Of a stretch of DNA of 64,000 bases, positions 1-64,000 are shown one piece after another. Under the pieces are notes generated by a model. It searched no databases and had not been told where the DNA came from. It worked only from the letters and a program-made list of their open reading frames with translations. The translations under genes were made by a program, and so were the position numbers. Source of the stretch: Escherichia coli (GTDB lineage Bacteria > Pseudomonadota > Gammaproteobacteria > Enterobacterales > Enterobacteriaceae). How positions within the stretch are numbered: position 1 is the stretch's first letter; each line of letters begins with the position of its first letter. The stretch lies in the NCBI RefSeq assembly GCF_965641715.1, contig NZ_OZ282453.1, one strand, 5' to 3'.

Positions 1-42
1 AAGTGATTGGGCAGAGCCGAAACGTTTACAATCCGATAGGAG

Positions 43-1677
43 TTGGTTTTGTCGCTACATGATAAATTATTAATGCATAACTTCGCATTAGCCAATAAAA
101 AAAGCCCTGACTTCATATCTGAACTTCCTCAAATTGAACCTAAACCATACAGCAATGGACATAAAATTAAATGGATAAACCACACACTTACTAGCACTGA
201 AGTTACTCCGCCTGATAACCTGATTAAAATATGCATATTGATTGAGTCAGGGGAAATTGCTATAACATCAGTAAGTGATATTGCCAATTTACTTGGAGTT
301 CCTGCTGGCCAATTACTTTATATACTATATCGTAAAAAAGATAATTATCGTACTTTTGAAATAGAAAAGAAGAATGGTAAAAAAAGAGTCATTAATGCTC
401 CTTGTGGCGGTCTATCGATACTCCAAACGAGACTAAAGCCCGTTCTTGAATATTTCTACAGGCCAAAGAAATCTGCTCATGGTTTTATAAAAGGAAAGAG
501 CATCATTACTAATGCTGGGATGCATATTAAAAAAAAATTTGTCGTAAACATTGACCTAGAAAACTATTTCGAATCAATAAGTTTTGCTAGGGTTTATGGA
601 ATATTTAAAAGTAAACCTTTTAATTTTTCTCATCCAGCAGCTACTGTTTTAGCTCAGTTATGTACTCACAATGGAAAATTACCTCAAGGTGCGTGTACAT
701 CGCCAATATTAGCAAATATTGCATCAGCTTCTCTAGACAAACAGCTCACCCAATTTGCAGGAAGAAAAAAAATATCTTATTCTAGGTATGCTGACGACAT
801 AACTTTTTCTTTCAATCAGAGAAATATTGATATAATCAAAAAAAACGACGACGGAAGTTATAGTCTTAGTGAAACTATAGACAATATTATTTCAAAAAAT
901 GGCTTTAAAATAAATTATGATAAATTTAGAGTTCAAACCAGAAATACAAGACAAAGTGTTACTGGCTTAGTGGTTAATGATAAAGTTAACATTAACAGAA
1001 GATATATAAGAATTACACGTTCAATGATTCATAGATGGACAGATGATAAGCTAAAGTATGCACTTCTCTTTGCTACAGAAAAAGGATATCAGGCAAAGGA
1101 TAATAACCACGCAATTCAAATTTTCCGAAATCATATTTATGGAAGACTTAGCTTTATAAAAATGGTTAGAGGGAAAGACTATCCAGGATATTTAAAACTG
1201 ATGTCATACATGAGTCATAACGATCCATTAAAAACCCAAGAAGGATTGCGAGCAATGAAAGAAACAGAAAACTTTGATGTTTTTATATGCCATGCAAGCG
1301 AAGACAAAAAAGACATTGCAATTCCAATATATGACGAGTTAACTAAACTTAAAATTTCAGCCTTCATAGATCATGTTGAGATAAAATGGGGCGACTCCTT
1401 AATTGAGAAAATAAATGCAGCACTAGTTAAATCAAAATATGTCATCGCTATTTTATCTGCTAATTCAGTCAATAAGGAATGGCCTCAAAAAGAATTAAGA
1501 GCAGTTTTAGCCAGCGAAATATCGAGTGGCGACGTAAAACTTTTGACCCTATTAAAAAAAGAAGACAAGGAGGTCGTAAACCTATCATTACCTTTACTTA
1601 GTGATAAGTTTTATATGGTCTATGATAATAATCCTGAAGTAGTCGCCAACAATATTAAATCACTCTTACAACGATAA
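43..1677 (+). CDS. Reverse transcriptase fused to C-terminal TIR domain (retron/defence-type RT); start ambiguous (TTG 43, TTG 49 after AGGAG, or ATG 73)
   Basis: RT motifs in translation: FVVNIDLENYF, LPQGACTSPILANI, SRYADDITFS (YADD); C-terminal FDVFICHASEDKKDIAIPIYDEL...ILSANSVNKEWPQKEL resembles TIR; in-frame stop at 37-39 limits the 5' extension. Confidence 0.85.
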   Translation: MVLSLHDKLLMHNFALANKKSPDFISELPQIEPKPYSNGHKIKWINHTLTSTEVTPPDNLIKICILIESGEIAITSVSDIANLLGVPAGQLLYILYRKKDNYRTFEIEKKNGKKRVINAPCGGLSILQTRLKPVLEYFYRPKKSAHGFIKGKSIITNAGMHIKKKFVVNIDLENYFESISFARVYGIFKSKPFNFSHPAATVLAQLCTHNGKLPQGACTSPILANIASASLDKQLTQFAGRKKISYSRYADDITFSFNQRNIDIIKKNDDGSYSLSETIDNIISKNGFKINYDKFRVQTRNTRQSVTGLVVNDKVNINRRYIRITRSMIHRWTDDKLKYALLFATEKGYQAKDNNHAIQIFRNHIYGRLSFIKMVRGKDYPGYLKLMSYMSHNDPLKTQEGLRAMKETENFDVFICHASEDKKDIAIPIYDELTKLKISAFIDHVEIKWGDSLIEKINAALVKSKYVIAILSANSVNKEWPQKELRAVLASEISSGDVKLLTLLKKEDKEVVNLSLPLLSDKFYMVYDNNPEVVANNIKSLLQR

Positions 1678-2121
1678 TTCTCTCACAAAAGCAAATGTGC
1701 AGATTGATGCGTATTAAGTATTAACCTGCACATACAAAAAATTAATAAAATAATATATTTTTCATAACCTGCAGGTAACAATAATATGTGTCGTAACGAA
1801 TAGTTGGATAACCTCTATACCCTATTAACCAACCAATTAACTCTATGTAATCTCGCAGCCTCAAAACCCGACTATTGTTCTCTTAACAGTCAGTTCACGT
1901 TCCATTTCGGCCTGAGCCCCATAACATGGAAGAAAAAACGCCCCCAGTCAGTCCAGCTTTCAGACAATCAGTGTGTCACCTGCCGATAATATTCTGAGTA
2001 GTTTTTTCAGCCCAGGCCTTTCGGACTTTGTACCACTGATTTTATCTTCAAAATCAGCGCGCATTCTTCGTAGTCCAGCAAACTCTTGTATATGACGTTA
2101 TTATGGCTACAGCAGTAACGA

Positions 2122-2208
2122 TTATTCCATAACAGGTACTGTAGGCCACTCAATATCCGGTGCTACTGATGTATCAACACGGTTCAGCAACACCCGATAC
2201 TTTTTCCA
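2122..2208 (-). pseudogene. tfa: Tail fibre assembly protein (tfa) C-terminal remnant, about 28 codons
   Basis: Minus-strand translation [28 protein letters not shown] matches the recalled lambda Tfa C-terminus; frame is closed by a stop immediately upstream. Confidence 0.6.
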
Positions 2209-2326
2209 GGTTGTTACCAGACTCACATTCGTTCATTAATATGTCCTGTGATTTGCGTGCGGTGAGGTAGCCTTTTCCCAACCTCACCATCATCCGGCAA
2301 TTTGTATTTATCACAAACGGCCTGTA

Positions 2327-4729
2327 TCAGTTGTCTGTTGCACCAACCATACCCGCAAATTTGAGCCATTGTCCTGATGGACTTCTGTTACCGCGGTAGT
2401 GATAAACAAGGATTGCATTTGTTACTCCACCATAGTCAGCTTTATGTGATGTGGTTAAGCGAATTGTATAATCACCATCGGGCAGGTTAAAAACTTCAAT
2501 TACAGTCCCTGCTAATTCAACCGCTCCAAACCCCGTTATATTGTTGATGCTGCCCGCATTGAATCCCATCATATCGCCAAAACCAATCCAGTACTTTTTG
2601 CTGAACGCACCATTTGACCTCAGGTGGTTAATAAATGTGGACATACTCATGCCCATTTCGCCGCCAGTTATGGCTGATGTACGTACCGAAATACTTGGCA
2701 GAGCACTACTCTTCACATAAGAGCTCAGAAGATTTATGACTTCTGTTTTCGTATAAGCATTAACGTTAGCCGCAGTCAACGTTATATCCGCAGTGCCATC
2801 AAACTTCACACCAGCAATTTCCCTTGCAGTCTGCAATTTCGTGGCACTGGCTGCGTTACCCGTTGTATCCTGATTGCCTGCCGCATTCACCCCCGGGATC
2901 AAATCTTTTACTGTATAAATCTGCGCCCAGTCCGACTCAAACCCATACTCATCCCGTGAGGAACGATAAAACAGCCCACCATTTTTATAATTGGCCCTGA
3001 TTTGCAACGTCCGGCAACTTCCACCCCCTGTATAGAAGTTTGCAACAATATAGCTGCTGCCTGTCCGGGTGACATTGTATGCACCAGATTTGGCATTCCA
3101 CGGAACGCCTCCCTCTGACTCTGCGTGCACACCGGACGATCCAAGAGCAAAAGCAGAGACATCTGCAGCGGACAGCCTGATGTCTGATTTCAATGCCTTA
3201 CCATTCACCTTACGACCAGATGGAACCCGGTCATTTGCATTATCATTCACCGCTTTCACCGCCATTGGTGTTGCCGCCAGCGATTCACTGTCACTGTCCG
3301 TGGCACTGCTGAGCTGTACCACCCCCTTTCTCGTCGTGCTCGCATCCTCTAGCGCCACGGCAGATGCAATATCCTCTGCCCGTTTTGCTGCTGTCTCGGC
3401 ACGCGTTGCTGCAGATTCCGACGTACTTTTGCTCTGAGCTGCCGCTGTCGCACTACCAGCTGCCTCTGTCGCCTTCGTGGATGCCGTCGTGGCACTGACC
3501 TTCGCCTCTGACGCCTGTCTTACCGCCTCATCTTTTGAAGCAGACGCCGATGATGCTGATGACGCCGCCGAACTGGCGGACGATGCGGCTGCCGTTTCTG
3601 AGGCTCCTGCGCGGGTTTCCGACGCTTTCGCATTCGTCTCAGATGTCTTCGCTGCGGAAGCAGAACTCGCAGCTGCAGTGGCCTGTTCAGTGGCTTCGCC
3701 AGCCTTCGTTGTGGCTGTTGAAGCGGACGATGCAGCGCTTTCTGCCGATTTTCCGGCGGCAGCGGCACTGGCTACAGCCTCCCCTGCCTTCACTGATGCC
3801 TCACGGGCCGATGATGCAGCCGCGGTTTCTGAGCCTGCCGCAGCTGAGGCACTCTGTCCCGCTGCCGTTTCAGAAGACCTGGCGTTCGTCTCGGACGTTT
3901 TTGCCGCTTTCGCGGAATTGCCTGCCGCTGTTGCCGAGGAAGCTGCGCTACTGGCGCTCGAGGATGCGTTCGTTTCTGATGATTTTGCCGCCTCTTTTGA
4001 AGCCGCCGCATCCCGGGCTGAGGTGGCAGCTTCTGACGCTTTCGTAGTCGCGGTGGATGCAGAAGTGGCTGCTGATTGTTGTGACGCTGCCGCATTCGTT
4101 TCTGACGTTTTCGCGGCACTGGCACTGGTAGCTGCCGCGCTTTTTGAGGACTCTGCAGCGGCAGCACTTTTTGATGCTTCAGTGGCCTTTGTTGATGCCG
4201 TTCCTGCGCTGGAAGTCGCTGACTGAGCCGACGACGCGGCCTGTCCGGCTGACGTGCTGGCTGCGCGTGCTGAGCCTGCAGCATCAGTCGCATGGGTTGC
4301 CGCCTCACGGGCTGATGTGCTGGCATCACTGGCTGACTTCTTCGCGGCTGCCGTGTTCTGTGCCACCACGGACGCGTTACGCGCCACCTCTTCCACCATC
4401 AGCTCAAAACGGCGCAGTGCCTCCGGACGGGCATCATCCTCCGTCATGGCACCGAGAAAATCATTCAGCGTACCGGGTCGGGAATCTTCATACACTGTGA
4501 TGGTCCCGGCATGTGACGGCGGGAATCCTTCCACCAACAGAATAACGCTGTACTGACCGTACTCAACGTCCATGCTGTAACGCCCGGCTTCATCCGGATT
4601 TTCTGAGGCCAGCGTGTTCACCACCACCGTGGTACTGTTACGTTTTGCTTTCAGCTGGATTGTGCAGTTCTGTACCGGTTTTCCTGTGCCGTCTTTCAGT
4701 ACACCTGAAATCTTTACTGCCATATTCAC
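2327..4729 (-). CDS. stf: Side tail fibre protein Stf
   Basis: N-terminus MAVKISGVLKDGTGKPVQNCTIQLKA... lambda Stf-like; long Ala/Ser/Thr-rich repetitive shaft; follows lom and J. Confidence 0.9.
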   Translation of the reverse strand: MNMAVKISGVLKDGTGKPVQNCTIQLKAKRNSTTVVVNTLASENPDEAGRYSMDVEYGQYSVILLVEGFPPSHAGTITVYEDSRPGTLNDFLGAMTEDDARPEALRRFELMVEEVARNASVVAQNTAAAKKSASDASTSAREAATHATDAAGSARAASTSAGQAASSAQSATSSAGTASTKATEASKSAAAAESSKSAAATSASAAKTSETNAAASQQSAATSASTATTKASEAATSARDAAASKEAAKSSETNASSSASSAASSATAAGNSAKAAKTSETNARSSETAAGQSASAAAGSETAAASSAREASVKAGEAVASAAAAGKSAESAASSASTATTKAGEATEQATAAASSASAAKTSETNAKASETRAGASETAAASSASSAASSASSASASKDEAVRQASEAKVSATTASTKATEAAGSATAAAQSKSTSESAATRAETAAKRAEDIASAVALEDASTTRKGVVQLSSATDSDSESLAATPMAVKAVNDNANDRVPSGRKVNGKALKSDIRLSAADVSAFALGSSGVHAESEGGVPWNAKSGAYNVTRTGSSYIVANFYTGGGSCRTLQIRANYKNGGLFYRSSRDEYGFESDWAQIYTVKDLIPGVNAAGNQDTTGNAASATKLQTAREIAGVKFDGTADITLTAANVNAYTKTEVINLLSSYVKSSALPSISVRTSAITGGEMGMSMSTFINHLRSNGAFSKKYWIGFGDMMGFNAGSINNITGFGAVELAGTVIEVFNLPDGDYTIRLTTSHKADYGGVTNAILVYHYRGNRSPSGQWLKFAGMVGATDN

Positions 4730-4735
4730 CCCACA

Positions 4736-4764
4736 AAAAAGCCCGCCTGAACCGGCGGGCTGTC
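4736..4764 (-). terminator. Rho-independent terminator downstream of lom
   Basis: Minus strand GCCCGCCGGTTCAGGCGGGC hairpin followed by TTTTTT. Confidence 0.6.
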
Positions 4765-4787
4765 ATAACACTGTGTTACCTGGCTAA

Positions 4788-5387
4788 TCAGAATTTATAA
4801 CCAACACCCACGATGAACCCGTCAGTGCGCCAGTCACCACTGCCGGAGCCTTCATAAGCGACATCAATGGCCACGGATTCGGTCGGGTTAAACTGCACGC
4901 CAGCTCCCCACGCCAGAGACGTGTTGCTGTGGCGACCGTCATCACTTCCGGTCAGCACATCGTGCTTTTTCCCCTTGTTGTCAGTTACGCGGAGATAATC
5001 CCCGGAGAAAGTCGACACACGGCTGTAAGCCACACCCGCCATCGCATACGCGCTGAACCATTCATTCACGCGCACAGACGGCCCCGCCATTACGCTGAAC
5101 CAGCGGTTACGAACGGAATCTTCATGCCAGCGGGTATCGCTGTAACGGGTAATCTGGCGATTCTTGTCTCCTGCATAGCTGAACGACGTCACCATCCCCA
5201 GTGTGTCCGTAAACTCATAACGGTATTTCACGTTAATCCCGTTCAGATCATCACTGCCGGGAACGTTCGTCCGGGCATGAAGATACCCCGCGCTCAGCGT
5301 GGACTGATGTTCAGACGCCCATGCAGGCGCACCGGATACGGCCAGACAAATGGCTGCGGACAAAATGGCGGCATAAAGTTTACGCAT
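4788..5387 (-). CDS. lom: Outer membrane protein Lom (Ail/Lom family)
   Basis: Signal peptide [24 protein letters not shown], beta-barrel-like sequence ending GYKF; position after J. Confidence 0.9.
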
Positions 5388-5409
5388 AATTACCTCTCGC
5401 TTTTCTGCA

Positions 5410-5436
5410 ATAAAAAAGGCGTCATTTCTGACGCCC
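5410..5436 (-). terminator. Rho-independent terminator downstream of J
   Basis: Minus strand GGCGTCAGAAATGACGCC hairpin followed by TTTTTTATT, then the RBS of lom. Confidence 0.55.
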
Positions 5437-5453
5437 GTTCTGGGTTATAAAAT

Positions 5454-8855
<3,402 letters not shown>

Positions 8856-8912
8856 TCATGCTCCATAAACGATAAAACCGCCCGGAGGCGGTTTCACATA
8901 AAACATTTTGCA

Positions 8913-9584
8913 TCAGCGACCAATCACCACAACCTGACCACCATCCCCTTCGTCTGCCGTGCTGATCTCCTGAGAAACCACGCGTGACCCCACGCGCATT
9001 TCACCGTACAGAACCGGCAGAACATTGCCCTGGGCAACCATGTTATCCAGTGAGGAGAAATAGGTGTTCTGTTTGCCGTTATCCGTTGTCTGTGTACGGG
9101 GAGTTCTGGCTTTCGGTGCCAGCATCTGCGCCACACCACCGAGCACCATACTGGCACCGAGAGAAAACAGGATGCCGGTCATACCACCGGCCCCAATGGC
9201 TGCCCCCCATGCTGCAAGGGTGGCTCCGGCGGTAAAGAATGATCCGGCAATGGCGGCAGCCCCCAGGACAATCTGGAATACGCCACCTGACTTGGCCCCG
9301 GCGACTCTGGGAACAATATGAATCACAGCGCCATCAGGCAGAGTCTCATGTAACTGCGCCGTTAACCCGGACGTGCTGACGTCCCGCCCGGCAATCCGTA
9401 CCTGATACCAGCCGTCGCTCAGTTTCTGACGAAACGCCGGGAGCTGTGTGGCCAGTGCGCGGATGGCTTCAGCCCCCGTTTTCACACGAAGGTCGATGCG
9501 GCGGCCAAATCGTTGCAAATCCCCGTAAAGGCAGATGCGCGCCATGCCCGGTGACGCCAGAGGGAGTGTGTGCGTCGCTGCCAT
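8913..9584 (-). CDS. I: Tail assembly protein I
   Basis: 223 aa, lambda gpI-like; overlaps the K stop. Confidence 0.9.
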   Translation of the reverse strand: MAATHTLPLASPGMARICLYGDLQRFGRRIDLRVKTGAEAIRALATQLPAFRQKLSDGWYQVRIAGRDVSTSGLTAQLHETLPDGAVIHIVPRVAGAKSGGVFQIVLGAAAIAGSFFTAGATLAAWGAAIGAGGMTGILFSLGASMVLGGVAQMLAPKARTPRTQTTDNGKQNTYFSSLDNMVAQGNVLPVLYGEMRVGSRVVSQEISTADEGDGGQVVVIGR

Positions 9585-10225
9585 TTGTCGGTATACCTCT
9601 CTCGTTTGCTCAGTTGTTCAGGAATATGGTGCAGCAGCTCGCCATCACCACAGTAAATGGCGGCATGATTCGGCACCGATGAACCAAAACAGCACAGCAG
9701 CACATCGCCCGGTTGTGCTGATGACAACGGCACCTGATACAGCCCTGTGGCCTCCAGATTATCCAGATAGAGATTCTGACCGTGACGCCACCAGTCATCC
9801 TCGCGATGAAAATCCGGCATCTCAATCCCCGCCAGATGATAAGCATCCCGGAACAGCGTGTAACAGTCCGTCACCCCGTGCTCAAAGCGCCGCCCAGTGA
9901 GATGCGGCACACAGCGGAACTTATGAATCGTCCCCCGGCAGACCAGCCACCACGGCAAATCACTCTGCACCTGCAGCCGCCGGTCGGCCTCACTCAGCCA
10001 GGGCAGACCACCGGGGTGGCTGTGGACCTGCGCCACAATCTCACCCTGCATTTCTGCCTGCAGCCAGTCCTCCGGAGCCATCCGGAAATAATCCTCCGGC
10101 TCACCGGAAATATTCACGCAGGGAAAATATCTTTCCCCCTCCGGCGTTCTCACCACGAAGCCGCACGACTCCGCTGGCGCACATCGCCGGGCGTGCGCCA
10201 GAATCGCTGATTCTGTCTCTGTCAT
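9482..10225 (-). CDS. K: Tail assembly protein K (JAB/MPN + NlpC/P60); start at internal Met MTETES
   Basis: Translation MTETESAILAHARRCAPAESCGFVV...HSHPGG matches lambda gpK. Confidence 0.9.
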   Translation of the reverse strand: MTETESAILAHARRCAPAESCGFVVRTPEGERYFPCVNISGEPEDYFRMAPEDWLQAEMQGEIVAQVHSHPGGLPWLSEADRRLQVQSDLPWWLVCRGTIHKFRCVPHLTGRRFEHGVTDCYTLFRDAYHLAGIEMPDFHREDDWWRHGQNLYLDNLEATGLYQVPLSSAQPGDVLLCCFGSSVPNHAAIYCGDGELLHHIPEQLSKRERYTDKWQRRTHSLWRHRAWRASAFTGICNDLAAASTFV

Positions 10226-10229
10226 GGGA

Positions 10230-10928
10230 TTACTGCGAAAGTTTGTTAATGGAAAGGAAGCCGCCAAAGTTGCCGACGTTATTGCGGAACTTACAGCCAC
10301 TCAGGCATTTGCTGCATTTATCCTTCGTGATATCGGACGTCGGCTGGTCATATTCATCCGCGACAGCCGGACCGCTATAACCGCACTCGTCACCGCGATA
10401 GGTCCAGGTGCAGGTGTTGGCCAGCATGATACGTCCCGGAAAAACAGCGCCATCCGTTTCCGTCGGCGTGGACAGTACAAAGGAGGCACTCACCGCGCTC
10501 AGTTCGCTGCACTGCTCGATGCGCCAGCGGCTGATCACCTCCTGCTCCGGATCGGCGTCACTGTTTCCGTTGACGAAGTTCACCGCATCCAGAAAACGGG
10601 CGTAAACCTTACGCCGGACCACCGTTCCGCCGACCAGACTCTGCAGATCTTCCGCCATCCCGGTGACCATACCGTACAGGTTAGAAACCGTCAGCGTGGG
10701 GCGCGTACTGGTGCCTTTGCCATTCAGTTCAAAACCGCTCCCCTGAATGGGATACGGCTGATACTGTCGCCCCTGCCAGGTGACCGGCTCACCTTTTTCG
10801 TTCTGCTCATTACAGAAAAAATAACGTTCTCCACCGACCTCTGTCAGGTCGATTTCCCAGAGCACCACGCTGGCCGACTGCTCCGCACGGGTGCATTCAT
10901 TCAGTGTTTCCTGCCGGATATCCTGCAT
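10230..10928 (-). CDS. L: Minor tail protein L
   Basis: 232 aa, lambda gpL-like, with a C-terminal Cys cluster. Confidence 0.9.
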   Translation of the reverse strand: MQDIRQETLNECTRAEQSASVVLWEIDLTEVGGERYFFCNEQNEKGEPVTWQGRQYQPYPIQGSGFELNGKGTSTRPTLTVSNLYGMVTGMAEDLQSLVGGTVVRRKVYARFLDAVNFVNGNSDADPEQEVISRWRIEQCSELSAVSASFVLSTPTETDGAVFPGRIMLANTCTWTYRGDECGYSGPAVADEYDQPTSDITKDKCSKCLSGCKFRNNVGNFGGFLSINKLSQ

Positions 10929-11257
10929 CAGTTCACCACCTGTTCAAACTCTGCGCTGAACTCAACACGCAGCATACTGACCCGCGACGACCATTTTGCG
11001 CAGGTCACCTTTATCTGCCGCCACTCATAAGGCGGCGTCCACAGAAAGGATTTCCAGCCCCCGTGCTCTTCCAGAAACGACTCCAGTACCGTGGCCTCCT
11101 CACGGGGGACAGAAAGCGTCACGCTGTACGTTTTCAGGTTGGCATTCAGCCCGGCAGGCGCTCGCTGGGAATAGCCATCACCAAAGCGCACCTTTCTTAC
11201 AGAAGGGGCCGAAGCCACATCCATACCGGGTTTCACTTTCCAGCGGAAGGTTTTCAT
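10928..11257 (-). CDS. M: Minor tail protein M
   Basis: 109 aa starting MKTFRWKVKPGMDV, lambda gpM-like. Confidence 0.9.
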   Translation of the reverse strand: MKTFRWKVKPGMDVASAPSVRKVRFGDGYSQRAPAGLNANLKTYSVTLSVPREEATVLESFLEEHGGWKSFLWTPPYEWRQIKVTCAKWSSRVSMLRVEFSAEFEQVVN

Positions 11258-13833
11258 CGTCCACCTCCGGAGAACAGGCCACCATCACGCATCTGTGTCT
11301 GAATTTCATCACGGGCACCCTTGCGGGCCATGTCATACACCGCCTTCAGAGCAGCCGGACCTATCTGCCCGTTCGTGCCGTCGTTGTTAATCACCACATG
11401 GTTATTCTGCTCAAACGTCCCGGACGCCTGCGACCGGCTGTCAGCCAGACTGCCCGGTGTACCGACATAACCACCGGTGGCATAGCCGCGCATCAGCCGG
11501 TAGAGATTCCCCACGCCAATCCGGCTGGTTGCCTCCTTCGTGAAGACAAATTCACCACGGTGAACAATCCCCGCTGGCTCATATTTGCCGCCGGTTCCCG
11601 TAAATCCCCCGGTCGCAAAATGGAATTTCGCCGCAGCGGCCTGAATGGCTGTACCGCCTGACGCGGATGCGCCGCCACCAACAGCCACGCCAATGGCGCT
11701 GCCGATACTCCCGACAATCCCCACCATTGCCTGCTTAAGCAGAATTTCTGTCATCATGGACAGCACGGAGCGGGTGAAGCTGCGCCAGTTCTGCTCACTG
11801 CCGGTCAGCATCGCCGCCATATTCTGTGCAATACCATCAAAGGTCTGCGTGGCTGCACTTTTTACCTGCGACATACTGTCCGTGGCGCTCTCTTCCCACT
11901 CACTCCAGCCGGACTTCAGGCCTGCCATCCAGCTCCCGCGAAGCTGGTCTTCAGCCGCCCAGGTCTTTTTCTGCTCTGACATGACGTTATTCAGCGCCAG
12001 AGGATTATCGCCATACTGTTCCTTCAGGCGCTGTTCCGTGGCTTCCCGCGCTGCCTGCCGGTCAGTCAGCCCCCGGCTTTTCGCATCAATGGCGGCCCGT
12101 TTTGCCCGTTGCTGCTGTGCGAATTTATCCGCCTGCTGCGCCAGCGCGTTCAGGCGCTCCTGATACGTAACCTTGTCGCCAAGTGCAGCCAGCTGGCGTT
12201 TGTACTCCAGCGTCTCATCTTTATGCGCCAGCAGGGATTTCTCCTGTGCAGACAGCTGGCGACGTTGCGCCGCCTCCTCCAGTACCGCGAACTGACTTTC
12301 TGCCTTCCACAAATCCCGGCGCTGCTGGCTGATTTTCTCATTCGCTCCGGCATGCTTCTCCAGCATCCGGAGTTCTGCCTGAAGCGTCAGCAGGGCAGCA
12401 TGAGCACTGTCTTCCTGGCGATCGCCTGCAGACACTTTCACGCCGGACTGCTTCGGCTTTTTCAGCGTCGCTTCATAATCCTTTTTCGCTGCCGCCATCA
12501 GCGTGTTGTAATCTGCCTGCAGGATTTTCCCGTCTTTCAGTGCCTTATTCAGTTCTTCCTGACGGGCGGTATATTTCTCCAGCGGCGTCTGCAGGCGTTC
12601 GTAAGCCTTCTGCGCCTCTTCGGTATATTTCAGCCGTGATGCCTCAGACTCGGCCCAGTCCTTTGCTGCCATCTCTCTGGCCTTTTCAAGATCGGCCTGC
12701 AACGTGGCGGCTGAAAGCCCAAGTTGCGCATTCGCTCTGTCCTCCCATGCTCCCCGGAGATTGGCAAGAAATGCTGAGGTTTTACCGCGCCGGTGGCTCC
12801 GGCTCTGATACCACTGCCATTTTTTGTCCGCCTCATCAAAAGCCTTTTCTGCTTTCTCCAGCATTCCCTGGGCAGTGTCCGGGCGACCAATATCCAGCAC
12901 CGAATCCCACATGGATTTGAATGCCCGTGCTGTCCTGTCTGCCCAGGTCTCCAGCGTGCCCATGTTCTCTTTCAGGCGGCGGGTCTGGTCATCAAACCCT
13001 TTCGTTGCGGCCTCGTTCGCCGCCTGCAATGCCCCGGCTTCATCTCCGGAACGCTGCAACTGAGCAACATACGCAATCTGCTCCGCCGTCACGTTATGGA
13101 ACTGACGTGCCATCGCTGTCAGTCCCGACGTCGGGTCTGTGGTCAGCTTCCCGAAGGCTTCAGCGACCTTGTCCACCTCCACGCCGGATGCAGAGGAGAA
13201 ACGCGCCACACTCTGGCTGATCGCCTCAAACTGCTCACCACCACGCACACCGGCATTCACCAGCGCCGTCAGTGACTCGCTGGTCTGGTTAAACGTCAGC
13301 CCTGCCGCCTGCCCGGCTCTGGACAGGACCAGCATGCGATCTGCCGTCAGACCCGACTGATTGCCGGAAAGGACCAGCGTTTTGTTGAAATCGGACAGGG
13401 TTGAGTTGCCCTGATACCAGGCATACGCCAGCGCACCGGTCGCCACTGCCAGCGAGGTGGCCCCGACCATCGGCAGGGTGATCGCACCGGCAAGTCCCCT
13501 GAACATGGGGATCATACCGCCGAAGGAGTCCTTCACCTGACCACCCTGTTGCAGCAGGATCAGCCACGGACTCTGCCCGCCTGCAAGCTGCGTGGCCACG
13601 TCGGTGAACTGTGCAGGAAGCATACGCATGGCGGCTTTATACTGTCCGACGGAAATCCCCGCTTTCTGTGCAGCCAGCGCCTGCCGGTTCATTGACTGTT
13701 CAACGACTGCCGCTGTTTTTTTCGCATCACTTTCCGTACCGGAAAAATGACGCCTGACTCTGGCCATCTGCTCGTCAAATCTGGCCGCATCCAGACTTAA
13801 ATCAACGACCAGATCGCCTACCGGTTCAGCCAT
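11254..13833 (-). CDS. H: Tail tape measure protein H
   Basis: 859 aa, coiled-coil-rich, lambda gpH-like; synteny between T and M. Confidence 0.92.
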   Translation of the reverse strand: MAEPVGDLVVDLSLDAARFDEQMARVRRHFSGTESDAKKTAAVVEQSMNRQALAAQKAGISVGQYKAAMRMLPAQFTDVATQLAGGQSPWLILLQQGGQVKDSFGGMIPMFRGLAGAITLPMVGATSLAVATGALAYAWYQGNSTLSDFNKTLVLSGNQSGLTADRMLVLSRAGQAAGLTFNQTSESLTALVNAGVRGGEQFEAISQSVARFSSASGVEVDKVAEAFGKLTTDPTSGLTAMARQFHNVTAEQIAYVAQLQRSGDEAGALQAANEAATKGFDDQTRRLKENMGTLETWADRTARAFKSMWDSVLDIGRPDTAQGMLEKAEKAFDEADKKWQWYQSRSHRRGKTSAFLANLRGAWEDRANAQLGLSAATLQADLEKAREMAAKDWAESEASRLKYTEEAQKAYERLQTPLEKYTARQEELNKALKDGKILQADYNTLMAAAKKDYEATLKKPKQSGVKVSAGDRQEDSAHAALLTLQAELRMLEKHAGANEKISQQRRDLWKAESQFAVLEEAAQRRQLSAQEKSLLAHKDETLEYKRQLAALGDKVTYQERLNALAQQADKFAQQQRAKRAAIDAKSRGLTDRQAAREATEQRLKEQYGDNPLALNNVMSEQKKTWAAEDQLRGSWMAGLKSGWSEWEESATDSMSQVKSAATQTFDGIAQNMAAMLTGSEQNWRSFTRSVLSMMTEILLKQAMVGIVGSIGSAIGVAVGGGASASGGTAIQAAAAKFHFATGGFTGTGGKYEPAGIVHRGEFVFTKEATSRIGVGNLYRLMRGYATGGYVGTPGSLADSRSQASGTFEQNNHVVINNDGTNGQIGPAALKAVYDMARKGARDEIQTQMRDGGLFSGGGR

Positions 13834-14260
13834 ACCGGACTCCTCCTGCGATCCCTTCTGATACTGTCATCAGCATTACGTCATCCTCCGTCATGCCCGC
13901 CACATCCGGGGAAGCGGGGATAACTTCATTCCCGTCCGGGTCAAAGCGGACGCCTCCGGCAAGCCCTGCCGCTTTCTGCATCAGCACATCATCTTCAGGC
14001 TCTTCGTCAGCCTCACGCCGGTTCAGCAGACTGAAATCCAGCGGATGCATATCCGGATCGCTGAAAAACAGGCTGAGCACGGTGTACGTCAGCCCGGAAA
14101 AGTGCATATCCAGCAGAACATCATGAAAATAATGGGTACTGTAAAAGCGGTGCCAGTCGGCATACTCCGTGGATGACATCCCGGCAAGCATGGCGCGCCA
14201 GTCGGGTCGCCCCATCTCACGCGCCAGTTTCAGGGCAAAACTCAGCTCACCGTCGAACAC
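13826..14260 (-). CDS. T: Tail assembly protein T frame (made as a G-T fusion by -1 frameshift)
   Basis: 144-aa ORF overlapping the 3' end of G in the -1 frame; lambda gpT-like. Confidence 0.85.
   Translation of the reverse strand: MFDGELSFALKLAREMGRPDWRAMLAGMSSTEYADWHRFYSTHYFHDVLLDMHFSGLTYTVLSLFFSDPDMHPLDFSLLNRREADEEPEDDVLMQKAAGLAGGVRFDPDGNEVIPASPDVAGMTEDDVMLMTVSEGIAGGVRYG
14242..14248 (-). promoter_or_regulatory. Programmed -1 ribosomal frameshift slippery heptamer G GGA AAG at the G/T junction
   Basis: Minus-strand GGGAAAG at the end of the G frame, as in lambda. Confidence 0.75.
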
Positions 14261-14664
14261 TTTCCCGCAGAAACAGGCTCTGCAGGCCCGGCGTCATCTG
14301 CCTGTTCAGGTGCATCATTCACAACAAACTCAGACATACCGGACAGACGCATTACCACATTTTCAGCCTGAGCAATTGCCTCTGTGGGCCAGGTGGTAAG
14401 CACTTCCTGCTCAATTTGTTTAACGGCTTCATTCATGGATGGCATCTTTGTCTTCTGCGGATGGTTATGCCACAGGGACATCGCCACCAGAAAAGCACCG
14501 GTTCTGACGAGATCTTCCACGCTCACCTGTCGATTGACACTGGAGCCCGCCTGTTCTGCCTGTCGTTTCAGCAGGGCGAGATGCTCAATACGCTGCAGGG
14601 CTGACAGTTCAGAAAGCGTGACGCTCACACCGTTATATTCAAATGATTCGGTTTTCAGGAACAT
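14242..14664 (-). CDS. G: Tail assembly chaperone G
   Basis: 140 aa starting MFLKTESFEYNGVSVTLSELSALQRIEHLALL, lambda gpG-like. Confidence 0.9.
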   Translation of the reverse strand: MFLKTESFEYNGVSVTLSELSALQRIEHLALLKRQAEQAGSSVNRQVSVEDLVRTGAFLVAMSLWHNHPQKTKMPSMNEAVKQIEQEVLTTWPTEAIAQAENVVMRLSGMSEFVVNDAPEQADDAGPAEPVSAGKCSTVS

Positions 14665-14679
14665 CGCTGACTCTCCGGA

Positions 14680-15420
14680 TTAACTGTCGGTGACGGTGAT
14701 TTCTGCAACCGCAGCAAGTTCACCATTACCGGATACAACCGGAATGTTGACCTTGCCTGCAGCAACGCCGTTCACGGTGATGGTCATACCGCTGACCGAC
14801 ACGGTGGCTTTTGTTTTATCCGCAGACACCGCACGGAAGCTCTTGTCGGTTGCGCCCTCCGGCTGGAATGCCACGGTCAGCGTGGTGCTCTGCCCTTTCA
14901 CCACCGAAGTGCTGGCAGGCGTCACGGTCATGCCGGTTGCCGCTGTTACCGTGCTGCGATCTTCTGCCATCGACGGACGCCCCACGTTGGTGACTTTCAC
15001 CGTGCGGGTGATCACTTCCTTCGCCGTCACCGCCTTACCGATACTGCTGACCCAGCCGCGGAACACATCGACCGTGCCGTTCGGGAAGCGGATTTTATAG
15101 GCACGGGTATCCCCTTCATTAAACCACGCCAGCAGCGCCTGCTGCCCCTGCTCTCCGGGCATCCACGCCAGCGTGAAGCTGGTATCTCCGGCAGATTTCT
15201 GCCCCTGCCCGGTCGCAGTCCAGTCCGCATCTTCATCATCGAGATAGCTGTCGTCACAGGACTCAGCGGTCAGTTCGCCGGGCGTCAGGTCTTTAACTTT
15301 TGCCAGACGCAACCAGTCAACGTCTGAAAGCGGATTCGCATAAGGGTTACCGCTCCCCTTATAAACCCACAGGGTGGTCCCGGCACCTTTCACCGGCATT
15401 ACAGGATTTGGTACAGGCAT
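14680..15420 (-). CDS. V: Major tail protein V (with C-terminal Ig-like domain)
   Basis: Start [24 protein letters not shown] matches lambda gpV. Confidence 0.92.
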
Positions 15421-15427
15421 AGCGTCC

Positions 15428-15823
15428 TCACATTTCATAGGTAATGACATAAGTCAGATCGGCTGAACTCCACAGGCCCGCATCATCGTCGCGCCGGTAG
15501 TCATAGCCGCTGGCCACCATACTGGTGATCAAATCTGACAGTGCCGGGATATCACTCATCACCGGATAAATCCGGGACTCCATCCACGCATCCAGCTCTG
15601 AATCCGGCACCTGAGCAGGCAGGAAAACTTCAATATGCAACTCCGCCTGCCAGGTATCGCTGTCCAGCTCTTCGCCCGTGTATTCAGCGCCGGTGAGATA
15701 AACGGCAATTGCCGGAAAATCCGCCTCATCAAAAACAGCGGGGCGACCATCAAAAAGCGTCGCCCCGGTGTCATGCTTCTCCAGTGCATCCAGTACGGCT
15801 GCACGGAGTTCAGTATGTTTCAT
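15428..15823 (-). CDS. U: Tail terminator protein U
   Basis: 131 aa starting [18 protein letters not shown], lambda gpU-like. Confidence 0.92.
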
Positions 15824-16398
15824 CGCTTTATTACCATTCTCAGTTGATGCTGCAGCGCATAGCCCAGCTCTTTCGGAAGACGTTCACGCCGTATCCGCTC
15901 AATATTCTGTTTAAACGCCGTGGTCAGCGGCACCGCCATCGGGATTTTCACCACATCAATGGGGTAACGGTTTTTCCCGGCCACACGCTGCATGACATGC
16001 CAGCGGCCATTTTTCAGTTGCTGAATAAACGCGCCGGGAATACGACGGTTTCCCACCACAAGCACGCTGCCGCCACCTTTCAGGGCTGAACGCTGCCCCT
16101 TTTTACGACGCCTGCGGCGGGACAGGACAACCCGCGCGTTACCCAGCCTGATGACGGGCAAATCCCCCCTGTTAACCCTGATTCTGGCCTGCGGATTTTT
16201 AACCGTGGCCCTTTTCAGCCTGGCCCTTTCCTTTACCAGTTTCCGGCGTACCTTTGTTTCACGGGCAACCTGTGCCGCCGACTGCGATATCGCGGATGAA
16301 GCAACGCGGTTAATGGCCATTGCGGCGGCACCAGGCACCGCCGTTTTGCTGATACGGCTGAGGTTTTCAACGGCCTGCTCAAGACCTTTTATGGCCAT
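15820..16398 (-). CDS. Z: Tail completion protein Z
   Basis: 192 aa, lambda gpZ-like. Confidence 0.9.
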   Translation of the reverse strand: MAIKGLEQAVENLSRISKTAVPGAAAMAINRVASSAISQSAAQVARETKVRRKLVKERARLKRATVKNPQARIRVNRGDLPVIRLGNARVVLSRRRRRKKGQRSALKGGGSVLVVGNRRIPGAFIQQLKNGRWHVMQRVAGKNRYPIDVVKIPMAVPLTTAFKQNIERIRRERLPKELGYALQHQLRMVIKR

Positions 16399-16409
16399 AC
16401 ATCCCCCTT

Positions 16410-16763
16410 TCAGCGGCGACGGTTAACGGCAGGCGGTACGCCCCGCCCAAGCCAGAGATGACAGCTTCCACCATCATCCGGCGAAACCCGGTCTATCCAG
16501 AAGTTTTCCTCACCGATGGTCAGCGTGTCTCCACGCCGCAGCTGCCGCACCTCATCAGTCCGGACAAACAGGAACGGGCTGGAGCCTTCAACGCGCACGC
16601 CCTGTCCGGCATAGCTGATATTTTCAGGGTCATCAAAAACACCACGTATCACAGCACCGGACTGCTCACCGGATGTCATGGTGGCTGACGTTCCCATGTA
16701 CCCGCGTATCGTTTCATCGGCGCAGGCAATGGCAGCATCGAACAGGTTATCGAAATCAGCCAC
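16410..16763 (-). CDS. FII: Head-tail connector protein FII
   Basis: 117 aa starting MADFDNLFDAAIA, lambda gpFII-like. Confidence 0.9.
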   Translation of the reverse strand: MADFDNLFDAAIACADETIRGYMGTSATMTSGEQSGAVIRGVFDDPENISYAGQGVRVEGSSPFLFVRTDEVRQLRRGDTLTIGEENFWIDRVSPDDGGSCHLWLGRGVPPAVNRRR

Positions 16764-16774
16764 AGCGCCTCCCG

Positions 16775-17170
16775 TTATTGCATTCTGGCCAGGCCACGTT
16801 CTGTCATTTCGGCTGCCACACCGGCAGAGACACGAAACGCCGTTCCCGGCAGCACAAATGCCACAGGTTCATCCCGCGAGGCGTGAAGTGCATCAGTATG
16901 CAGCGTCACCAGTGCCACGACCGTGACCAGAGCAGCCGTATCAGTCACGGTACCTGGCTGCGCTGACACCACCTCATTTTCATGCCCGGTCAGCGCATTT
17001 TCCGGGCTGACAGACGTGTCCTGACCGGCAGCGTCATCCGTGTCATCAAGCTCCTCTTCCAGCTCTGCCACACGGAGCGCCAGTTCTTCTTTCGTCCCCG
17101 TCAGGCTGACATCACGGTTCAGTTGCTCACCCAGCACCTGAAGACGGGCAATCAGTTCATCTTTCGTCAT
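16775..17170 (-). CDS. FI: DNA packaging protein FI (start at MTKDELIARLQ)
   Basis: Lambda gpFI-like sequence; synteny. Confidence 0.88.
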   Translation of the reverse strand: MTKDELIARLQVLGEQLNRDVSLTGTKEELALRVAELEEELDDTDDAAGQDTSVSPENALTGHENEVVSAQPGTVTDTAALVTVVALVTLHTDALHASRDEPVAFVLPGTAFRVSAGVAAEMTERGLARMQ

Positions 17171-17211
17171 GGACTCCTCCACAGAGAAACAATGGCCCCG
17201 AAGGGCCACGA

Positions 17212-18237
17212 TTACGCCAGTTGTACGGACACGAACTCATCAGGGTCAGCCAGCAGCATCAGCGGTGCTGACTGAATCATAGTGAACTCACGCGCCGGAT
17301 CGCCGGATGTCTTCCAGTTTTTCGGATAATGGGGAGACGCATTAATACCCTCACTCAATGCATCCGCATCCTGAATACAACCATAGGTGCGCAGACCGCG
17401 TGCCTGAGTGTTCCCCAGTACCATCGTGTTGTCCGGCAGAAAGTTCTTTTTGACGCCGTTTTCCACGTACTGTCCGGAATACACGACGATGGCCACATCG
17501 CCATACATCCCCTTATAGGACACCGCTTTACCCAGGTCTTTTACCGCTGTCTCCAGCTCGGAATGAGAGCCGCGACGGGTATCCAGCTTCTCCCTGACGG
17601 CTTTGAAGGAACGGAACAGCGCCCAGCCTTTCGGATCAAACACGATGATATTCACCACACCGCTGGCGTTCAGCGCGTAGGCTTCGATATCGTCGGTCGG
17701 GTCATACGTGGACTTGTCGCGATTGCTCCACTCCGTGCCGCCGGACTGTGTGATGTTATTCGCCTCACTGCGGCCCATATCCACCTCAACCGGATCGAAG
17801 GCTTCACCGGTCATGGTGTATTTGCCCTTAAGCACAGCAGAAACGGCCTGCATCTCTTCGACCTGAGCAATGGCAAGCTCCTCGTCTCGCATGTTCTGCA
17901 TGATGATGCGACGGCGGCGGTAAGCCGGGTCCGCCAGATTCTGTGGATCTTCATCCGGCAGGCGACGCAGGGTCATCTGCGGATTCACCTCATGCTTGGG
18001 CTTGACATATCCCGGTGTAAATTCAGAGGTGGAGCCGCCACGGGAGCGGATAACCTCACCGGAAACAATCGGCGAAACGTACAGCGCCATGTTTACCAGT
18101 CCCGGAATTTGTGAGAGATAGACTTTCTCCGTGGTGAAGGGATAGCTCTCACGGAAAAAGAGACGCAGAAACAGCGGATCAAACTTAAATTTCTGCTCAT
18201 TTGCCGCCAGCAGCTGGGCGGTTGTGTACATCGACAT
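17212..18237 (-). CDS. E: Major capsid protein E (start at MSMYTTAQLL)
   Basis: Lambda gpE-like over its full length. Confidence 0.93.
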   Translation of the reverse strand: MSMYTTAQLLAANEQKFKFDPLFLRLFFRESYPFTTEKVYLSQIPGLVNMALYVSPIVSGEVIRSRGGSTSEFTPGYVKPKHEVNPQMTLRRLPDEDPQNLADPAYRRRRIIMQNMRDEELAIAQVEEMQAVSAVLKGKYTMTGEAFDPVEVDMGRSEANNITQSGGTEWSNRDKSTYDPTDDIEAYALNASGVVNIIVFDPKGWALFRSFKAVREKLDTRRGSHSELETAVKDLGKAVSYKGMYGDVAIVVYSGQYVENGVKKNFLPDNTMVLGNTQARGLRTYGCIQDADALSEGINASPHYPKNWKTSGDPAREFTMIQSAPLMLLADPDEFVSVQLA

Positions 18238-18292
18238 AAAAAAATCCCGTAAAAAAAGCCGCACATGCGGCCTTTAGTGATGAAGGGTCAGG

Positions 18293-18625
18293 TTAAACGA
18301 TGCTGATTGCCGTTCCGGCAAACGCGGTCCGTTTTTTCGTCTCGTCGCTGGCAGCCTCCGGCCAGAGCACATCCTCATAACGGAACGTGCCGGACTTGTA
18401 GAACGTCAGTGTGGTGCTGGTCTGGTCAGCATCAACCGCCAGAATGCCAACGGCAGCACCGTCGGTGGTGCCATCCCACGCAACCAGCTTACGGGTGGAG
18501 GTATCCGGCATCAGCGGGGTCATTGCAGGCGCTTTCGCACTCAATCCGCCGGGCGCGGTTGCGGTATGAGCCGGGTCACTGTTGCCCAGCGGCTGGTAAT
18601 GGGTAAAGGTTTCTTTGCTCGTCAT
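18293..18625 (-). CDS. D: Head decoration protein D
   Basis: [27 protein letters not shown]... matches lambda gpD. Confidence 0.93.
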
Positions 18626-18634
18626 AAACATCCC

Positions 18635-19934
18635 TTACACTGGTGTGTTCAGCAAATCGTTAACGGCATCAGATGCCGGGTTACCTGCAGCCAGCGGTGC
18701 CGGTGCCCCCTGCATCAGACGATCCAGCGCAGTGTCACTGCGCGCCTGTGCACTCTGTGGTGCTGCGGCCAGAATGCGGCGGGCCGTTTCCACGGTCATA
18801 CCGGGGGTTTCGGCCAGCACGCGGGCCTGTTCTTCGCGTCCGTGAGCCTCCTCACAGTTGAGGATCCCCATAATGCGGCTGTTTTCTGCCGCAACCGCAG
18901 CGGTGATCTGCGCGTTCACGTCCGGCTGCGCCGCGCTGGCGTTTTCGCCCTCCGTCGCTGGCACCACGTCAGTAACGTCAGCCTGCGAAGCAGTGGCTGA
19001 AACAGTTGTTGATTGAGTCTCTTTGGTCATTCGCCCTCCTGAGAGACGGGATTTACGTGCATCCAGTGCATCACGCATAACGGTGATCGCATCGGTGCTG
19101 TTGACAAGTTCATCAGCCAGTCCGGCATCAATGGCCTCCTGACCGCTGTACACTGCAGCCTCGGTATCCAGCACAGCCTGCACGGACAGGCCGGTATATG
19201 CCGACACCTTCTGCGCAAACATCCGGCGGGTTGCATCCATCCGGGACTGCAGTGTCTCCCGGACGTCATCCGGAAGATGGCTGTAGGGGTTGCCATCCAC
19301 CTTATGGCTGCCGCTGTAAATCAGCGTGATTTCCACACCCTGTTTCTCCAGCGCAGCACCGTAATTACTGTGAGCCATCATGACGCCGATGGAGCCTGTC
19401 CGGGCGGTCTGCGTGACCAGACGCCGGGAGGCGGCGCTGGCAAGCAGCTGACCTGCACTGCAGTTCATGTCGTTGGCCAGCGCCCATACCGGTTTTATGT
19501 CTCGCACACGGGCGATGATGTCAGCACAGTCAAATGCTCCCGCCACCATCCCGCCCGGTGTGTCCATATCGAGCAGAATGCCGTCCACCATCGGATCGCT
19601 GGCAGCCTGTTGCAGACGGGCGATAATGCCGTTGTAACCGGTCATTCCCGAATACGGCTGCAGCGCCCGCGTCCGGCTGACCAGCGTACCGGACACCGGC
19701 AGCACGGCGATGCCGTTCATGACCTGATAACTGCGGGCCTGTCGTGGTCCGTCATCATCACCGGATAACGCCAGCGCCGCGGGTGCCTCTCCGGCAGTCA
19801 GGCTGTCGCCGGACACCGCATCCGTCAGGCGACTGATCCCAAGCTGGCCTGCAAGCGCACAAAAGAAAACCCGCGCATAGGCGGGTTCAAGCATCAGCGG
19901 CTCATTAAAAGCCATGCTGGCAATATGCGGGAGA

Positions 19935-19954
<20 letters not shown>
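18635..19954 (-). CDS. C: Head maturation protease / scaffold C (probable GTG start, VTAELRNLPHIASMAF)
   Basis: Lambda gpC-like (S49/ClpP family); overlaps the end of B as in lambda. Confidence 0.9.
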
Positions 19955-23635
<3,681 letters not shown>

Positions 23636-23661
<26 letters not shown>

Positions 23662-24181
23662 TCAGCAACCCCGGTATCAGTTCATCCAGCGCGGCTGCTT
23701 TGTTCATGGCTTTGATGATATCCCGTTTCAGGAAATCAACATGTCGGTTTTCCAGTTCCGGAAAACGCCGCTGCACCGACAGGGGGATCCCGTCGAGAAT
23801 ACTGGCAATTTCACCTGCGATCCGCGACAGCACGAAAGTACAGAATGCGGTTTCCACCACTTCAGCTGAGTCTCTGGCATTCTTCAGTTCCTGTGCGTCG
23901 GCCTGCGCACGCGTAAGTCGATGGCGTTCGTACTCAATAGTCCCTGGCTGGAGATCTGCCTCGCTGGCCTGGCGCAGTTCTTCAACCTCCCGGCGCAGCT
24001 TTTCGTTCTCAATTTCAGCATCCCTTTCGGCATACCATTTTATAACGGCGGCAGAGTCATAAAGCACCTCATTACCCTTGCCACCGCCTCGCAGAACGGG
24101 CATTCCCTGTTCCTGCCAGTTCTGAATGGTACGGATACTCGCACCGAAAATGTCAGCCAGCTGCTTTTTGTTGACTTCCAT
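23636..24181 (-). CDS. Nu1: Terminase small subunit Nu1
   Basis: 181 aa starting MEVNKKQLADIFGASIRTIQNWQEQGMPV, lambda gpNu1-like. Confidence 0.95.
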
Positions 24182-24370
24182 TGTTCATTCCACGGCCAAA
24201 AACAGAGAAAGGAAACGACAAAGGCCCAAAAGTTCGTTTTCAGCACCTGTCGTTTCCTTTCTTTTCAGGGGGTATTTTAAATAAAAACATTAAGTTACGG
24301 CGAAGAAGAACGGAAACGCCTTAAACCGGAAAATTTTCATAAATAGCGAAAACCCGCGCGCCTGACGCCC
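24182..24370 (-). promoter_or_regulatory. cos site: cosB region plus a variant cosN (12-mer GGGCGTCAGGCG on minus strand, about 24359-24370)
   Basis: Minus-strand sequence upstream of Nu1 is near-identical to the recalled lambda left end (CGCGGGTTTTCGCTATTTATGAAAATTTTCCGGTTTAAGGCG...) with a different 12-nt cohesive-end region. Confidence 0.8.
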
Positions 24371-24887
24371 CGTAGCATGCTGGCTCACCGGAAAGGACCC
24401 GCAAACAACAGGAATTATCGATATCAAATATCAATGTCTCAACCTGGTGAGGTGACAAACGAATTAATGTAAATTTGAGAGCGTAGCAACCATTCGGACA
24501 CGCTAATCTCAGAGCCACCATGAGACACCTCATAATCAATAGTAATTCATCGAGCTCCAGCCAGTCGCTTGTTTCAGTAGAAAAGCCAACTGTATATACT
24601 GGTAATCCGATACACTTTCAACTAGTCGGAAATTTTTAAACACTTCACAAATTGTACGTGTAAAGAATAGCTTAAAGTAATATATAATCCGTTTCTTTGC
24701 CGATTGTCTTACGTCTGTCTCACAATCTTTAATATGGTGTATCTGCAATAACTTCTATCCATATGAGTAAGAAGATACAATCCACCATCAAATATCATTG
24801 ATTAACCACTTAATAATACATCCACGAAATCGTTTTATTTGTTAAACTACAGCAGTCTGTTATTGATAGACCGCTGTAACAAAAGTC

Positions 24888-25895
24888 TTAATTGGATGAA
24901 AAGTAAAGAGTTGTACTGGGGTATGCAAAATCTGCTTTGTGATTATGCACAATATCAACAATTCTCAGATAAACTTTTTGCTGAATGTCAAGCCACTCCT
25001 CCCAGTCCCTTGTATAAGTGAAACAATACACCATAATATTCAATGAGGAATCCCCAAACTCGTTAAAATAAACAAGCAACGTCTGTCTTTGATCTATACT
25101 CTCTTCATGCATAAGATAATTACGAATATCTTCCACAATGAGCGAAATTTTTTTAGAATCCTCATATCGTAAACCAATCGTTGTTTTTATTCTCCTATTA
25201 GTCATTCTACCAGGGTTTTCTAAAGAAATATCAGAAAATAATGAGTTTGGGATATACATTGGCCTGTTTTCAAAAGTAATTACCTTTGTCAATCTCCAGC
25301 CGATTTCAGCAACAACACCCTCGATATTTCTATCCGGTGAACGAATCCAATCACCAATGTTAAATGGACGATCAAAATATAGCATAACACCAGAGAAGAA
25401 ATTACTTAGAATATCTTTGCCAGCCATGCCAACAGCGATACCCCCAATCCCACCAAAGGCAAGCAACCCGGAAAAACTCATGCCAACTTGCTGGCCGAAA
25501 ACCAATAAAGATATCAATAAAACTATTATTTTTAGAACTTTTGAAATTACTCTTGAATCAGTTACATCACGCCCTTTACTTACTTGCCTTCTCTCTAAAT
25601 AATCAATAACAATAAATGCCTTTCGTATAAAAACAGTAACAATCAACAATATTGAAAGTATCCTTACCACTGTCCTGGAAAGATATTTTATGTGAAAACC
25701 ATCGATTAAAAAAGACAAGTAATCTCCGATCAAAATAATAATACACGACCAGAGAAGTAAACTTAACAAACATCCAATAACTATGTAGTTCTTCTTACTA
25801 AAGCGAACCATGTAAAAATTAACAACAAGCGCAACAATAGCCAACAGCATAAAAATTACGCCAAGTGAGTTATGAATAAAAACATCGCGAAACAT
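24888..25895 (-). CDS. MscS-family mechanosensitive channel-like membrane protein (AT-rich moron between lysis genes and cos)
   Basis: N-terminal TM helices, then the MscS core FGGIGGIAVGMAGKDILSNFFSGVMLYFDRPFNIGDWI...EGVVAEIGWRLTKV...IPNS; ATG at 25895 preceded by AGGTGA. Confidence 0.8.
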   Translation of the reverse strand: MFRDVFIHNSLGVIFMLLAIVALVVNFYMVRFSKKNYIVIGCLLSLLLWSCIIILIGDYLSFLIDGFHIKYLSRTVVRILSILLIVTVFIRKAFIVIDYLERRQVSKGRDVTDSRVISKVLKIIVLLISLLVFGQQVGMSFSGLLAFGGIGGIAVGMAGKDILSNFFSGVMLYFDRPFNIGDWIRSPDRNIEGVVAEIGWRLTKVITFENRPMYIPNSLFSDISLENPGRMTNRRIKTTIGLRYEDSKKISLIVEDIRNYLMHEESIDQRQTLLVYFNEFGDSSLNIMVYCFTYTRDWEEWLDIQQKVYLRIVDIVHNHKADFAYPSTTLYFSSN

Positions 25896-26412
25896 CAATA
25901 TCACCTATATATCAACTACATAGAAATACTACCACCCCCTTCACAAAAAAAACAAGCAAGTAAGCACATCTTTATTTGTAAAACAATTATACATTAGGCC
26001 AAATCGACGAAAACAATCATACATTCTCATTTTACAATAAAGAATTTCTAAAACAAAAAGATACTTATATAAAATCAGCAATACGGCGCTTTCAGGTTAT
26101 ATATGCTCCATACCCCTTTACGAAGGGGAAACCAATAAACCAATCTGATGACCTAGTCAACCAATGGATGCTCAATACGTTCACCATTTTTAGCAATTTC
26201 CACTCATACAGTCAGAAATTAAACAAGCTGTGATCATATTCATGGTTTATTCCTTTTAGTGATGAACCTTGCGCACAGGAATAACCAGCCAGAGAGGGTT
26301 AACCAGACCACTACCGGTTTTCCTCAAGACTCATCCTGAAAGGTTCTCTGTTCTGTATGCACTGTGCGAAGTGCAAAAAATAAGGCCGCAGAAGCGACCT
26401 TTTCCGATGCGT

Positions 26413-26967
26413 TTACAAACCAACACGCGCTTTCATCCAGCCATAGACAAAGGACTCGTTAGCCTCACGTTTCTCTGCCAGCGCCAGATAACGCTCCCCC
26501 TGTGTACAGTTCAGTGCTGTCAGCATCACCAGTTCGCCATCTTTACCGCGTTTTTCCAGGAATACACGTAGTGCGTTAATGGTTCGTGGGCCGATACACC
26601 CGTCTGTATCCATGTCCGGATACAGCATCCCCTTCTGGTTAAATACATTCAGCCAGCGCTGAAGCATCTTTGCCGCAACTGCCGGCCCCATGTTCACACC
26701 CGTGTCGCAAAGCTCTGCGGCAATGTCCGCAGACAGGTTTGCCACCTTGTCGAAATTCGGTCCGTACCAGTAGTCTGCCTCCAGAATTTCCAGCGCCTGC
26801 CCGCGGCTCAAATCACGCATATCGCCACGGTACCCATGTGACCGCGCCACTTTTTCAGTTATGCCCCACTTCGTTGCACCACCTGTATCGTCAGGGTGAC
26901 TGACGTAGCCCCCCTCTTTTCCCAGGATTTCATCAAAAACTTCATCTCTCGATTTCATATCAGCCAC
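26413..26967 (-). CDS. Endolysin, glycoside hydrolase family 108-like with peptidoglycan-binding domain
   Basis: N-terminal EGGYVSHPDDTGGATKWGIT motif typical of GH108; position in the lysis cassette. Confidence 0.7.
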   Translation of the reverse strand: MADMKSRDEVFDEILGKEGGYVSHPDDTGGATKWGITEKVARSHGYRGDMRDLSRGQALEILEADYWYGPNFDKVANLSADIAAELCDTGVNMGPAVAAKMLQRWLNVFNQKGMLYPDMDTDGCIGPRTINALRVFLEKRGKDGELVMLTALNCTQGERYLALAEKREANESFVYGWMKARVGL

Positions 26968-27238
26968 TCAGTAAGGCAAAAATTTTTGAAACATTACCGC
27001 GCGCACGAACAACCAGCACGCAGAACACCAGATTAATCATGACGACCAGCCAGTTACCGGGAAGGATTGTGCCGCAGAGAAAGGCAAGTGGCGGAAGTGC
27101 ATATACCGTCATCAGCAGCCAGGCCAGCAATGACACCAGCGGCTTATGTCTGGAATCACGACGACGATAAAAAAATAGCGTTGGCACGATAAACGAGCAC
27201 AACGCTACATTCAGCAATCCGGGAAGATTATTTGCCAT
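26960..27238 (-). CDS. Small membrane protein of the lysis cassette (holin/antiholin-like)
   Basis: About 92 aa, 2-3 predicted TM segments; translationally coupled between the holin and the endolysin. Confidence 0.5.
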   Translation of the reverse strand: MANNLPGLLNVALCSFIVPTLFFYRRRDSRHKPLVSLLAWLLMTVYALPPLAFLCGTILPGNWLVVMINLVFCVLVVRARGNVSKIFALLSG

Positions 27239-27617
27239 TACCACCACCTCCCCGTTGACGGGAGAACAGACCGGATACCAGCGATGTAATATCCTGCTGA
27301 TGGATGAATGACAGGACCTTTACTGAAACCACCGACACCAGTACTGCACACAACGCATCAACGGAAGCGCTGTCAAACCCAATACGCTCCGCCATATACC
27401 CCGCCACACCACGGGCCCCAAGAACACCAACAATAAAGGACACCAAGAAATGTGCAGCCACACGCCAGGCTGAAAGCGTCTGCGGCATTGTTGCCACAAA
27501 CAGCGCACCGGCAAAGGCACCAAACACAATCCCGAAATCCGTTCCGGTGAACAGCCCGAATACCGTCGCCCCGCCGAGCGCCGCGGCCGTACCGGAACCG
27601 GACAAGGGTTCAGACAT
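27228..27617 (-). CDS. Putative holin (start at MSEPLSGSG after AGGAG)
   Basis: 129 aa, Gly/Ala-rich TM helices, C-terminal charged tail; directly upstream of the endolysin. Confidence 0.6.
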   Translation of the reverse strand: MSEPLSGSGTAAALGGATVFGLFTGTDFGIVFGAFAGALFVATMPQTLSAWRVAAHFLVSFIVGVLGARGVAGYMAERIGFDSASVDALCAVLVSVVSVKVLSFIHQQDITSLVSGLFSRQRGGGGNGK

Positions 27618-27863
27618 ACCTTTTTTCTCCTGTAAATAAAAAAGAGCCACCAGCGGCCCACCAAAAAACACCCCGTCAAAGACACCTGCACCCACAGATG
27701 CCTTTTGTGTGGTGTTATTCAGATTTGCGCAGTAAAGGCCAGAGAACAACCATCACCATCGCTACCAGCACGCCATCAGCCAGAACCGACATCAGCCGTC
27801 CGGCAAAATCTACTGCCACTACCAGAAACAGCAGGATGGCAGCCAGCACAAGACGTGCACTTT

Positions 27864-28289
27864 TCACAGATACTGCTCCAGTGGTAACTGAAGCGCCTGT
27901 GCAATTTTCTTGAGCTGCGCTTCTTCATCCGGACTAATGCTATCCTGGTCAGCGATATCCAGACAGAGGCACAGTACGTCAACCGCCTCTGTTGTCCCTG
28001 CCACGTCAGCCAGCTGACGGAGGGCTTCAGCATTGGCAGAACGCGGGGATGCTTCATAACGGGCGCGGATATTGGCGCTCATCTGGGCAATCTCACCTGA
28101 GAACAGCGCAAAGGCCGGAAGTGCTGCAATGGTTTTCTCCAGCACTGCGATTTCTTTCGCGTCGCAGGTACCGTCAGCATATGCAATGGAATATGCGCCC
28201 CAGACGGTCGCTTCCACCGCATCGCGATTTTCCATCTTCTTCACCTCAACAATCGCCTTGCAGGTTTTCTTTTTGAAAATACCAAACAT
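27864..28289 (-). CDS. Hypothetical late-region protein (possible TerB-like fold)
   Basis: 141-aa ORF from MFGIFKKKTC with RBS; acidic helical protein; TerB assignment is a guess from composition only. Confidence 0.4.
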   Translation of the reverse strand: MFGIFKKKTCKAIVEVKKMENRDAVEATVWGAYSIAYADGTCDAKEIAVLEKTIAALPAFALFSGEIAQMSANIRARYEASPRSANAEALRQLADVAGTTEAVDVLCLCLDIADQDSISPDEEAQLKKIAQALQLPLEQYL

Positions 28290-28462
28290 CGTGACGTTTC
28301 CTTTTAGTGGGAGAGCCTCGCCCCGGGATGAGCAGCCCACAGAGAAAGTCACACCGACCATCCCGTAAGCTCCCCCCCCCTGAAAGGCTCTGTGGTTTTT
28401 GATGTGCACCGGACGTGGCGCGGATATGAAAAAAGCTCGCAGTAGCGGGCCTGGCTACAGGC

Positions 28463-28488
28463 AAAAAAATACCCGTCCGGAGACGGGC
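28463..28488 (-). terminator. Rho-independent terminator (minus strand)
   Basis: Minus strand GCCCGTCTCCGGACGGG hairpin followed by TATTTTTTT. Confidence 0.5.
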
Positions 28489-28533
28489 TAACACATTCAA
28501 CATGTAAGAGTGGAACAGCGTTTATTTTAAGTA

Positions 28534-28620
28534 TGGTCGCCGCCAGAATGAGTCGTCAGATTGCAACGCAATTCTGGCAAATCGCAGGCACCAAAACAGG
28601 CAACGACTCATTCTGGCAAC
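28534..28620. repeat. 15-bp perfect inverted repeat (GCCAGAATGAGTCGT / ACGACTCATTCTGGC) with nested alternative pairing and direct repeats, followed by a T-run
   Basis: Read directly: arms at 28534-28548 and 28595-28609; ATTCTGGCA and GGCAACGAC each occur twice. Confidence 0.7.
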
Positions 28621-28773
28621 GACTTTTTTCCAATAACGCAACTTCATGAACAAAAAAAAGAACAGCACTGTATCCGCTATTGCAGAATGGAGAACAATAA
28701 AAAACCTGAACTATTATTCAACTCGGAAAACCGCCAGTGCTGTAAAAGTCCGTCAGAAATAAAACAATGAAGT

Positions 28774-28850
28774 TGTGGAGAACAGGAATCGAACCTGCAT
28801 CGCCAACCCAGAAGGCTGCGGTAATAGCTACTATACGATACCTGAATAAA
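28774..28850 (-). tRNA. tRNA-like sequence, probably a 3' fragment or pseudo-tRNA (canonical T-arm, no acceptor stem found)
   Basis: Minus strand GCAGGTTCGATTCCTGT T-arm preceded by CCTTCTGG; no complementary 5' acceptor strand could be found by eye. Confidence 0.3.
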
Positions 28851-29358
28851 GAGCAGGCCTCCGTAACCACAATAATGATACTGATAACAGACCTTCAATA
28901 TGATTGAACGGAAGCCTACAATGAACCGCAAGACAGCGGGGAACACCGCTGTGAACATAAACTTGCTGTCTTCCGGGTCGGGAGTAATATTACCGATAAT
29001 TCATATGACATCAAAAACTAATTAGTTTTCAGATTTAAAAATATGTATAAATCTGTATCAATTACATACAGTTTATGTTATTCCATCCAGAATTCTGATT
29101 TCGCACAGGAGATTGCGTAAAAACTAACACAAATATAAACGATTTGGGAACACACTGATTCAGTTGTCGCAATAAATAACAGGAAACACTCCGGGAATAA
29201 CAGATCGCAAGACTTACATCAGCAGGAGTTTTTGCAACATTTAACGTTAATTGTATCGTTGATAGAAAATCTATGACGCAATATGGTGAACTAACAGAGC
29301 CTGACGAATATCCCAATTACGCCGAGCTAATAGCGCTGCCAGCTAAACTTGCATGGAA

Positions 29359-29435
29359 TGGTCCGCCACCGGGTGCTCGAACCTCGCACAATCAACTTAG
29401 AAGGCTGATGCTCTATCCAGATGAGCTGGTGGCGG
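29359..29435 (-). tRNA. tRNA-Arg (anticodon UCU)-like, phage-encoded; T-stem imperfect
   Basis: Acceptor stem CCGCCAC/GTGGCGG, D-arm GCTC-ATCTGGATA-GAGC, anticodon loop CTTCTAA, 3' ACCA; two mismatches in the T-stem. Confidence 0.55.
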
Positions 29436-29437
29436 AA

Positions 29438-29513
29438 TGGTGGCCCTTGCTGGATTTGAACCAGCGACCTGGCGATTATGAGTCGCTCGCTCTAACCACT
29501 GAGCTAAAGGGCC
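29438..29513 (-). tRNA. ileZ: tRNA-Ile2 (anticodon CAU, ileX/ileZ-like), phage-encoded
   Basis: Minus strand GGCCCTTTAGCTCAGTGGTTAGAGCGAGCGACTCATAATCGCCAGGTCGCTGGTTCAAATCCAGCAAGGGCCACCA is near-identical to recalled E. coli tRNA-Ile2. Confidence 0.85.
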
Positions 29514-29553
29514 GGGCGCAGGATAATAACGGTACGTAACTAATTCTGCAAGT

Positions 29554-30612
29554 TCATCCGTTCTGACTGACTAAATCCTGTACTTCCCTGACCGTCTGCT
29601 CAAAACGCTCAGTCTCCAGCTCAACACCAATCACACGACGTCCCTGCGCCATCGCTGCTTTGACTGTCGAACCTGACCCCATGAAGAAATCTGCAACCAG
29701 GTCTCCCGGACGGCTGCTTGCGCTGATTATCTGCTGCAACATTTCTGCCGGTTTTTCGCACGGGTGCTTCCCGGGATAGTACTGCACCGGTTTATGCGTC
29801 CACACATCGGTGTACGGCACCTGCACAGTCACACCGAAATACCGCCGCAAATTTTTATATTCACTCAGCAGTTCCGTATACTGCCGGTTCAGTTCACTGT
29901 ATGTGCTGACCAGTTGGTAATGTGGCTTTTCCAGTTCTCCGCACTGGTGCTTCTCTTCTGCCACTCGGGCAAACAGTGCCTGTAATTTCAGATAATCGCT
30001 TTCATTCGGTAGCTGCCACTGACTGGCACTGAACCAGTGCGACACCATGTTTTTCTTTCCTGTAGCATCCACAATCTGTTTTGCCGTAATCCCCAGGGCC
30101 GCACGCGCATCACAAAAGTAAGAAATCAGCGGGGCCATCACATGCTGTTTCAGAGCCCTGCCCTTTGCCGCATAGCCATCATTTTTTAGCTGATATGGCC
30201 CCTGATAATGTCCGGCAAACAGAATGCGCTCTGTTGCCGGAAAATACGCCCGCAGGCTTTCCTTGTTGCACCCGTTCCAACGTCCGGACGGCTTCGCCCA
30301 GATGATATGGTTAAGCACGTTGAAACGTTCACGCATCATGATCTCAATATCAGATGCCAGGCGATGTCCACAGAACAGGTAAAGGCTTCCGGCAGGTTTC
30401 AACACCCGCCAGAACTGGGCCAGACAGTGGTCCAGCCACTTAAGGTAACCTTCGTCCCCTTTCCACTGATTGTCCCAGCCGTTGGGTTTCACCTTGAAGT
30501 ACGGCGGATCGGTAACAATCAGGTCAATGGAATCATCAGGCAGGGACTGAATAAAATGCAGGCAATCAGCGTTGATCAAATCAACACTGTTTATTTTTAC
30601 AGTATTTTTCAT
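29554..30612 (-). CDS. Orphan DNA N6-adenine methyltransferase (DPPY motif)
   Basis: IDLIVTDPPYF catalytic motif and C-terminal FFMGSGST AdoMet motif; no adjacent restriction enzyme gene. Confidence 0.85.
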   Translation of the reverse strand: MKNTVKINSVDLINADCLHFIQSLPDDSIDLIVTDPPYFKVKPNGWDNQWKGDEGYLKWLDHCLAQFWRVLKPAGSLYLFCGHRLASDIEIMMRERFNVLNHIIWAKPSGRWNGCNKESLRAYFPATERILFAGHYQGPYQLKNDGYAAKGRALKQHVMAPLISYFCDARAALGITAKQIVDATGKKNMVSHWFSASQWQLPNESDYLKLQALFARVAEEKHQCGELEKPHYQLVSTYSELNRQYTELLSEYKNLRRYFGVTVQVPYTDVWTHKPVQYYPGKHPCEKPAEMLQQIISASSRPGDLVADFFMGSGSTVKAAMAQGRRVIGVELETERFEQTVREVQDLVSQNG

Positions 30613-30762
30613 GGATCAGTAAGCGTAACTCTGGTAGGCTCACTCTGCTTTTGCGCTAAAGCAGTGGGCCGTGGTTCGCTTGTGACCAGTAAGCATGAGC
30701 GAATGGCTGGCAGGTGCTACCAACACCCACCAGCCGCCCATTTTCACAGCAGGAAACCGCCA

Positions 30763-30990
30763 TTACTGGCAGCGTCTGAATTTATTCCCGTACCCGCCGT
30801 TATCCTTCGCCAGACCCGCCAGAACTAACTGAGTCAGTATTAACTGGCACTGGGCTTCGCTTACTCCGGTAGTTCTCGTCATCATGCGTGGCGTTACCCA
30901 CTTGTCAGCAGGTAAGAAATGAAGGACTGCGGCGGCGGTTTCTGTCATATCTTGCTGTTTTAGCATGTCTTTTTCCCTTCTGGTTAACAT
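30763..30990 (-). CDS. Hypothetical small protein (possible winged-helix DNA-binding)
   Basis: 75-aa ORF between the rexA-like promoter region and the methyltransferase. Confidence 0.35.
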   Translation of the reverse strand: MLTRREKDMLKQQDMTETAAAVLHFLPADKWVTPRMMTRTTGVSEAQCQLILTQLVLAGLAKDNGGYGNKFRRCQ

Positions 30991-31244
30991 GACATACCAA
31001 TAACTCTTGTCTAAAAAGCCAGCAAGATAAAAAGTCAGTATTCACGACCACCAGCGTGTTTACTGTACTGCACCAGGTTTACAGGTACAAAAAACCGCTC
31101 GACGGCGGGTTTAAGCTGTGTGGCGAAGTAACCACTCTTAACAGATTAAGATAAAATTTGCGGACCGCGGTAATTTTTTTTGCTAAATTAAAGCCATATA
31201 AAAAATAAGATCCATAAGAAATTATTAGTATACTAAGGTTTAAC

Positions 31245-32186
31245 ATGGCTACTATTGCGCAATCAAAGAAACAAAAAAAACTTAAAATTGGTTTTTACAC
31301 CAGCAGTTCTGGGACTATCCGCAGCCATTCAGTTGCTAAGCAAGCAATTGAAAATCTGTATAATACTTGCGTAACCGTTACGAATAATCATTTTGATACC
31401 ATCTATAGAAATAAAAAGTTAAAAATAGCTTTTATAAATAAAGATACAAAAGCTAAATATTTCTTCGGCTACATGTCATGCTCACGAGAAGAGTATCTCC
31501 TTCCTTATATTGGTGATGAACACTGGAATGAGCACAACATACCACTAGATGATAAAAAATACATAGTCGAAAGAACCTATTTTTTATATTATTACGATAG
31601 TGATATTTTAATATTAACTCAAAATCATCTTGGGCCGAAAGAATCGGATTTAGCTTATCTGCTTTACAGCCAGAGTGGTAATCCTGGAAATAACTTTTCA
31701 TTCCAAGCCATCTGGAAAAAAGAGAGCGTCAAAGAGCTACTTGAAACAGGAAGTACTTTGAGAAGTTGTGATATTGTCCTGGCTGCTCCCAGGAACTTTG
31801 ATGCAACAAATTACCAGCTAAATAGTTCATTTTCTAAGGAACTGGTAAATATGATGGTAGGGCTGGGTGGAACACGTCTCAAGTTAAATCTAAGGGGACG
31901 TGCATCAGGGAGAGTAAAAGTCAAAGGTTATTTATCAGATCTCGTTAAGGATGGTATTAAAGAACTCCTTGAAAAAATGCCGGGAATTGTAAAAAAAGCG
32001 GCAGTAACACAGCCCAAAAATACCGTTGAACAAAGTCTTCTTGATCAGGTACTCATTTCAGAAAAAAACATATATACCGTTAATGGTTATGGCACTGATA
32101 GTGATGTTCTGCAAGCCATGATTTCTGCTAAAATTGATAACAATGAATACCTTAAGCAATACGATATCAGCAAAAAGAAGGTATAG
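31245..32186 (+). CDS. RexA-like protein (remote homolog of lambda RexA)
   Basis: 313 aa, AT-rich; local matches to recalled lambda RexA (KIGFYTSS vs KNGFYATY; LGPKESDLAYLL vs FGPTTSDLTDFL); 3 nt upstream of the rexB-like gene. Confidence 0.6.
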   Translation: MATIAQSKKQKKLKIGFYTSSSGTIRSHSVAKQAIENLYNTCVTVTNNHFDTIYRNKKLKIAFINKDTKAKYFFGYMSCSREEYLLPYIGDEHWNEHNIPLDDKKYIVERTYFLYYYDSDILILTQNHLGPKESDLAYLLYSQSGNPGNNFSFQAIWKKESVKELLETGSTLRSCDIVLAAPRNFDATNYQLNSSFSKELVNMMVGLGGTRLKLNLRGRASGRVKVKGYLSDLVKDGIKELLEKMPGIVKKAAVTQPKNTVEQSLLDQVLISEKNIYTVNGYGTDSDVLQAMISAKIDNNEYLKQYDISKKKV

Positions 32187-32189
32187 GAT

Positions 32190-32633
32190 ATGTTATTGAA
32201 ATACTTAAGAAACCTGATTGTAAGTGTTTTTTGCACCTTGTTCCTACTGAGGTATATCCCTCAGATGGGGCATGCTGACATACTTACAGCCTCCGGGGTT
32301 ATTTCAACTGTATCCGGTATTTTATTTGGTTTTATTTTAGCCACAATATCAATTTTTAGTGCTGCTAGCGAAAACTCAAATGGAATAATAAAAGCATTAA
32401 AAAACAACAACATACTTCAAGTTATTATTGTAAATCTATTAACCGCAGGTGCATCTTTAATTACGGCATGCGTTATTGCTTTGATAGCAATGTTTGCCAA
32501 TGAAAAGACATTGTTACATGGAGAAAAAATAGAATTTATTTTAATTATCGAATCTTTATCTCTTCTTATCATTTCAGTAATAACTTTTGCCTTTACATGG
32601 AGAAAAGTAAACTGGATACTCCCCCACATTTAA
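32190..32633 (+). CDS. RexB-like 4-TM membrane protein
   Basis: 147 aa; N-terminal LIVSVFCTLFLLRYIPQ vs recalled lambda RexB VIVSICYLLFRHYIPG; multi-pass TM, similar length (lambda RexB is 144 aa). Confidence 0.65.
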   Translation: MLLKYLRNLIVSVFCTLFLLRYIPQMGHADILTASGVISTVSGILFGFILATISIFSAASENSNGIIKALKNNNILQVIIVNLLTAGASLITACVIALIAMFANEKTLLHGEKIEFILIIESLSLLIISVITFAFTWRKVNWILPHI

Positions 32634-32656
32634 AAAGGGCAGAAATGCCCTTTTTT

Positions 32657-33019
32657 CTACTCCATTTCAAGTTTAACATCCAGCATTGAAAGGCATCCAT
32701 CAATAAACCCTTCAGCCATCTGTATCTCTATACGTATCAATTTCTCATCTTTTTTGCGAGCTCTTGCAAGCTTTCTTTTCGAGATGCCATACAGGTAATG
32801 GGCCACAATCAAAGAATGCTCGTACGGTTTTCGCTTTTTAAGAAGAGCAAGACAACCTTCAATAATTAATGCATCACTATCTGAACAAGCCTGACGTGTT
32901 TTGCTTGTATAGGGAAGAAGCCCTTTAAACCCAGCAGCTATAGGAGAATAGTCTACTCCTGAACTATCACTCGCCGCCCATGCTCCCCAACGATCCAGAA
33001 CCATTTGAATATCACGCAT
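32657..33019 (-). CDS. Antitermination protein Q (QuuD-like family)
   Basis: MRDIQMVLDRWGAWAA...AEGFIDGCLSMLDVKLEME resembles DLP12 QuuD; position after rusA/DUF968. Confidence 0.75.
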   Translation of the reverse strand: MRDIQMVLDRWGAWAASDSSGVDYSPIAAGFKGLLPYTSKTRQACSDSDALIIEGCLALLKKRKPYEHSLIVAHYLYGISKRKLARARKKDEKLIRIEIQMAEGFIDGCLSMLDVKLEME

Positions 33020-33036
33020 CAACTTTCTCCACAAAA

Positions 33037-34032
33037 TCAGGCCAGCACGCCAATTGCCAGCGCACGATCGATAAAACGAAATATCAGCTCCAGCTGGGAG
33101 CCATACCTCTCTTCAAATGCCACGGTATCCGCATGCAGCTCGTCGTGATGCTTTCTGCACAAAGGCAACACAAAAAGGTCATGCGCTTTTGTACCCATTC
33201 CACACTGACCGTGGCCTATCAGGTGGTGGGGATCATCAGCGGGCTTTCCACAACATGCACACGGCTGTGTCTTAACCCAGCGCGTGTACTTTTCATTAAC
33301 CCAGCGGCGACGTTTTGGGCGTAACATAAAAGACTCCGGCGACTCCGGATCCACTTTCAGCGCCAGCACCTTTTTCGCTTTATCCTGGATGATGCTGGTG
33401 GCAGGAACCGAAGGCACAAGGTCACTTTCCCGGGTGACAGACGGCACAACAGGCTTCGGTAATCTCAGTGCCTTACGGGCTGCACTTTCCGGTAAGGCAT
33501 CCGCCAGATCATTACGAATCAGCCACCAGCACAGTTCCGGCATTGTCACAACGTGACTGTCATCAAAACCGAGATCCCGACGCACAACAGACAACACCCA
33601 GCGGGCACAGTTATCCGTTGCCATTGATTCCAGCCGTTCCGTGAACTGATCGCGCAGCTGGTTATCGCAGTGCCAGCACAGACGGATTGCGCCCGGAGCG
33701 TGTCGCATTGTGGTCATGTTCTCGCTGTGCCAGTCGGAATGAGGCCACTGGCAGCCTTTTTCACGAAGTAACCAGCTTTCAAGACATTCCACGCCACCAG
33801 CACGACGGATCACTGCCTCATTGCGGAACACGGCCCGAACGGCAGGATCATCCGCCAGCGGTTGTGATGCCGCCGGAACGGCACCACTGGCGAAAGATGA
33901 ATAACGTTCCGGCTCAGGCTCCAGCAGGACACGCCCCTGCATAAACAGGGGCATCAACTCTGAACCTGGCCTGAACAATACGATCCCCATACGCGGGGCA
34001 ATTTCAGGGGTCAGTAGTGCTCTCACGGTCAC
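33037..34032 (-). CDS. DUF968-domain protein (YdfU-like) with C-terminal Cys/His cluster
   Basis: CACCGKPADDPHHLIGHG...CRKHHDELH motif; typical nin-region gene of lambdoid prophages. Confidence 0.6.
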   Translation of the reverse strand: MTVRALLTPEIAPRMGIVLFRPGSELMPLFMQGRVLLEPEPERYSSFASGAVPAASQPLADDPAVRAVFRNEAVIRRAGGVECLESWLLREKGCQWPHSDWHSENMTTMRHAPGAIRLCWHCDNQLRDQFTERLESMATDNCARWVLSVVRRDLGFDDSHVVTMPELCWWLIRNDLADALPESAARKALRLPKPVVPSVTRESDLVPSVPATSIIQDKAKKVLALKVDPESPESFMLRPKRRRWVNEKYTRWVKTQPCACCGKPADDPHHLIGHGQCGMGTKAHDLFVLPLCRKHHDELHADTVAFEERYGSQLELIFRFIDRALAIGVLA

Positions 34033-34033
34033 C

Positions 34034-34831
34034 TCAATGAACGGTATCGAGCAGCTTTAACAGCTCAGGGAATCGGGATTCGAAGAAATGCGGCTGCGTC
34101 TCGCGCGGATTTGCGGGACTGGTGATATTCTTGCCGAACATGCAGCCTTTCGCTGTCAGCGACCAGAATTTTTTGATGTTGTTAATCGCGGTACGGCTGT
34201 ATCGTTCGCGCTGCTCGACGATCCCCAGCTTCACCATCTGGTGATATGCCTGATTAGCTGTCAGGCGGATACCATACTGCTTCAGCAGTGCACTCAGTGA
34301 CAGCGTGGGGCGGCTTGAGCCATCAGGCGCGTCAGCAGGAGCATCAATGGCATAGCGCGGTGCCAGATTCGGTAAGCCAACAGCCTCCTGAAGCTTCTGA
34401 CAGGCTCCAAGCACTGATGAGTTAGACAGGTTTAATTCCCGGCGCATAAAGTCCAGCAGGATCACACCAGCCTGCATCTTGTCAGCAGCCTGTCCGGATA
34501 ATTTTTCCGGTGCGCTGGTTACCATGTCGAAAGTACGGATCACCTTCAGATGGAATGACGGGCTGATCCACATTGCATAGGCATACACCAGTTCTTTGCA
34601 GACATACGTCCCCTGGTTATTTCCGCCACGAATAACGTTAACTGGCTCTATATTGACCGAGTTGCAAATCTGCAACTCGCTTATTAAACGCTCAGTTTGC
34701 TCATTGCGGAGCCAGAATGCAGGCTTATGCTTATCCAGAGAACCAGCAGCCCTGTGCAGATCGTTCAGGCTGTAACGCCCATAAGCATCACGACGAACTT
34801 CAATACCATCAATAACCATCAGATTATTCAT
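34034..34831 (-). CDS. KilA-N domain protein
   Basis: N-terminal MNNLMVIDGIEVRRDAYGRYSLNDLHRAAG... KilA-N-like. Confidence 0.5.
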   Translation of the reverse strand: MNNLMVIDGIEVRRDAYGRYSLNDLHRAAGSLDKHKPAFWLRNEQTERLISELQICNSVNIEPVNVIRGGNNQGTYVCKELVYAYAMWISPSFHLKVIRTFDMVTSAPEKLSGQAADKMQAGVILLDFMRRELNLSNSSVLGACQKLQEAVGLPNLAPRYAIDAPADAPDGSSRPTLSLSALLKQYGIRLTANQAYHQMVKLGIVEQRERYSRTAINNIKKFWSLTAKGCMFGKNITSPANPRETQPHFFESRFPELLKLLDTVH

Positions 34832-34850
34832 ACTTCGTTTCTCCTCTTAA

Positions 34851-35240
34851 TCAGGCGGCTGCACCCGCCGGTTTCTCATACTTACTGATAGTGATCTCGA
34901 CCTTCCCTTTCGGGATAACCGGTCCCCACTCCACCAGCATTCTTTTCACCTGTCTGTCGTCTTCCCACACACCCGCGTGGGTCAGGGCGTCAAACAGCGC
35001 CTTGTTATAGTTGTCCAGATCGCGGATCCGGTTATCCGGAGGAAACAACACGATCTCCACTGAAGCAGGTGCCGACGTTGGTTTCGGCAGACGACGTAAC
35101 TGCTCAACTATTGCTGCGCATGCCGCGCTCTGGAATTTGCGCCCCGCTGCGCTTATCAGACTCTTACCAGCAAACGCCCCTTTGTTGGGGTGTCGCCAGT
35201 ACGTGTTCACGCTGGGCGGGAAAGGCAGGATCAGCTTCAT
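34851..35240 (-). CDS. rusA: Holliday junction resolvase RusA
   Basis: 129 aa starting MKLILPFPPSVNTYWRH with conserved acidic residues (DLDNYNKALFDAL). Confidence 0.9.
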   Translation of the reverse strand: MKLILPFPPSVNTYWRHPNKGAFAGKSLISAAGRKFQSAACAAIVEQLRRLPKPTSAPASVEIVLFPPDNRIRDLDNYNKALFDALTHAGVWEDDRQVKRMLVEWGPVIPKGKVEITISKYEKPAGAAA

Positions 35241-35563
35241 ACTTTCAGGCCCCTCTCATGTAACCAGTGGGCTGCACGCAGTCTGGCGTTTTCCTCACCG
35301 GCAAGCAGTGCGCGGATAATCCCGGCTGCCTCGCTGTCGTCGTCCTTCACTGTGGTATGAAGCGTGATACCCCGGGCCACGCCACGCTTTATCGTGATGA
35401 CGCCTTTTTTCTCCAGTGCGCGAAGATGCTCCACCGCTGCATTCACCGAACGGTATCCCAGCATGGCTGCCACCTCCTGATTGGTTGGCGGGAAACCACG
35501 TTCTTTCTGATAAGAAATCAGCATATCCAGCACCTGCTGCTGGCATTGAGTTAACGTCGTCAT
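35237..35563 (-). CDS. LexA-type winged-helix DNA-binding protein
   Basis: LTQCQQQVLDMLISYQKERGFPPTNQEVAAMLGYRSVNAAVEHLRALEKKGVI resembles the LexA N-terminal domain. Confidence 0.6.
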   Translation of the reverse strand: MTTLTQCQQQVLDMLISYQKERGFPPTNQEVAAMLGYRSVNAAVEHLRALEKKGVITIKRGVARGITLHTTVKDDDSEAAGIIRALLAGEENARLRAAHWLHERGLKV

Positions 35564-36057
35564 TAAGCCCCCACGTAATTCCCTGACAGATACCACTCAT
35601 CACCCGATACAGCGCGCTTGCTGCTTTTCCGTAAACACTGCTCACGACGCGCCAGAAAATTGTTTCGTTCTGGCTGGGAGTGGCTTTCACGGAATGCCGC
35701 CATCCACACCGTTGCAGCACGACGGTATAAGCCCCTGGACTCCAGTTCTTCAGCCTGGCGGGTCAGGCACAAAATCACACGGGGATCGTTAGTGCCGACA
35801 TAGAAATTGCGCACAGGTCTGGTTTCACGAACAGATTGTGGTTCCGGCTCCTGCGCTCTCTCAGTCAGGCGCGGGAAATGTCTGCGTGTATCTCCTTCAC
35901 AACGGTGAGCCACACGCCCACTCTGACGTAACTTGCTTGCTGACTGCAGAACGCGCTGCCGTGAGTAACCAGCAAAAGCATCCGCAATGTCTCCGGAAGT
36001 ACACCCCGGATGGGCTTCAATGAATTTCTGAACTTCATTCAAAAGACTCATAATCAC
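35563..36057 (-). CDS. PerC/ANR-like transcriptional regulator
   Basis: C-terminal QAEELESRGLYRRAATVWMAAF motif, PerC-like. Confidence 0.45.
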   Translation of the reverse strand: MIMSLLNEVQKFIEAHPGCTSGDIADAFAGYSRQRVLQSASKLRQSGRVAHRCEGDTRRHFPRLTERAQEPEPQSVRETRPVRNFYVGTNDPRVILCLTRQAEELESRGLYRRAATVWMAAFRESHSQPERNNFLARREQCLRKSSKRAVSGDEWYLSGNYVGA

Positions 36058-36872
36058 CCCCTGAATCCTGCCGGGATCTGGCTGTAGTCCACGTTGTCGT
36101 AACTGGCTTTGAAGTACGGGTCCTCGCGTCTGGCTGCAGATACCGCAGGAACTTCCCAGGATTCTTCGAAATGACGATCCGGACCAAAGAACGTGACAGC
36201 CTGTTTCACAAATTGTGTGCCGCTGTTACCCATCGCAGATACCCAGCCCGCGTAGCGTTTCACACCTTCCAGCATGGTTTCGGGGTTTACCCCCTCATTC
36301 AAACGGGCTTTCCAGGCTTTGAAGGCTGCAGATTTTGAATTACCACCAGCACGTTTGGGATATGCCAGCCATGCCTGCTCAAACTCCGGAGAGTATTCCG
36401 GCCGGTTTGAACGAACTCGCACGGACTCATCAACTGATGCACCAACAGCTATTGGTTCATTGACTGGTTCTTTGACTGGTTCAAAAGAGTGACTGGTTCT
36501 GGGTGAATCTCCTGCACTACCCCCTGGTGCAACTCCTGCACTACCTGGTGAATTTGCTGCACCAGATAGTGAATTATTTGCACTACCCCCTAGTGAATCT
36601 CCTGCACCATCCAGATGAAGGAGATAGATATTACTTGAGTTACCTTTTTCACCTTTCCGGGTGACTTTTTTTACCAGCCCGGACTCACAAAGGGCCGCAA
36701 TATGATTCATCACAGAACGTTTGCTAATCTCGCACTGGTCAGCAATATGCTGGTAGCTGGGCCAGCACTCACCCTGATCGCTGGCATTATCAGCCAGCTT
36801 GATCAGAACCAGTTTTCGCAATGGATTACCCACTCGAATTTTCATCGCTTTAACCATCAGCTCCATACTCAT
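36054..36872 (-). CDS. Phage replication protein (N-terminal HTH, C-terminal DnaT-like domain)
   Basis: N-terminal HTH (SYQHIADQCEISKRSVMNHIAAL); C-terminus ends DYSQIPAGFRG, like host DnaT (QIPPGFRG) at 57453. Confidence 0.7.
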   Translation of the reverse strand: MSMELMVKAMKIRVGNPLRKLVLIKLADNASDQGECWPSYQHIADQCEISKRSVMNHIAALCESGLVKKVTRKGEKGNSSNIYLLHLDGAGDSLGGSANNSLSGAANSPGSAGVAPGGSAGDSPRTSHSFEPVKEPVNEPIAVGASVDESVRVRSNRPEYSPEFEQAWLAYPKRAGGNSKSAAFKAWKARLNEGVNPETMLEGVKRYAGWVSAMGNSGTQFVKQAVTFFGPDRHFEESWEVPAVSAARREDPYFKASYDNVDYSQIPAGFRG

Positions 36873-37105
36873 GCTGCACCTCCGAGATGCTTCATGTTTT
36901 TTCCGGAGCGAAAGGTTATAAGCGGCATACTGACGCGGTAATTACGGCCCAGCGGTTCACAAATCACCTTCTGACATTCACGGTCCACCAGGCTAACACG
37001 TAGAACATGCCCTGCGGGCGTGGTGTACCACTGACCAACGGTAGGAATTGATGTTTTTTTACGCTGAAGCAAACGGCAAATATTGAGGATCAACGGATTA
37101 AGCAT
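36869..37105 (-). CDS. Hypothetical protein
   Basis: 78-aa ORF translationally coupled (ATGA overlaps) within the early-right operon. Confidence 0.4.
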   Translation of the reverse strand: MLNPLILNICRLLQRKKTSIPTVGQWYTTPAGHVLRVSLVDRECQKVICEPLGRNYRVSMPLITFRSGKNMKHLGGAA

Positions 37106-37934
37106 GACGATGCCCTCCGCTGATATTCAGGAAACGGTGAATATGAAGATTAGCCTTATCCGCCAGACGAATACGTTCAGCCTGCAAGTTAAGAAGGGTT
37201 TCTACCAGAACCTGATGCGCCTGCGGATCCGAAAGAGTTACCTTGCGCAGAGCACGTAGTGCAGTTGTTACATAGCTGAGTTTATGTAAGTCTTCATCAT
37301 TCAGACGAGTGAGGGCTGGGACAGTAGCCATGATGGCAGCCTCCGTATGCAATGGATAACTTCCACCACCGGAAACGCCAATTTCGCTGGTGGTGAACTG
37401 AGCAGGGTTGGCGTAACCGGCGCATACGGAAACCGGCGCACCTTTCGGTGCCCCCACCCAGCCCACCATAATTTGGGTATAGCTGAGTTGTAGCAACAAA
37501 AAAGACGCTAACGCGCCAATTGTCGCCGTATGCAATTCCAGGACGCCAATCCCGGCACCCGCTTTATAAGGTGCCTGAACAGTGTAACGTCCCGGAATGG
37601 CAGAATCAATGTGCTGGTGGTCCTTCACACTCAACAAAATCACGCCTGAATTTCCACAAAGGGCTAAAGCACTCATGCGGGTAGTCTTTGCGAAGATAGA
37701 TAACGCGCTGTGTTTCTGGTTCCCAACGAATAACATGGACATAAAGCCCTCTTCCGTCACGAAACCAGCGGTTAAGTTCCCGCACAACTCGCCCCCCACA
37801 GTCAGGTAAAGTTCTCTGTGGTTACTTACAGCCAGGTGATTTGGTAATCTGCATTCATGCCGTAACAACAGGTGTTCAGCGACACTGACCACCAGCTGTT
37901 GCGACAAACGGTTATTTGCCGTTAAACTGTTCAT
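37098..37934 (-). CDS. Hypothetical early-right operon protein (YdaU-like by position and size only)
   Basis: 278-aa ORF coupled to flanking genes; no motif recognised. Confidence 0.5.
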   Translation of the reverse strand: MNSLTANNRLSQQLVVSVAEHLLLRHECRLPNHLAVSNHRELYLTVGGELCGNLTAGFVTEEGFMSMLFVGNQKHSALSIFAKTTRMSALALCGNSGVILLSVKDHQHIDSAIPGRYTVQAPYKAGAGIGVLELHTATIGALASFLLLQLSYTQIMVGWVGAPKGAPVSVCAGYANPAQFTTSEIGVSGGGSYPLHTEAAIMATVPALTRLNDEDLHKLSYVTTALRALRKVTLSDPQAHQVLVETLLNLQAERIRLADKANLHIHRFLNISGGHRHA

Positions 37935-38494
37935 GCGTTAGTTTCTCCACAGACACAAAACGCCACGACGCCCGGAGCTGCACACTCGCGGGCGTCACTC
38001 TTTTCTGGAGCGCAAAAGATTTTGTAGACCAGTGCTGCATGCTCTTGGAGCTTCGAAATTGACAGATACAACTCATCATTAATTGCTGTCTGCTCGTGTG
38101 GCTCCACGACCCCATCTTCGATTGCCGAACGAATCTGCTTTGAGTAATTCCCGATCTGTTCGATGACTTCCAGCAGGCGCTGGTTTATATCGGCGTTCTC
38201 TACTTCCTCAATTTCAGGAAGCGATACGAACACCCCACCAGCAGACTGTGCGACAGCATCCGCAATGTAGTGAGTGCCAGCCGCGCGCTGTAAAACCATT
38301 GCCCATCCCAGCGGGAAAATCTGATCGCCATCGGCACGAAGGCGGTTAAATAATGCGTTCTCTGTTACATCCAGCCAGTCAGCTGCTTCAGCGTAACCAC
38401 CCGGCAACGCTGCGATAGTTTTTCTGACAGCTTTCACGTACCACTCAGGCTGTTTTTCTACTTTCCAGTGATACTTACCCACGGTTAGCCTCAT
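37931..38494 (-). CDS. Hypothetical regulator (CII/YdaT-like by position)
   Basis: 187-aa ORF 32 bp downstream of the cro-like gene. Confidence 0.45.
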   Translation of the reverse strand: MRLTVGKYHWKVEKQPEWYVKAVRKTIAALPGGYAEAADWLDVTENALFNRLRADGDQIFPLGWAMVLQRAAGTHYIADAVAQSAGGVFVSLPEIEEVENADINQRLLEVIEQIGNYSKQIRSAIEDGVVEPHEQTAINDELYLSISKLQEHAALVYKIFCAPEKSDARECAAPGVVAFCVCGETNA

Positions 38495-38525
38495 CGTTCT
38501 GTGGTTAAAAATTGAAGGTGTTCTG

Positions 38526-38726
38526 TTAATCTTTCGGATAGATATCCGGCCTTAAGTCAGATTTCGTAATTGCACCTGACGTGCATTGCTCAAGTTTTTT
38601 CGCCAGCACAAAACTGGCTTTTTTATAACCATTGAAAACCAGCCGTAAGTAGCCAGGTGTTGAGCCAACTTTTCCGGCCAACTCGCCCTGCTGTTCTTTG
38701 GTTAAAGAGTCCCAATACGCTTTCAT
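38526..38726 (-). CDS. Cro/YdaS-like HTH regulator
   Basis: 67 aa starting MKAYWDSLTKEQQGELAGKVGSTPGYLRLVFNG; GGAGG RBS; divergent from cI. Confidence 0.75.
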   Translation of the reverse strand: MKAYWDSLTKEQQGELAGKVGSTPGYLRLVFNGYKKASFVLAKKLEQCTSGAITKSDLRPDIYPKD

Positions 38727-38729
38727 ACA

Positions 38730-38800
38730 ATATGTACCTCCGATATACATATTACATGATTGAAATGAACCTTCAAGATACTTGTACCTTATCGGTACAA
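38730..38800. promoter_or_regulatory. Immunity switch operator/promoter region with two palindromes (ATATGTA-N9-TACATAT; TTGTACC-N5-GGTACAA)
   Basis: Inverted repeats read directly between divergent cro-like and cI starts. Confidence 0.6.
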
Positions 38801-38816
38801 AGGTTTTAATTTCGTT

Positions 38817-39491
38817 ATGAAAACAATCCATGACATCCGGCGGTCTAACGCCAGAAAACTGAGAGATGGTGTTGGCGGGAATTCTTCCTTTGCCACCATG
38901 ATTGATCGCGAGCCAACCCAGACCAGCAGGTTTATGGGAGATGGTGCTACTAAAAATATCGGTGACAGCATGGCGCGGCACATCGAAAAATGTTTCGACC
39001 TGCCTGTCGGATGGCTTGATCAAGAACACCAGACCACGAACATCACAAAAAAACCTGATGTTTCAATCACTAACAAACAAATAACGTTAGTCCCTGTCAT
39101 ATCATGGGTACAGGCCGGAGCATGGAAAGAAGTTGGCTATTCTGAGGTTGATTTGAGCACAGCAGAAACTTACCCCTGCCCTGTACCCTGTGGCGAAATG
39201 ACTTATATCTTGCGGGTGATTGGTGATTCAATGATTGATGAGTACCGCCCTGGAGACATGATTTTTGTTGATCCCGAAGTCCCTGCCTGCCACGGTGACG
39301 ACGTTATTGCATTGATGCACGATACAGGCGAAACCACCTTCAAGCGATTGATAGAAGATGGAACACAGCGTTATCTCAAAGCATTAAACCCAAACTGGCC
39401 TGAGCCTTACATTAAGATTAACGGTAATTGCTCTATAATTGGTACAGTGATTTTCTCGGGAAAACCAAGAAGATACACAATAAAGGCCTAA
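38817..39491 (+). CDS. cI: CI-like repressor (HTH + S24 LexA-type autopeptidase domain)
   Basis: N-terminal HTH, C-terminal GDSM serine motif and downstream Lys; divergent from cro-like gene. Confidence 0.85.
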   Translation: MKTIHDIRRSNARKLRDGVGGNSSFATMIDREPTQTSRFMGDGATKNIGDSMARHIEKCFDLPVGWLDQEHQTTNITKKPDVSITNKQITLVPVISWVQAGAWKEVGYSEVDLSTAETYPCPVPCGEMTYILRVIGDSMIDEYRPGDMIFVDPEVPACHGDDVIALMHDTGETTFKRLIEDGTQRYLKALNPNWPEPYIKINGNCSIIGTVIFSGKPRRYTIKA

Positions 39492-39503
39492 TCAATATTT
39501 ATG

Positions 39504-39527
39504 AACCTGCTTCGGCAGGTTTTTTTA
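39504..39527 (+). terminator. Rho-independent terminator after cI
   Basis: CCTGCTTCGGCAGG hairpin followed by TTTTTTT. Confidence 0.7.
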
Positions 39528-39530
39528 TAC

Positions 39531-39558
39531 TTGACAATGTACCCATGGGATACATAAT
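39531..39558 (+). promoter_or_regulatory. PL-like sigma70 promoter (TTGACA-16-CATAAT) with overlapping operator-like palindrome ATGTACCCATGGGATACAT
   Basis: Consensus -35 and near-consensus -10 read directly; the palindrome shares the TGTAC half-site with the cI/cro operators. Confidence 0.55.
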
Positions 39559-39978
39559 GTATCCAAAAGAAACATGAGGCAGGCAAGATTCAAACAAAAT
39601 TTGGTTGTAACACGGCGTATGGCACATGCGTCGTTAGCGGTCTGGGGACGTTAAAGGGGACAATCCACTTCTTGCTCGGGCAAACAAACCAGGTAGCCGG
39701 AATGTGCAAGTCAATGATGATGCTGATAAGACGCCTAACCAGCGTGGCGATCCGGTTTGACGCCTGGGAAGAGACCAGGGTGCAACGATGAGGGCATTTA
39801 TAGAGCCGCGACAAAGTGTGGTGCCGTAACTGGCTAAGTGCTCTCAGCGTTGTGGTAATCCGCGAAATGGCGCGGCGGTAAGTATGGCGGGGTTACTCTT
39901 TCCCCGTTGAGGACACCGGATTGTCAGGTTGACCATACGCCTGAGTGACAACCCCACCACAACAGCCACTGCTTTGGC

Positions 39979-40022
39979 GGTACCAGTTTGTACACTTGCT
40001 TCCGGCTGGTACCGCTCTTTTT
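39979..40022 (+). terminator. Terminator-like hairpin in the early-left leader (GGTACCAG...CTGGTACC + T-run)
   Basis: 8-bp perfect stem followed by GCTCTTTTT. Confidence 0.45.
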
Positions 40023-40159
40023 ACAAAACAGAGAAGAGCATCACCGGACGACGGGCTCATAACCCAATCCATCCGGGCGGCTGCCACCGCAGGTGTTCTT
40101 CTCTGTTTTGTGGAGAAACCAACCGACCTTGCAGGGTCGATATGATGAGGAGCAGCAAA

Positions 40160-40522
40160 ATGGCTAGCGAACGCAGTACTGATGTGCAGGCATTTATCGG
40201 GGAGCTGGACGGCGGCGTATTTGAAACCAAAATCGGCGCAGTTCTCAGTGAAGTCGCTTCCGGTGTGATGAACACGAAAACCAAAGGTAAGGTCTCACTC
40301 AACCTGGAAATCGAACCATTTGATGAGAACCGTGTGAAAATCAAACACAAACTCTCATATGTTCGCCCGACTAACCGCGGGAAAATTTCCGAAGAAGACA
40401 CCACCGAAACGCCGATGTATGTCAATCGCGGTGGTCGCCTGACTATTCTGCAGGAAGACCAGGGACAATTACTGACTCTTGCCGGTGAACCTGACGGAAA
40501 ACTCCGCGCAGCAGGTCATTAA
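40160..40522 (+). CDS. Hypothetical early-left protein (first gene of the PL-like operon)
   Basis: 120-aa ORF starting MASERSTDVQAFIGELDGG, preceded by AGGAG. Confidence 0.55.
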   Translation: MASERSTDVQAFIGELDGGVFETKIGAVLSEVASGVMNTKTKGKVSLNLEIEPFDENRVKIKHKLSYVRPTNRGKISEEDTTETPMYVNRGGRLTILQEDQGQLLTLAGEPDGKLRAAGH

Positions 40523-40587
40523 TATCGTTCTTAATTAACTGATTATTTATCTCATCACTGAATATCTTTATATAGTGAGGACTTATT

Positions 40588-41412
40588 ATGTCTCAGAACT
40601 TAGACGCAACCGCAATTAATCAAATCCATGCCCTTATTTCTGCTCAGGGTGTTAATGAAATTATCAGTAATATTGGTGCCGATGCTGTGGCATTGCCTGA
40701 GAATTTCCGCATTCATGATCTGGAAAAATTTAATTTAAATCGCTTCCGTTTCCGTGGTGCGCTTTCCACTGCCAGCATCGATGACTTTACCCGTTATTCT
40801 AAAGATCTTGCAGATGAAGGCACCCGCTGCTTTATCGATGCTGATAATATGCGTGCCGTCAGTGTACTTAACCTGGGTACTATTGATGAACCAGGTCACG
40901 CAGATAACACCGCCACTCTCAAACTGAAAAAGACAGCACCGTTCTCTGCCCTGTTGTCTGTTAACGGCGAGCGTAACTCCCAGAAGTCACTGGCAGAATG
41001 GATTGAAGACTGGGCCGACTACCTTGTGGGCTTTGATGCTAATGGTGACGCTATTCAGGCAACAAAAGCGGCTGCGGCAGTCCGTAAAATCACGATTGAA
41101 GCAAACCAGACCGCTGATTTTGAAGATAATGACTTCAGCGGCAAACGCTCCCTGATGGAGTCTGTCGAAGCGAAGACCAAAGACATTATGCCAGTGGCAT
41201 TTGAATTTAAATGCGTTCCGTTTGAAGGTCTGAAAGAACGTCCGTTTAAATTACGCCTCAGCATTATCACTGGCGATCGTCCTGTACTGGTTCTGCGCAT
41301 TATTCAGCTGGAGGCGGTGCAGGAAGAAATGGCTAACGAATTTCGTGATCTGCTTGTTGAGAAATTCAAGGACAGCAAAGTAGAAACCTTTATTGGTACT
41401 TTCACCGCCTGA
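40588..41412 (+). CDS. YfdQ-like protein (DUF2303)
   Basis: 274 aa, same length and position as KplE1 yfdQ (recalled). Confidence 0.5.
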
Positions 41413-41539
41413 TTTCATTACTGCAAATGCCCCTGCGGGGGCATTTATGGAAACGTAATTTACTCAATAATCGCCGGATGGTGAGGGATTCTTTTTACCA
41501 GAATTCAGCGCGGTGCAGCGCATATACGTGGAGAACAAA

Positions 41540-42076
41540 ATGTCATTTATCAAAACTTTTTCTGGGAAGCATTTTTATTATGACAGGATAAATAAAGACG
41601 ACATCGATATTAACGATATCGCGGTTTCCCTTTCAAATATCTGTCGCTTTGCCGGTCATCTTTCGCACTTCTACAGCGTCGCCCAACATGCGGTTCTTTG
41701 CAGCCAGCTGGTGCCGCAGGAATTTGCTTTTGAAGCGTTAATGCATGATGCAACAGAAGCGTATTGCCAGGACATTCCCGCACCACTGAAACGCCTTCTT
41801 CCTGACTATAAACGGATGGAAGAAAAAATAGACGCCGTAATCCGTGAGAAATACGGGTTACCCCCGGTTATGAGTACACCCGTGAAATATGCCGATCTCA
41901 TCATGCTGGCAACCGAACGCCGCGATCTCGGGCTTGATGATGGCTCTTTCTGGCCTGTACTGGAAGGCATCCCGGCAACAGAGATGTTCAACGTGATTCC
42001 ACTGGCACCGGGCCATGCCTACGGGATGTTTATGGAACGTTTTAACGATTTATCGGAGTTACGCAAATGCGCATGA
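41540..42076 (+). CDS. HD-domain 5'-deoxynucleotidase (YfdR-like)
   Basis: HD motif region (HFYSVAQHAV...MHDATEAY); 178 aa from MSFIKTF. Confidence 0.7.
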   Translation: MSFIKTFSGKHFYYDRINKDDIDINDIAVSLSNICRFAGHLSHFYSVAQHAVLCSQLVPQEFAFEALMHDATEAYCQDIPAPLKRLLPDYKRMEEKIDAVIREKYGLPPVMSTPVKYADLIMLATERRDLGLDDGSFWPVLEGIPATEMFNVIPLAPGHAYGMFMERFNDLSELRKCA

Positions 42077-42429
42077 ATGTTTTCGAAATGGAAGGGTTTC
42101 TTCGCGGGAAATGTGTACCGCGAGATCTGAAAGTGAACGAAACAAATGCTGAGTACCTGGTACGTAAATTCGACGCGCTTGAAGCTAAATGTGCGGCACT
42201 GGAAAACAAAATAATACCAGTGTCAACTGAACTGCCACCAGCAAATGAAAGTGTTCTGTTATTTGATGCTAATGGAGAAGGCTGGCTGATTGGCTGGCGT
42301 TCTCTCTGGTACACCTGGGGACAAAAAGAAACCGGAGAATGGCAGTGGACATTTCAGGTCGGGGACCTTGAAAACTTCAATATCACTCACTGGGCAGTAA
42401 TGCCCAAAGCGCCGGAGGCTGGAGCATAA
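42067..42429 (+). CDS. YfdS-like protein
   Basis: 120-aa ORF coupled to flanking genes; KplE1-like synteny. Confidence 0.5.
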   Translation: MRMNVFEMEGFLRGKCVPRDLKVNETNAEYLVRKFDALEAKCAALENKIIPVSTELPPANESVLLFDANGEGWLIGWRSLWYTWGQKETGEWQWTFQVGDLENFNITHWAVMPKAPEAGA

Positions 42430-43049
42430 TGACCACATTTACCAATAAAGAACTGATTAAAGAAATCAAAGAACGAATCAGCAGCCTAGAGGTTCGAGAC
42501 GATATTGAGCGCCGTGCTTATGAAATTGCTCTGGCATCGCTGGAAGAGGAGCCGGTGGCATGGCTGCATTCAGACAATGGCTTAGGTATTCCGGCAATAA
42601 CCAGGAGCAAAAACATTGCTGACAGTTGGTTATCAATGGGCTGGTATGTTCAGCCGCTATATATAGCCAAGCCAGTACTGGTGGTGCCAGATGCTCGTCC
42701 GTCTTTAAATAATGGCATAGTCGGTTTTGATGAAGGCTGGAACGCCTGCCGCGCCACCATGCTTCATGGTGCCAAACCTGTAAGCCAGACTTACAAGTTG
42801 AACAAGCTGCCGGGCAACTCTCCGGTAACTCAGGATGGTTGGATAAGCTGTAGTGAGCGAATGCCGAACGATAAACAGTATGTTTGGTGTTGGGGTAAGT
42901 CTTACGGCTGGACTGAGTGCGATACCTTCGAAGGGTATTACGATTGGTCGAGAAACAAATGGTGGGCAGTTACTGACGATGGGGAAGAACCGGCATCGAA
43001 AGTAACCCACTGGATGCCGCTACCGGAGCCACCGCAGGAGGTGAAGTAA
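42429..43049 (+). CDS. DUF551-domain protein (YfdT-like)
   Basis: 206 aa with Trp-rich C-terminus (WCWGKSYGWTECDTFEGYYDW). Confidence 0.5.
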   Translation: MTTFTNKELIKEIKERISSLEVRDDIERRAYEIALASLEEEPVAWLHSDNGLGIPAITRSKNIADSWLSMGWYVQPLYIAKPVLVVPDARPSLNNGIVGFDEGWNACRATMLHGAKPVSQTYKLNKLPGNSPVTQDGWISCSERMPNDKQYVWCWGKSYGWTECDTFEGYYDWSRNKWWAVTDDGEEPASKVTHWMPLPEPPQEVK

Positions 43050-43243
43050 TGAACAACTTAATGACAACTAAACAAGTCGCCGACTTCTGTGGCGTTTCAG
43101 TATCGACCGTTCTTCGCTGGAACAGCGTAAACAGGAGAACTGGCCAGAAATACAGGCCTGACTTTCCAGATCCTGATATTAAATCCTGCCCAAATAAATG
43201 GGCATCACGCAAGATATACAGGTTTGCTGGAGTTATTGAGTGA
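43049..43243 (+). CDS. AlpA/Xis-like small DNA-binding protein (putative excisionase)
   Basis: 64 aa, MTTKQVADFCGVSVSTVLRW HTH; last gene of the early-left operon. Confidence 0.6.
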   Translation: MNNLMTTKQVADFCGVSVSTVLRWNSVNRRTGQKYRPDFPDPDIKSCPNKWASRKIYRFAGVIE

Positions 43244-43277
43244 TGGGTATTAGCTCATATCAGAACTAATACCCATC
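43242..43277 (+). terminator. 12-bp perfect inverted repeat hairpin after xis (GATGGGTATTAG-N12-CTAATACCCATC)
   Basis: Read directly; no T-run follows, so it may be a terminator or a protein-binding site. Confidence 0.4.
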
Positions 43278-43445
43278 AATGACACAGAGCCAACTACCCA
43301 CCCTGTGTCAGGGGCTAACTTTTAACACCATAATTCACCGCTAGATAAAAACTGTATTGCATTGCACGAGCGGCGCAGCATTATCAGTTAGAGTGTCTTT
43401 ACCTTGTTAGGCTCCACAGTTCGCACTGTCCAACGCCTGTCACTT

Positions 43446-46400
43446 TCACACGCTGCGCCTTCGAGAATATTCATTTAATCGCTGATAACGAACATCTTGC
43501 TCCAGTTGTGGAGCAGCTTGAACAATTTGAAGCAAGCATTGCCCCAACTCTCGAGGCCCCCAGTGTTGTTCGGCAATCACGGCATTCAGCAGGGATAGAG
43601 CGTCCGCAGGATATCGGCTGCAAATATCTGATTCTAGCAAAAGGCGAACGTCGTAGCTAAGGTGTTCGAGCGGTTGCAGCCAGTCCTGCACCACTGCCAA
43701 AGCCGCCGGAAATTCACCTCGGGCAGCAATCACCATACGAGTCAACGATTCGGATATGCGTGGGGTGGCCAAGTTGCGGGACTTTGGCCAAACCTGTTGC
43801 CAAAATGGCTGGACACGATTTTTCCAATACTCCTCGCGCTGATCGCCCGCACCTTCAAGTGCCTGGTATAACGCCTGCGCGGCTACCTCCAGACCTTCTT
43901 GTGGAAGAGCACTAATTGCCGTTCGGAACTCCTCCACGGTATATCCCTCGGTAGGGCCCAGAGCTGCATAAGTCAGGAAAATAGCGAATTGCTGCCGGTG
44001 CTCGCCAAGATCAGAATAGTGATTGGCGCTCTCCAAAAAATCTGACTTGAAAGCTATCAGCAACGGTTCATACAGGCGTGGCGACCAGAGGAAGCCTTCC
44101 CACACAGCTTTTGCTTCGACGGGATTACTCCAAGCAAACAAGGGCAATAGATACTGTTCGGTCCAAGGTCGATCTACGCGAAAAAATGCGATCAGCCGCG
44201 ACCCCAGCAACACCCGACCATGGCGGAATAGCTCTATCTGTACATTACACAATTTGGTGAAAAGTGTTTTCAATTCAACAGGAAGCAAATCATTGTCATT
44301 CGGGTTCTGTTTGAACCATAGGGTGATCAGTGATTGCGTGACATGCCCAATGGGATGATTGATCGCCGTAGAAACAGGATCATAGGTCTCAATTCCGTTT
44401 CGAATGGTGCTAGACTCTGGGCTTGTTTCTATCATCAGAACCCGACGACAAAGGGCCAGTAGAATCTCCTCGTGGCAGAGGATGGTCTTCGAAGCCTCCT
44501 CCATCCACCAAGTGACAGCGTGGGAAATCTCCTGAAGTACTGCGTCAGGCATGTCAAGCACCAACGGTGCGGCGTACCGCCACGAACGCAAAATCATCCC
44601 TGGTTCAGCCCAAGTCTGCAGAGCTTCACGCCACCGACCAACAGGCCACACATCATCTTGTGATAGTTTACGTAACGCATACAGACTGTGAAAAAAGCGC
44701 GTACGGCAAACATCACTCCAAGTGTCCTCATAGAAAGGCAGTCTTTCTGGCATAGGCTTTGCGAGCCATTGCACTAATTCCTGCCACTTACGGGGCGCAA
44801 TGTCGACATCTATACTCTCCTCGAAGCCTGGATCACCGGTTCCGCTCATCCAGTGAGAGAATTCATCACGCTCGTTGGTTGCCAGTTGCCATTTTGGGTA
44901 TGCTGTGGATATTTCCGTCAAACGTGTAGCCGCAGACTCTCCCAAAACAAGGCCCGCTCCCCTGAGCTTCTCTAGACACAACCAGACGGAATGAGCCACC
45001 AAATAATGCCACCTGTCTGCTTCCAAATTATCCTCGTACATCTCGCGCGGAGGCCCTGCCAAGATAGCAGTTTCCAGACGCTCTTGTGCAATTCCTGTCA
45101 GATGTCGTCCCTGCAAAACAAACAGTCTGAATACCTCTCGCCGAGTATCCGTGGCCCACAACCACCATGAACCGTCCTCTAACAACCAATTAACCCACCG
45201 CTCAGGTGGTATGCAGTTGTCTTGGCTTGCGGCAAACAGTGCCAGACGTTTGAAGGTGGGATATGGCAACTCAAACCAATTCTGAGCAATGCGCGAGGCC
45301 TGATCGCTGTCTTTGGCTCGAACGGCTAACCATGAATCCCGAAGTAATTCAATCAGGCTCACCCAATCGCGGAACCCCCGGTTCTGCCAGTGCGGAGTGA
45401 TGGACGGCAAATCCCAATGCGAGCGGTCGTGACGATCGTCGGACTCTCCCAACTCCCGCAACAAGTCCAGTGCATCACGCAACAACTGCTGAAAATCTTC
45501 CAACAGGTATGGCAAGGACGATTTCCATGACTCGTCAGCAAGGTCGAACAGGGTTGAACGTACGTAATCAGCAGTCAGCACCAGCTCCCAATCCACCAAT
45601 TGCTTGATTCGCAAGGGTTCATCAGTGCTGCTCGAATCGTCTTCACTATAGCGAAACGGCCGCCTCAACATAACCTTGGGAGAAAGCAACTCGCGTAACT
45701 CCAAGCGCAATGTAGTCGTCAAGCCTTCATTCTTTAAGCGGTTTTGCCAACGATACAAATCCAGGTTCTGCAATGGCGATTTCACACGACCACTAAGCAG
45801 AAGCCGCCATAAAGTAGACATAGGTGGACCAGGAATAGCCAGGGGGGAATGCAAGAGAATTTCATCTAACTCAGAAGTCTTACGCTCCCGCATCAGTGCT
45901 GCTAAGCGATCTAGTTCGCTCTCAATCAGAAACATCCAACGGTCGTGTATTTGTCCGCCGCGTTCAGCAATCCATATGATCAACCTAGGGTCGCCCAGAT
46001 AACGAACTAGCCAACGGGCTATATGGGACATTACGTCATCCCATTTGCTAGCACTGACACATCCAGAAACCAGCGACATCTGCGGGGCCAGCTCATAGGG
46101 CGCAGGACGCTGAACCAGACTGAATCGGAGTTTCGGGTCAATTTCGACATGCGGAGATACACAAAAGCGTGGCAGATCGCTGTATTTAAATCGTTCGTCC
46201 GAGAAAGCTTTCAATAACCAATCCAGCGGCGGTGCAGGATTGAGTTCCGCAAAGCGTTTTGCTGGTAAACCTGATTTATCTGACAAGGCCCACAACATCC
46301 GACCAACGAAATCGTCCTGACGAGTGCTGTCCTGCGGGCGGGCCAGAGCATGTTTGACGACTATAGCCTCTTTGCCCTGTATACCATCTCGATAAGTATC

Positions 46401-47273
46401 TGCCCAAGCGTGCAACGTTTGATGCAGCACTGAATGATCAGTGGAGCTCGCCGGTACGGTGTAAAGGATAGGAGTGACCCCTTTGGCCTCCCACTCGATG
46501 GCTTTCCGGTGCTCCTGCCCCGGCTCACACTCCCCCAGTGCCCATACTTGTGGTGTGACTTCACCGAGCCTCCGATCTGCTGCAAGCGCATCCATCATGT
46601 AGCGCAGTACCGGGTCGTTGATGCTGTAGCCAACGAAGCAGACCACATAGTTACGAAATAACTCACTCACAAAGCGAGCTGCCCAACGCTCAGTGAGATA
46701 AGCCAAGCCAAAGTCACCGCTGGTAACAACCAGACGATTCAGGGCAGTATCATCCGCCTTTTCCGGTAACAGCCCATGCAGGTATACAAGTCCATCCCAG
46801 CGGCTGTTTTTTGGAATTGGCAGCATCGGCGCTACATAGGCCTGAAAAGCCTGGCCTGTACGTTTAGCTGCCACATGAAAGAGACGGTCAAAGTTGGTAG
46901 TGACCAATCGAAGGGCACCCTCGCGGCTACGGGCTAAACGTAACAGCGCCGCCTGAGTATCAATAGCGCCCCTACGACGGAGCTTTGGCTTAAGGGCTTT
47001 TTCCAACGCGCGTCGGACGGCTATACGCTGCCCTGGTAAGCGCCGTTCCAGCAAATCTAATGTGCCGTCAAATTGCCCACGCTCGAAAACCTCACGCTCA
47101 ATTTCTGAAAGTGTTGTTCCGTTCCTCTGGTAAATTAGTTCTACCAACCCTTTGAAACCAGGTAAACCAGCAGGGTAGGAAATGCCTGCTCCACAGAAGA
47201 ACACAACGCGCCCTTCCTCGTGCGCCTGCAAAAGCTCATCAGGAATATCAGGGCCGTTGGTAATGAATTGCAT
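43446..47273 (-). CDS. SIR2-domain protein, 1275 aa (defence-associated sirtuin-like; N-terminal SIR2 NADase domain + large C-terminal region)
   Basis: N-terminal VVFFCGAGISYPAGLPGF (GAGIS), LVTTNFDRLF and LVYLHGLL motifs; no P-loop seen; AGGAGG RBS. Confidence 0.8.
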   Translation of the reverse strand: MQFITNGPDIPDELLQAHEEGRVVFFCGAGISYPAGLPGFKGLVELIYQRNGTTLSEIEREVFERGQFDGTLDLLERRLPGQRIAVRRALEKALKPKLRRRGAIDTQAALLRLARSREGALRLVTTNFDRLFHVAAKRTGQAFQAYVAPMLPIPKNSRWDGLVYLHGLLPEKADDTALNRLVVTSGDFGLAYLTERWAARFVSELFRNYVVCFVGYSINDPVLRYMMDALAADRRLGEVTPQVWALGECEPGQEHRKAIEWEAKGVTPILYTVPASSTDHSVLHQTLHAWADTYRDGIQGKEAIVVKHALARPQDSTRQDDFVGRMLWALSDKSGLPAKRFAELNPAPPLDWLLKAFSDERFKYSDLPRFCVSPHVEIDPKLRFSLVQRPAPYELAPQMSLVSGCVSASKWDDVMSHIARWLVRYLGDPRLIIWIAERGGQIHDRWMFLIESELDRLAALMRERKTSELDEILLHSPLAIPGPPMSTLWRLLLSGRVKSPLQNLDLYRWQNRLKNEGLTTTLRLELRELLSPKVMLRRPFRYSEDDSSSTDEPLRIKQLVDWELVLTADYVRSTLFDLADESWKSSLPYLLEDFQQLLRDALDLLRELGESDDRHDRSHWDLPSITPHWQNRGFRDWVSLIELLRDSWLAVRAKDSDQASRIAQNWFELPYPTFKRLALFAASQDNCIPPERWVNWLLEDGSWWLWATDTRREVFRLFVLQGRHLTGIAQERLETAILAGPPREMYEDNLEADRWHYLVAHSVWLCLEKLRGAGLVLGESAATRLTEISTAYPKWQLATNERDEFSHWMSGTGDPGFEESIDVDIAPRKWQELVQWLAKPMPERLPFYEDTWSDVCRTRFFHSLYALRKLSQDDVWPVGRWREALQTWAEPGMILRSWRYAAPLVLDMPDAVLQEISHAVTWWMEEASKTILCHEEILLALCRRVLMIETSPESSTIRNGIETYDPVSTAINHPIGHVTQSLITLWFKQNPNDNDLLPVELKTLFTKLCNVQIELFRHGRVLLGSRLIAFFRVDRPWTEQYLLPLFAWSNPVEAKAVWEGFLWSPRLYEPLLIAFKSDFLESANHYSDLGEHRQQFAIFLTYAALGPTEGYTVEEFRTAISALPQEGLEVAAQALYQALEGAGDQREEYWKNRVQPFWQQVWPKSRNLATPRISESLTRMVIAARGEFPAALAVVQDWLQPLEHLSYDVRLLLESDICSRYPADALSLLNAVIAEQHWGPRELGQCLLQIVQAAPQLEQDVRYQRLNEYSRRRSV

Positions 47274-47455
47274 TCCTTTTCCTCCTATCCAATGTGCACG
47301 TTCATTCGAGTAAATGAAGGCAAGGGGTTACATCTTATTATACCGACCGTGCAAATCCGGCTTCCTAGCAAGCTACTTTACTTGCCAACTCATAATGTCC
47401 GAACTCCGAACAAAGCGGACTGCTAGATTTGATTGCGTTCTAGCTACGCAAAATA

Positions 47456-48679
47456 TCATTTCGAGCCTGAACGAGTACAAGTAACAATCGATTCAACTCT
47501 CTCCCACCATGCCTGGTAGGCTTTACGCTGTTCTTCTAGATAATCACTCTTGTCATAAACTTGCCATACACCTGGCAGTTTATGACCGAGCATTATTTCA
47601 GCAATATGAGGCGCAGTAAGATCAGAAAAGTTTGTTCGTGCTGTTCGTCTCAAATCATGAAGAGACCAATGAGGAAATTGATACCCCAAACGCCGCCATG
47701 CGTACTGCATTAAATTGTAAGGCAGCGACTGCAATGATGTCCGACCAACTGGTTCCCTGCTTCCTTCCTTAGTAAAAAGCATATCGGAACCGTTGTTCAT
47801 AGAGATAACGTATTTTATAAGCTCTTCAACCGGTTCAATAATGGGCCGCTTTAGCGGTTTGCCTGTTATATCCCCTGTCTTATGTCGTTCTGGTGGTACA
47901 GTCCATATTTTATTAATGAAATCAAAATCGTCCACCTTGGCAGTAATTAGCTCTGAACTACGGCAACCAAAATGCAGCAATAGTTTAATGAAGGCCCGGT
48001 ATTTAGGAACCATTCGAGAACCATCGATCGCAGCATAAAGGATTTTAATTTCATCATGTGTCAGAAACCGTTTCTTCTGACCTTTACGGATATCCATATC
48101 TTTACCCGTGATATCCGACAGCGGGCGAGTTTCAATGAGCTTTCTCTTATACGCCCAGACATGGGCCTGCTTTGCGTTAATTAGCAATCGGTCTGCTATT
48201 GCTGGAGTCTTAGTGCTAAGAGGCTCCAGGACTTCTAACCAATCATGCAATGTAGCTGCATCGTGAGGGATATTCCCGATTTTAGAGAACAGGTGCAGCT
48301 CAAACGAGCGGAGTATCTGTTCAGAACCTTTTTTATTTTTTACACAATATGCTTCATACCAAGCACGGATCACAGATTCTACCGTCATGGCTTCAGTAGC
48401 TTTACGTTTTTCTGCCAGCTTGACCAATCGTGGATTGCGGTTTGACTCGAGTTCACCACGAAGACGGATAACTTCTTCTCTGGCCTCTTTTAGTCCAGTT
48501 GCCGGGTAAGTTCCGATATCAAGACGCTCACCTTTCCCCGCCCACTGATAACGATATTGGAACACTACGCGACCTTTCGGTGATACTCTAACAGACAGAC
48601 CATCACGATCGGATTTAACCAAAACCTTATCACGTTCCTTTCCAACGACTGAACGCAACCACGCATCAGACAGCGCCAT
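47456..48679 (-). CDS. int: Tyrosine recombinase / phage integrase (P4-type)
   Basis: 407 aa; C-terminal catalytic region with HDLRRT and LGHKL...Y motifs; adjacent to host yjjG. Confidence 0.9.
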   Translation of the reverse strand: MALSDAWLRSVVGKERDKVLVKSDRDGLSVRVSPKGRVVFQYRYQWAGKGERLDIGTYPATGLKEAREEVIRLRGELESNRNPRLVKLAEKRKATEAMTVESVIRAWYEAYCVKNKKGSEQILRSFELHLFSKIGNIPHDAATLHDWLEVLEPLSTKTPAIADRLLINAKQAHVWAYKRKLIETRPLSDITGKDMDIRKGQKKRFLTHDEIKILYAAIDGSRMVPKYRAFIKLLLHFGCRSSELITAKVDDFDFINKIWTVPPERHKTGDITGKPLKRPIIEPVEELIKYVISMNNGSDMLFTKEGSREPVGRTSLQSLPYNLMQYAWRRLGYQFPHWSLHDLRRTARTNFSDLTAPHIAEIMLGHKLPGVWQVYDKSDYLEEQRKAYQAWWERVESIVTCTRSGSK

Positions 48680-48687
48680 TACTCACC

Positions 48688-48745
48688 TTGTACAAATAAC
48701 AAAAAACCTCTGCTGTTTTGTACATTATGTACAAGCACATGTACA
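48688..48745. promoter_or_regulatory. Four TGTACA palindromic hexamers upstream of int (possible operator or arm-type sites)
   Basis: TGTACA at 48689, 48719, 48728 and 48740 in the AT-rich int promoter region. Confidence 0.35.
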
Positions 48746-49064
48746 GATTTTTGATGAAAGTAACCTGATCAATTTAAAGTTACATGAAAGAATTTTCAAT
48801 CAAAGAAATCACATAACATCATGTTATTAAATGAGTTATATAATTATTACTCAATTAATTGAAAGGATTTTGAAAGAGTAAAAGAGCTTTTATTTGGGCT
48901 TAATTATTGGGGTGAGAAATAATGGCAAAAGTGCGGCGCTTCGCCACCTCTTGCAAATAAGGAGACAACGTCATAATTCTTTCTTCTTGAGTAAGCGGCA
49001 TCGCGCCGCGCTTGTTGAAAACGAAAAATTGCGGCTATTTTACCCATCAACGGGGGGGAGGCAA

Positions 49065-49742
49065 TCAGTGTTTACACAGGAGCTGCTCCAGTTCGTGCAA
49101 CGAAGAAACGGTCCAGGTGGGCGCGATGCCTTCTGGTTGCTCGCGATTGTGCGCATTCAGCCAGCAGGTCGCAAGCCCGGCGTTGATGCCACCGAGAATA
49201 TCGGACTCGGCAGTGTCGCCAACCATCAGCACGCGTGAACGGTCAGGATTGCCCGCCTGTTCCAGCGCATAATCGAAAATTTTCTTATTCGGTTTGGCAA
49301 CGCCAACTTCTTCGGAAATCACCAGCAAATCGAAGTAATCACGCAGGCCCGTCCGTTCCAGACGCACTTGCTGCAAGGCACTAAAACCGTTGGTGATGAT
49401 GCCGATTTTGGCGTTGCCACGAATGGCGTTAAGCAGAGAAACCGCGCCCGGCAGCGGCGTGCAGATTTCCGCCATCGCATTAATAAAGGCTTCGTTGAGT
49501 TTACCCGGCTCGACGTTCAGCCGTTCGGCCCAGCTCTCAAACCGCCCGTGCTGAAGCTGTAATGAAGTGATCGCGCCGTTTTGATAATCCACCCACAGTG
49601 GCTTGTTAACGGCCTGATAGTCCTGAAAATCTTCAGCGGTAAAGGTGACGCTGTAATCAAGAAACATCCGCTGCAGGCCGGTGAATGAGTCAAAGGTAAA
49701 CAGCGTTTCATCGGCATCAAAGAAAATCCAGTCCCACTTCAT
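49065..49742 (-). CDS. yjjG: Pyrimidine 5'-nucleotidase YjjG (HAD family)
   Basis: 225 aa starting [15 protein letters not shown]. Confidence 0.95.
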
Positions 49743-49756
49743 TATTCCACCTTGTC

Positions 49757-50203
49757 TTACATACTGATTGGCAACGCCATGATGATGGCGTCTTCGCGAC
49801 CGTCCGTGGTGGGGTAGTAATTGCGGCGAATCGTCGCCTCGTTAAAGCCTAAACTTTCGTACAGGGCAATGGCGGCAGCATTTGAGGCACGGACTTCCAG
49901 CCATAGTGTCGCCACGCCGCGTTTTTCCAGTTCGTCGATCAGATGTTCCAGTAGCGCCCTTCCCAATCCCTGACGCTGATAGTCAGGATCGACCGCAATA
50001 TTGAACAATGTAGCTTCATCCAGCACCACTTGCGTAATCGCAAACGCCGCCATTTTGCCGTTTTGCGTTAACTGAAAGTTGAGATAACGCTCGCCCTGGT
50101 TGCTGGCAAAGGTTTTTTCACTCCACGGAAAGGCGTGGGCGCGTTGTTCAATGTGGTAAGCCGCTGGTAAATCAGTCGTTTCGAGGGAAGAAATCGTGTT
50201 CAT
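49757..50203 (-). CDS. rimI: Ribosomal protein S18 alanine N-acetyltransferase RimI
   Basis: 148 aa GNAT with [13 protein letters not shown] motif. Confidence 0.95.
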
Positions 50204-50585
50204 ATGTGCAAATTTGTTGCCATAACGCGGCGCGTGCCGTTGGGTTTGCCCGTAAATCGGTGAGCGCCGGTGATGCCACCTGAGCGCCTTCCAGTGATAG
50301 CGGTTCGTCAGTACCCAACCGCCAGCTGTTGCAGCGACTGCCTTGCGGCAGCATCGCGATTTTTTCTGGCGTCAGTTGCAGCACCTGGTCGGGGCTGACG
50401 GTTAATGCGCGCAGAACATCGCTCACTAAAGGATCAGTCAGGGCGGGAAGATCGTTTGCCACCATCACCAGACGGACGTGTGCCGGGATCGCAATGGCAA
50501 TCTCCCCCTGCAACGCGCCAGGGCGACGCAGCGACCACTGGGTAATGCCCAGTTGCTGTAACTGCCAGTCTCGTCGGGATGTCAT
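50172..50585 (-). CDS. holD: DNA polymerase III psi subunit HolD
   Basis: 137 aa starting MTSRRDWQLQQLGITQW. Confidence 0.95.
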   Translation of the reverse strand: MTSRRDWQLQQLGITQWSLRRPGALQGEIAIAIPAHVRLVMVANDLPALTDPLVSDVLRALTVSPDQVLQLTPEKIAMLPQGSRCNSWRLGTDEPLSLEGAQVASPALTDLRANPTARAALWQQICTYEHDFFPRND

Positions 50586-50687
50586 AGCGAATCGCTCCTG
50601 TTGTCAGGGGCGCAAATATAGCAAATTCGTCGATACCGCGCCAACATATGGCTATAATCGCCGCCAGTATCAATTGAGGAGCATTCC

Positions 50688-51719
50688 ATGTCTGCATTTA
50701 CCCCGGCAAGTGAAGTCTTGCTGCGTCACAGTGATGATTTCGAACAAAGCCGTATTCTGTTTGCCGGAGACTTACAGGATGACCTGCCCGCGCGTTTAGA
50801 TACCGCGGCCAGCCGTGCTCATACCCAGCAATTCCACCACTGGCAGGTATTAAGCCGCCAGATGGGGGATAACGCCCGTTTCAGTCTGGTCGCTACGGCG
50901 GATGACGTCGCAGATTGCGATACTTTGATTTACTACTGGCCGAAGAACAAACCGGAAGCCCAGTTCCAGTTGATGAATTTACTTTCTCTGCTGCCAGTGG
51001 GGACAGATATTTTTGTCGTTGGCGAGAACCGCAGCGGCGTGCGCAGCGCCGAGCAGATGCTGGCAGATTATGCGCCGTTGAATAAAGTCGACAGCGCTCG
51101 TCGCTGTGGACTCTATTTTGGTCGTCTGGAAAAACAGCCAGTATTTGATGCGGAGAAATTCTGGGGCGAATACAGCGTCGATGGCCTGACGGTCAAAACG
51201 CTGCCTGGCGTGTTTAGCCGCGACGGTCTGGATGTCGGTAGCCAGTTGCTGCTCTCGACGTTAACTCCGCACACGAAAGGTAAAGTGCTGGATGTCGGCT
51301 GTGGCGCGGGTGTGCTTTCAGTTGCCTTTGCGCGCCATTCGCCGAAAATTCGTCTCACCTTGTGCGATGTCTCTGCCCCGGCGGTAGAAGCCAGCCGCGC
51401 AACACTTGCGGCCAACGGTGTTGAAGGTGAAGTCTTTGCCAGCAACGTCTTTTCCGAGGTGAAAGGTCGTTTTGATATGATCATCTCCAACCCGCCGTTC
51501 CACGATGGGATGCAAACCAGCCTGGATGCGGCGCAAACGCTGATTCGCGGCGCGGTGCGTCATCTTAATAGCGGCGGCGAGCTGCGAATTGTAGCGAACG
51601 CCTTCCTGCCTTACCCGGACGTGCTGGATGAGACATTTGGCTTCCACGAAGTGATCGCGCAAACAGGGCGATTCAAGGTATATCGCGCCATTATGACCCG
51701 CCAGGCGAAGAAAGGTTAA
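50688..51719 (+). CDS. rsmC: 16S rRNA m2G1207 methyltransferase RsmC
   Basis: 343 aa with [11 protein letters not shown] and NPPFH motifs. Confidence 0.95.
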
Positions 51720-51724
51720 GTATC

Positions 51725-51905
<181 letters not shown>

Positions 51906-52028
51906 TAGTCTCCTGATGGACATTTTTCCAGCAATTACACATCAGGCGATAATTAACTATTGACGAAAAGCTGAAAACCACTAGAATGCGCCTCCGTGGT
52001 AGCAATTCTTTTTAAGAATTGATGGTAT

Positions 52029-52115
52029 GCGAAGGTGGCGGAATTGGTAGACGCGCTAGCTTCAGGTGTTAGTGTCCTTACGGACGTGGGGGTTCAAGTC
52101 CCCCCCCTCGCACCA
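52029..52115 (+). tRNA. leuQ: tRNA-Leu (CAG)
   Basis: GCGAAGGTGGCGGAATTGGTAGACGCG...GGTTCAAGTCCCCCCCCTCGCACCA, 87 nt, first of three tandem copies. Confidence 0.95.
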
Positions 52116-52143
52116 AAAACCACGTTGATATTGCTCGCACTGG

Positions 52144-52230
52144 GCGAAGGTGGCGGAATTGGTAGACGCGCTAGCTTCAGGTGTTAGTGTTCTTACGGAC
52201 GTGGGGGTTCAAGTCCCCCCCCTCGCACCA
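52144..52230 (+). tRNA. leuP: tRNA-Leu (CAG)
   Basis: Second tandem copy, one nucleotide different in the variable arm. Confidence 0.95.
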
Positions 52231-52264
52231 AACGAGGCGATATCAAAAAAAGTAAGATGACTGT

Positions 52265-52351
52265 GCGAAGGTGGCGGAATTGGTAGACGCGCTAGCTTCA
52301 GGTGTTAGTGTCCTTACGGACGTGGGGGTTCAAGTCCCCCCCCTCGCACCA
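52265..52351 (+). tRNA. leuV: tRNA-Leu (CAG)
   Basis: Third tandem copy. Confidence 0.95.
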
Positions 52352-52389
52352 ATTATCTTTACTTCCTTTCTTGTTTCTTCCCTGTTTTG

Positions 52390-52626
52390 TCATCCCTGAT
52401 TCAAATTCATTATCATCAGCATGATGCCAGCAATAAGCGCCAGGCACGATGGTAGCAAAATGTAATGCCGCAACTGTTTGTGATACAGCATCACCGGCGT
52501 CAATACTAATCCCATCAGAATGACAATCCGCCACTGATCCGGCGATAAATCCGCATACATCAGCCCTGCAATCAGCAATCCCGGCAGCAACACTCCCCAG
52601 CCACTGCCCAGCGTACGTTGCAACAT
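52390..52626 (-). CDS. yjjZ: Small inner membrane protein YjjZ (DUF1435)
   Basis: 78 aa from MLQRTLGSGWGVLLPG. Confidence 0.8.
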   Translation of the reverse strand: MLQRTLGSGWGVLLPGLLIAGLMYADLSPDQWRIVILMGLVLTPVMLYHKQLRHYILLPSCLALIAGIMLMIMNLNQG

Positions 52627-52766
52627 GGTTTCATCTCTTTCATTGATAATGATAACCAATATCATATGATAATTTTTATCATTTGCAAGCCAGAGAAATC
52701 CCTTGCTATCGGGTAAACCTATCGCTAGGATTAGCAATCATTATCATTTAGATTACTATCCCGATT

Positions 52767-53555
52767 ATGGCCTATCGTTCCGCACCGCTCTATGAAGATG
52801 TCATCTGGCGAACACATCTCCAGCCGCAGGATGCTGGGCTTGCACAAGCCGTACGGGCGATGATCGCCGAACATCGTGAACATTTGCTCGAGTTTATCCG
52901 CCTGGATGAACCCGCTCCGCTTAACGCCATGACGCTGGCGCAATGGTCATCACCGAATGCGCTAAGTTCTCTACTCGCGGTCTATTCCGATCATATCTAT
53001 CGCAACCAACCAACGATGATCCGCGAGAACAAACCGCTGATCTCACTATGGGCACAATGGTATATCGGCCTGATGGTGCCACCATTAATGCTGGCGCTAC
53101 TGACGCAGGAAAAAGCATTAGATGTGTCGCCGGAACATTTCCATGCTGAGTTTCACGAAACCGGACGCGTCGCCTGTTTCTGGGTCGATGTGTGTGAAGA
53201 TAAAAACGCAACACCACATTCGCCGCAGCAGCGAATGGAAACGTTAATCAGCCAGGCGCTGGTTCCGGTTGTGCAAGCACTAGAAGCGACCGGAGAGATC
53301 AACGGCAAACTTATCTGGAGTAATACCGGTTATTTGATCAACTGGTATCTCACTGAGATGAAGCAACTGCTCGGCGAGGCTACTGTTGAATCGCTGCGCC
53401 ATGCCCTCTTTTTTGAGAAAACGCTCACGAACGGTGAAGATAATCCACTCTGGCGTACCGTGGTACTGCGCGACGGCCTGCTGGTGCGCCGCACTTGCTG
53501 CCAGCGTTATCGCTTACCGGATGTGCAGCAATGTGGCGATTGTACGCTGAAATGA
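52767..53555 (+). CDS. fhuF: Ferric-siderophore reductase FhuF
   Basis: 262 aa with C-terminal Cys cluster (CCQRYRLPDVQQCGDCTL). Confidence 0.95.
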   Translation: MAYRSAPLYEDVIWRTHLQPQDAGLAQAVRAMIAEHREHLLEFIRLDEPAPLNAMTLAQWSSPNALSSLLAVYSDHIYRNQPTMIRENKPLISLWAQWYIGLMVPPLMLALLTQEKALDVSPEHFHAEFHETGRVACFWVDVCEDKNATPHSPQQRMETLISQALVPVVQALEATGEINGKLIWSNTGYLINWYLTEMKQLLGEATVESLRHALFFEKTLTNGEDNPLWRTVVLRDGLLVRRTCCQRYRLPDVQQCGDCTLK

Positions 53556-53592
53556 AAGCACTGCCGGGGAAGTAAACCCGGCATCATGCGGA

Positions 53593-54270
53593 TTAATAGG
53601 GATGCAACACATTACTTGCTTCGCAATGCCGCATACATAACAGAATATCTGCGGCCTCCAACAACCCTGCGTCAGAACTGACGCCCAGTTTCGACATCAC
53701 ATTAAATTTATGTGCACGGATCGTTTTGATATTGCGTTTAAGCTGCTCGGCAATTTGTGTCATTGAGTAGCCACGTGACATAAAGCGCAATATTTCTCTC
53801 TCCGTCGGGCTTAGCGTCCGGCTTTGGTTAATGTACCACTGATTGTTCAGTCGGTCGGTCGCCTGACGTACACCATTTAATGACAAAAAGAGTTCCTGAT
53901 GAAAAATCTCCAGCGTTGACGCTTTACTTAATACACCGTCCAGCGGTGATGGCGACAATGAACCAATCAGCCGAGCTTCAATATCATCATCCGCAATAAC
54001 TAAACGCCGGGTACGCGGAAACTTAATCGCCAGTTCAGTCAGGCAAGATAATCCCTCTCTGCGCTCACTTCTCATGGCAGAAAAAGAAAAAATGACCGCC
54101 GCAAACGAGATCCGCGACATGGCATCCTGAAATGACTCCTGACTGGTATAGGTATGGAGCTTATAAGGGTTACCCGCAAACTTTCTGAATAAACTCTCAA
54201 TACCGATACTACTCATGACGCATTTTTCTATGAGTGCGACATTTCTCTTCTTAATTCGGCTGTGTTCCAT
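53593..54270 (-). CDS. bglJ: LuxR-family transcriptional regulator BglJ
   Basis: 225 aa with C-terminal LuxR HTH. Confidence 0.9.
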
Positions 54271-54953
54271 TCTGCGGCATCTCCATAAACAGAAGGCAAG
54301 TTAAGTTCTCTTGCACCCTGCGCGCTATTTATCCATGCATACATTTCAGCGTTGCTGTGAATTGCCAGTCGACGCATCGCACTGTTTTTTTGGGCGCTGA
54401 TAGTTTTATTACTTTTCTTAAGCAATGAAGCTATCTGGTTGATGCCCCATCCTTTACCTAATAGCCGCAGTACCTTGCGCTCTGAAAGAGTGAGAATGAC
54501 GGAGCGATAGCTAAAATCATGAGTTTCAGTCATTGCCGGAGAGGTCAGCATGGCGCTGATACGCTCTGCGTGCGTATTGCCGGAACGTACGGTCTTGACC
54601 AGATTCTCAATGGGTTCAACATCAGACAATAACGTCGCCGTAGGGCACATGAGCAGTTCTACTGCCTGGGAATACCAGGAGCGTGACACCATGAAAACCC
54701 AGTGAATTTCCCGATATTGTGAGATTAAAGAATAATAATGTTCACAAACAGAACGTGGATCTTCACTTTCACCGGCTAAATCAGCAATGACTAATCCGGA
54801 ACGACGTAATTGTAATAAGGTAAGGTCCTCCGCAGAGGCGCTGGATATTATTTCATATTCAGGGAAGTGAGTCCTCATGACCTCTTTTAACCCTGCTTGC
54901 ATAACAGGTATTTTACTGATAACAATTCCATTTTTGCAGCATCCTGGCAACAT
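54228..54953 (-). CDS. yjjQ: LuxR-family transcriptional regulator YjjQ
   Basis: 241 aa with C-terminal LuxR HTH; overlaps the bglJ start. Confidence 0.9.
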
Positions 54954-55571
54954 ATTTCCTCCACATCCACTGTCTAAAAATTATGATGGTTTATTCAGGA
55001 TATTCATTCCTTAAATGTTTCCAGCAAATTAATAGATTAAGCGAATAAATTATCCTTAGCATTCACTTTCATATCAGCATACTCCTGCTGCACAACAACT
55101 CCACTGCATGTGTCAGAAGGTTAGCATCAAATGATAACCTGGTGAAATAGCCTGGAGACATTTAAAATATCTACATTAAGTTGTTAGGAATACTTAATGA
55201 AAAACAGAAATCACATTCATTTAATTTATAATTAAATGATATCCCTTCCCGCAGAATGAAAAATCACACAACCAATATTTATTCAATGAAATCTGATGGT
55301 TTTAACTTGTTAACATTAAAAAACGCGCCCGGTTATCTATTATCCTGACTCGTAAAGGCCAAACAATAAATTCATTATAGTGATAATATTCATGCGATAG
55401 TTTGTTTACGGCGAGAGATAATTCGCTTTTTATCACCAAGCGTCTCCCGATAACCAGGATTAATCAGCGCAATTTTGATCTTAACCTACCGCAAAACAAC
55501 CGTGCTTCATGATACAAATGGATTCTCATTATCTGAACAATACGCAGCACGTCTATGACAAAGGGCGAGTT

Positions 55572-56342
55572 ATGCAAACTGAGCAACAGCGAGCCGTAAC
55601 ACGGCTTTGTATCCAGTGTGGATTATTTCTTTTGCAACATGGTGCGGAAAGCGCGTTGGTTGATGAGCTTTCCTCACGACTGGGTCGGGCGCTGGGAATG
55701 GACAGCGTCGAAAGTTCTATCTCTTCGAACGCCATAGTGCTGACAACTATTAAAGATGGGCAATGCCTGACATCGACACGTAAAAATCACGATCGCGGCA
55801 TTAATATGCATGTGGTGACTGAAGTCCAGCACATTGTGATTCTTGCGGAGCATCATCTGCTGGATTACAAAGGCGTAGAGAAACGATTTAGCCAAATTCA
55901 GCCATTACGTTACCCAAGATGGCTGGTAGCCTTAATGGTTGGCCTTTCTTGCGCCTGTTTCTGTAAACTCAATAACGGTGGCTGGGATGGTGCCGTCATC
56001 ACCTTCTTTGCCAGTACGACCGCGATGTATATCCGCCAGCTGCTGGCACAACGTCATCTTCATCCACAGATCAACTTTTGCCTTACCGCTTTCGCCGCCA
56101 CCACCATTTCCGGATTGCTTTTGCAACTCCCCACTTTCAGCAATACCCCCACCATTGCGATGGCCGCCAGCGTTCTGCTGCTGGTGCCGGGCTTTCCGTT
56201 GATTAATGCCGTCGCCGATATGTTTAAAGGCCACATCAATACCGGACTGGCACGCTGGGCGATCGCCAGTCTGCTGACACTGGCTACCTGCGTCGGCGTG
56301 GTGATGGCACTGACGATTTGGGGGCTACGCGGATGGGTGTGA
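55572..56342 (+). CDS. yjjP: Inner membrane protein YjjP (ThrE family)
   Basis: 256 aa from [12 protein letters not shown]. Confidence 0.9.
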
Positions 56343-56806
56343 TCGAATTTCTGTTTGCATTGGCGCAGGATATGATCCTCGCCGCCATTCCTGCGGTCGG
56401 CTTTGCGATGGTGTTCAACGTTCCCGTGCGGGCGTTACGCTGGTGTGCGCTGCTTGGCTCGATAGGTCATGGTTCCCGAATGATCTTGATGACCAGCGGG
56501 TTGAATATTGAGTGGTCAACCTTTATGGCTTCTATGCTGGTCGGCACCATTGGTATTCAATGGTCGCGCTGGTATCTGGCGCATCCGAAAGTGTTTACCG
56601 TGGCGGCCGTTATCCCTATGTTCCCGGGCATATCGGCTTATACCGCAATGATTTCGGCGGTAAAAATCAGCCAGCTAGGTTACAGCGAACCGTTGATGAT
56701 TACCCTGTTAACCAACTTTCTTACAGCTTCATCGATTGTTGGTGCGTTATCTATCGGTCTTTCCATTCCTGGATTATGGTTGTACCGCAAGCGCCCTCGC
56801 GTATAA
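56333..56806 (+). CDS. yjjB: Inner membrane protein YjjB
   Basis: 157 aa from [12 protein letters not shown]. Confidence 0.9.
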
Positions 56807-56913
56807 AATTGCCTCGCTTAAAGCACGCGGATGAGAGACAGCCTCCTCTCCTCCGTGTGTTACTATAAAAGTTATCTCCCTTCTCGTTCATCGTTCCATA
56901 TTTGAGAAACAGT

Positions 56914-57453
56914 ATGTCTTCCAGAGTTTTGACCCCGGACGTCGTTGGTATTGACGCCCTGGTAAACGATCACCAAACCGTTCTGGCAAAAGCTGAAGGC
57001 GGTGTGGTTGCCGTATTTGCTAACAATGCCCCGGCGTTTTATGCCGTCACGCCTGCACGCCTGGCTGAACTGCTGGCGCTGGAAGAAAAGCTGGCGCGTC
57101 CGGGAAGCGATGTCGATCTGGACGATCAACTCTATCAGGAACCGCAAGCCGCTCCCGTTGCTGTACCCATGGGGAAATTCGCCATGTATCCGGACTGGCA
57201 ACCCGATGCCGATTTTATCCGCCTGGCGGCGCTATGGGGCGTGGCGCTAAGAGAGCCGGTGACCACCGAAGAACTGGCCTCATTCATTGCCTACTGGCAG
57301 GCGGAAGGTAAAGTTTTTCACCATGTGCAGTGGCAACAAAAACTGGCGCGCAGCCTGCAAATCGGTCGTGCCAGCAACGGCGGACTGCCGAAACGAGATG
57401 TGAATACGGTCAGTGAACCTGACAGCCAAATTCCACCAGGATTCAGAGGGTAA
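56914..57453 (+). CDS. dnaT: Primosomal protein DnaT
   Basis: 179 aa from [16 protein letters not shown], ending QIPPGFRG. Confidence 0.95.
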
Positions 57454-57455
57454 CG

Positions 57456-58193
57456 ATGAAAAACGTTGGCGACCTGATGCAACGCCTGCAAAAAATGATG
57501 CCTGCCCATATCAAACCTGCATTCAAAACGGGTGAAGAGCTACTGGCCTGGCAGAAAGAACAAGGGGCGATCCGCTCCGCCGCTCTCGAACGTGAAAATC
57601 GGGCGATGAAAATGCAGCGCACCTTTAACCGCTCCGGTATTCGTCCACTGCATCAGAACTGCTCCTTTGAGAACTATCGCGTTGAGTGTGAAGGGCAGAT
57701 GAATGCGTTAAGCAAAGCGCGCCAGTATGTCGAAGAGTTTGACGGCAACATCGCCAGCTTCATCTTTTCTGGTAAGCCAGGAACCGGCAAAAACCATCTG
57801 GCGGCGGCAATCTGCAACGAGCTGCTGCTACGCGGTAAATCCGTATTGATCATCACCGTGGCCGATATTATGTCGGCGATGAAAGATACCTTCAGGAATA
57901 GCGATACCAGCGAAGAACAACTGCTTAACGATCTGAGCAACGTTGATCTGCTGGTGATCGATGAGATCGGCGTGCAGACCGAATCGAAATACGAAAAAGT
58001 GATCATCAACCAGATCGTCGATCGCCGCTCTTCTTCCAAACGCCCAACCGGGATGCTGACCAACAGTAATATGGAAGAGATGACCAAGTTGCTGGGCGAA
58101 CGCGTGATGGACCGTATGCGCCTGGGTAACAGTTTGTGGGTGATCTTCAACTGGGATAGCTACCGTAGCCGTGTAACAGGTAAAGAGTATTAA
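57456..58193 (+). CDS. dnaC: Replicative helicase loader DnaC
   Basis: 245 aa with Walker A GKPGTGKNHLA. Confidence 0.95.
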   Translation: MKNVGDLMQRLQKMMPAHIKPAFKTGEELLAWQKEQGAIRSAALERENRAMKMQRTFNRSGIRPLHQNCSFENYRVECEGQMNALSKARQYVEEFDGNIASFIFSGKPGTGKNHLAAAICNELLLRGKSVLIITVADIMSAMKDTFRNSDTSEEQLLNDLSNVDLLVIDEIGVQTESKYEKVIINQIVDRRSSSKRPTGMLTNSNMEEMTKLLGERVMDRMRLGNSLWVIFNWDSYRSRVTGKEY

Positions 58194-58238
58194 TCCCCGT
58201 TTCTGGCGGTATACTGCGACACAATTCCACCTTGAGTA

Positions 58239-58736
58239 ATGATGATGAAAACTGTTAAACATCTTCTGTGCTGTGCCATTGCCGCCAGCGCATTAATTTC
58301 CACCGGGGTGCATGCTGCGTCCTGGAAAGATGCGCTCTCCAGCGCCGCCAGCGAACTTGGCAACCAAAACAGCACGACACAGGAAGGCGGTTGGTCGCTC
58401 GCGTCATTAACTAACTTGCTTAGCAGCGGGAACCAGGCCTTAAGCGCAGATAACATGAACAATGCCGCAGGCATTCTGCAATACTGCGCGAAGCAAAAGC
58501 TGGCGTCGGTAACCGATGCCGAAAACATCAAGAATCAGGTGCTGGAAAAGCTGGGCCTGAACAGTGAAGAGCAAAAAGAAGACACCAACTATCTGGACGG
58601 CATTCAGGGTTTGCTGAAAACCAAAGATGGTCAGCAACTCAATCTGGATAACATCGGAACGACTCCGCTGGCAGAAAAGGTGAAAACCAAAGCCTGCGAT
58701 CTGGTGTTAAAGCAGGGGCTGAACTTCATTTCCTGA
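58239..58736 (+). CDS. yjjA: Periplasmic protein YjjA (DUF2501)
   Basis: Signal peptide then Gly/Ser-rich mature protein. Confidence 0.85.
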   Translation: MMMKTVKHLLCCAIAASALISTGVHAASWKDALSSAASELGNQNSTTQEGGWSLASLTNLLSSGNQALSADNMNNAAGILQYCAKQKLASVTDAENIKNQVLEKLGLNSEEQKEDTNYLDGIQGLLKTKDGQQLNLDNIGTTPLAEKVKTKACDLVLKQGLNFIS

Positions 58737-58989
58737 ACCGCGAAACGCCGCGTTTTAGCTGTTACCCGGCTGACGCGGCTCTCTCCTGCCCTTTTCCCTG
58801 CTCCTGGACGGTTTTCCCCCTGTTACACGGGAAGCGACCGCGATCAAAAAAGTCTGTTTATAAACTAATTCCTAACAACATCGCATTTTTTTGACACTAG
58901 AATTGCAGCAATATGGCGACGCCATTACATTGTGCTTCTCAAAAAGCTTAAACGTTGGCTAAACGGCCCGGTTTAGTGAGGATCGCCCG

Positions 58990-61281
58990 TTGTCAGAACT
59001 ACTCTCTTTCGCCCTTTTTCTCGCCTCTGTGCTGATTTACGCATGGAAAGCGGGACGTAACACCTGGTGGTTTGCAGCCACATTAACGGTGCTGGGGCTA
59101 TTTGTCGTTTTAAATATCACCCTGTTTGCCAGCGACTATTTTACTGGCGATGGTATTAACGACGCGGTTCTCTATACCTTAACCAACAGCCTGACCGGTG
59201 CTGGCGTCAGCAAATACATCCTGCCGGGTATCGGCATTGTGCTGGGGCTGACGGCGGTGTTCGGTGCGCTGGGCTGGATCCTGCGCCGTCGTCGCCATCA
59301 TCCGCACCATTTTGGTTACAGCCTGCTGGCGCTCTTACTGGCGCTGGGTTCGGTGGACGCCAGCCCGGCATTTCGTCAGATAACGGAACTGGTGAAATCC
59401 CAGTCACGCGATGGCGACCCGGACTTTGCGGCTTATTATAAAGAGCCGTCGAAAACTATCCCTGACCCGAAACTCAACCTGGTTTATATCTACGGCGAAA
59501 GTCTCGAGCGGACCTATTTTGATAACGAAGCTTTCCCGGATCTCACGCCTGAACTGGGCGCGTTGAAAAATGAAGGCCTGGATTTCAGCCACACGCAGCA
59601 GCTGCCAGGAACGGATTACACGATTGCGGGCATGGTGGCTTCTCAGTGCGGCATACCGCTGTTTGCCCCCTTTGAAGGCAACGCCTCCGCCTCTGTCTCC
59701 AGCTTCTTCCCGCAGAACATCTGTCTGGGCGATATCCTGAAAAACTCGGGTTATCAGAACTATTTCGTGCAGGGCGCAAATCTGCGTTTTGCCGGTAAAG
59801 ATGTGTTCCTGAAATCGCACGGCTTCGATCACTTATACGGCTCAGAAGAGCTGAAAAGCGTGGTGGCCGACCCGCACTATCGCAACGACTGGGGATTCTA
59901 CGACGATACCGTTCTCGATGAAGCGTGGAAAAAGTTTGAAGAGCTTTCCCGTTCTGGTCAGCGATTCTCACTGTTTACCCTGACAGTCGATACCCATCAC
60001 CCGGATGGTTTTATCTCTCGTACCTGTAACCGCAAAAAATATGATTTTGACGGTAAGCCGAATCAGTCATTCAGCGCGGTAAGTTGCAGCCAGGAGAATA
60101 TCGCGACGTTTATCAATAAAATCAAAGCGTCACCGTGGTTTAAAGATACTGTCATCGTCGTCTCTTCTGACCATTTAGCGATGAACAACACGGCGTGGAA
60201 ATACCTCAATAAGCAGGATCGCAATAACCTGTTTTTTGTCATTCGTGGCGACAAGCCGCAGCAAGAGACGCTGGCAGTGAAGCGTAACACGATGGATAAC
60301 GGCGCGACGGTGCTGGACATTCTCGGTGGCGATAACTATCTCGGACTTGGTCGTAGCAGTTTATCCGGGCAGTCGATGTCGGAAATCTTCCTCAATATCA
60401 AAGAGAAAACATTGGCGTGGAAGCCAGATATCATCCGCCTGTGGAAATTCCCTAAAGAGATGAAAGAGTTCACCATCGACCAGCAGAAAAACATGATTGC
60501 CTTCTCGGGTAGCCATTTCCGTTTGCCGCTGCTGTTGCGGGTTTCAGACAAACGCGTGGAACCGCTGCCGGAAAGCGAATACTCAGCACCGCTGCGTTTC
60601 CAGCTGGCCGATTTCGCTCCACGCGACAATTTCGTCTGGGTTGACCGTTGCTACAAGATGGCACAACTCTGGGCTCCGGAACTGGCACTTTCCACCGACT
60701 GGTGTGTCTCGCAGGGGCAGCTTGGCGGTCAGCAAATTGTTCAGCATGTTGACAAAACAACATGGAAGAGCAAGACGGCATTTAAAGATACGGTCATCGA
60801 CATGGCGCGTTACAAAGGCAATGTCGATACGCTGAAGATTGTTGATAACGATATTCGCTACAAAGCCGACAGTTTCATCTTTAACGTCGCCGGTGCGCCA
60901 GAAGAGGTGAAACAGTTTAGCGGGATTTCCCGTCCGGAGTCGTGGGGCCGCTGGTCCAACGCGCAGCTGGGCGATGAAGTAAAAATCGAGTACAAGCATC
61001 CGCTGCCGAAGAAATTTGACCTGGTGATTACCGCCAAAGCATACGGCAATAACGCCAGCCGTCCTATTCCGGTACGCGTAGGCAATGAAGAACAAACTCT
61101 TGTGCTGGGCAATGAAGTGACCACCACCACACTGCATTTCGATAACCCAACCGATGCCGACACACTGGTAATTGTGCCGCCGGAACCTGTCTCAACCAAC
61201 GAAGGGAATATCCTCGGACACTCGCCGCGTAAGCTCGGGATCGGCATGGTGGAAATTAAAGTGGTAGAACGTGAAGGGTAA
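58990..61281 (+). CDS. opgB: Phosphoglycerol transferase I OpgB (MdoB)
   Basis: 763 aa starting [24 protein letters not shown]; sulfatase-like domain. Confidence 0.95.
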
Positions 61282-61295
61282 TTCCTGACTGATGT

Positions 61296-61320
61296 GTAGG
61301 TCGCATAAGGTGCGACCTAC
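61296..61320. repeat. REP-like palindromic hairpin downstream of opgB
   Basis: GTAGGTCGCA-TAAGG-TGCGACCTAC 10-bp stem. Confidence 0.5.
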
Positions 61321-61418
61321 ACGCCTTCTACGGCTTACAACACATTATTAAGAAACAAAAAAAACAGCGCCCAACACTTCCCCGGACGCTGCATGGCAAC
61401 TTTAATAATCTCGCCTTA

Positions 61419-62441
61419 TCAGAAAGTAATTACACCCTTAATCAACTCACGATTGTTAATCACATCGCGCTCGTAGGTTTCTGCCAGCGTGGCGAACGGG
61501 TAGCGATGGGTTAACATCATGTCGGCAGTGATTTTTCCTTCCGCCATCAGTCGACCGACTTTAGCGAAATCTTCCGGCGTGGCGTTGCGGCTGCCCATCA
61601 TCGTCGTTTCTTTTTTATGGAATTCCGGATCGGAGAACTGCAACTCACCTTTAAACAGGCCGACAAATACCACCGTGCCGCCGTGACGAATCAGATTCAC
61701 GGTGTTATTCATCGCATGTTGATTACCTGTCGCGTCGATCACTTTCTGCGCCAGCGAACCACCAAACTGCGCCCGCAGCTGCGCGTCAAAATCTTCGGCT
61801 GACGGGTCCAGCACGGGCAACTCCAGACGCGTTGCCACATGTTCACGGCGCGCCGGACTGGTATCCGCCACCACCACCTGTGCGCCATCGGCTTTAGCGA
61901 TTGCCGCCGCGCCCAGACCGATTGGCCCCGCCCCGACCACCAGCACCTGCTCGCCGGGAGCAATGGCTGCGCGACGCACCGCATGAGCGCTAATAGCGAA
62001 AGGTTCAATCAATGCGGCCGCCTGCGGGTCAATACCGTCTGCGGGCAAAATGTTCGCCACCGGCACGCTCAAATACTCACTAAAACCGCCATCCTGATGC
62101 ACGCCGATGACTGAAATTTTTTCACAGCAATTGGTACGCCCGCTTTTACACGCCGGGCATTGCTGACAGGCAACATAAGGGATCACAGCAACTTGCTGAC
62201 CATTTTTAAGATCAGCAATATTTTTACCCAGCCCAACAATCTCCCCACATATTTCATGGCCTAAAACCCGTGGATAACTAAAAAATGGTTGATTTCCACC
62301 CCAGGCATGAATATCGGTACCGCAAATCCCGACAGACTTAATTTTTATTAATGCTTCATTGTCACCCGGAATAGGTATCTCGCGTTGTTTCCAGACTAAT
62401 TCTTTCGGCTGCTGGCAAATTAAAACATTCATCGTAGACAT
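61419..62441 (-). CDS. lgoD: L-galactonate-5-dehydrogenase LgoD (YjjN), zinc-dependent ADH
   Basis: 340 aa from MSTMNVLICQQ; GHEICGEIVGLG and Cys cluster. Confidence 0.92.
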   Translation of the reverse strand: MSTMNVLICQQPKELVWKQREIPIPGDNEALIKIKSVGICGTDIHAWGGNQPFFSYPRVLGHEICGEIVGLGKNIADLKNGQQVAVIPYVACQQCPACKSGRTNCCEKISVIGVHQDGGFSEYLSVPVANILPADGIDPQAAALIEPFAISAHAVRRAAIAPGEQVLVVGAGPIGLGAAAIAKADGAQVVVADTSPARREHVATRLELPVLDPSAEDFDAQLRAQFGGSLAQKVIDATGNQHAMNNTVNLIRHGGTVVFVGLFKGELQFSDPEFHKKETTMMGSRNATPEDFAKVGRLMAEGKITADMMLTHRYPFATLAETYERDVINNRELIKGVITF

Positions 62442-62579
62442 GATTCGGCTCTCCATTTTTTGTTGCCTTAGATATCAATGAAAATGAAAAATGGCAGCGG
62501 AACGGAAAATCTGTTTTGTGAAAACACACGCATAAAAATGTTTTAAATCGGGTTTTAATGGACTCACAAGGAGGAAAAT

Positions 62580-63494
62580 ATGAGTCGTTCACAAAATTTA
62601 CGCCACAATGTGATTAACCAGGTCATTGATGATATGGCGCGGGGTCATATCCCTTCCCCACTTCCATCGCAAAGTGCGCTGGCGGAAATGTACAACATCA
62701 GCCGCACTACAGTGCGTCATATTCTCAGCCACTTACGCGAATGCGGCGTCTTAACGCAGGTTGGAAACGACTATGTTATTGCGCGTAAACCTGACCATGA
62801 TGACGGTTTCGCCTGTACTACCGCTTCAATGAGTGAACAAAACAAAGTGTTTGAGCAGGCTTTTTTCACGATGATAAACCAGCGTCAGTTACGCCCTGGG
62901 GAAACTTTTTCTGAACTGCAACTGGCGCGGGCCGCGGGTGTCAGCCCGGTGGTTGTAAGAGAATATCTTTTAAAATTCGGCCGTTATAATCTTATTCAAA
63001 GCGAAAAGCGCGGCCAGTGGAGCATGAAGCAATTCGATCAATCCTACGCCGAGCAGCTGTTTGAGCTACGCGAAATGCTCGAAACACATTCACTTCAGCA
63101 CTTTCTCAACCTGCCTGATCATGATCCCCGCTGGCTGCAGGCGAAAACCATGCTCGAACGTCATCGGCTACTGCGTGACAACATCGGCAATAGCTTTCGC
63201 ATGTTCTCGCAACTTGACAGAGATTTTCACTCCTTACTGCTTTCAGCTGCCGACAATATCTTTTTTGATCAATCGCTTGAGATCATCTCAGTCATCTTTC
63301 ATTTTCACTATCAATGGGACGAAAGCGATCTTAAACAGCGCAATATCATTGCCGTCGATGAGCATATGACCATTCTCAGCGCTCTGATTTGCCGCAGTGA
63401 CCTTGATGCCACCCTTGCGCTCCGTAACCATTTGAATTCAGCGAAACAATCAATGATTCGATCCATTAATGAGAACACGCGTTATGCTCATTAA
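62580..63494 (+). CDS. lgoR: GntR-family regulator LgoR (YjjM)
   Basis: 304 aa with N-terminal GntR HTH. Confidence 0.9.
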   Translation: MSRSQNLRHNVINQVIDDMARGHIPSPLPSQSALAEMYNISRTTVRHILSHLRECGVLTQVGNDYVIARKPDHDDGFACTTASMSEQNKVFEQAFFTMINQRQLRPGETFSELQLARAAGVSPVVVREYLLKFGRYNLIQSEKRGQWSMKQFDQSYAEQLFELREMLETHSLQHFLNLPDHDPRWLQAKTMLERHRLLRDNIGNSFRMFSQLDRDFHSLLLSAADNIFFDQSLEIISVIFHFHYQWDESDLKQRNIIAVDEHMTILSALICRSDLDATLALRNHLNSAKQSMIRSINENTRYAH

Positions 63495-63708
63495 GTACGG
63501 ATTAAAAACAGCAAACTATTAGCGGGTGCACGGTTTTATCAAAAGATAAATACCGGGAAATTCCCGCTTACCTATGCTCACAATCAGTCGACTAAAAATG
63601 TTTTTGTGAGCGGTAGTAAAGTCCTAAAACTTTAACCTGCCGTTAATGTCAACCTTGCGTAATGCACAATTACGTAAACAATTAAAATTATAAATACAGG
63701 AGTCCGGC

Positions 63709-64000
63709 GTGGAAAAAGAAAATATCACCCTCGATCCGCGTTCTTCATTTACTCCATCTTCGTCGGCAGATATTCCCGTGCCACCAGATGGATTAGTTCA
63801 ACGCAGTACCCGAATTAAACGCATTCAAACCACCGCCATGTTGTTATTATTTTTTGCGGCGGTAATCAATTATCTCGACCGCAGTTCGCTGTCGGTAGCA
63901 AATTTAACGATTCGTGAAGAATTGGGATTAAGTGCCACCGAAATCGGCGCTTTGCTCTCCGTGTTTTCACTCGCTTACGGCATTGCGCAACTTCCTTGCG
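63709..64000 (+). CDS. lgoT: L-galactonate transporter LgoT (YjjL), N-terminal part; runs off the window end
   Basis: VEKENITLDPRSSFTPSSSADIPVPPDG...LLFFAAVINYLDRSSLSVAN MFS N-terminus. Confidence 0.85.
   Translation, partial: MEKENITLDPRSSFTPSSSADIPVPPDGLVQRSTRIKRIQTTAMLLLFFAAVINYLDRSSLSVANLTIREELGLSATEIGALLSVFSLAYGIAQLPC

Follow-up and report, generated by a model that had tools for sequence, protein, structure and literature searches.

The window analysed here is a 64,000-nucleotide stretch of Escherichia coli DNA (GCF_965641715.1, NZ_OZ282453.1), with positions counted from its first letter. An uninterrupted open reading frame occupies positions 43 to 1677 on the plus strand near the left edge of the window and encodes 544 amino acids when read from its first TTG in an ORF scan. 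The earlier note, made from the sequence by inspection, had described this reading frame as a reverse transcriptase (RT) with a fused C-terminal TIR domain. The RT motifs it quoted (NIDLENYF, LPQGACTSPILANI and YADD, nucleotides 787-798) and its TIR-like segments (FDVFICHASEDKKD and SANSVNKEWPQKEL) are all found in the translation. One small correction concerns the start codon, which is likely the TTG at position 49. AGGAG precedes this TTG by 6 nt, the N-terminal peptide MSLHDKLL is kept in Erwinia, Providencia and Citrobacter homologues of 61-78% identity, and TTG 49 is the PGAP start both in strain EC416 and in the 542-amino-acid RefSeq protein WP_251005777.1. In other strains, PGAP places the start at the ATG at position 73. 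The features of the locus are compiled in Table 1.

Table 1. Features of the RT-TIR locus, in window coordinates.
Feature	Position	Strand	Basis or remark
Last 5 nt of the msd template, AAGTG	1..5	+	Homology to the Salmonella type XII RT-DNA
Invariant unpaired A between template start and a2-side stem	6..6	+	Alignment; place of the canonical 'opposing G'
UUG stem extension and a2 arm, GGGCAGAGCCGA	7..20	+	Pairs with a1, about 117-128 nt upstream of window position 1
Shine-Dalgarno sequence, AGGAG	38..42	+	Direct sequence reading
RT-TIR coding sequence (likely start)	49..1677	+	542 aa from TTG 49; mechanical ORF starts at 43
RT domain, RVT_1	361..966	+	Pfam, residues 107-308, 2.7e-19; NAxxH (NAGMH), VTG triplet, YADD at 787-798
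A9 homopolymer within the RT coding region	529..537	+	Pairwise comparison of the window with L001
Helical thumb and linker, RT to TIR	967..1278	+	AlphaFold2, long helices 309-398 (534-aa numbering), pLDDT about 86-96
TIR domain, TIR_2	1279..1569	+	Pfam, residues 413-509, 4.2e-18
Putative catalytic Glu codon, GAA	1492-1494	+	Motif W-P-Q-K-E-L
Conserved 3' hairpin, arms ATGTGCAG / CTGCACAT	1695..1733	+	Arms 1695-1702 / 1726-1733, no U-tract

The RT-TIR gene is a type XII retron (Retron-TIR), a system that has already been described and is not new. The protein scored 671.1 bits against the NCBIfam equivalog NF042941 (Retron_TIR_antiphage; cut-off 600), covering model positions 1-463 of 464, and matched the PADLOC model RT-TIR_XII over its full length (621.5 bits, 2.5e-187). 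The top 25 PADLOC matches were retron RT models only, with other retron RT types ranking next after RT-TIR_XII. The retron-specific motifs SVTGL, NAGMH and YADD were found in the translation, and the residues N147/A148/H151, V296/T297/G298 and Y239-D242 were invariant among 23 homologues. In Mestre 2020 (Table 1; PMC7736814), type XII is defined by a clade 8 RT that carries TIR_2 at its C-terminus. The present protein has both the RVT_1 and the TIR_2 Pfam domains, with TIR_2 at residues 413-509, and its closest RT structure, that of Ec67, is also of clade 8. An identical NCBI entry, present on 105 contigs, is named 'TIR domain-containing anti-phage reverse transcriptase [Escherichia coli]'. 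The fused architecture, which the earlier note had left unplaced, thus matches a described type (NF042941, RT-TIR_XII).

HMM classification assigned the RT to retron type XII and not to the group II intron, DGR or DRT families. The findings that the earlier note had named as counting against its reading (an RT of group II intron or DGR class, or a C-terminal segment without a TIR profile match) therefore do not overturn it. A group II intron or DGR enzyme with a chance TIR-like tail is exceedingly improbable: the group II RT/maturase model TIGR04416, from which the idea draws some support, was matched only in part and at 64 bits (cut-off 300), Rfam returned no intron RNA on either strand at E values up to 10, maturase and endonuclease domains were absent, and retron RTs were far better structural matches. 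This candidate was rejected.

The locus was present in 82 of 5426 complete E. coli genomes, counted as those with at least 80% of window positions 1-2300. A scan of contigs yielded about 18 full-length RT-TIR loci among the matches listed, with RT-only relatives predominating. An exact-protein look-up with protein P0003 gave no match, nor did a distant blastn search of a phage genome collection. The gene is intact in the window. In the two closest genomes it is frameshifted because the homopolymer has eight A residues instead of nine (comparison of the window with L001; the gene is split in the annotations of H1 and H2), and in at least five other strains it is interrupted by IS4, IS1 or ISSen4. 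The gene is therefore often lost. These disruptions, and the fact that the adjoining recombinase and tail-fibre-assembly genes are pseudogenes, would also be expected if the window copy were itself a decaying, non-functional remnant. We consider this unlikely, as the reading frame is intact, matches the family model from position 1 to 463 of 464 with a score above the curated cut-off and encodes every catalytic residue, and the visible part of the non-coding RNA (ncRNA) is identical to the consensus.

The profile match to TIR_2 (4.2e-18) bore out the TIR assignment of the C-terminal segment, and the TIR Glu in the motif W-P-x-K-E-L was invariant among the 23 homologues. In phmmer, the TIR domain aligned to the NAD+ hydrolase AbTIR ('kelrav' over 'yeldgl'), with the Glu of WPQKEL matched to the Glu of WTNYEL, which we take to be the catalytic residue of AbTir. 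The AlphaFold2 model of RT-TIR had a mean pLDDT of 84.7, and its TIR domain superposed on AbTir (7uxu_A) in Foldseek with a TMt of 0.88 and an rmsd of 1.8 A. AbTir and TcpB-type TIR NADases share the fold, 34% identity and an aligned Glu in W-x-x-x-E-L with the present domain, but they are stand-alone or otherwise fused proteins, whereas the present one is joined to an RT, with msDNA presumably controlling it. For the whole protein, PDB sequence searches and Foldseek gave retron Eco2/Ec67 (RT-Toprim, cryo-EM) as the nearest solved structure, followed by Ec86 and other retron RTs. NAD+ hydrolase activity of a retron TIR was not found in the literature searched, and the mechanism of retron TIRs is given as unknown in PMC11350192.

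The earlier note had found no ncRNA in the 42 nt that precede the reading frame. The complete element was found by extending the sequence upstream, in near-identical genomes and homologous loci, where a1/a2 inverted repeats enclose msr and msd; its 3' end (positions 1-20) does lie inside the window. The promoter and about 120 nt of the ncRNA lie outside the window and were read from the E. coli genomes L001 and L002, which are 99.3-99.9% identical to the window over the overlap. The ncRNA is upstream of, and co-oriented with, the RT gene (L002 positions 5883-6020, equivalent to window -117 to 20). A perfect 10-nt inverted repeat, CGGCTCTGCC / GGCAGAGCCG, flanks about 116 nt, and its second arm is window 10-19. 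The a1 arm expected upstream of the window is ACGGCTCTGCC, followed by the linker TTAAAT and the msr hairpin GAGG-TTGTTTCG-CCTC. About 13 nt before a1 there is a conserved TGnTA, which resembles an extended -10 element. The part of the ncRNA that falls within the window is limited to its last 20-26 nt, comprising the start of the msd template and the a2 arm. By homology, copying into msDNA begins at window position 5 (G). The predicted E. coli msDNA is about 74 nt, with a template running from window position 5 to GUUAGG, 69 nt upstream of the window. With these homology-mapped limits, the window contains no more than the five template bases that are copied first, a single unpaired A and the a2 strand of the stem. 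As DNA, the predicted msDNA folds only weakly (-5.4 kcal/mol).

The conservation of the ncRNA was evaluated by aligning RT-TIR loci of Erwinia, Providencia, Salmonella, Edwardsiella, Citrobacter, Yersinia, Serratia, Vibrio and Pseudoalteromonas. The ncRNA is kept in 12 loci (E. coli and 11 homologous ones), with RT identity down to 45%. In the 12-bp a1/a2 outer helix, 8 of the 12 pairs have changed on both sides while 96.5% of cells remain paired, and the msr hairpin with its loop UUGUUUCG is preserved via compensatory changes. Standard pairs occupied 94.4% of cells, vs. 36-47% when the 3' partners were slid, and both-side changes were seen in 12 of 21 pairs, vs. 1-6 in the slid controls; none of 500 shuffles reached the observed values of pairing and covariation. 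A covariance model built from the alignment recovered the full element in L001 and L002 (140 bits) and matched four further viral contigs. In the window it matched nucleotides 1-26, truncated on the 5' side, at its own positions 126-151 (E=0.013). Rfam itself, searched permissively (E up to 10) on both strands over the ncRNA, the gene and the downstream region, gave no retron or intron family; its sub-threshold noise consisted of IS009 (79 bits vs. 117), CRISPR-DR6 within the gene and rox2 at the 3' hairpin. The msd region is too variable to align, and for this reason its stem was not called by RNAalifold.

The limits of the msDNA come from a Salmonella homologue. The type XII retron of Salmonella enterica Muenster (Mestre-1156) was included in the census of Khan et al., in which its RT-DNA was sequenced and found to be 76 nt, reading 5'-CACTTTATGCAAAC...TAAC-3', with a yield only 0.025 times that of Eco1 (bioRxiv 10.1101/2024.01.25.577267). 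The census ncRNA is identical at 139 of 141 nt to the Salmonella locus aligned here. The start of the Salmonella RT-DNA, 5'-CACTTTATGC, is the complement of ...GCAUAAAGUG, and this template-start motif was invariant in 16 ncRNAs. The Salmonella and E. coli elements share the a1/a2 layout, the msr loop, the template start AAAGUG and the termination GUUAG. They differ in the variable sequence of the msd stem and in length, 76 nt for the sequenced RT-DNA vs. 74 nt for the predicted E. coli msDNA, and the closest of the proteins aligned, P0018 of a serovar Poona record, has 67% identity. Mestre 2020 (PMC7736814) gave the type XII ncRNA family as 'nd' (not determined); the family is defined here and in the Khan census.

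The ncRNA also bears on the alternative that the enzyme is one of the DRT/UG or Abi defence RTs, which are not retrons. Such an RT would need no msDNA and might, for instance, synthesise DNA without a template or from a protein primer. Such an enzyme might likewise be one large RT fusion protein in a defence setting, and there was a weak match to Drt2, with DRT and Abi-P2 structures far down the Foldseek list. Retron models, however, scored 250-670 bits, compared with 33.9 bits for Drt2 (cut-off 390), and no DRT model was among the top PADLOC matches. The NAxxH and VTG motifs are retron-specific, the a1/a2 stem covaries, and the RT-DNA of a homologue has been sequenced. Classification and ncRNA evidence together refute this explanation for practical purposes, and we give it very little weight.

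In canonical retrons, a branching G directly follows a1 and stands opposite an unpaired G that adjoins the first template base. The corresponding sequences in Eco1 are ...CCCTTA-G-CGAG and ...CTGAC-G-TAAGGG, and its RT-DNA begins GTCAG (bioRxiv 10.1101/2024.01.25.577267). The present family branch is different. No conserved G was found between a1 and the msr hairpin in 16 sequences, the linker being U/C-U/A-A-A-A-U, and an invariant A occupies the branch-equivalent position as well as the opposing one. After a1 the RNA reads UUA-A-AUUUGU (CAA-A-AUGUCU in Vibrio), and on the a2 side it reads AAAGUG-A-UUG-a2. The stem is extended by UUA:UUG (CAA:UUG in Vibrio), with the U:G pair replaced by U:A in Citrobacter and by C:G in Vibrio, and the A:A opposition ends the extended a1 stem exactly at the place of the G:G of Eco1. 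The mapped 5' end of the Salmonella RT-DNA (CAC...) starts at the G adjoining the opposing A. The position aligned with the branch is G in the distant RT-TIR locus L062, in the type XII retron of P. aeruginosa (CAAG there, CAAA in Vibrio) and in Ec67, for which G15 is confirmed as the branch.

Because a homologue makes RT-DNA, the missing branching G is treated here as a variant within the family and not as a reason for exclusion from it. The A:A opposition and the mapped RT-DNA start fit priming from adenosine. We therefore raise, as a tentative reading of the alignment that we hold at less than even odds, that the type XII branch found in enterobacteria, Vibrio and Pseudoalteromonas, to which the present retron belongs, may prime its msDNA from the 2'-OH of the invariant adenosine and not from the guanosine on which all characterised retrons rely. 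A literature search found no retron with a non-G branch. In vivo 5' trimming, as seen for Ec83 and St85 and also reported for the type IX retron Kva2, could instead hide another RT-DNA start. Alternatively, the branch site could be atypical, as has been reported for the placement of the branch G in the same Retron-Kva2.

Homology to the Erwinia and Providencia copies extends from window -162 to 1742. These copies reside in different elements, one downstream of a P4-type primase and the other adjoining a P2 gpA-type gene, and the mobile unit is therefore about 1.9 kb, comprising the promoter, the ncRNA, RT-TIR and a 3' hairpin. The hairpin lies inside the conserved cassette, and its arms change in a compensatory manner (ATGTGTATA/TATACACA in Erwinia; ATATGTATAT/ATATACATAT in Providencia). 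It is called terminator-like here, and not a terminator, because a scan for intrinsic terminators downstream of the gene found none. The 8-bp inverted repeat and 10-bp palindrome that the earlier note had pointed out downstream as possible terminators or parts of an ncRNA are both present. The first is this hairpin, which has no U-tract; the second, ACCTGCAGGT at 1767-1776, is beyond the end of cassette homology, and chance alone would produce about 60 perfect palindromes of 10 bp in 64 kb (64000 x 4^-5). Neither was accepted as ncRNA, the first repeat being 3' of the gene and without a match to the ncRNA model, and the palindrome being outside the cassette.

The cassette is carried by a lambda-like prophage that is inserted between prfC and yjjG and has its integrase at 47456-48679. 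The retron is situated at the opposite prophage end, by the tail-fibre genes, and RT-TIR (plus strand) faces the tail-fibre ORF at 2327-4729 (minus strand), which upholds the convergent arrangement proposed earlier. The two are separated by the remnant of a frameshifted recombinase gene and by a tail-fibre-assembly fragment. DSR1, a second NAD+-targeting defence gene, was observed at the other end of the same prophage.

The cassette moves among lambda-like, P2-like and P4-like elements without a partner gene, which argues against a TIR that acts as a signal generator in the manner of Thoeris ThsB, its cyclic ADP-ribose isomer activating a separate effector. AbTir, the closest solved TIR, does make a cADPR isomer. 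A ThsA-type effector to complete a Thoeris pairing is nevertheless absent, since the mobile cassette consists of the ncRNA and one gene; ThcB4 (type III) scored 28 bits (cut-off 220), and PADLOC lists RT-TIR_XII as 'single gene'. Furthermore, the cloned Shigella dysenteriae Retron-TIR construct protects E. coli K-12 against T5. We regard the signal-generator explanation as improbable, slightly more so than decay of the window copy, and prefer a TIR that itself kills by NAD+ depletion.

The present cassette is closest to known RT-TIR systems. Retron-TIR of S. dysenteriae NCTC2966 (Gao 2020) has the same layout of ncRNA followed by an RT with a C-terminal TIR_2, falls in the same HMM families above threshold and comes from the same host group, and nothing of substance differs in these respects. 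Its anti-phage activity was reported by Gao 2020, as summarised in PMC7736814 and PMC7699616. Mestre 2020 (PMC7736814) states, in its summary of Gao et al., that RT-fused domains are required for activity. The TIR-Retron of E. coli (Nat Commun 2024, PMC11350192) is likewise an RT-TIR acting by abortive infection, and is likened here by architecture and phenotype. It allowed no or very few progeny in one-step growth, phages escaped it by mutations in SSB and primase-helicases, and phage SSB was weakly toxic, only in cells with TIR-Retron (PMC11350192). These data point to SSB as a weak trigger by toxicity assay, with the primase-helicase implicated only by escape mutations.

Retron-Eco2 (Ec67, type I-C1) is the nearest relative with a solved mechanism. 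It shares RT clade 8, a single RT-effector fusion and an upstream ncRNA, and its post-branch linker, G-AUUUGUUGG, resembles the present A-AUUUGUGAGG. Its effector, however, is a Toprim RNase in place of a TIR, it is triggered by the phage nuclease DenB, and its branch is the canonical G15 where the present retron has an invariant A. Eco2 assembles as a trimer, with the fused effector caged by branched msDNA until a phage nuclease degrades the msDNA and so releases the effector.

Taken together, these results lead us to interpret the locus, with a probability of roughly 0.9, as a type XII retron, a defence cassette of three parts that acts by abortive infection and forms part of the cargo of a lambda-like prophage, at its tail-fibre end. 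The earlier proposal of a single-protein, RT-triggered abortive infection system was right about RT-TIR defence but not about the single protein, as the upstream msr/msd ncRNA is needed. A promoter just upstream of the window would transcribe the msr/msd ncRNA of about 140 nt together with the RT-TIR gene. The RT domain would bind the ncRNA, prime from a 2'-OH by the a1/a2 stem and copy msd into msDNA of about 74 nt. By analogy with the fusion retron Eco2/Ec67, the msDNA-protein complex may then keep the fused TIR caged and inactive, until phage replication functions that act on single-stranded DNA disturb it. The freed TIR domains would assemble and hydrolyse NAD+, and NAD+ depletion would be the killing step that stops the infected cell before phage progeny are made. 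The last three steps (inactive complex, disturbance and NAD+ hydrolysis) are inferred from the published tests of retron-TIR systems and from Eco2.

The finding of the earlier note is real, was correctly interpreted and concerns an already known system. To genome annotation it adds nothing unusual, since a known defence system occupies a position typical of prophage cargo. Only two points go beyond this: the type XII ncRNA has been defined by comparison, and the subclade lacks the branching G. The first is of small added value and covers the promoter, a1/a2, the msr hairpin and the msDNA start and stop motifs, to which the comparative definition of the cassette adds the conserved 3' hairpin. 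As to the second, adenosine priming, if true, would loosen a rule on which pipelines for predicting retron ncRNAs, as well as the design of retron editors, rely.

Invariant adenosines occupy both the branch-equivalent and the opposing positions of the type XII ncRNA in the subclade of this retron, and the conserved branching guanosine is absent from the ncRNA of this subclade. At the other end of the cassette, the hairpin that lies 3' of the RT-TIR stop codon is kept in the Erwinia and Providencia cassette copies, where the arms contain compensatory changes. The hairpin is followed by an A-rich stretch and no U-tract. The features discussed here are collected in the table.

Features of the retron, its prophage and homologous loci (window coordinates unless stated)
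Feature	Position	Strand	Remarks
Branch-equivalent region of ncRNA	~100 nt upstream of window position 1 (5894-5906 in L002, a near-identical E. coli locus)		
Opposing adenosine	6		
A9 homopolymer run	529-537		within RT coding region
Hairpin 3' of RT-TIR stop codon	1695-1733		
Frameshifted recombinase (invertase-like) remnant and truncated tail-fibre-assembly gene	1860-2365	-	between retron and stf
Type II DNA methyltransferase gene	29554-30612	-	PADLOC MTase_II, 1.8e-155
Two-gene insert	31245-32633	+	orientation opposite to flanking late-regulatory genes
DSR1 defence-associated sirtuin	43446-47273	-	full-length, 1274-aa ORF; NCBIfam NF041818 and PADLOC Dsr1
ncRNA and RT-TIR cassette in differing mobile elements	around 2501-4135 in each of loci L083-L090 (other genera)		

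The integrity of the RT-TIR gene varied among strains. In EC416 and PEC41, the nearest two genomes at 99.9% identity, the homopolymer run is A8 instead of A9 and the gene is annotated as split; in other strains the gene is interrupted by IS4, IS1A or ISSen4. Possible reasons for the A8/A9 difference and the IS insertions are phase variation, selection against a toxic system and errors in sequencing. Between the retron and stf, the recombinase remnant, the truncated tail-fibre-assembly gene and a sub-threshold Rfam match to IS009 (79 bits vs. 117; L002 8165-8365, about window 2165-2365) look like the remains of what was once a tail-fibre inversion module.

In Erwinia, Salmonella, Citrobacter, Yersinia and Serratia, the cassette lies on the downstream side of a P4-type primase (Zn_Ribbon_Prim/Toprim_3/D5_N). 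In Providencia it adjoins a P2 gpA-like gene, and in Erwinia tasmaniensis it is close to Ogr/Psu genes. The presence of the same ncRNA and RT-TIR cassette in different mobile elements suggests that it passes between cargo hotspots, both in phages and in phage satellites.

The two-gene insert, annotated in EC416 as a DUF6731 protein and a small hypothetical protein with the Q antiterminator on one side and a DNA methyltransferase on the other, may be an uncharacterised pair of prophage cargo genes; neither protein had a match in PADLOC or NCBIfam. The EC416 annotation of the prophage places tRNA-Arg and tRNA-Ile genes, and no restriction-enzyme product, beside the corresponding methyltransferase gene.

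The DSR1 gene adjoins the integrase (47456-48679). Its product scored 2053 bits in a profile search against NF041818 (cut-off 1400) and 2729 bits against PADLOC Dsr1, and its slot in EC416 is occupied by three other genes, one of which encodes a STAS-like protein. DSR sirtuins deplete NAD+. If this holds for the DSR1 found here, both ends of this one prophage would carry an abortive-infection gene that targets NAD+.

Follow-up and report, generated by a model that had tools for sequence, protein, structure and literature searches.

A truncated tail fibre assembly gene marks an exchange of the side tail fibre tip in a lambdoid prophage of Escherichia coli

Results

A remnant of tfa lies between stf and an RT-TIR gene

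The window, by which we mean the whole stretch of 64,000 nt that was analyzed (contig NZ_OZ282453.1 of the Escherichia coli assembly GCF_965641715.1), contains the right end of a lambdoid prophage. Here, the genes J, lom and stf are followed by a remnant of the tail fibre assembly gene tfa, a remnant of a serine recombinase gene and a gene encoding a retron-type anti-phage reverse transcriptase, RT-TIR (Table 1). The N-terminal part of Stf is conserved among lambdoid prophages, and its residues 3-136 match the Pfam family phage_tail_N with an E value of 1e-71. PGAP annotates stf over its first ~500 codons only, as a truncated pseudogene, despite the open frame. The 300-codon tip (2327-3224) was left unannotated by PGAP in every genome examined (L001, L002, L003), and this class of tip is effectively invisible in RefSeq annotation.

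Table 1. Coordinates of the features discussed, as positions in the window
Feature	Position	Strand	Remarks
RT-TIR (retron-type TIR anti-phage reverse transcriptase)	43-1677	plus	NCBIfam NF042941; Pfam RVT_1 and TIR_2
Frameshifted Pin/Cin-type serine recombinase pseudogene, 231 nt	1861-2091	minus	PGAP annotation of the near-identical EC416
tfa stub (pseudogene remnant)	2122-2208	minus	the final 28 codons, with the stop, of a lambda-type tfa
118-bp spacer	2209-2326	minus	the donor fibre gene's own 3' flank; no origin in tfa
Exchanged tip cassette	2211-3232	minus	stf codons 500-800 and the donor's own 3' flank
In-frame TGA upstream of the stub, closing the tfa frame	2233-2235	minus	direct sequence reading
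Hairpin GGTGAGGT-(12 nt)-ACCTCACC within the spacer	2261-2288	minus	kept in Cyrano and L014; forms in the RNA fold
stf, side tail fibre gene	2327-4729	minus	uninterrupted 800-codon ORF; stop at 2329-2327
Domain B, C-terminal 142 aa of Stf, globular fibre end	2330-2755	minus	homologous to Mu S' 8ju3
Conserved fibre motif GVVQLSSATDSDSESLAATPMAVKAV(NDNAN), left-hand homology arm	3233-3325	minus	Stf residues 469-499
lom	5387-4788	minus	right end of the lambdoid prophage
J	8852-5454	minus	right end of the lambdoid prophage

A first-pass annotation of this DNA had read the minus-strand translation downstream of stf as the conserved C-terminus of a lambda-type Tfa, shut off by a stop just upstream and separated from the stf stop codon by 118 bp of unrelated sequence. 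All of this was borne out. The list of open reading frames has a minus-strand ORF of 34 aa at 2122-2226, which contains the 28-residue Tfa-like peptide (2208-2122), and the peptide matches Pfam PF02413 (Caudo_TAP) with an E value of 6.1e-13 and a score of 49.5 bits (cut-off 22.1). At the nucleotide level, the stub is 90.4% identical to the 3' end of lambda tfa over 94 nt (blastn, E 8e-26), and the homology may start at 2210. In tblastn, lambda Tfa residues 162-194 matched the stub with an E value of 3.5e-14. The TGA at 2235-2233 closes the frame nine codons upstream of the W codon (2208) with which the stub begins, and the 118 bp that follow stf bear no relation to tfa.

Compared with lambda Tfa (orf-194) and PF02413, the stub is identical at 26 of its 28 residues and at 90% of its nucleotides, but it has no start codon, has a stop in frame upstream and covers only positions 103-130 of the 131 in the model. 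A full-length tfa would begin with a start codon directly after stf and encode ~190 aa, N-terminal domain included (Tfa has 194 aa in the intact relatives described below); 28 homologous codons are what is left here. On re-inspection, the 64 kb contained no intact tfa frame, and the stub was the sole match in the window in tblastn searches with six Tfa/U proteins, its similarity to Tfa being far above chance. In strain EC416, PGAP labels the stub ‘tail fiber assembly protein; incomplete; missing N-terminus’. The stub is a non-functional tfa pseudogene scar of an ordinary kind, and our literature search found no paper that describes tfa stubs as such.

The recombinase pseudogene, which matches P7 cin at 83%, is a second and older scar, common to the intact-tfa relatives. 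It starts ~30 nt past the tfa stop in every relative, whether or not tfa is intact. We considered whether the locus could be what remains of an invertible segment, and rejected this: the invertase survives only as the frameshifted remnant, no inverted repeats flank stf and there are no inverted fibre ORFs. The RT-TIR protein scores 671 bits against NCBIfam NF042941 (Retron_TIR_antiphage; cut-off 600). Its gene is intact in the window and is split in EC416 by a 1-nt deletion at window position 537. Any msr/msd RNA would be located beyond the window's left edge.

The fibre ends in a domain that is internal in the Mu fibre

AF2 models the last 142 aa of Stf, here called domain B, as a compact alpha/beta domain (pLDDT 80). 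In a fold search, the only PDB match at E <= 0.001 was the Mu fibre 8ju3 (TMq 0.73, E 9e-8); by sequence, domain B corresponds to residues 218-309 of this fibre. Window Stf also matches 8ju3 by phmmer (E 5.8e-31, two domains) and is 40% identical to P1 Sv' and P7 Sv. In Mu, domain B is internal, and a knob and a further terminal domain then follow in Mu and P7. In the alignment, P7 S runs ~190 aa past domain B, where window Stf stops. The order of the domains was also seen to differ, being knob, fibre repeat and domain B in the window (2330-3106), and domain B, knob and terminal domain in P7 S (L007) and 8ju3. For the wider family we preferred an exhaustive homologue search to a word-based one, which gave only 11 proteins. 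This search placed domain B at the C-terminus in the six closest full-length families, and internally in most of the remoter matches.

The first-pass annotation had also asked whether the Stf C-terminus resembles fibres that carry an intramolecular chaperone. It does not: neither an S74 nor an intramolecular-chaperone domain was present in Stf (Pfam returned phage_tail_N only, and NCBIfam gave no match). With no S74 domain, and with a fold search that returned only 8ju3 and no intramolecular-chaperone structure, a tip of this type was ruled out.

Comparison with intact stf-tfa loci resolves both breakpoints

The prfC prophages of strains 13P477T and EC13 carry an stf of 1100 aa, an intact tfa of 585 nt, the recombinase stub, RT-TIR, dinI and prfC, in this order. 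Aligned with them, the window is homologous from 5500 down to 3233-3236 at 92-94% identity, and then again from 2210 to 1 at 98.9%. Homology to the intact-tfa relatives stops at 3233, 3236 and 3243, and across 3232-2211 none was found to the intact-tfa relatives L008 and L009. Because the homology breaks at 3233 and resumes at 2210, we define the foreign piece as 3232-2211, which comprises the stf tip and the spacer. Its counterpart in the relatives is the distal half of stf together with tfa up to its last 28-29 codons. The alignment thus resolves the two breakpoints and supports the earlier proposal of a modular exchange at the fibre tip, with the stub as its mark.

The left boundary of the cassette is just distal to the conserved motif GVVQLSSATDSDSESLAATPMAVKAV, which forms Stf residues 469-494, and the exchanged tip makes up the distal 301 codons of stf. 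At the right junction, at most 2-3 nt (A.CC) are shared with the intact tfa; because nothing but this A.CC is in common, the right join would be an illegitimate one.

The tip has relatives in phage-plasmids in which no tfa follows

The last 257 aa of Stf are 82% identical by tblastn (80% at the nucleotide level) to the fibre protein CYRAN_21 of Cyrano (pLF82), an SSU5-like phage-plasmid of E. coli LF82. About 200 SSU5-like phage-plasmids carry a tip with 83% nucleotide identity, and the alignments end at the stop codon. We did not find a direct donor, the best phage and plasmid matches to the tip being 80-83% identical in nucleotides, with the spacer aligning in part only. In the phage collection, megablast matched the tfa stub alone, and not the tip.

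The relationship to Cyrano extends beyond the stop codon. Some 56 nt of the spacer (2288-2233) can be aligned to the sequence that follows the homologous Cyrano gene on its 3' side, with a local score of 40 compared with a mean of 16 (sd 2.2, maximum 25) in 300 shuffles. The hairpin directly after stf is also kept downstream of the fibre gene in Cyrano, where one base pair has undergone a compensatory change, and it reads TGTGAG...CTCACA in Cyrano and L014. The spacer as a whole folds with a z-score of only -2.0. The spacer was also considered as an intrinsic terminator, and this was rejected, as no site scored and the hairpin has no U tract. In summary, CYRAN_21 resembles the window's stf in its tip, in part of its flank, in the hairpin and in having no tfa downstream, but it is a 1341-aa fibre of a phage-plasmid with lysis genes next to it, and at its level of identity it is not the direct donor.

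An intact tfa was never found after the tip in the five contexts examined. The tip is followed by a holin gene in Cyrano and L014, and in strain A10, which has the same stf (95.5%), a ygiW-like gene comes directly after it and there is no tfa stub. In the 108-kb genome of Cyrano, tblastn with six Tfa/U proteins revealed no Tfa/U homologue (best E 0.45), and Cyrano produces virions (PMC9928086). The tip is also without the terminal portion found in U-chaperoned fibres. Judging from these gene contexts, it is plausible that the tip folds without Tfa.

At L013 (6964-7470), we observed a variant of the tip with 62% identity, belonging to a 1302-aa fibre and followed, after 55 nt, by an ORF of 168 aa. 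The ORF matches only phrog_9559, a family with no assigned function, and has no Pfam match. It may encode an unrecognised chaperone or be a gene unconnected with the fibre, and we set it aside, counting it neither for nor against a chaperone.

Alternatively, the fibre could need Tfa supplied in trans from a second prophage, or could be non-functional, leaving the prophage without side fibres, and the stub would then record a loss of function. A source of Tfa in trans is conceivable in most hosts, as tfa-like DNA is present in 5219 of the 5426 genomes. Domain B has homologues within the Mu S', P1 Sv' and P7 Sv fibres, whose chaperones are of the U type, and the side fibres of lambda are dispensable (PMC3945230). 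Against this, the terminal domain that comes after domain B in Mu and P7 is the very part that window Stf is missing. The ORF has, moreover, been kept open across four genomic contexts, with 3% divergence that is mostly scattered, and the tip is homologous to one carried by some 200 phage-plasmids, among which Cyrano makes its virions with neither Tfa nor U. We take this alternative seriously and regard it as unlikely.

The tip, spacer and stub have moved between two prophage families of swine E. coli

The 151 bp that run over the end of stf, the spacer and the start of the stub occur in 6 of 5426 complete E. coli genomes (EC416, PEC41, CV839-06, ETEC1731, ETEC1747 and RM10740), and all six come from swine. 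The strains are ETEC and porcine isolates, one of them from a feral pig. This tip could be directed at a surface structure that many porcine E. coli share. Five of the six genomes have a copy of the junction in another family of lambdoid prophages, adjoining potB and without RT-TIR; EC416 carries both the prfC and the potB prophage. Between 1770 and 4400, the prfC copy of EC416 has no differences from the window.

The potB copy of ETEC1731 shows how far the shared tract extends. Just 2 differences separate it from the window in 3175-2167, compared with roughly 4-20 differences per 100 bp to the left of 3175. From 2166 rightwards, inside the stub, differences are dense and the potB prophage continues with its own tfa allele, ending ...EWPTSPAE*. 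The right crossover with this copy is therefore placed between 2199 and 2167, in the first ~42 bp of the stub. Since the near-identical tract ends inside the stub, we infer that the stub acted as the right-hand homology arm. In crosses between lambda and Rac, one third of the recombinants had their right crossover in the tfa region, which is 95% identical (PMC3945230).

A second allele of the spacer and stub was observed in the potB prophage of EC416 (L012). Its tip-coding sequence and its junction are identical to those of the window, and 12 differences fall in the spacer and the start of the stub, where the first stub codon is changed from TGG to TGC (W to C). That a second allele has the same junction implies that the junction predates the recent transfers and that the stub is not under constraint at the protein level.

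These alleles also bear on two other explanations of the stub. One is decay in place, in which the tip had a tfa of its own and an internal deletion removed the 5' five-sixths of it. Deletions are common in prophages, and the neighbouring recombinase gene is itself a deletion remnant. However, the spacer shows kinship with the sequence after the Cyrano fibre gene, where there is no tfa, and not with tfa itself; the genes found after the tip elsewhere are the holin gene or the ygiW-like gene and never tfa; and at its 3' end the stub is, in prfC and potB prophages alike, the tfa allele native to that family. Decay in place is thus very unlikely.

The other explanation is that the stub has been retained for a function, either as a 33-aa peptide translated from the GTG at 2226 or as a cis-acting site for the neighbouring genes, for instance a promoter or a terminator. 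We consider it highly improbable. The recurrence of tfa 3' stubs after several types of tip, and the presence of a 34-codon ORF with a GTG start, would agree with it, but no Shine-Dalgarno-like sequence lies ahead of this GTG, and the stub, whose conserved W is changed to C in the second allele, diverges at the pace of the non-coding spacer. Furthermore, stub lengths vary between events, no terminator-like site was seen and the promoter-like matches are weak only, and A10 has the same tip with no stub at all.

The RT-TIR cargo assorts independently of the tip

The recombinase stub and RT-TIR (window 1-2121) are present at ~99% identity in 82 of the 5426 complete genomes, which come from humans, dogs, birds, pigs and water. 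An intact tfa lies directly upstream in 35 of the 82, and 25 have an S74-peptidase tip with a tfa stub of 45 codons, while the window's own junction is found in only two (EC416 and PEC41). From 2208 to 1, the window is matched at 99.4% identity by SC516, a genome with an unrelated tip. The Esc14 prophage, located at ssrA, carries RnlAB in place of RT-TIR, behind an intact tfa and the recombinase stub, and its homology to the window runs out at 1942, within the recombinase remnant. Because the homology stops there, the seam of the cargo is the recombinase stub and not the tfa stub. RT-TIR was in place before the tip was exchanged, and the two assort independently. Although RT-TIR and the junction adjoin in the window, we give almost no credence to the first-pass suggestion that the tip exchange was the event that brought in the downstream cargo, given RT-TIR's presence next to intact tfa genes and S74 tips, the potB prophages that carry the junction without it, and the position of the cargo boundary at ~1942.

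Stubs of tfa recur after other tips

The S74 tip with its 45-codon stub is also found in other prophages that have no RT-TIR, and the homology then ends in the stub or at its end. In DFS.1 (L010), a prfC prophage, we observed two tfa stubs in series, at 5013-5132 (120 nt) and 6005-6181 (177 nt). The first comes after stf and two small ORFs (phrog_1361 and phrog_1443), and the second after an inserted methyltransferase gene. This double stub suggests serial insertions of cassettes at the tfa seam. The truncation points known to us lie 28, ~40, 45 and ~59 codons from the end of tfa, which points to independent events.

Discussion

Our model suggests that a foreign tip replaced the distal part of stf and most of tfa, and that the tip, spacer and stub then moved as a cassette; we consider this history probable, and hold it with some confidence. 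In the ancestral lambdoid prophage, stf, tfa and the recombinase stub would have followed one another in this order. The incoming tip would have taken the place of the distal half of stf and of tfa up to its last 28 codons. Its presumed source is a gene that has no tfa behind it and whose kin are found in SSU5-like phage-plasmids, and the tip would have brought along ~118 bp of the donor's 3' flank. The left join would have been made through the conserved fibre motif (...SSATDSDSESLAATPMAVKAV), and the right join by an illegitimate event at tfa codon -28, with microhomology of at most 2-3 nt. Whether this happened as a replacement in one step or as a replacement followed by a deletion makes no difference to the present sequences, which are compatible with both.

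In the second part of this model, the cassette would have been transferred between prfC and potB lambdoid prophages in swine E. coli by ordinary homologous recombination, either RecA-dependent or of the phage Red type. The conserved stf motif would have served as the left arm, and 40-87 bp of the tfa stub as the right arm. A right arm of ~40 bp is short for a RecA-dependent exchange, which speaks against this step.

The horizontal transfer of tail-fibre gene segments is reportedly the subject of classical work by Haggard-Ljungquist, Sandmeier and Hendrix. The type of event described here is well known, and automatic annotation had already flagged the stub. What is new are the exact boundaries of the cassette, the affinity of its tip to phage-plasmids without tfa, the stub's use as a homology arm and the confinement to swine strains.

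One close known system is that of De Paepe et al. (2014, PMC3945230), in which lambda and defective prophages became mosaic through homologous exchange at stf-tfa. There, as here, one crossover lies in stf and the other in tfa. The cassette of the window differs in that its arm consists of only 40-87 bp of tfa, and in that its tip comes from a lineage that has no tfa.

Mu S' (8ju3), P1 Sv' and P7 Sv share with the window the homologous domain B and knob (26-41% identity) and a Pin/Cin-type recombinase, here a nearby remnant. These fibres have U/U' chaperones and are encoded in Gin/Cin-invertible segments; in the window the domain order is permuted, the terminal domain is missing, and there is neither a U gene nor an invertible segment with its inverted repeats.

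The S74 side tail fibres, of which SC516 WP_100881966 is an example, are also encoded in prfC prophages, where their genes are followed by a tfa stub, the recombinase stub and RT-TIR, and there too tfa has been displaced. Window Stf differs from them in having no S74 or intramolecular-chaperone match and in the truncation point, which is at 28 instead of 45 codons.

Taken together with the S74 fibres, the locus raises a more general idea, which we put forward tentatively and with some doubt. The 3' stubs of tfa could be a standard right-hand ‘docking arm’ for portable tips that need no chaperone, comprising the S74 tips and those terminated by domain B, the latter a previously unrecognised class of Tfa-independent tips that would have stayed hidden for want of a PGAP annotation. 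If this reading were true, tips that have shed their chaperone would be exchanged at the same seam as the tips that depend on one.

Beyond the points made here, the locus is an example of routine phage mosaicism. Our results flag a fibre tip that automatic annotation handles as a truncated pseudogene. For phage engineering, the arrangement of conserved motif, tip and short tfa 3' arm suggests a naturally validated splice design for chaperone-free swaps of lambda-type tips. For the prophages themselves, our results define to the base pair the limits of a receptor-binding cassette of roughly 1 kb that has travelled between the prfC and potB families of swine E. coli, and they separate the RT-TIR defence cargo from the host-range module, each of which has its own history and its own seam, the recombinase stub for the cargo and the tfa stub for the tip.

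Follow-up and report, generated by a model that had tools for sequence, protein, structure and literature searches.

The closest described relative of the gene analyzed here is YnaI of E. coli (PDB 5Y4O, 6URT, 6ZYD, 9H95), a protein of 343 aa with which the 335-aa product of the present gene is collinear, both having five transmembrane (TM) helices. The YnaI pore has a hydrophobic gate of L154 and M158 followed by a ring of K161 after the kink at G160 (PMC8137935); the channel passes ions only and remains open at low tension (PMC12344017), with a conductance of approximately 100 pS and opening only near lytic tension (PMC3508906). Supplied on a plasmid, YnaI protects a channel-less strain from downshock, with abundance limiting the effect (PMC3508906), and the native ynaI is the least expressed of the mechanosensitive channel genes (PMC12314656). 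The locus may also be compared with cargo genes of other prophages. Lambda bor and the LT-IIa genes of Rac-SA53 share a single slot, downstream of the endolysin and upstream of cos and the terminase, which in the relative L020 is occupied by Bor; Rac-SA53 has the same lysis cassette as found here (holin1, holin, GH108 endolysin), with eltIIaAB at the position of the channel gene. Lambda bor is transcribed against the late operon, and the annotation of L020 agrees, whereas the channel gene runs with the late operon. The cargo here is a polytopic inner-membrane channel, whereas LT-IIa is a secreted toxin and Bor an outer-membrane lipoprotein. RexB of the lambda RexAB exclusion system is likewise a prophage-encoded inner-membrane ion channel, an analogy of mechanism only, with no relation in sequence or fold expected; RexB has a RexA partner and lies in the immunity region, whereas the channel gene has no RexA-like partner and lies outside that region. 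MscS-superfamily genes are also encoded by Aureococcus anophagefferens virus and Microcystis phage MaAM05, but these belong to a giant algal virus and a jumbo cyanophage, have 15–22% identity over the core only, and are neither YnaI-type nor lambdoid.

The window analyzed is a stretch of 64,000 nucleotides of E. coli DNA (contig NZ_OZ282453.1), in which the channel gene lies between cosN and a two-holin lysis cassette, in the following arrangement.

23636–24181: Nu1 (Pfam)
24359–24370, minus strand: cosN cohesive-end 12-mer GGGCGTCAGGCG (read from sequence)
24431–26229: AT-rich segment of 32–36% GC, missing from all other E. coli lambdoid prophages in the comparison (composition, megablast)
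about 24440–24700, minus strand: frameshifted remnant of an 81-aa cos-proximal phage ORF (DNA match, tblastn)
24888–25895, minus strand: YnaI-type MscS-family channel gene, 335 aa (ORF list, Pfam, PDB match, RefSeq CDS)
26230–26375, minus strand: phage antirepressor remnant, consisting of the upstream region, start codon and about four codons (85% identity, 872 E. coli genomes)
26372–26401, minus strand: intrinsic terminator just 3′ of the endolysin stop, with an 8-bp GC-rich stem, 4-nt loop and U-run (terminator scan)
26413–26967, minus strand: GH108/PG_binding_3 endolysin (Pfam, PHROGs)
26960–27247, minus strand: Phage_holin_3_7 (Pfam, PHROGs)
27228–27620, minus strand: Phage_holin_8 (Pfam, PHROGs)
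26413–27620, minus strand: the lysis cassette as a whole (two holins and endolysin) accompanying the channel gene (Pfam, PHROGs)

A single long ORF on the minus strand runs over 24888–25904 from a GTG start, with the ATG at 25895 the likely start, giving 335 aa; the in-frame GTG at 25904 would lengthen the protein by 3 aa, and an identical 335-aa CDS is annotated by RefSeq in ETEC1730. A preliminary description from the sequence had identified an MscS-family channel with N-terminal TM helices on the basis of the motifs FGGIGGIAVG, DRPFNIGDWI, IGWRLTKV and IPNS. All four motifs occur in the translation, three Pfam domains and five TM helices bear the assignment out, and alignment with YnaI sharpens the identity to a YnaI-type paralog. 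The Pfam matches, all above the curated cut-offs, are to MS_channel_1st (PF21088, E 8e-7, 29.4 bits with a cut-off of 23.1), MS_channel_2nd (PF00924, E 1e-19, 70.7 bits with a cut-off of 20.2) and MS_channel_3rd (PF21082, E 6e-18, 65.5 bits with a cut-off of 21). E. coli MscS structures match at E 1e-17, the protein thus being a member of the MscS superfamily, and the YnaI structure 6urt matches at E 1.5e-126 with 55% identity (phmmer, residues 1–333 to YnaI 1–334). Five hydrophobic segments, collinear with YnaI end to end, reproduce the five-TM architecture of the YnaI subfamily. The gate residues I153, M157 and K160 correspond to L154, M158 and K161 of YnaI, with one conservative L-to-I change, and G159 corresponds to the G160 kink; the motif GGxGG..GMAxKD is near-invariant across 49 homologs, with nine of its ten fixed residues fully invariant. 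The pore helix TM3 is 88% and the beta-domain 84% identical to E. coli YnaI, whereas the four tension-sensing helices of the sensor paddle are only 20–29% identical and the last approximately nine C-terminal residues of YnaI are lacking. The predicted product is a full-length YnaI-type paralog with a conserved pore. An AF2 monomer has helices at residues 10–32, 35–67, 74–106, 111–136 and 141–175, and Foldseek with this model returned YnaI structures as top matches. Model confidence was moderate (pLDDT 68), falling below 50 at 140–165 and 207–230 in the pore helix and beta-domain, which we attribute to the modeling of a single subunit of an oligomeric channel. The structure model adds little beyond the sequence match to YnaI.

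That the gene could be the host's own ynaI was considered and rejected: its locus is a prophage, the host ynaI is also present, and its lineage is separate from host YnaI in the tree, with bootstrap support of 100/100. The host gene is situated at mppA-ynaI-ynaJ, with the prophage gene as an extra one; chromosomal ynaI was present in 5416 of 5426 E. coli genomes, and ETEC1730 had ynaI-type matches in two places. GC content is 34% in the prophage gene and 44% in host ynaI, and at the DNA level the two align only across the 3′ 57% of the prophage gene, with 71% identity. The prophage channel gene is a paralog or xenolog, an additional copy beside a retained host ynaI. Support for all twelve close homologs as one clade was poor (23/100), with two solid sub-clades (100 and 90). 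The lineage is about equidistant (52–63%) from chromosomal YnaI of Escherichia, Salmonella, Citrobacter, Yersinia, Proteus, Providencia, Morganella and Serratia, and no recent donor could be named.

Composition and flanking similarity delimit the slot. GC content is 31–38% over approximately 24500–26300, compared with 50–60% in the lysis and terminase genes, and 34.3% in the channel gene itself (GC3 31.5%), compared with 52.7% in the lysis cassette; a like contrast was seen in four other prophage copies. The cosN flanks are 89–94% identical to lambda-type cos regions (lambda cosN reads GGGCGGCGACCT). In thousands of E. coli cos regions, megablast similarity breaks off at about 24430, and on the other side similarity to the antirepressor upstream region ends at 26230; of 5426 complete E. 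coli genomes, only 5 contained the AT-rich segment in full. The truncated antirepressor ORF, MNMITAC... (17 aa), starts at 26243, and the O157 Ant protein starts with MNMMTV; in O157:H7 TR01 the gene order is lysozyme, antirepressor, Rz, bor, terminase. On these sequence comparisons, the antirepressor remnant marks the breakpoint where the AT-rich segment displaced earlier content of the slot. The cos-proximal remnant has a 79% DNA match to the hypothetical protein WP_000122986.1, beside terS in strain AVS0969, with tblastn matches split over two frames and an in-frame stop in the copy of the relative L002. A 70-aa ORF at 24536–24748 was rejected as a gene and is considered a pseudogene, because it is broken in L002 and matches the phage ORF only across two frames. 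Since the flanks are in part remnants of the antirepressor and the cos-proximal ORF, the channel gene replaced content of the ant/Rz/bor type. The fold of the endolysin terminator has a dG of −17.8 kcal/mol (z −4.3, with 0 of 200 shuffles as good), and because similarity to L020, which has no channel gene, reaches 26376 and so spans the stem-loop at 26401–26382, this terminator belongs to the lysis module. An Rfam scan of 24100–29600 yielded tRNAs only and no RNA family in the channel-gene flanks. The flanks of about 500 bp had been described as AT-rich non-coding DNA; the first part of that statement stands, but they are not simply non-coding, being partly terminator and gene remnants.

The preliminary description had also assigned the gene to the lambda bor position, a moron slot, in agreement with its location between the endolysin and cosN and with the Bor gene at that place in L020. 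In relatives the slot holds LT-IIa, Bor/DUF1398/IS21 or cytochrome b561, and PT109 has the same prophage backbone and integration site with a different lysis module and without the channel gene. Like other morons, the gene lies between conserved phage modules, is absent from close relatives and differs in composition from the surrounding phage genes. It could be a hitch-hiker without current function, brought in by illegitimate recombination, kept through linkage to the lysis module and silenced in its AT-rich context, as would suit its rarity (5 of 5426 complete E. coli genomes and 4 IMG/VR contigs), its AT-rich, unameliorated composition, the debris of earlier slot occupants on both sides, and the decaying state of the prophage that contains it in ETEC strains. 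However, the ORF was intact in every copy seen, at 57–89% protein identity and with invariant pore motifs, and dN/dS was 0.11 at a dS of 0.45 relative to L002, with similar values for endolysin and holin, indicating purifying selection; moreover, the adjacent small ORF and the antirepressor gene decayed but the channel gene did not. We consider a functionless passenger unlikely.

In E. coli, Cronobacter and Raoultella prophages, members of the lineage were found just downstream of the two-holin lysis cassette. Five prophage contexts span three terminase types and two endolysin types, with the gene in late orientation in all of them; upstream of it, L008 and L015 have the pair Phage_holin_8 and Phage_holin_3_7, whereas L006 and L023 have holin_8 together with a fragment of holin_3_7. 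These comparisons indicate a lineage that has stayed tied to one two-holin cassette type while endolysins and terminases were exchanged, and linkage that has outlasted module exchange on either side could mean that the channel is functionally connected with lysis. One possibility is a late-transcribed accessory of the lytic cycle, acting with the two-holin cassette, in which an ion leak under envelope stress might time holin triggering or help a cassette that lacks spanins. This would be consistent with the position of the gene directly downstream of the two holins in late orientation in all five contexts despite terminase and endolysin exchange, with divergence of the channel DNA among relatives (70–73% identity) that tracks that of the lysis genes (73–80%), and with its occupation of the place of ant, Rz and bor in O157-type prophages. 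It would also be consistent with the spanin searches. No Rz/Rz1 had been noticed beside the channel gene in the preliminary description, and the search for small spanins that it proposed at 25900–26412 found nothing: on the coding strand at 25896–26412 there was no ORF of at least 60 aa, no spanin-like ORF of at least 20 aa and no ORF that resembles Rz or has a lipobox. Over the full window, none of four Rz proteins had a tblastn match, and a crude lipobox filter yielded no lipobox ORF. The 17-aa ORF MNMITAC..., with a lipobox-like ITAC, was tried as a spanin and rejected as the truncated antirepressor start. The channel protein itself, as a polytopic channel, does not have the features of a spanin.

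Against a lytic accessory, only 5 of the 297 E. coli genomes with the cassette had the channel gene, and Rac-SA53, phiP27 and phiSTEC1575-Stx2k have the cassette without the channel gene and also without an annotated Rz. A channel of approximately 100 pS opening near lytic tension (PMC3508906) would probably be negligible compared with holin lesions, and an inner-membrane channel would not be expected to breach the outer membrane. Linkage to the cassette is explained by descent from a single acquisition, and intact copies exist without any lysis genes. Other lineage members were in prophage remnants or non-phage contexts: in Cronobacter the gene is intact in a heavily deleted prophage remnant, in Salmonella it adjoins icd with a prophage remnant, and in L012, L025 and L028 it is intact with no phage genes around. 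YnaI-like genes from outside this lineage were on 75 plasmids, and for those copies a lysis role is impossible. A lytic accessory seems improbable to us. The preliminary description had regarded conservation at this position as a defined lysis accessory in related phages as evidence against its proposal; positional conservation was indeed found, in related prophages of other genera, but the cassette counts do not fit a defined lysis accessory. Outside these contexts, tblastn of 50,697 GenBank phage records found no YnaI-type gene; the matches were weak, confined to the core and came mostly from bacterial records that had been mis-binned; PHROGs had no family for the protein, BFVD gave a single distant giant-virus match, and literature searches for phage- or prophage-encoded mechanosensitive channels returned nothing relevant and no description of this gene.

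Candidate expression signals around the gene are as follows.

25926–25955, minus strand: predicted sigma-70-like promoter, with −35-like TTGTTT (25955–25950), an 18-nt spacer and −10-like TAGTAT (25931–25926)
25980–26025, minus strand: two direct repeats AATGTAT(G/A)ATTGTTTT, 30 bp apart (repeat search)
24848–24878, minus strand: hairpin 10 nt past the channel stop codon, with an 11-bp stem, a 9-nt loop and no U-tract (folding)

The predicted promoter fits the consensus weakly (4/6 and 3/6), and a promoter consensus scan called no promoter upstream of the channel gene; an AGGTGA Shine-Dalgarno sits after the −10-like TAGTAT, and 8 of 10 lineage members, some from non-phage contexts, have a TAnnnT hexamer 36–40 nt before the start codon. 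The proximal copy of the direct repeat includes TATAAT (25991–25986), and one copy is kept in L002; the repeats are possibly a second promoter or regulator sites. The hairpin (dG −17.7, z −2.6), also retained in L002, is a possible weak terminator or RNA-stability element. AT-rich segments of this kind are typical targets of H-NS silencing, so that the gene may be silent in lysogens. As the gene runs in the direction of the late operon in each of the five prophage contexts, it must be transcribed late in lytic growth.

The explanation we favor, to which we give an even chance of being correct, is that the gene is a mobile YnaI paralog carried as moron cargo in the lysis-to-cos slot, where it serves the lysogen as a tension-gated ion valve. 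By analogy with YnaI, the channel would form a heptameric valve of low conductance opening at near-lytic tension. Transcription in the lysogen would start from its own promoter-like element and Q-antiterminated late transcripts would extend across the gene as well, since it is oriented like the late operon. The added gene would raise the dose of YnaI-type channels, or alter their regulation and tension response, and the lysogen would thereby better survive osmotic downshift or envelope stress, for example on the route from gut to water, with the phage gaining indirectly through host fitness. Two functions had been suggested beforehand, and osmotic fitness of the lysogen is the better supported, because of the positionally conserved promoter-like element, the intact copies outside intact prophages, the YnaI-like genes on plasmids and the purifying selection. 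It is possible that the added benefit is small, since MscL, MscS and a native YnaI are already present in the strains. The other suggested function, defense, did not find support, with no PADLOC match. It would take the form of superinfection exclusion or abortive infection, in which a channel opened by the membrane perturbation of an incoming phage might depolarize the cell or block DNA entry, much as lambda RexB does. The gene encodes a membrane ion channel and occupies a moron slot of a prophage, which would suit such a role, strongly diverged sensor helices with a conserved pore could mean an altered trigger, and there are defense genes in the prophage neighborhood (Dsr1 at 43446–47273). 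But a variable N-terminus with a conserved core is also found among ordinary chromosomal YnaI proteins, PADLOC-DB 2.0 gave 0 families at E ≤ 0.01 for the channel protein, the gene stands alone between gene remnants with no partner such as rexA, and no precedent was found in the literature searched. Exclusion is in our judgment very unlikely.

The same two holins despite swapped neighbors, the constant late co-orientation and the lack of any spanin found in this prophage would also fit a further reading, in which the channel takes a direct part in a lysis module that has no spanins. Produced in the lysogen or late in infection, it would be a tension-gated leak coupling envelope stress to holin triggering or phage exclusion. 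We hold this to be highly doubtful; if true, phages would have co-opted a mechanosensitive channel to act as a sensor in their own life cycle, and a channel acting in lysis or exclusion would represent a phage membrane effector of a new kind.

Mechanosensitive channels are seen as core housekeeping safety valves and are almost absent from catalogued phage gene families. The YnaI lineage described here travels with temperate phages, on which it has persisted while subject to purifying selection. It provides a natural gain-of-copy experiment for the poorly understood YnaI class, and its combination of a conserved pore with strongly diverged sensor paddles lends itself to structure-function studies of how tension is sensed. 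Expression in lysogens, if it occurs, would add tolerance of osmotic or envelope stress to the traits conferred by lysogenic conversion, in this case in pig-associated enterotoxigenic E. coli.

The window is DNA of E. coli and contains a lambdoid prophage with its late genes on the minus strand. The features surrounding the slot from lysis genes to cos, based on the ORF list, Pfam, PHROGs and a reading of the cos sequence, are as follows.

19935-21536 (-), portal
21736-23661 (-), large terminase
23636-24181 (-), Nu1 (Pfam E 9e-101)
24370-24359 (-), cosN
26413-26967 (-), GH108/PG_binding_3 endolysin
26960-27247 (-), Phage_holin_3_7
27228-27620 (-), Phage_holin_8
27864-28409 (-), TerB-family gene

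The interval from cos to the endolysin contains a single long ORF, 24888-25895 (-), of 335 aa counted from ATG, within DNA (about 24500-26300) of 31-38% GC that has 50-60% GC on both sides. An open frame of 1 kb in DNA this rich in AT cannot be put down to chance, and there is strong database support besides. The preliminary description, which placed a channel gene between the lysis genes and cos and saw no spanin-sized ORF from the endolysin to that gene, is borne out on the first point by the ORF list, GC profile and Pfam and on the second by the ORF list. The cohesive-end 12-mer of the window's cosN is GGGCGTCAGGCG, unlike the lambda 12-mer, GGGCGGCGACCT, at 5 of 12 positions, with surrounding sequence about 90% lambda-like; that of a related locus (L002) is GGGCGGTGACCT.

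Profile search and structure prediction, two of the checks proposed for this gene, agreed with the MscS assignment. Three MscS domains were found, all above curated Pfam thresholds, and the best solved-structure matches were E. coli YnaI entries (E 1.5e-126, residues 1-333 of 335 aligned), compared with E 1e-17 only for MscS structures. Hydropathy gave five hydrophobic segments and the AlphaFold monomer (pLDDT 68) five helices (10-32, 35-67, 74-106, 111-136 and 141-175), a predicted arrangement that is the YnaI layout.

Identity of the channel protein to E. coli YnaI, by region
Two extra N-terminal helices: 20%
TM1-TM2: 29%
Pore helix TM3: 88%
Beta-domain: 84%
C-terminal domain: 65%

The YnaI gate residues L154, M158 and K161 (PMC8137935) align with I, M and K. 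With its domains, structure matches, layout and gate the protein passed all sequence-level tests for a YnaI-type channel and, judged on these, belongs to the YnaI subfamily by every testable feature, yet it is not a YnaI orthologue. Of 5426 complete E. coli genomes, 5416 have ordinary ynaI, adjoining mppA and ynaJ; it aligns with the prophage gene at 71% DNA identity, and the alignment is confined to the 3' 57%. Just 5 of the 5426 have the prophage copy, every one a pig isolate: PEC422 and four ETEC strains from Belgium. The one carrier checked, ETEC1730, retains chromosomal ynaI as well. Its GC and GC3 are 34.3% and 31.5%, against 43.6% and 48.5% for chromosomal ynaI and a GC of 52.7% for the adjoining lysis genes. 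The prophage gene is an additional, foreign copy.

A search of 5.8 billion proteins returned YnaI homologues by the thousand, but only about a dozen cluster representatives exceeded 57% identity. A bootstrapped neighbour-joining tree placed P0001-P0006 in one clade (support 100/100) and P0007, P0008, P0011 and P0021 in another (90/100), both apart from YnaI encoded on Enterobacterales chromosomes; a single clade of all twelve close homologues was not supported.

Contexts of close homologues with readable contigs (identity to the window protein; neighbouring genes)
P0002: 89%; GH108 endolysin, channel, cos
P0003 (Cronobacter sakazakii): 70%; holin_8, holin_3_7 fragment, channel, Terminase_6N; second context a heavily deleted remnant
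P0005 (Raoultella planticola): 65%; holin_8, holin_3_7, GH108, channel, ParB, Terminase_2
P0007: 61%; holin_8, holin_3_7, M15 endolysin, channel, cytochrome b561 (opposite strand), Nu1/A
P0008 (Salmonella): 60%; adjoins icd, prophage remnant alongside
P0004, P0010, P0013, P0021: 57-67%; no nearby lysis genes; neighbour O-methyltransferase, gtrABC-like cluster, MgtC, or YfdX/resolvase

In all prophage cases the same holin pair precedes the channel gene, which is oriented with the late genes, while the surroundings differ (two endolysin types, three packaging-module types). DNA identities between prophages are similar for channel (70-73%) and lysis genes (73-80%), which fits one old acquisition followed by co-descent with the holin module. 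The converse linkage fails: the cassette is present in 297 E. coli genomes, and in Rac-SA53, phiP27 and phiSTEC1575-Stx2k no channel gene comes with it. Strain PT109, 99.2% identical to the window over 40000-64000 around dsr1, integrase, opgB and rsmC, shares the prophage backbone and the integration site, but its lysis module is of EssD/lysozyme/Rz composition and the channel gene is missing; here lysis module and channel were swapped as one block. The lasting linkage and the shared orientation could point to a role in the lytic cycle, but this is unlikely, as most phages run the cassette with no such gene, a channel this small would be negligible beside holin lesions, and copies exist apart from lysis genes. 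Of 75 plasmids that also bear YnaI-like genes, 57 are predicted to be conjugative, and the family is mobile beyond phages; a 62% match over residues 63-331 occurs in 56 Enterobacter plasmid records (those listed, 290-366 kb), and a few Salmonella plasmids carry such a gene.

Other cargo was observed in these prophages. TerB-family and DUF3927 genes (27715-28409, -), flanked by tRNA genes and holins, occupy the slot of stx2e in phiP27 and of toxin genes in relatives, and hence form a second cargo position in the window prophage. Two tRNA genes (29441-29513 and 29362-29435, -) and a weak partial tRNA-like match (28781-28839, -) lie nearby, and the tRNA region upstream of the TerB gene is a second AT-rich stretch (32-37% GC at 28850-29300). 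Directly upstream of a holin cassette, the Cronobacter (L006 71-1189) and Raoultella (L008 5111-5836) channel loci have AB5-type toxin genes, respectively LT-II-like A and B subunits, adjoining a separate complete cassette copy that precedes the channel gene by about 6 kb, and a pertussis-S1/Scabin-like subunit. In the Raoultella prophage, 7 kb separate the channel gene from an O-methyltransferase gene (L008 234-1265; Dimerisation and Methyltransf_2); on a contig without phage genes (L012 4524-5555) the distance is 650 bp and the orientation inverted, with 66% and 76% DNA identity recorded for the pair. L012 is either a decayed prophage that left two cargo genes or the kind of locus from which they came. 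Dsr1, a defence sirtuin by annotation in near-identical genomes, is encoded by a 1275-aa gene (43446-47273, -) adjoining the prophage integrase (47456-48679, -), and related prophages have a TIR-domain reverse transcriptase amid tail genes.

Four Rz proteins used as tblastn queries, together with a crude lipobox filter, revealed no Rz homologue or lipoprotein-type ORF in the whole window, and no Rz/Rz1 or unimolecular spanin in the prophage. The three channel-less phages sharing the cassette also have no annotated spanin, so the absence is not attributable to the channel gene, and cassettes of this type may breach the outer membrane by another route. A conserved 62-63-aa ORF (...GTGSDTGAFLL[IV]GCVS...) lies between endolysin and channel gene in the Raoultella locus (L008 7664-7855) and a further channel-bearing prophage (L015, about 7644-7832); it is apparently frameshifted downstream of the phiP27 endolysin (L030) and absent from the window, and its lipobox-like LL[IV]GC comes without a proper signal peptide.

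The flanks, described earlier as non-coding DNA, are AT-rich as stated but consist in part of gene debris. Positions 26230-26375 are an 85% match to the start of a "phage antirepressor" gene, its first codons and the region upstream of them; in O157-type prophages this gene has lysozyme on one side and Rz/bor on the other, and in the window MNMI... alone is left, followed by AT-rich DNA. A second remnant, frameshifted, occupies about 24440-24700; it corresponds to an 81-aa ORF adjoining terS in another E. coli prophage, and in L002 the copy is interrupted by an in-frame stop. The AT-rich segment therefore took the place of earlier slot content of the ant...Rz...bor type. A strong intrinsic terminator 3' of the endolysin (dG -17.8, z -4.3) also occurs in relatives that have no channel gene and is for this reason assigned to the lysis module; 3' of the channel gene a hairpin lacking a U-tract is conserved. 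At 36-40 nt 5' of the start codon, 8 of 10 lineage members, non-phage ones included, have a TAnnnT hexamer, kept despite diverged surrounding sequence. In the window this is TAGTAT (25931-25926) with TTGTTT 18 nt further upstream, a pair not called by a consensus scan, so the promoter stays a prediction; further upstream a 16-nt direct repeat occurs twice at a distance of 30 bp, one copy with TATAAT.

Between the window and L002 the channel gene has dS 0.45 and dN/dS 0.11, in the range of endolysin (0.06-0.08) and holin_8 (0.05-0.15); in more distant pairs synonymous sites are saturated. All copies are intact, with invariant pore motifs. The gene's rarity and AT-rich, possibly silenced context could be those of a neutral hitch-hiker, but that is improbable given the poor fit with a dN/dS of 0.1 and an intact gene between two decayed neighbours. 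As a separate observation, the prophage is decaying in the five complete genomes sharing the segment: compared with the window, where structural genes are full-length, ETEC1730 (L001) has pseudogenes for small terminase, portal, head decoration and tail fibre plus an ISKox3 insertion, with lysis and channel genes intact.

Purifying selection, the promoter-like element that accompanies the gene, its intact state in prophage remnants and outside phages, and the plasmid-borne genes all argue for a host-side role. YnaI is a channel of about 100 pS opening near the MscL threshold, and expressed from a plasmid it protects a channel-less strain, abundance being limiting (PMC3508906); it passes ions only and once open remains so down to low tension (PMC12344017), and ynaI is the lowest-expressed mechanosensitive channel gene in E. 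coli (PMC12314656). The reading with most support is that the prophage provides a second YnaI-type valve, under different regulation and with different sensor paddles, from which the lysogen would gain during osmotic or envelope stress, a proposal to which we give roughly an even chance. Of its elements, identity, context, lineage and selection are shown here, and lysogen expression, gating and benefit are inferred. RexB-like exclusion or abortive infection has analogy in its favour, but the gene has neither a PADLOC match nor a partner, and this reading is very unlikely.

PHROGs has no family for the channel protein, GenBank phage records contained no YnaI-type gene, BFVD gave only a distant giant-virus MscS, and full-text literature searches for phage- or prophage-encoded mechanosensitive channels found nothing relevant. 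A YnaI lineage resident on temperate phages thus appears to be undescribed. As a genetic element the channel gene behaves like bor and LT-IIa, the known morons of this slot; protein family and type of slot are both familiar, and the function is likely conventional. The prophage YnaI-type gene is a neat, testable case.

Follow-up and report, generated by a model that had tools for sequence, protein, structure and literature searches.

Our analysis indicates, with a probability that we put at roughly 0.8, that in the region described here a lambda-like prophage of pig-associated Escherichia coli has, in its late operon, a tRNA-and-cargo ("moron") slot built by recombination from modules circulating among such prophages; argO has been swapped out of this slot and tciA/tciB are carried as its cargo. 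The locus itself is ordinary. The unexpected part is a conserved, unannotated structured RNA unit in supposedly empty DNA, and its structured leader offers a modest new lead.

The elements of the locus in Table 1 all lie on the minus strand of the window (the whole stretch of 64,000 nucleotides that was analysed). Q is followed by an inserted gene pair on the opposite strand, a 933W-like stretch with qut and the first terminator, a small ORF, the methyltransferase and pT; then come tRNA-Ile2(CAU), tRNA-Arg(UCU), a replacement segment of about 900 bp, tciA, tciB, the holins and the endolysin. This exact arrangement was found in only seven genomes, all of pig origin, when 5,426 complete E. coli genomes were searched. 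The corresponding stretch of 933W has the final base of the annotated pR' as its first position and contains the annotated qut and terminator; in the window, a terminator scan placed a terminator-like hairpin inside it (31094-31106). The promoter scan did not list pT, whose match to the consensus is too weak. The flanks proposed by the first-pass annotation, i.e. a methyltransferase, an acidic protein of 141 aa and a lysis cassette, were all borne out; the protein has a pI of 4.7, and the cassette consists of two holins and a GH108 endolysin. It had also placed one small gene before the lysis cassette: the 141-aa gene is there, but it is followed by a second small gene, tciB. The EC416 prophage, 97.9% identical to the window over 26424-42798 and elsewhere not fully collinear, aligns at a constant offset with part of the window only.

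Table 1. Features of the tRNA-and-cargo locus, listed in the direction of the minus strand
Feature	Position	Strand	Basis
Late-gene antiterminator Q	32657..33034	-	Pfam Phage_antitermQ 5e-52; PGAP: antiterminator Q family protein
933W-like stretch just downstream of pR' (qut and first terminator)	31084..31143	-	80.6% identity to 933W (L007, 2194-2254)
N6/N4 DNA methyltransferase	29554..30612	-	Pfam N6_N4_Mtase 2.5e-43; 87-88% nucleotide identity to Stx2 phage methylase
Putative tRNA promoter pT (TTGCAG, 17-nt spacer, TATTAT)	29523..29551	-	Aligns with putative pT of 933W, 1 mismatch in 29 positions
tRNA-Ile2 (anticodon CAU), ileZ homologue, apparently intact	29438..29513	-	ARAGORN; Rfam 72.7 bits; PGAP tRNA-Ile
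tRNA-Arg (anticodon UCU), argN scaffold, damaged in the window's lineage	29359..29435	-	ARAGORN tRNA-Arg (tct); Rfam 32.3 bits; PGAP tRNA-Arg
Segment A, non-coding	29077..29358	-	84-91% identity to L003, L012, L014, L049, L051
Conserved promoter-like block: TGATACAGATTTATACATAT (29041-29060), -35 TTGATG (29009-29014), -10 TAATAT (28987-28992)	28987..29060	-	
Leader hairpin 1, conserved loop motif UGUUCACAGnGGUGUU	28923..28979	-	Helices 1 and 2 of consensus structure
Leader hairpin 2, variable-length loop	28853..28919	-	Helix 3
Pseudo-tRNA, apparently dead, on the Gly(UCC)/Arg(UCU) scaffold of the module tRNA	28781..28839	-	Rfam 23.1 bits, model positions 7-64; alignment to intact copies
Trailer closed by ACAGCACTG / CAGTGCTGT and a T-run (terminator 1)	28651..28743	-	All 11 representative sequences that were folded keep the stem and the T-run
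Perfect 15-bp inverted repeat GCCAGAATGAGTCGT / ACGACTCATTCTGGC, loop of about 46 nt	28542..28617	-	Read from sequence
Terminator 2, strong intrinsic terminator-like hairpin	28463..28488	-	Scan: 7-bp stem, 5 GC pairs, then T7; conserved in YC21
Terminator common to 933W and E203449 (follows argO there)	28429..28450	-	Homology to L002 resumes; 933W terminator annotated at the corresponding place
tciA-like gene (TerB family, 141 aa, pI 4.7)	27864..28289	-	phrog_632 7e-63; Pfam TerB 5.9e-7
tciB-like gene (DUF3927, 50 aa, membrane peptide)	27715..27867	-	Pfam DUF3927 1.6e-15; phrog_1470 2.5e-24
Lysis cassette: Phage_holin_8, Phage_holin_3_7, GH108 endolysin	26413..27617	-	Pfam 5.9e-22, 6.2e-20, 1.1e-24

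The resemblance to the Q-tRNA-stx-S region of Shiga toxin phages, which had been noticed from gene order, goes beyond a similar order: sequence comparison indicates true homology, since many Stx2 phages match the methyltransferase-ileZ-argN block at 87-88% identity over 1.3 kb, and the qut/terminator stretch, pT and the terminator that follows argO are also conserved. As in 933W and other Stx2 phages, the cassette is preceded by Q and the methylase and followed by the cargo and the lysis genes, its second tRNA is built on the argN scaffold (60/77 identity), and the putative pT and the post-cassette terminator have been kept. The window differs from 933W in the absence of stxA, stxB, nanS-p and argO, in its second tRNA (UCG in 933W, UCU with a damaged T arm here), and in about 900 bp of unrelated DNA that separate the cassette from its terminator. 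It therefore has the Q, qut-tR', methylase and ileZ-argN backbone of a Shiga-toxin-converting prophage without stxA/stxB. The search for stx remnants supported the earlier claim that toxin genes are missing: tblastn with Stx2A, Stx2B and NanS-p against the whole window gave a best E value of 0.39, with no Stx2A or Stx2B match in the gap itself, and blastn with the 933W stx-nanS region gave no matches in the window.

The toxin position had been described as empty or occupied only by the 141-aa acidic protein; this protein is present, but the slot is not empty, as it carries tciA/tciB. On comparative evidence, this content is a standard non-toxin alternative and not the scar of a lost toxin, because many non-Stx prophages have tciA/tciB directly behind an intact argO. 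Non-Stx lambda-like prophages of human ETEC (e.g. E203449, B7A) share with the window both the methyltransferase-ileZ-argN-...-terB-DUF3927-holins order and the cargo, and their sequences on both sides of the gap are 84-87% identical to it. They differ in retaining an intact argO, with only about 175 bp between argO and terB, where the window has the replacement segment; the intact ileZ-argN-argO-terB-DUF3927-holin cassette occurs in many human ETEC genomes. The cargo of Stx-phage-like slots was seen to vary (stx, tciA/tciB, or nothing).

The tciA-like product is identical to TciA of phage P1 at 117 of 141 positions (83%; about 80% at the DNA level), and its gene overlaps the tciB-like gene by 4 nt, the two forming a TciA/TciB cassette. 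Their putative function (tellurite/colicin resistance or cell-division inhibition) is assigned solely by homology, in the P1 annotation as well as here. The P1 cluster dmt-trnA-trnT-tciA-tciB-tciC-trnI likewise combines a DNA methyltransferase and accessory tRNAs, including tRNA-Ile2(CAU), with tciA/tciB. It has a different gene order, other tRNAs (Asn, Thr) and tciC, which has no counterpart in the window; moreover, the cluster is part of the C1-controlled ban operon of a phage that is not lambda-like. Literature searches on ileZ/argN/argO and on tciA/tciB returned nothing relevant.

Among the three tRNA elements, only the ileZ homologue looks fully functional. Its identification as tRNA-Ile2(CAU), proposed from the sequence at the outset, agrees with ARAGORN, Rfam and PGAP (the PGAP tRNA-Ile and tRNA-Arg calls come from a strain 99.9% identical over the region). 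It is identical to 933W ileZ at 75 of 76 positions and to P1 trnI, annotated as tRNA-Ile2, at 66 of 76, and it forms a complete cloverleaf, the Rfam match covering model positions 1-71 (gathering score 29). Read from the sequence, its acceptor stem GGCCCUU/AAGGGCC contains the pairs C4-G69 and C5-G68, which we take to be those used by TilS and to mark an Ile2 rather than a Met tRNA. Orthology with ileZ and trnI, together with these pairs, indicates that the CAU tRNA is Ile2 and not Met.

The second gene, correctly placed by the first-pass annotation two nucleotides from tRNA-Ile2, was also called by ARAGORN, and its imperfect T stem is real: in the Rfam alignment two of the five pairs of CGAGG/ACCCG are mismatched, 53:61 among them. 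Its Rfam score compares with 54.8-59.4 bits in relatives (933W, E203449, LR21, L012, L049). The lineage-specific changes include U8C (position 8 is T in every relative compared) and the conversion of the T arm from GAGTCCTCG to GAGCACCCG. The acceptor stem (CCGCCAC/GTGGCGG) with its encoded CCA, the D and anticodon stems and the Arg anticodon are intact; a functional tRNA-Arg would also have U8, a T stem of five pairs that include G53-C61 and a score at the level of its orthologues, all of which this gene lacks. The lesions are confined to the window's lineage and fall on conserved sites (U8, the T stem and its 53:61 pair), and the tRNA is probably impaired. It may nevertheless retain some function, since it passes the Rfam threshold of 29 and is annotated as a tRNA by PGAP.

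The third element had been described as a 3' tRNA fragment without an acceptor stem. The acceptor stem is indeed gone, but more than a 3' piece survives, as the D, anticodon and T arms are all present. ARAGORN made no tRNA call for 28781-28839, the Rfam score is below the gathering score and the z-score of the fold is -0.87. Nor is this a decayed third Arg tRNA of the 933W set: the relic is identical to the Arg(UCU) tRNA of another prophage module at 58 of 76 positions, to Gly(UCC) forms at 54-56 of 76, and to argO at only 48 of 77. The DNA on its flanks shows homology with the tRNA-Gly module but none with the surroundings of argO, which has been cleanly replaced; a decayed argO was rejected on these grounds. 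The suspicion of tRNA decay was thus well founded, with the argN-like tRNA damaged and the third element apparently dead. A further ARAGORN call (27767-27858) was rejected, being 92 nt long, lying inside the tciB/DUF3927 coding sequence and having no Rfam match.

Between argN and the tciA-like gene lie about 1070 bp, of which about 900 bp contain no credible ORF. The earlier description, about 500 bp of AT-rich DNA with no convincing ORF and then a fragment, was right on composition and coding potential but too short for the whole stretch; the GC content is 40% in the gap, 20% in the promoter-like block and 51% in the window. Four candidate ORFs in 28455-29358 had no Pfam or PHROG match and are not conserved in relatives. 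One, an 84-aa ORF with a TTG start, was rejected because it is absent from relatives; another, of 93 aa, because it has no ribosome-binding site, starts in the loop of hairpin 1, crosses the tRNA relic and overlaps stems with compensatory substitutions. Neither is the AT-rich DNA mere filler, as about half of the 500 bp consists of the conserved promoter-like block and an RNA leader supported by covariation.

Comparison with the intact cassettes revealed a clean replacement, in which about 900 bp of foreign DNA stand in the place of argO and the junctions lie at 29357 and 28454; the terminator shared with 933W and E203449 marks the right-hand junction. The replacement starts with segment A (GC 39%), which is shared only with prophages carrying the UCU form of argN, contains no conserved ORFs and is interrupted by IS1 in LR-21-1. 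Towards its other end, the inverted repeat is kept in YC21-type copies with compensating changes at its ends. Most likely, the segment came from another prophage lineage, the tRNA of its promoter/leader/tRNA/terminator unit being already dead.

Most of the gap is, as judged from its relatives, a recurrent module composed of a promoter-like block, a two-hairpin leader, a tRNA and a trailer with a terminator. Its closest counterpart is a prophage tRNA-Gly(UCC)/tRNA-Arg(UCU) module (YC21-F17, K99B, WAT; IMG/VR L039, L040), unannotated apart from the tRNA, to which the window is 66% identical over about 610 bp and with which it shares the promoter-like block, the two-hairpin leader, the tRNA position, the trailer and the terminators. 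The difference lies in the tRNA, which in the window is apparently dead (acceptor stem lost, Rfam 23 bits); the leader structure is present, without an intact tRNA between it and the trailer. The promoter-plus-leader part was found, unannotated, in 51 of the 5,426 complete genomes. Two scans over 100,044 species, each represented by one genome, gave no matches and two matches, respectively, and the module looks confined to Escherichia prophages. It was observed mainly in livestock E. coli.

The promoter-like block is the most conserved block across the 21 module copies and is nearly invariant between groups that differ by 30-35% elsewhere. In the window the upstream signature of the module is present as TGATACAnATnTATACAnATnTTnAAA at 29034-29060, followed by TTTTGATG at 29009-29016. 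The block matches 8 of 12 consensus positions, which is below the threshold of the scan, and its activity as a promoter is one that we infer; both this assignment and that of pT are weak consensus matches. It was rejected as the late promoter pR', because the 933W-like stretch that follows pR' (qut, first terminator) is located at 31143-31084 and because the module occurs with unrelated Q types. CTGT-N11-ACAG at 29053-29071 has a spacing that is presumably wrong for E. coli LexA, and a LexA box was therefore rejected. The rrn/nut boxA TGCTCTTTA just 3' of the hairpin 2 stem was attributed to chance, as it is not conserved in other variant groups.

The structure of the leader is supported by covariation. 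Compensatory changes were found at 6 of the 10 pairs of helices 1 and 2 (hairpin 1) and at 3 of the 9 pairs of helix 3 (hairpin 2; 95.7% of cells paired), i.e. at 9 of 19 pairs overall. In total, 96.7% of cells are paired, compared with 22-46% when the partners are slid, and none of 500 shuffles reached the observed values, which rest on about nine independent, mutually related variant groups. The covariance model R1, built without the window's clade, matches 28845-28986 with 32.8 bits (E = 2.8e-6). In at least four variant groups the module tRNA is apparently dead, and the lesions differ (substitutions, a 2-nt deletion, a large deletion).

Small RNAs are known from the prophage cargo site (AgvB, AsxR, PasA/C/D, STnc100), and 3'ETS-leuZ is a sponge derived from a tRNA spacer (PMC4104026; PMC8550237; bioRxiv 10.64898/2026.05.13.724894). 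The module shares the neighbourhood of the cargo-site RNAs, between Q/pR' and the lysis genes and beside TerB, DUF3927 and tRNAs, as well as their general architecture, in which a short structured RNA is closed by an intrinsic terminator. It differs in having no sequence or covariance-model match to them: the Rfam models of AgvB, AsxR and STnc100 had no match at E <= 1 in 26000-32000 or at E <= 10 in 28400-28760, and PasA, PasC and PasD2 of E2348/69 (taken via the coordinates in the supplement to PMC8550237) gave only chance-level blastn matches in the whole window, with no homologue. AgvB, AsxR, STnc100, PhrS, RprA and RyhB were all rejected, their Rfam matches being below threshold and driven by the terminator; the best match to a related small RNA was that of AgvB in YC21 (17.8 bits, gathering score 56).

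How the locus arose and whether the gap still does anything can be read in other ways. It would be very improbable that the prophage is a former Shiga toxin phage in which stx was lost, the toxin slot left empty and argO is now decaying as the relic. The near identity of the methyltransferase-ileZ-argN block to Stx2 phages, the retained terminator that follows argO in 933W and the TCT at the anticodon position of the relic, as in argO, would fit such a history; against it, no remnant of stx or nanS-p was found in the window at the protein or DNA level, the identity of the relic to argO is at the background level among tRNAs and lower than that to the module Arg(UCU) tRNA, the relic has the leader and trailer of the module tRNA on its flanks, and tciA/tciB stand right behind an intact argO in many non-Stx prophages. 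Finding a tRNA cassette of the Stx-phage type is accordingly no evidence that a toxin was lost, the slot swapping its cargo freely. Within the recombination-built slot that we prefer, the whole 900-bp gap might be inert recombination debris, with nothing in 28455-29358 functional now and the covariation left over from the leader of a long tRNA precursor. This is a real possibility, though short of even odds: the tRNA has died repeatedly and by different lesions, IS1 has entered segment A of LR-21-1, the arrangement is rare, and identity to LR21 is similar in stem (32/38) and non-stem (71/90) columns. The near-invariance of the promoter-like block, compensatory changes in lineages without a tRNA and three separate terminator structures that are still intact argue against it.

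Alternatively, the gap module might still be a working non-coding RNA gene with a predicted transcript of about 330 nt, the leader and/or trailer acting as small RNAs, sponges or a cis-acting element independently of the dead tRNA, a proposal that we regard as somewhat doubtful. The covariation and the recovery of the window's leader by a model built without its clade speak for it, as do the promoter block and loop motif, which are more conserved than the module tRNA itself, and the precedents of tRNA-spacer sponges and cargo-site small RNAs (PMC4104026, PMC8550237). Hairpins are also kept in lineages whose tRNA is dead or deleted: a double change from GC to AT is private to the leader of L010, and in the dead-tRNA clade one pair forms the series AT, GT, GC. 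However, several other pairs are broken in that clade (e.g. 72-140 and 10-64), as expected if selection has been relaxed, the structure may have been needed for tRNA maturation only and be decaying now, the variant groups are few and related, and the strains used for Hfq crosslinking and RIL-seq are absent among the 51 module genomes. Only tentatively, therefore, can the unit at 28650-28980 be proposed as a previously undescribed family of prophage non-coding RNAs (a leader with the UGUUCACAGnGGUGUU loop, a tRNA or its relic, and a terminator-ended trailer), in which the tRNA would be a dispensable processing handle and the leader or trailer the lasting product, e.g. a small RNA or sponge that RNase P or RNase E would cleave out. 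A lasting function of this kind would explain why promoter and hairpins are kept, with compensatory changes, where the tRNA is dead or deleted. This unit is the one part of the locus that could have wider significance, as a working leader or trailer would extend the known small RNAs of the prophage cargo site by a class linked to tRNAs.

Returning to the slot as we read it, argO of a 933W-type cassette would have been replaced by a segment bringing its own promoter, two-hairpin leader, tRNA and terminator. In the lysogen, the putative promoter of the cassette would drive transcription of its tRNAs, to which Q-antiterminated read-through would be added after induction. The Ile2 tRNA is predicted to read AUA once host TilS has turned C34 into lysidine, and the UCU tRNA would read AGA and AGG. 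In the near-identical EC416 prophage, AUA, AGA and AGG occur at 9.3, 5.9 and 4.2 per 1000 codons, about two to three times the E. coli average. None of these codons is present in tciA or tciB, which indicates that the tRNAs do not serve the adjacent cargo and that the rare-codon argument rests on other prophage genes.

Accessory tRNAs of prophages decay piecemeal, intact, impaired and dead copies standing in one locus, so genes annotated as "tRNA-Arg" may not be functional. Anticodons were also found to differ among prophages on each of the two scaffolds, with UCG, UCU or UUU on one and UCC or UCU on the other, which suggests that phage tRNA sets evolve partly by anticodon switching.

The methyltransferase-ileZ-argN block of the window shares 87-88% identity with dozens of Stx2 phages. 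The window also retains several features of phage 933W: its ileZ gene (75/76 identity), the putative tRNA promoter pT (29523-29551, minus strand), the stretch just 3' of pR' comprising qut and the first terminator (80.6% match at 31143-31084), and the terminator following argO (28429-28450, minus strand). The likeness to the Q-tRNA-stx-S layout of Shiga toxin phages, pointed out in the first-pass annotation, therefore reflects true homology. That annotation was right on every main point, since the tRNA genes (including the tRNA-Arg(UCU), which ARAGORN called at the expected place), the methyltransferase and the lysis genes were all recovered. The prophage locus is well known, and we consider the version in the window an ordinary mosaic variant of it. 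Over 3 kb the region matches the chromosome of the pig E. coli strain EC416 at 99.9-100% identity; its counterpart there belongs to a lambda-like prophage flanked by prfC and yjjG. Collinearity of EC416 with the window is not kept everywhere. The complete arrangement occurs in seven of 5,426 complete E. coli genomes, every one from pigs.

Features of the tRNA locus and of the module in the argN-tciA gap (gathering score of the Rfam tRNA model, 29 bits)
Feature	Position	Strand	Evidence or remarks
N6/N4 DNA methyltransferase, 352 aa	29554-30612	minus	upstream of tRNAs
tRNA, anticodon CAU (ileZ-like)	29438-29513	minus	ARAGORN; Rfam tRNA model, 72.7 bits
tRNA-Arg(UCU) (argN-like)	29359-29435	minus	ARAGORN; Rfam tRNA model, 32.3 bits
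Module: AT-rich block TGATACAnATnTATACAnATnTTnAAA ... TTTTTGATG, 16 nt, TAnTAT	29060-28987	minus	nearly invariant, 20% GC
Module: leader, 115-148 nt			after AT-rich block, before tRNA; alignment of 21 copies
Module: tRNA			between leader and trailer; alignment of 21 copies
tRNA-like stretch (relic)	28781-28839	minus	Rfam 23.1 bits, sub-threshold; model positions 7-64 only
Module: trailer, ~100 nt, closed by ACAGCACTG / CAGTGCTGT and T-run	28743-28651	minus
Module: 15-bp perfect inverted repeat, loop ~46 nt	28617-28542	minus	some variant groups
Module: second strong terminator	28488-28463	minus	some variant groups; ~55 nt past inverted repeat
TerB-family protein, 141 aa (tciA)	27864-28289	minus	phrog_632 "tellurite resistance", 7e-63; downstream of tRNAs
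DUF3927 peptide, 50 aa (tciB)	27715-27867	minus	phrog_1470 "TciB-like"; downstream of tRNAs
Two holins and GH108 endolysin		minus	downstream of tRNAs

Searches of the window with Stx2A, Stx2B and NanS-p (tblastn) and with the 933W stx region (blastn) found nothing, and the reported absence of toxin genes stands. The toxin position had been described as empty or holding only a 141-aa protein. It is not empty, and the TerB-family protein is indeed present, but not alone, since the DUF3927 peptide adjoins it. Many human ETEC genomes share the order methyltransferase-ileZ-argN-argO-terB-DUF3927-holins (with an argO-terB spacing of only about 175 bp), which identifies tciA/tciB as a standard alternative cargo of this slot; a decayed toxin locus is accordingly rejected. 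Phage P1 displays the same association (dmt-trnA-trnT-tciA-tciB-tciC-trnI(CAU)), its TciA matching that of the window at 117/141 positions. The tRNAs do not serve the adjacent cargo, because tciA and tciB contain no AUA, AGA or AGG codons; the tRNAs would probably serve other prophage genes instead. In the near-identical EC416 prophage these codons reach 9.3, 5.9 and 4.2 per 1000 (against about 4, 2 and 1 on average in E. coli), and they cluster in Q, the integrase gene, some of the tail genes and the inserted genes of AT-rich composition. Some 85 nt upstream of the start codon of tciA lies a stretch of nine G residues (28372-28380). Pig strains that are near-identical in other respects differ in the length of this run (G7, G8, G9), a difference that may reflect slipped-strand variation or an error of sequencing.

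The argN scaffold carries the anticodon UCG in 933W and E203449, UCU in the window, LR-21-1 and the comparison loci L012 and L049, and UUU in OkiPb01704. In all the other UCU copies the T stem is fully paired (CGAGG/CCTCG), position 8 is T, and the scores are 57.7-59.4 bits. In the window lineage alone, position 8 is C and GAGCACCCG replaces GAGTCCTCG. Two pairs of the T stem, 53:61 among them, are thereby lost, and the score drops to 32.3 bits. The imperfect T stem noted earlier is borne out, and the decay suspected then is seen both here and in the sub-threshold relic. Judged by sequence, the locus would hold one intact, one impaired and one dead tRNA. Decay of argN is recurrent, since its position in EPEC E2348/69 gives no tRNA match at all with Rfam. 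This position (L067, prophage PP5, 1287313-1287411) has ileZ on one side and argO on the other, is unannotated, retains homology to the window, and looks like a case of independent decay. The Gly scaffold likewise occurs with UCC or UCU, the acceptor and T stems showing compensating changes. The variation of both scaffolds was seen by comparing the window with loci L002, L003, L005, L007, L039 and L040. Part of the evolution of accessory phage tRNAs seems to proceed by anticodon switching.

Homology to E203449 and 933W ends two bases past the argN CCA (29357) and restarts at 28454, so that about 900 bp stand in place of argO. The third element in this interval lacks an acceptor stem, as had been noted and as the span of its Rfam alignment confirms: only three of seven pairs can still form, and its fold is no better than that of shuffled sequence (z = -0.87). 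It does not, however, belong to the 933W set. Its identity to argO (48/77) is at the background level among tRNAs, as against 58/76 to the tRNA-Arg(UCU) of the IMG/VR prophages L039 and L040, and argO is rejected as its source; strains YC21-F17 and OkiPb01704 have a tRNA-Gly(UCC) to which the relic is 54-56/76 identical. Its T arm (GCAGG/CCTGT) and TCT anticodon are those of the Arg(UCU) form, as is part of its acceptor strand on the 3' side. These alignments point to derivation of the relic from a different tRNA module. Related prophages carry independent lesions at the same place: substitutions (LR-21-1, L051, L064), a 2-nt deletion in the anticodon loop (L012, L014, L037, L049), or loss of almost the entire tRNA (L010, L030).

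The AT-rich DNA of the gap is not mere filler. Positions 29076-28463 are a 66%-identical homologue of a unit of YC21-F17 which is placed between the methyltransferase and holins and contains an intact tRNA-Gly. Scanning of viral contigs with the most conserved motif, followed by blastn, yielded about 35 further copies of this module in about nine variant groups. Its promoter-plus-leader part is present in 51 of the 5,426 complete E. coli genomes, mostly from cattle and pigs, and is never annotated there; of two scans of one representative genome for each of 100,044 species, the first gave no match and the second gave two. Rfam gave only tRNA matches and chance-level terminator matches within it. 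The small RNAs PasA, PasC and PasD2 of EPEC have a similar neighbourhood (bioRxiv 10.64898/2026.05.13.724894; PMC8550237), but no homologue of them was detected within the window, and the module appears to match no described RNA. YC21-type copies retain the inverted repeat, and the ends of its stem show compensating changes; together with the terminator at 28463-28488 the repeat may represent a further small RNA gene or a target of RNase III. Eight clustered substitutions (28493-28561) set the window apart from other pig strains.

Within the leader, RNAalifold predicted two hairpins (28979-28923 and 28919-28853), with compensatory changes at nine of 19 pairs. When the 3' partners were slid by 1-3 columns, paired cells fell from 96.7% to 22-46% and pairs with compensatory change from nine to 0-3; none of 500 shuffles reached the observed values. 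A covariance model built solely from seven sequences outside the window's clade matched the window at 28845-28986 (32.8 bits, E = 2.8e-6), its only significant match in the 64 kb. The gap is thus predicted to consist mostly of a conserved structured RNA unit, which we regard as a modest, testable lead. The module may still function in the window despite its dead tRNA. The tRNA is less well conserved than the promoter block and the loop motif, and none of the three terminators is damaged; in L010, from which the tRNA has been lost, hairpin 2 carries a double change (GC to AT) private to this locus, and one leader pair passes through an AT, GT, GC series in the dead-tRNA clade. On the other hand, several leader pairs are broken in this clade, and the module genomes listed include no strain used for Hfq crosslinking or RIL-seq (EHEC, EPEC E2348/69).

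The remainder of the gap, segment A (29358-29077, about 280 bp), is shared only with UCU-type prophages (84-91% identity) and contains no conserved ORF, in keeping with the earlier description. It is interrupted by IS1 in LR-21-1, and includes a plus-strand promoter-like site (29259-29287) pointing back into the tRNAs.

Several neighbouring features should also be mentioned. Two inserted genes on the plus strand, opposite to the locus (31245-32633; 34% GC), separate Q from the stretch that is homologous to 933W qut/first terminator. They encode a DUF6731 protein (313 aa) and its 147-aa partner, assigned to phrog_7651 and phrog_8552, two families of unknown function. Other prophages hold different genes at this spot (CPBP protease, DUF4236), and the pair is possibly a defence-type insertion. 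The intergenic space of 98 bp that separates tciB from the first holin gene, where other prophages encode PasD/STnc100-type small RNAs, yielded no detectable RNA of this type in the window; it contains a terminator-like hairpin with a T-run (27644-27659, minus strand). An MscS-family mechanosensitive channel gene (24888-25904, minus strand; 338 aa; Pfam MS_channel domains, 1e-19) is placed in AT-rich DNA between the endolysin and terminase genes, within a stretch (24401-26424) that the EC416 prophage, similar elsewhere, lacks; the gene looks like prophage cargo. Downstream of the prophage, three tandem tRNA-Leu(CAG) genes (52029-52351, plus strand) form a leuQPV-type cluster and are ordinary host genes.

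Follow-up and report, generated by a model that had tools for sequence, protein, structure and literature searches.

The window (the whole stretch of 64,000 nucleotides analysed here) carries a lambda-like prophage with 98-99.9% identity to a prophage of E. coli EC416, a pig isolate; the gene annotation was taken from the EC416 record and its coordinates were mapped onto the window. The late operon lies on the minus strand, where the Q antiterminator is followed by two moron genes of the opposite strand, a small hypothetical gene, a DNA methyltransferase gene and tRNA genes. Between the tRNA-Arg gene and a TerB/TciA-like gene there are approximately 1.07 kb without annotation, which contain the element described here, and the TerB/TciA-like gene is followed by a DUF3927 gene, two holin genes and a gene for a GH108 endolysin. 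In the annotated chromosomal contexts of the element, the order in the sense of Q was likewise tRNA(s), element, (TerB/DUF3927), holin, holin and endolysin. A plausible promoter for the tRNA operon, TTGCAG-N17-TATTAT, was read by eye at 29551-29523. The positions of the features are given in Table 1.

Table 1. Features in and around the element, listed in the direction of the late operon (window positions; RNA motifs in the minus sense).
Feature	Position	Strand	Remarks
DNA methyltransferase	29554-30612		
tRNA, anticodon CAT	29438-29513		
tRNA-Arg	29359-29435		
Decayed tRNA-Gly gene	28781-28839	-	23 bits, model positions 7-64
Unit 1, upstream structured segment	28650-28747	-	
T6 run (T-run of the sequence-only reading)	28624-28629	+	absent in types B-E, hence not a conserved part of the element
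Unit 2, whole module	28460-28623	-	5' long hairpin, linker and terminator T2, ~165 nt
Stem P1, 5' arm	28603-28623	-	RNA GUCGUUGCCAGAAUGAGUCGU
Apical 46-nt domain	28557-28602	-	
Inner copy GCCAGAAU	28571-28578	-	alternative partner of the 3' arm AUUCUGGC in place of the 5' arm
Stem P1, 3' arm	28536-28556	-	RNA ACGACUCAUUCUGGCGGCGAC
A/U-rich single-stranded linker	28489-28535	-	~47 nt
Intrinsic terminator T2	28463-28488	-	GCCCGUC-UCCG-GACGGGU, then A U7
Terminator T3	28429-28450	-	GCCCGC-UACU-GCGAGC, then U6; ~13 nt downstream of T2
TerB/TciA-like gene	27864-28289		

A sequence-only reading of the window had drawn attention to a repeat element between a minus-strand terminator and a tRNA fragment. 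Both flanking features were confirmed, the former as a stem-loop (28471-28488) plus a U-tract and the latter as a minus-strand tRNA remnant that scored below the Rfam threshold; at the same position, types B, D and E of the family described below have an intact tRNA-Gly(TCC). The perfect 15-bp inverted repeat of that reading is also present, but its arms had been assigned to 28534-28548 and 28595-28609 and lie 8 nt further on (+8), being GCCAGAATGAGTCGT at 28542-28556 and ACGACTCATTCTGGC at 28603-28617 by direct reading. The repeat extends to 21 nt with 90% complementarity (28536-28556 with 28603-28623), and 46 nt separate the extended arms, in agreement with the loop size originally given. 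By chance, 15 bp of perfect inverted repeat around a loop of up to 100 nt would be expected about 0.006 times per 64 kb (64000 x 100 x 4^-15), and the 15-mer occurs in the 64-kb window only as these two arms. The second copy reported in the loop was found as ATTCTGGC at 28571-28578, able to pair with GCCAGAAT at 28542-28549, and GCCAGAAT appears three times in 76 bp, as two direct copies and an inverted one. The two direct repeats (ATTCTGGCAA at 28571 and 28610; GGCAACGACT at 28599 and 28615) and the T-run, a T6 tract, are likewise there, the GGCAACGACT repeat and the T-run being restricted to type A, the one of five sequence types to which the window belongs; neither was present in the other four.

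When both strands were folded as RNA, each gave a structure more stable than its shuffled versions, and the minus sense was the more stable of the two. The minus-sense RNA formed 21 contiguous pairs, two of them G·U, at -49.3 kcal/mol (z -6.6), whereas the plus strand reached -39.3 kcal/mol (z -4.5) with a fold that ends in T6; none of 200 shuffles folded as well as the native sequence. In the sense of the late operon, G·U pairs replace the two mismatches of the 21-nt repeat, while in the plus sense the same two positions are A·C mismatches. These z-scores and shuffles, together with the synteny, bear out the earlier description in so far as the element is non-random, highly structured and placed just ahead of the lysis genes.

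In the modelled fold, the inverted repeat is the long stem, P1, of a module (unit 2) read in late-operon sense. The outer seven pairs of the apical domain (UGCCUGU with CAGGCUG; alignment columns 29-35 with 73-80) extend P1 in most family members, but in the window two of them are mismatched, C-A (32/76) and C-U (31/77). The linker was unpaired in both the minimum-energy and the centroid folds and leads to T2, a 7-bp GC-rich stem followed by U7 that is located about 47 nt 3' of the hairpin. Upstream of the module, unit 1 is enclosed by an 8-bp stem (CAGCACUG with CAGUGCUG) that hardly varies and after which comes U8, and the spacer between it and unit 2 is not conserved. Downstream, T3 could be aligned in the window, JLK-2012, PPyecE and C5, and its stem pairing survives the changes among them. 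There are, in total, three terminator-like sites within 300 nt (the U-run of unit 1, T2 and T3), all in the sense of the late operon.

Of 5426 complete E. coli genomes searched by distant blastn, about 24 contained the element, which also occurs in viral and metagenome contigs. The host strains were mostly from pigs and cattle (pig ETEC, cattle STEC), with the element at up to five places per genome; EC416 (NZ_AP027404, 4799257-4799467) and ETEC1730 are among the carriers. The sequences fell into five types (A-E), with 96-100% identity within a type and 70-78% between types. In the diverged matches homology begins at the foot of the hairpin and goes no further than the final base of the terminator, which in unit 2 corresponds to approximately 28621 to 28463. 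Scans of viral, genome and metagenome collections with sequence patterns yielded further copies of these five types, and a covariance model (R1) built for the module scored 191 bits on unit 2 and had no second match in the window. Wherever the conserved 3' part was seen in the viral contigs, the hairpin was there too. One scan each of species-representative genomes and metagenomes with the stem pattern yielded no homologues beyond contigs resembling E. coli phages, and neither unit 1 nor unit 2 matched any phage record in INPHARED. Other matches to the stem pattern (L031, L032/L041, L036, L042, L034, L035 and L040) were discarded as unrelated palindromes or chance matches; four of these stray matches were put to Rfam and gave generic hairpins only.

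An alignment of 15 distinct sequences (A2) was used to follow the pairing through the family. The consensus of P1 comprised 25 pairs with 96% of the cells paired, and six of them showed compensatory double changes, such as G-C to A-U, A-U to C-G and C-G to U-A. When one partner was slid by 1-3 columns as a register control, pairing fell to 30-51%. In other members P1 has 27-28 pairs with one bulge, the helix ranging from 21 to 28 bp over the family, and the spacing between the arms varies from 46 to 51 nt. The stem of T2 was 100% paired across the family, with one compensatory change from U-A to C-G. Conservation in related prophages, which had been put forward as a check on the original observation, was in this way found for both P1 and T2, whose pairing is kept through compensatory changes in five types. 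Among type representatives, mean pairwise identity was 33% in the 7 nt 5' of the stem, 70-79% in the stem arms, 59% in the apical domain, 52% in the 5' half of the linker and 64% in its 3' half (UUACAUGxUGAAUGYGUUA), 75% in the terminator stem-loop and 95% in the U tract. Conservation is highest in the double-stranded core of P1 and not in a single-stranded seed.

Three other sources of constraint were considered and rejected. Small open reading frames of 38-69 aa overlap the element, but the hairpins of different types differ by indels of 5 nt and 1 nt, and therefore a conserved reading frame is excluded. A role of GANTC methylation was suggested by GAGTC/GACTC in the stem core near a phage methyltransferase gene, but type E has GCGTC/GGCGC there. 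Finally, for a pairing of unit 1 with the inner motif, the sole co-located change, in type D, gives G·G and so lends it no support. As judged from the aligned sequences, the element is a conserved, unannotated non-coding RNA module, made of hairpin, linker and terminator, of a rare E. coli lambda-like prophage.

The alignment was also informative about the strand. Counting all the pairs, 68 cells were G·U in the late-operon sense and 3 were A·C; 16 pairs showed G·U in some member and 2 showed A·C, and the late-operon sense folded 5-13 kcal/mol better in every family member. Neither a duplex DNA nor a plus-strand RNA under selection would show such an excess of G·U over A·C, and the aligned pairs show that structural selection acts on the minus strand, that of the late operon. 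The framing of the sequence-only reading, a plus-strand hairpin followed by a T-run, thus has to be turned around, since both the late operon and the strand selected for structure are minus. A plus-strand product, in which the hairpin plus T6 would be an intrinsic terminator or a short antisense RNA against the late operon, has in its favour the plus fold of the window, with its z-score and its T6 end. The T6 ending occurs in type A only, the plus sense has the two A·C mismatches, the scan finds no promoter or gene upstream on the plus strand and the family-wide wobble pattern contradicts it, so that we regard this product as scarcely credible.

The original observation had stressed that the pairings of the repeat are mutually exclusive, and in this it was correct. 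The alternative helix, formed by the inner GCCAGAAU with the AUUCUGGC arm, pairs at 8/8 or 7/8 positions in types A-D, four of the five types, surviving through G·U changes and one change from C-G to U-A. In type E this pairing is lost while P1 and T2 are kept. What does not hold is the consequence drawn from it, an attenuator or antitermination-type switch in which the exclusive pairings decide whether a terminator hairpin with its T-run forms. The reality of the alternative pairing in types A-D, with its compensatory change, and the type A plus-strand hairpin that runs straight into T6 both speak for such a switch, but the T-run is missing in four of the five types and structural selection points to the opposite strand. 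On the minus strand neither conformer makes or removes a terminator, so the logic of an attenuator is not satisfied; the conserved T2, some 47 nt beyond the hairpin in that sense, finds no partner sequence in the unit and is untouched by either conformer, and no U-run follows either helix. Moreover, type E has P1 and T2 without the alternative pairing, Rfam returned no riboswitch or leader match, and there is no gene downstream on the plus strand to regulate. An attenuator is not supported, and to the switch as first conceived we assign a very small probability indeed.

The known RNAs closest to that idea are attenuators and the put RNAs of phage HK022, which resemble the element as structured RNAs upstream of terminators with two exclusive helices, but neither helix of the element is a terminator or an anti-terminator. 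In put, two adjacent stem-loops immediately follow a promoter, whereas the element is one three-way hairpin 2.5 kb into the operon of a prophage in which antitermination is already supplied by Q.

The region 28460-28760 was compared with all 4227 Rfam families, STnc100, AgvB, AsxR, Esr41, RtT, riboswitches and leaders among them, another check proposed at the outset, and no match reached the gathering threshold. With E<=10, only mir-4891, Ysr49 and anti-hemB appeared on the window element, at 14-17 bits, i.e. as noise, and three homologous loci gave nothing significant at E<=5. In related phage loci used as a positive control, STnc100 was recovered at 107-145 bits and AgvB at 96 bits. On the 3' part of type D the AgvB model scored 22 bits (E 2.9, against a threshold of 56), and it found nothing on the window. 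Likewise, there was no blastn match at word size 7 between the element and the pas loci of E2348/69 (L029, L030), on which model R1 gave only noise (E>1) away from the pas coordinates and left the PasD2 locus unmatched. A forced alignment showed no hairpin sequence in common, and neither blastn nor model R1 nor this alignment revealed homology to the Pas RNAs, STnc100 or AgvB. A search of published full texts with the stem sequence returned no papers, and searches by topic turned up the Pas papers, with nothing on the element.

The location of the element is that of the Pas RNAs, being intergenic and near TerB, DUF3927 and holin/lysozyme genes. PasA, PasC and PasD adjoin TerB, DUF3927, esterase and holin genes in EPEC and EHEC prophages, and PasD2 is an Hfq-dependent sRNA, validated by Northern blot, from the same kind of prophage region (PMC8550237; bioRxiv 10.64898/2026.05.13.724894). 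Folding of PasD2 gave a hairpin of about 100 nt at the 5' end, then some 45 nt of linker with the seed in it, and finally a terminator. The element shares with PasD1/PasD2 and STnc100 (RF02076) an intergenic position in late-operon sense between Q and the lysis genes, near TerB/DUF3927, and a layout of 5' hairpin (~90-100 nt), linker (~45 nt) and intrinsic terminator; its terminator also resembles that of STnc100 (GCCCGUCUCCGGACGGGU vs. GCCCCUCUCCGGAGGGGC). It differs from them in having no detectable homology and a much more perfect stem, and in lying upstream and not downstream of TerB/DUF3927. PasA/PasC and AgvB (RF02702) have the same neighbourhood of TerB, holin and lysozyme genes, but PasA and PasC show no sequence or model similarity to the element, are much shorter (84 nt for PasA) and, in the RIL-seq tables, lie on the strand opposite to the late operon. 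In its anatomy the element matches the PasD/STnc100 class, while by the searches above it falls outside those families.

The stretch from Q to the lysis genes of lambda-like prophages hosts regulatory sRNAs such as StxS, AgvB, AsxR, PasA-D and STnc100, which link prophages to host physiology and virulence. To this list the element would add an unannotated family supported by covariation. It is unannotated and narrowly distributed; its kind, the structured RNAs and sRNAs of prophage late regions, is known.

A small RNA gene, the other function suggested by the sequence-only reading, is a reasonable though unproven interpretation of a conserved structured unit that ends in a terminator. The explanation that we favour, with confidence a little short of an even chance, is that the element would be a prophage sRNA or pro-sRNA unit of PasD/STnc100-like layout. 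The structure, strand, unit boundaries, conservation and synteny were observed in the family, and we infer that this unit is transcribed, processed and active in trans. RNA polymerase unmodified by Q, having started at a tRNA or moron promoter upstream or passed through earlier terminators, would stop at T2 and leave a stable RNA of about 165 nt. The long perfect helix would probably be a processing site of the RNase III type, as double-stranded RNA of 21-28 bp is a classic substrate of this enzyme, and the mature species may be a shorter 3' part made of the 3' arm, the linker and the terminator. During lytic growth, Q-modified polymerase would read through T2 and the hairpin would be placed in the 5' region of the lysis-gene mRNA.

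Two features of Hfq-type sRNAs, a terminator with a U tract of at least six and a preceding A/U-rich single strand, are found in the unit. Helices of 21-28 bp are unusual among such sRNAs, and this atypical length speaks against an sRNA. No sigma-70 promoter was detected on the minus strand near the element in a promoter scan, and there is no conserved promoter 5' of P1, where the 7 nt before the stem are the least alike among types; the missing promoter, the conservation centred on a double-stranded core and the T-run of unit 1 upstream weigh against an autonomous gene, and the same T-run, ending unit 1, might halt most transcription before unit 2. Pairing of the 3' arm plus linker with the starts of the TerB, DUF3927, endolysin and both holin genes was sought with RNAduplex and not found, all z-scores for the lysis-region start sites of four phage types being between -1.2 and +1.9, and this also counts against an sRNA.

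Release from a tRNA transcript has precedents in 3'ETS-leuZ, an sRNA from the 3' external transcribed spacer of a tRNA operon, and in the RtT RNA of the tyrT operon. Like them, the element is found 3' of a group of tRNA genes read in its own direction, has an intrinsic terminator at its end and could be released in tRNA processing. It differs from them in that a T-run, the end of unit 1, stands between the tRNA and unit 2, and that unit 2 persists where tRNA-Gly is decayed, as in the window, or absent, as in the viral contig L014; Rfam gave no RtT match on the element.

An elaboration of the small RNA reading would make the element a self-gated pro-sRNA or regulator of lysis timing, of an undescribed family, a non-coding moron placed just before the lysis cassette, in which the three motif copies would toggle the RNA. 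A long helix, fully sequestered and cleavable by RNase III, would alternate with a second form, where the inner copy holds the 3' arm, and this toggle would govern the release or activity of the conserved ACGACUCAUUCUG on host or phage targets. We consider this model improbable. If the element is expressed, it would offer a small, tractable case for the acquisition of non-coding morons, for the use of long perfect helices in phage RNAs, either in processing or in seed sequestration, and for the way in which prophages shield lysis genes from stray transcription.

The main rival of the sRNA reading, in our view rather unlikely yet to be taken seriously, is an element that would act in cis only, as an insulator and processing site for the late transcript. 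Three successive terminators would keep transcription from the tRNA or moron promoters, and read-through from PR', away from the lethal lysis genes in the lysogen, and the helix of 21-28 bp would be an RNase III site that separates the tRNA-containing RNA upstream from the lysis mRNA or sets the stability of either. Several observations agree with this: the stem is long and nearly perfect, with 21 contiguous pairs in the window where an RNase III substrate calls for roughly two turns, at least 20 bp, of near-continuous double-stranded RNA; the terminator-like sites are clustered in late-operon sense; no promoter is conserved; the stem is better conserved than the single-stranded linker; and copies outside the phage context decay, as detailed below. 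The position directly upstream of the lysis cassette is also kept without the tRNA and unit 1, for in L014, which has unit 2 without unit 1 or any tRNA, unit 2 still precedes unannotated ORFs at the positions of holin and endolysin.

Processing hairpins of this type, such as lambda sib, the site in the lambda N leader and the intercistronic sites of T7, are known from phage transcripts cleaved by RNase III. The element is like them in having at least 20 bp within a long phage transcript, between functional blocks, and a stem maintained by compensatory changes. Classical RNase III sites usually have internal loops; the element, a candidate site, further differs from them in that hairpin, linker and terminator form one conserved unit and that the core is nearly invariant. 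As RNase III has little sequence specificity, it leaves unexplained why the 12-bp core AGAAUGAGUCGU and the inner GCCAG hardly vary. The JLK-2012 and PPyecE phages, moreover, manage without the element, with T3 alone, and Q-modified polymerase ignores terminators, so that lytic expression does not need it. Were the element a mere cluster of terminators and a processing site, it would be ordinary phage housekeeping.

An origin by insertion is suggested by the comparison with JLK-2012, in which T3 lies within about 15 nt of an intact tRNA-Gly gene and is followed by tciA (TerB). The window and types B-E have about 320 nt, containing units 1 and 2, between the tRNA-Gly position and T3; JLK-2012 is without this segment, which looks like a gene-free moron carrying its own terminators. 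This indel could also be read at the DNA level, the element being either the remnant of a transposable element (a palindrome of the IS200/IS605 type or a MITE) or a set of three protein-binding sites, for which the three occurrences of GCCAGAAT within 76 bp and the frequent IS elements in this region of other prophages could be cited, together with the fact that in four plasmids both units lie directly 3' of an IS200/IS605 tnpA gene. However, the borders of the indel have neither terminal inverted repeats nor a clear target duplication, no dispersed copies of the segment were found, and no transposase stands beside the element in the window. The phage copies are all syntenic, and multiple copies (five at most) fit multiple prophages, the best place per genome having been inspected. 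The spacing between arms is variable and the ratio of 68 G·U to 3 A·C cells is foreign to a DNA-level role, for which we see very little probability. An IS200/IS605 palindromic element or MITE was accordingly rejected, adjacency to tnpA in 'scrapyard' regions of plasmids being its sole link.

A search with the unit-1 motif matched 36 loci, and the 18 new ones among them, none of which contained unit 2, were set aside as chance matches. Plasmid copies of the segment are all relics. In the four plasmids with both units, the stem is weakened to -24 kcal/mol. This decay suggests that function depends on the phage context, and it fits a cis role in that context as well as an sRNA. A further 23 plasmids match unit 1 only; the one of these that was read, L064, carries a truncated trace of unit 2. 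Of the 27 plasmid matches 24 were typed as conjugative, and the one inspected was IncF.

Unit 1, the conserved structured segment that precedes unit 2 (long hairpin, linker and intrinsic terminator T2) in the sense of the late operon, is closed by a nearly invariant stem of 8 bp in which CAGCACUG pairs with CAGUGCUG, contains small hairpins with compensatory changes and ends at its 3' side in U8. Both units were found together in most phages, and matches to unit 1 were also detected in 23 plasmids of E. coli or E. fergusonii; in the only one inspected, the IncF plasmid L064, a truncated trace of unit 2 adjoins unit 1. Unit 1 may be a further sRNA-like gene or an unusual terminator with a large loop.

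On the other side of T2, a third terminator-like hairpin (T3) is kept across phages, with its stem pairing maintained despite base changes, and in JLK-2012, a phage devoid of both units, it lies directly 3' of tRNA-Gly. T3 was absent from the output of the promoter/terminator scan. In PPompW-type prophages (LC567818 etc., hits H61-H71), an annotated ISEc20 of the IS110 family covers the homologue of window positions 28375-28454, which is the T3/TerB-upstream region, and in strain E2348/69 ISEc13 and IS200C are located between the esterase and holin genes. Insertion sequences seem to be drawn to this spacer, which is rich in terminators and precedes the lysis genes.

Features of the prophage and its surroundings, and look-alike palindromes elsewhere (window coordinates unless a locus is named)
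Feature	Coordinates	Strand	Remarks
T3	28429-28450	-	GCCCGC-UACU-GCGAGC, then U6; 13 nt past T2
Unit 1	28650-28747	-	Directly upstream of unit 2
Decayed tRNA-Gly(TCC) gene	28781-28839	-	23 bits; acceptor stem gone
Weak PhrS-model match	28845-28996	-	21 bits, E 0.009, threshold 37
Candidate tRNA-pair promoter	29523-29551	-	TTGCAG, 17 nt, TATTAT; read by eye
"tRNA-Arg(TCT)" call, 92 nt	27767-27858	-	ARAGORN; inside DUF3927 coding sequence
Terminator-like site	31094-31106	-	Candidate tR'
DUF6731 gene and hypothetical gene	31245-32635	+	Opposite strand to late operon
C4 antisense RNA and adjacent IsrK Hfq-binding RNA	37386-37574	-	Rfam
REP-type naRNA4 match	51807-51889	-	
Three tandem tRNA-Leu(CAG) genes	52029-52351	+	
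Long palindromes, stems starting AGAATGNGTCGT	L031 323-391; L032 1113-1176 (= L041); L036 5391-5484; L042 563-637		

The tRNA fragment of the sequence-only reading is indeed tRNA-derived, and can be described more exactly as a decayed tRNA-Gly(TCC) gene. Related prophages carry an intact tRNA-Gly(TCC) at this position, some of them with tRNA-Thr and tRNA-Asn, and their tRNA-tciA-tciB arrangement resembles that of P1. From its sequence, the TTGCAG/TATTAT candidate is a plausible promoter of the tRNA pair: it lies where the methyltransferase gene nears its 3' end, its own 3' end is around 10 nt upstream of the start of the CAT-anticodon tRNA, and it scores under the threshold of the promoter scan. 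ARAGORN repeats its "tRNA-Arg(TCT)" call in two viral contigs homologous to this region, but the Rfam tRNA model gives it no support and the call is probably spurious.

The PhrS-model match, placed between tRNA-Arg and the decayed tRNA-Gly, includes the GC-rich hairpin ACAGCGGUGUUCCCCGCUGU. C4 (80.7 bits) and IsrK (61.2 bits) are regulatory RNAs of the P1/P7-type immunity and anti-Q style in this lambda-like prophage.

The AGAATGNGTCGT of the element also opens the stems of four long palindromes on unrelated metagenome/MAG contigs, followed by GC in all four, an extension slightly above expectation. Their loops and flanks show no similarity to the element, and Rfam returned generic hairpins only. 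They were rejected as relatives, the match being probably due to chance, as metagenomes hold very many hairpins.

The DUF6731 and hypothetical genes separate the late antiterminator gene Q from the remaining late operon. This site is a moron insertion hotspot, because related prophages hold other cargo there (an OmpC porin, a CPBP protease). The nearby terminator-like site may be tR'. Finally, the tRNA-Leu(CAG) genes and the naRNA4 match are markers of chromosomal sequence, and therefore a prophage-chromosome junction is within the window.
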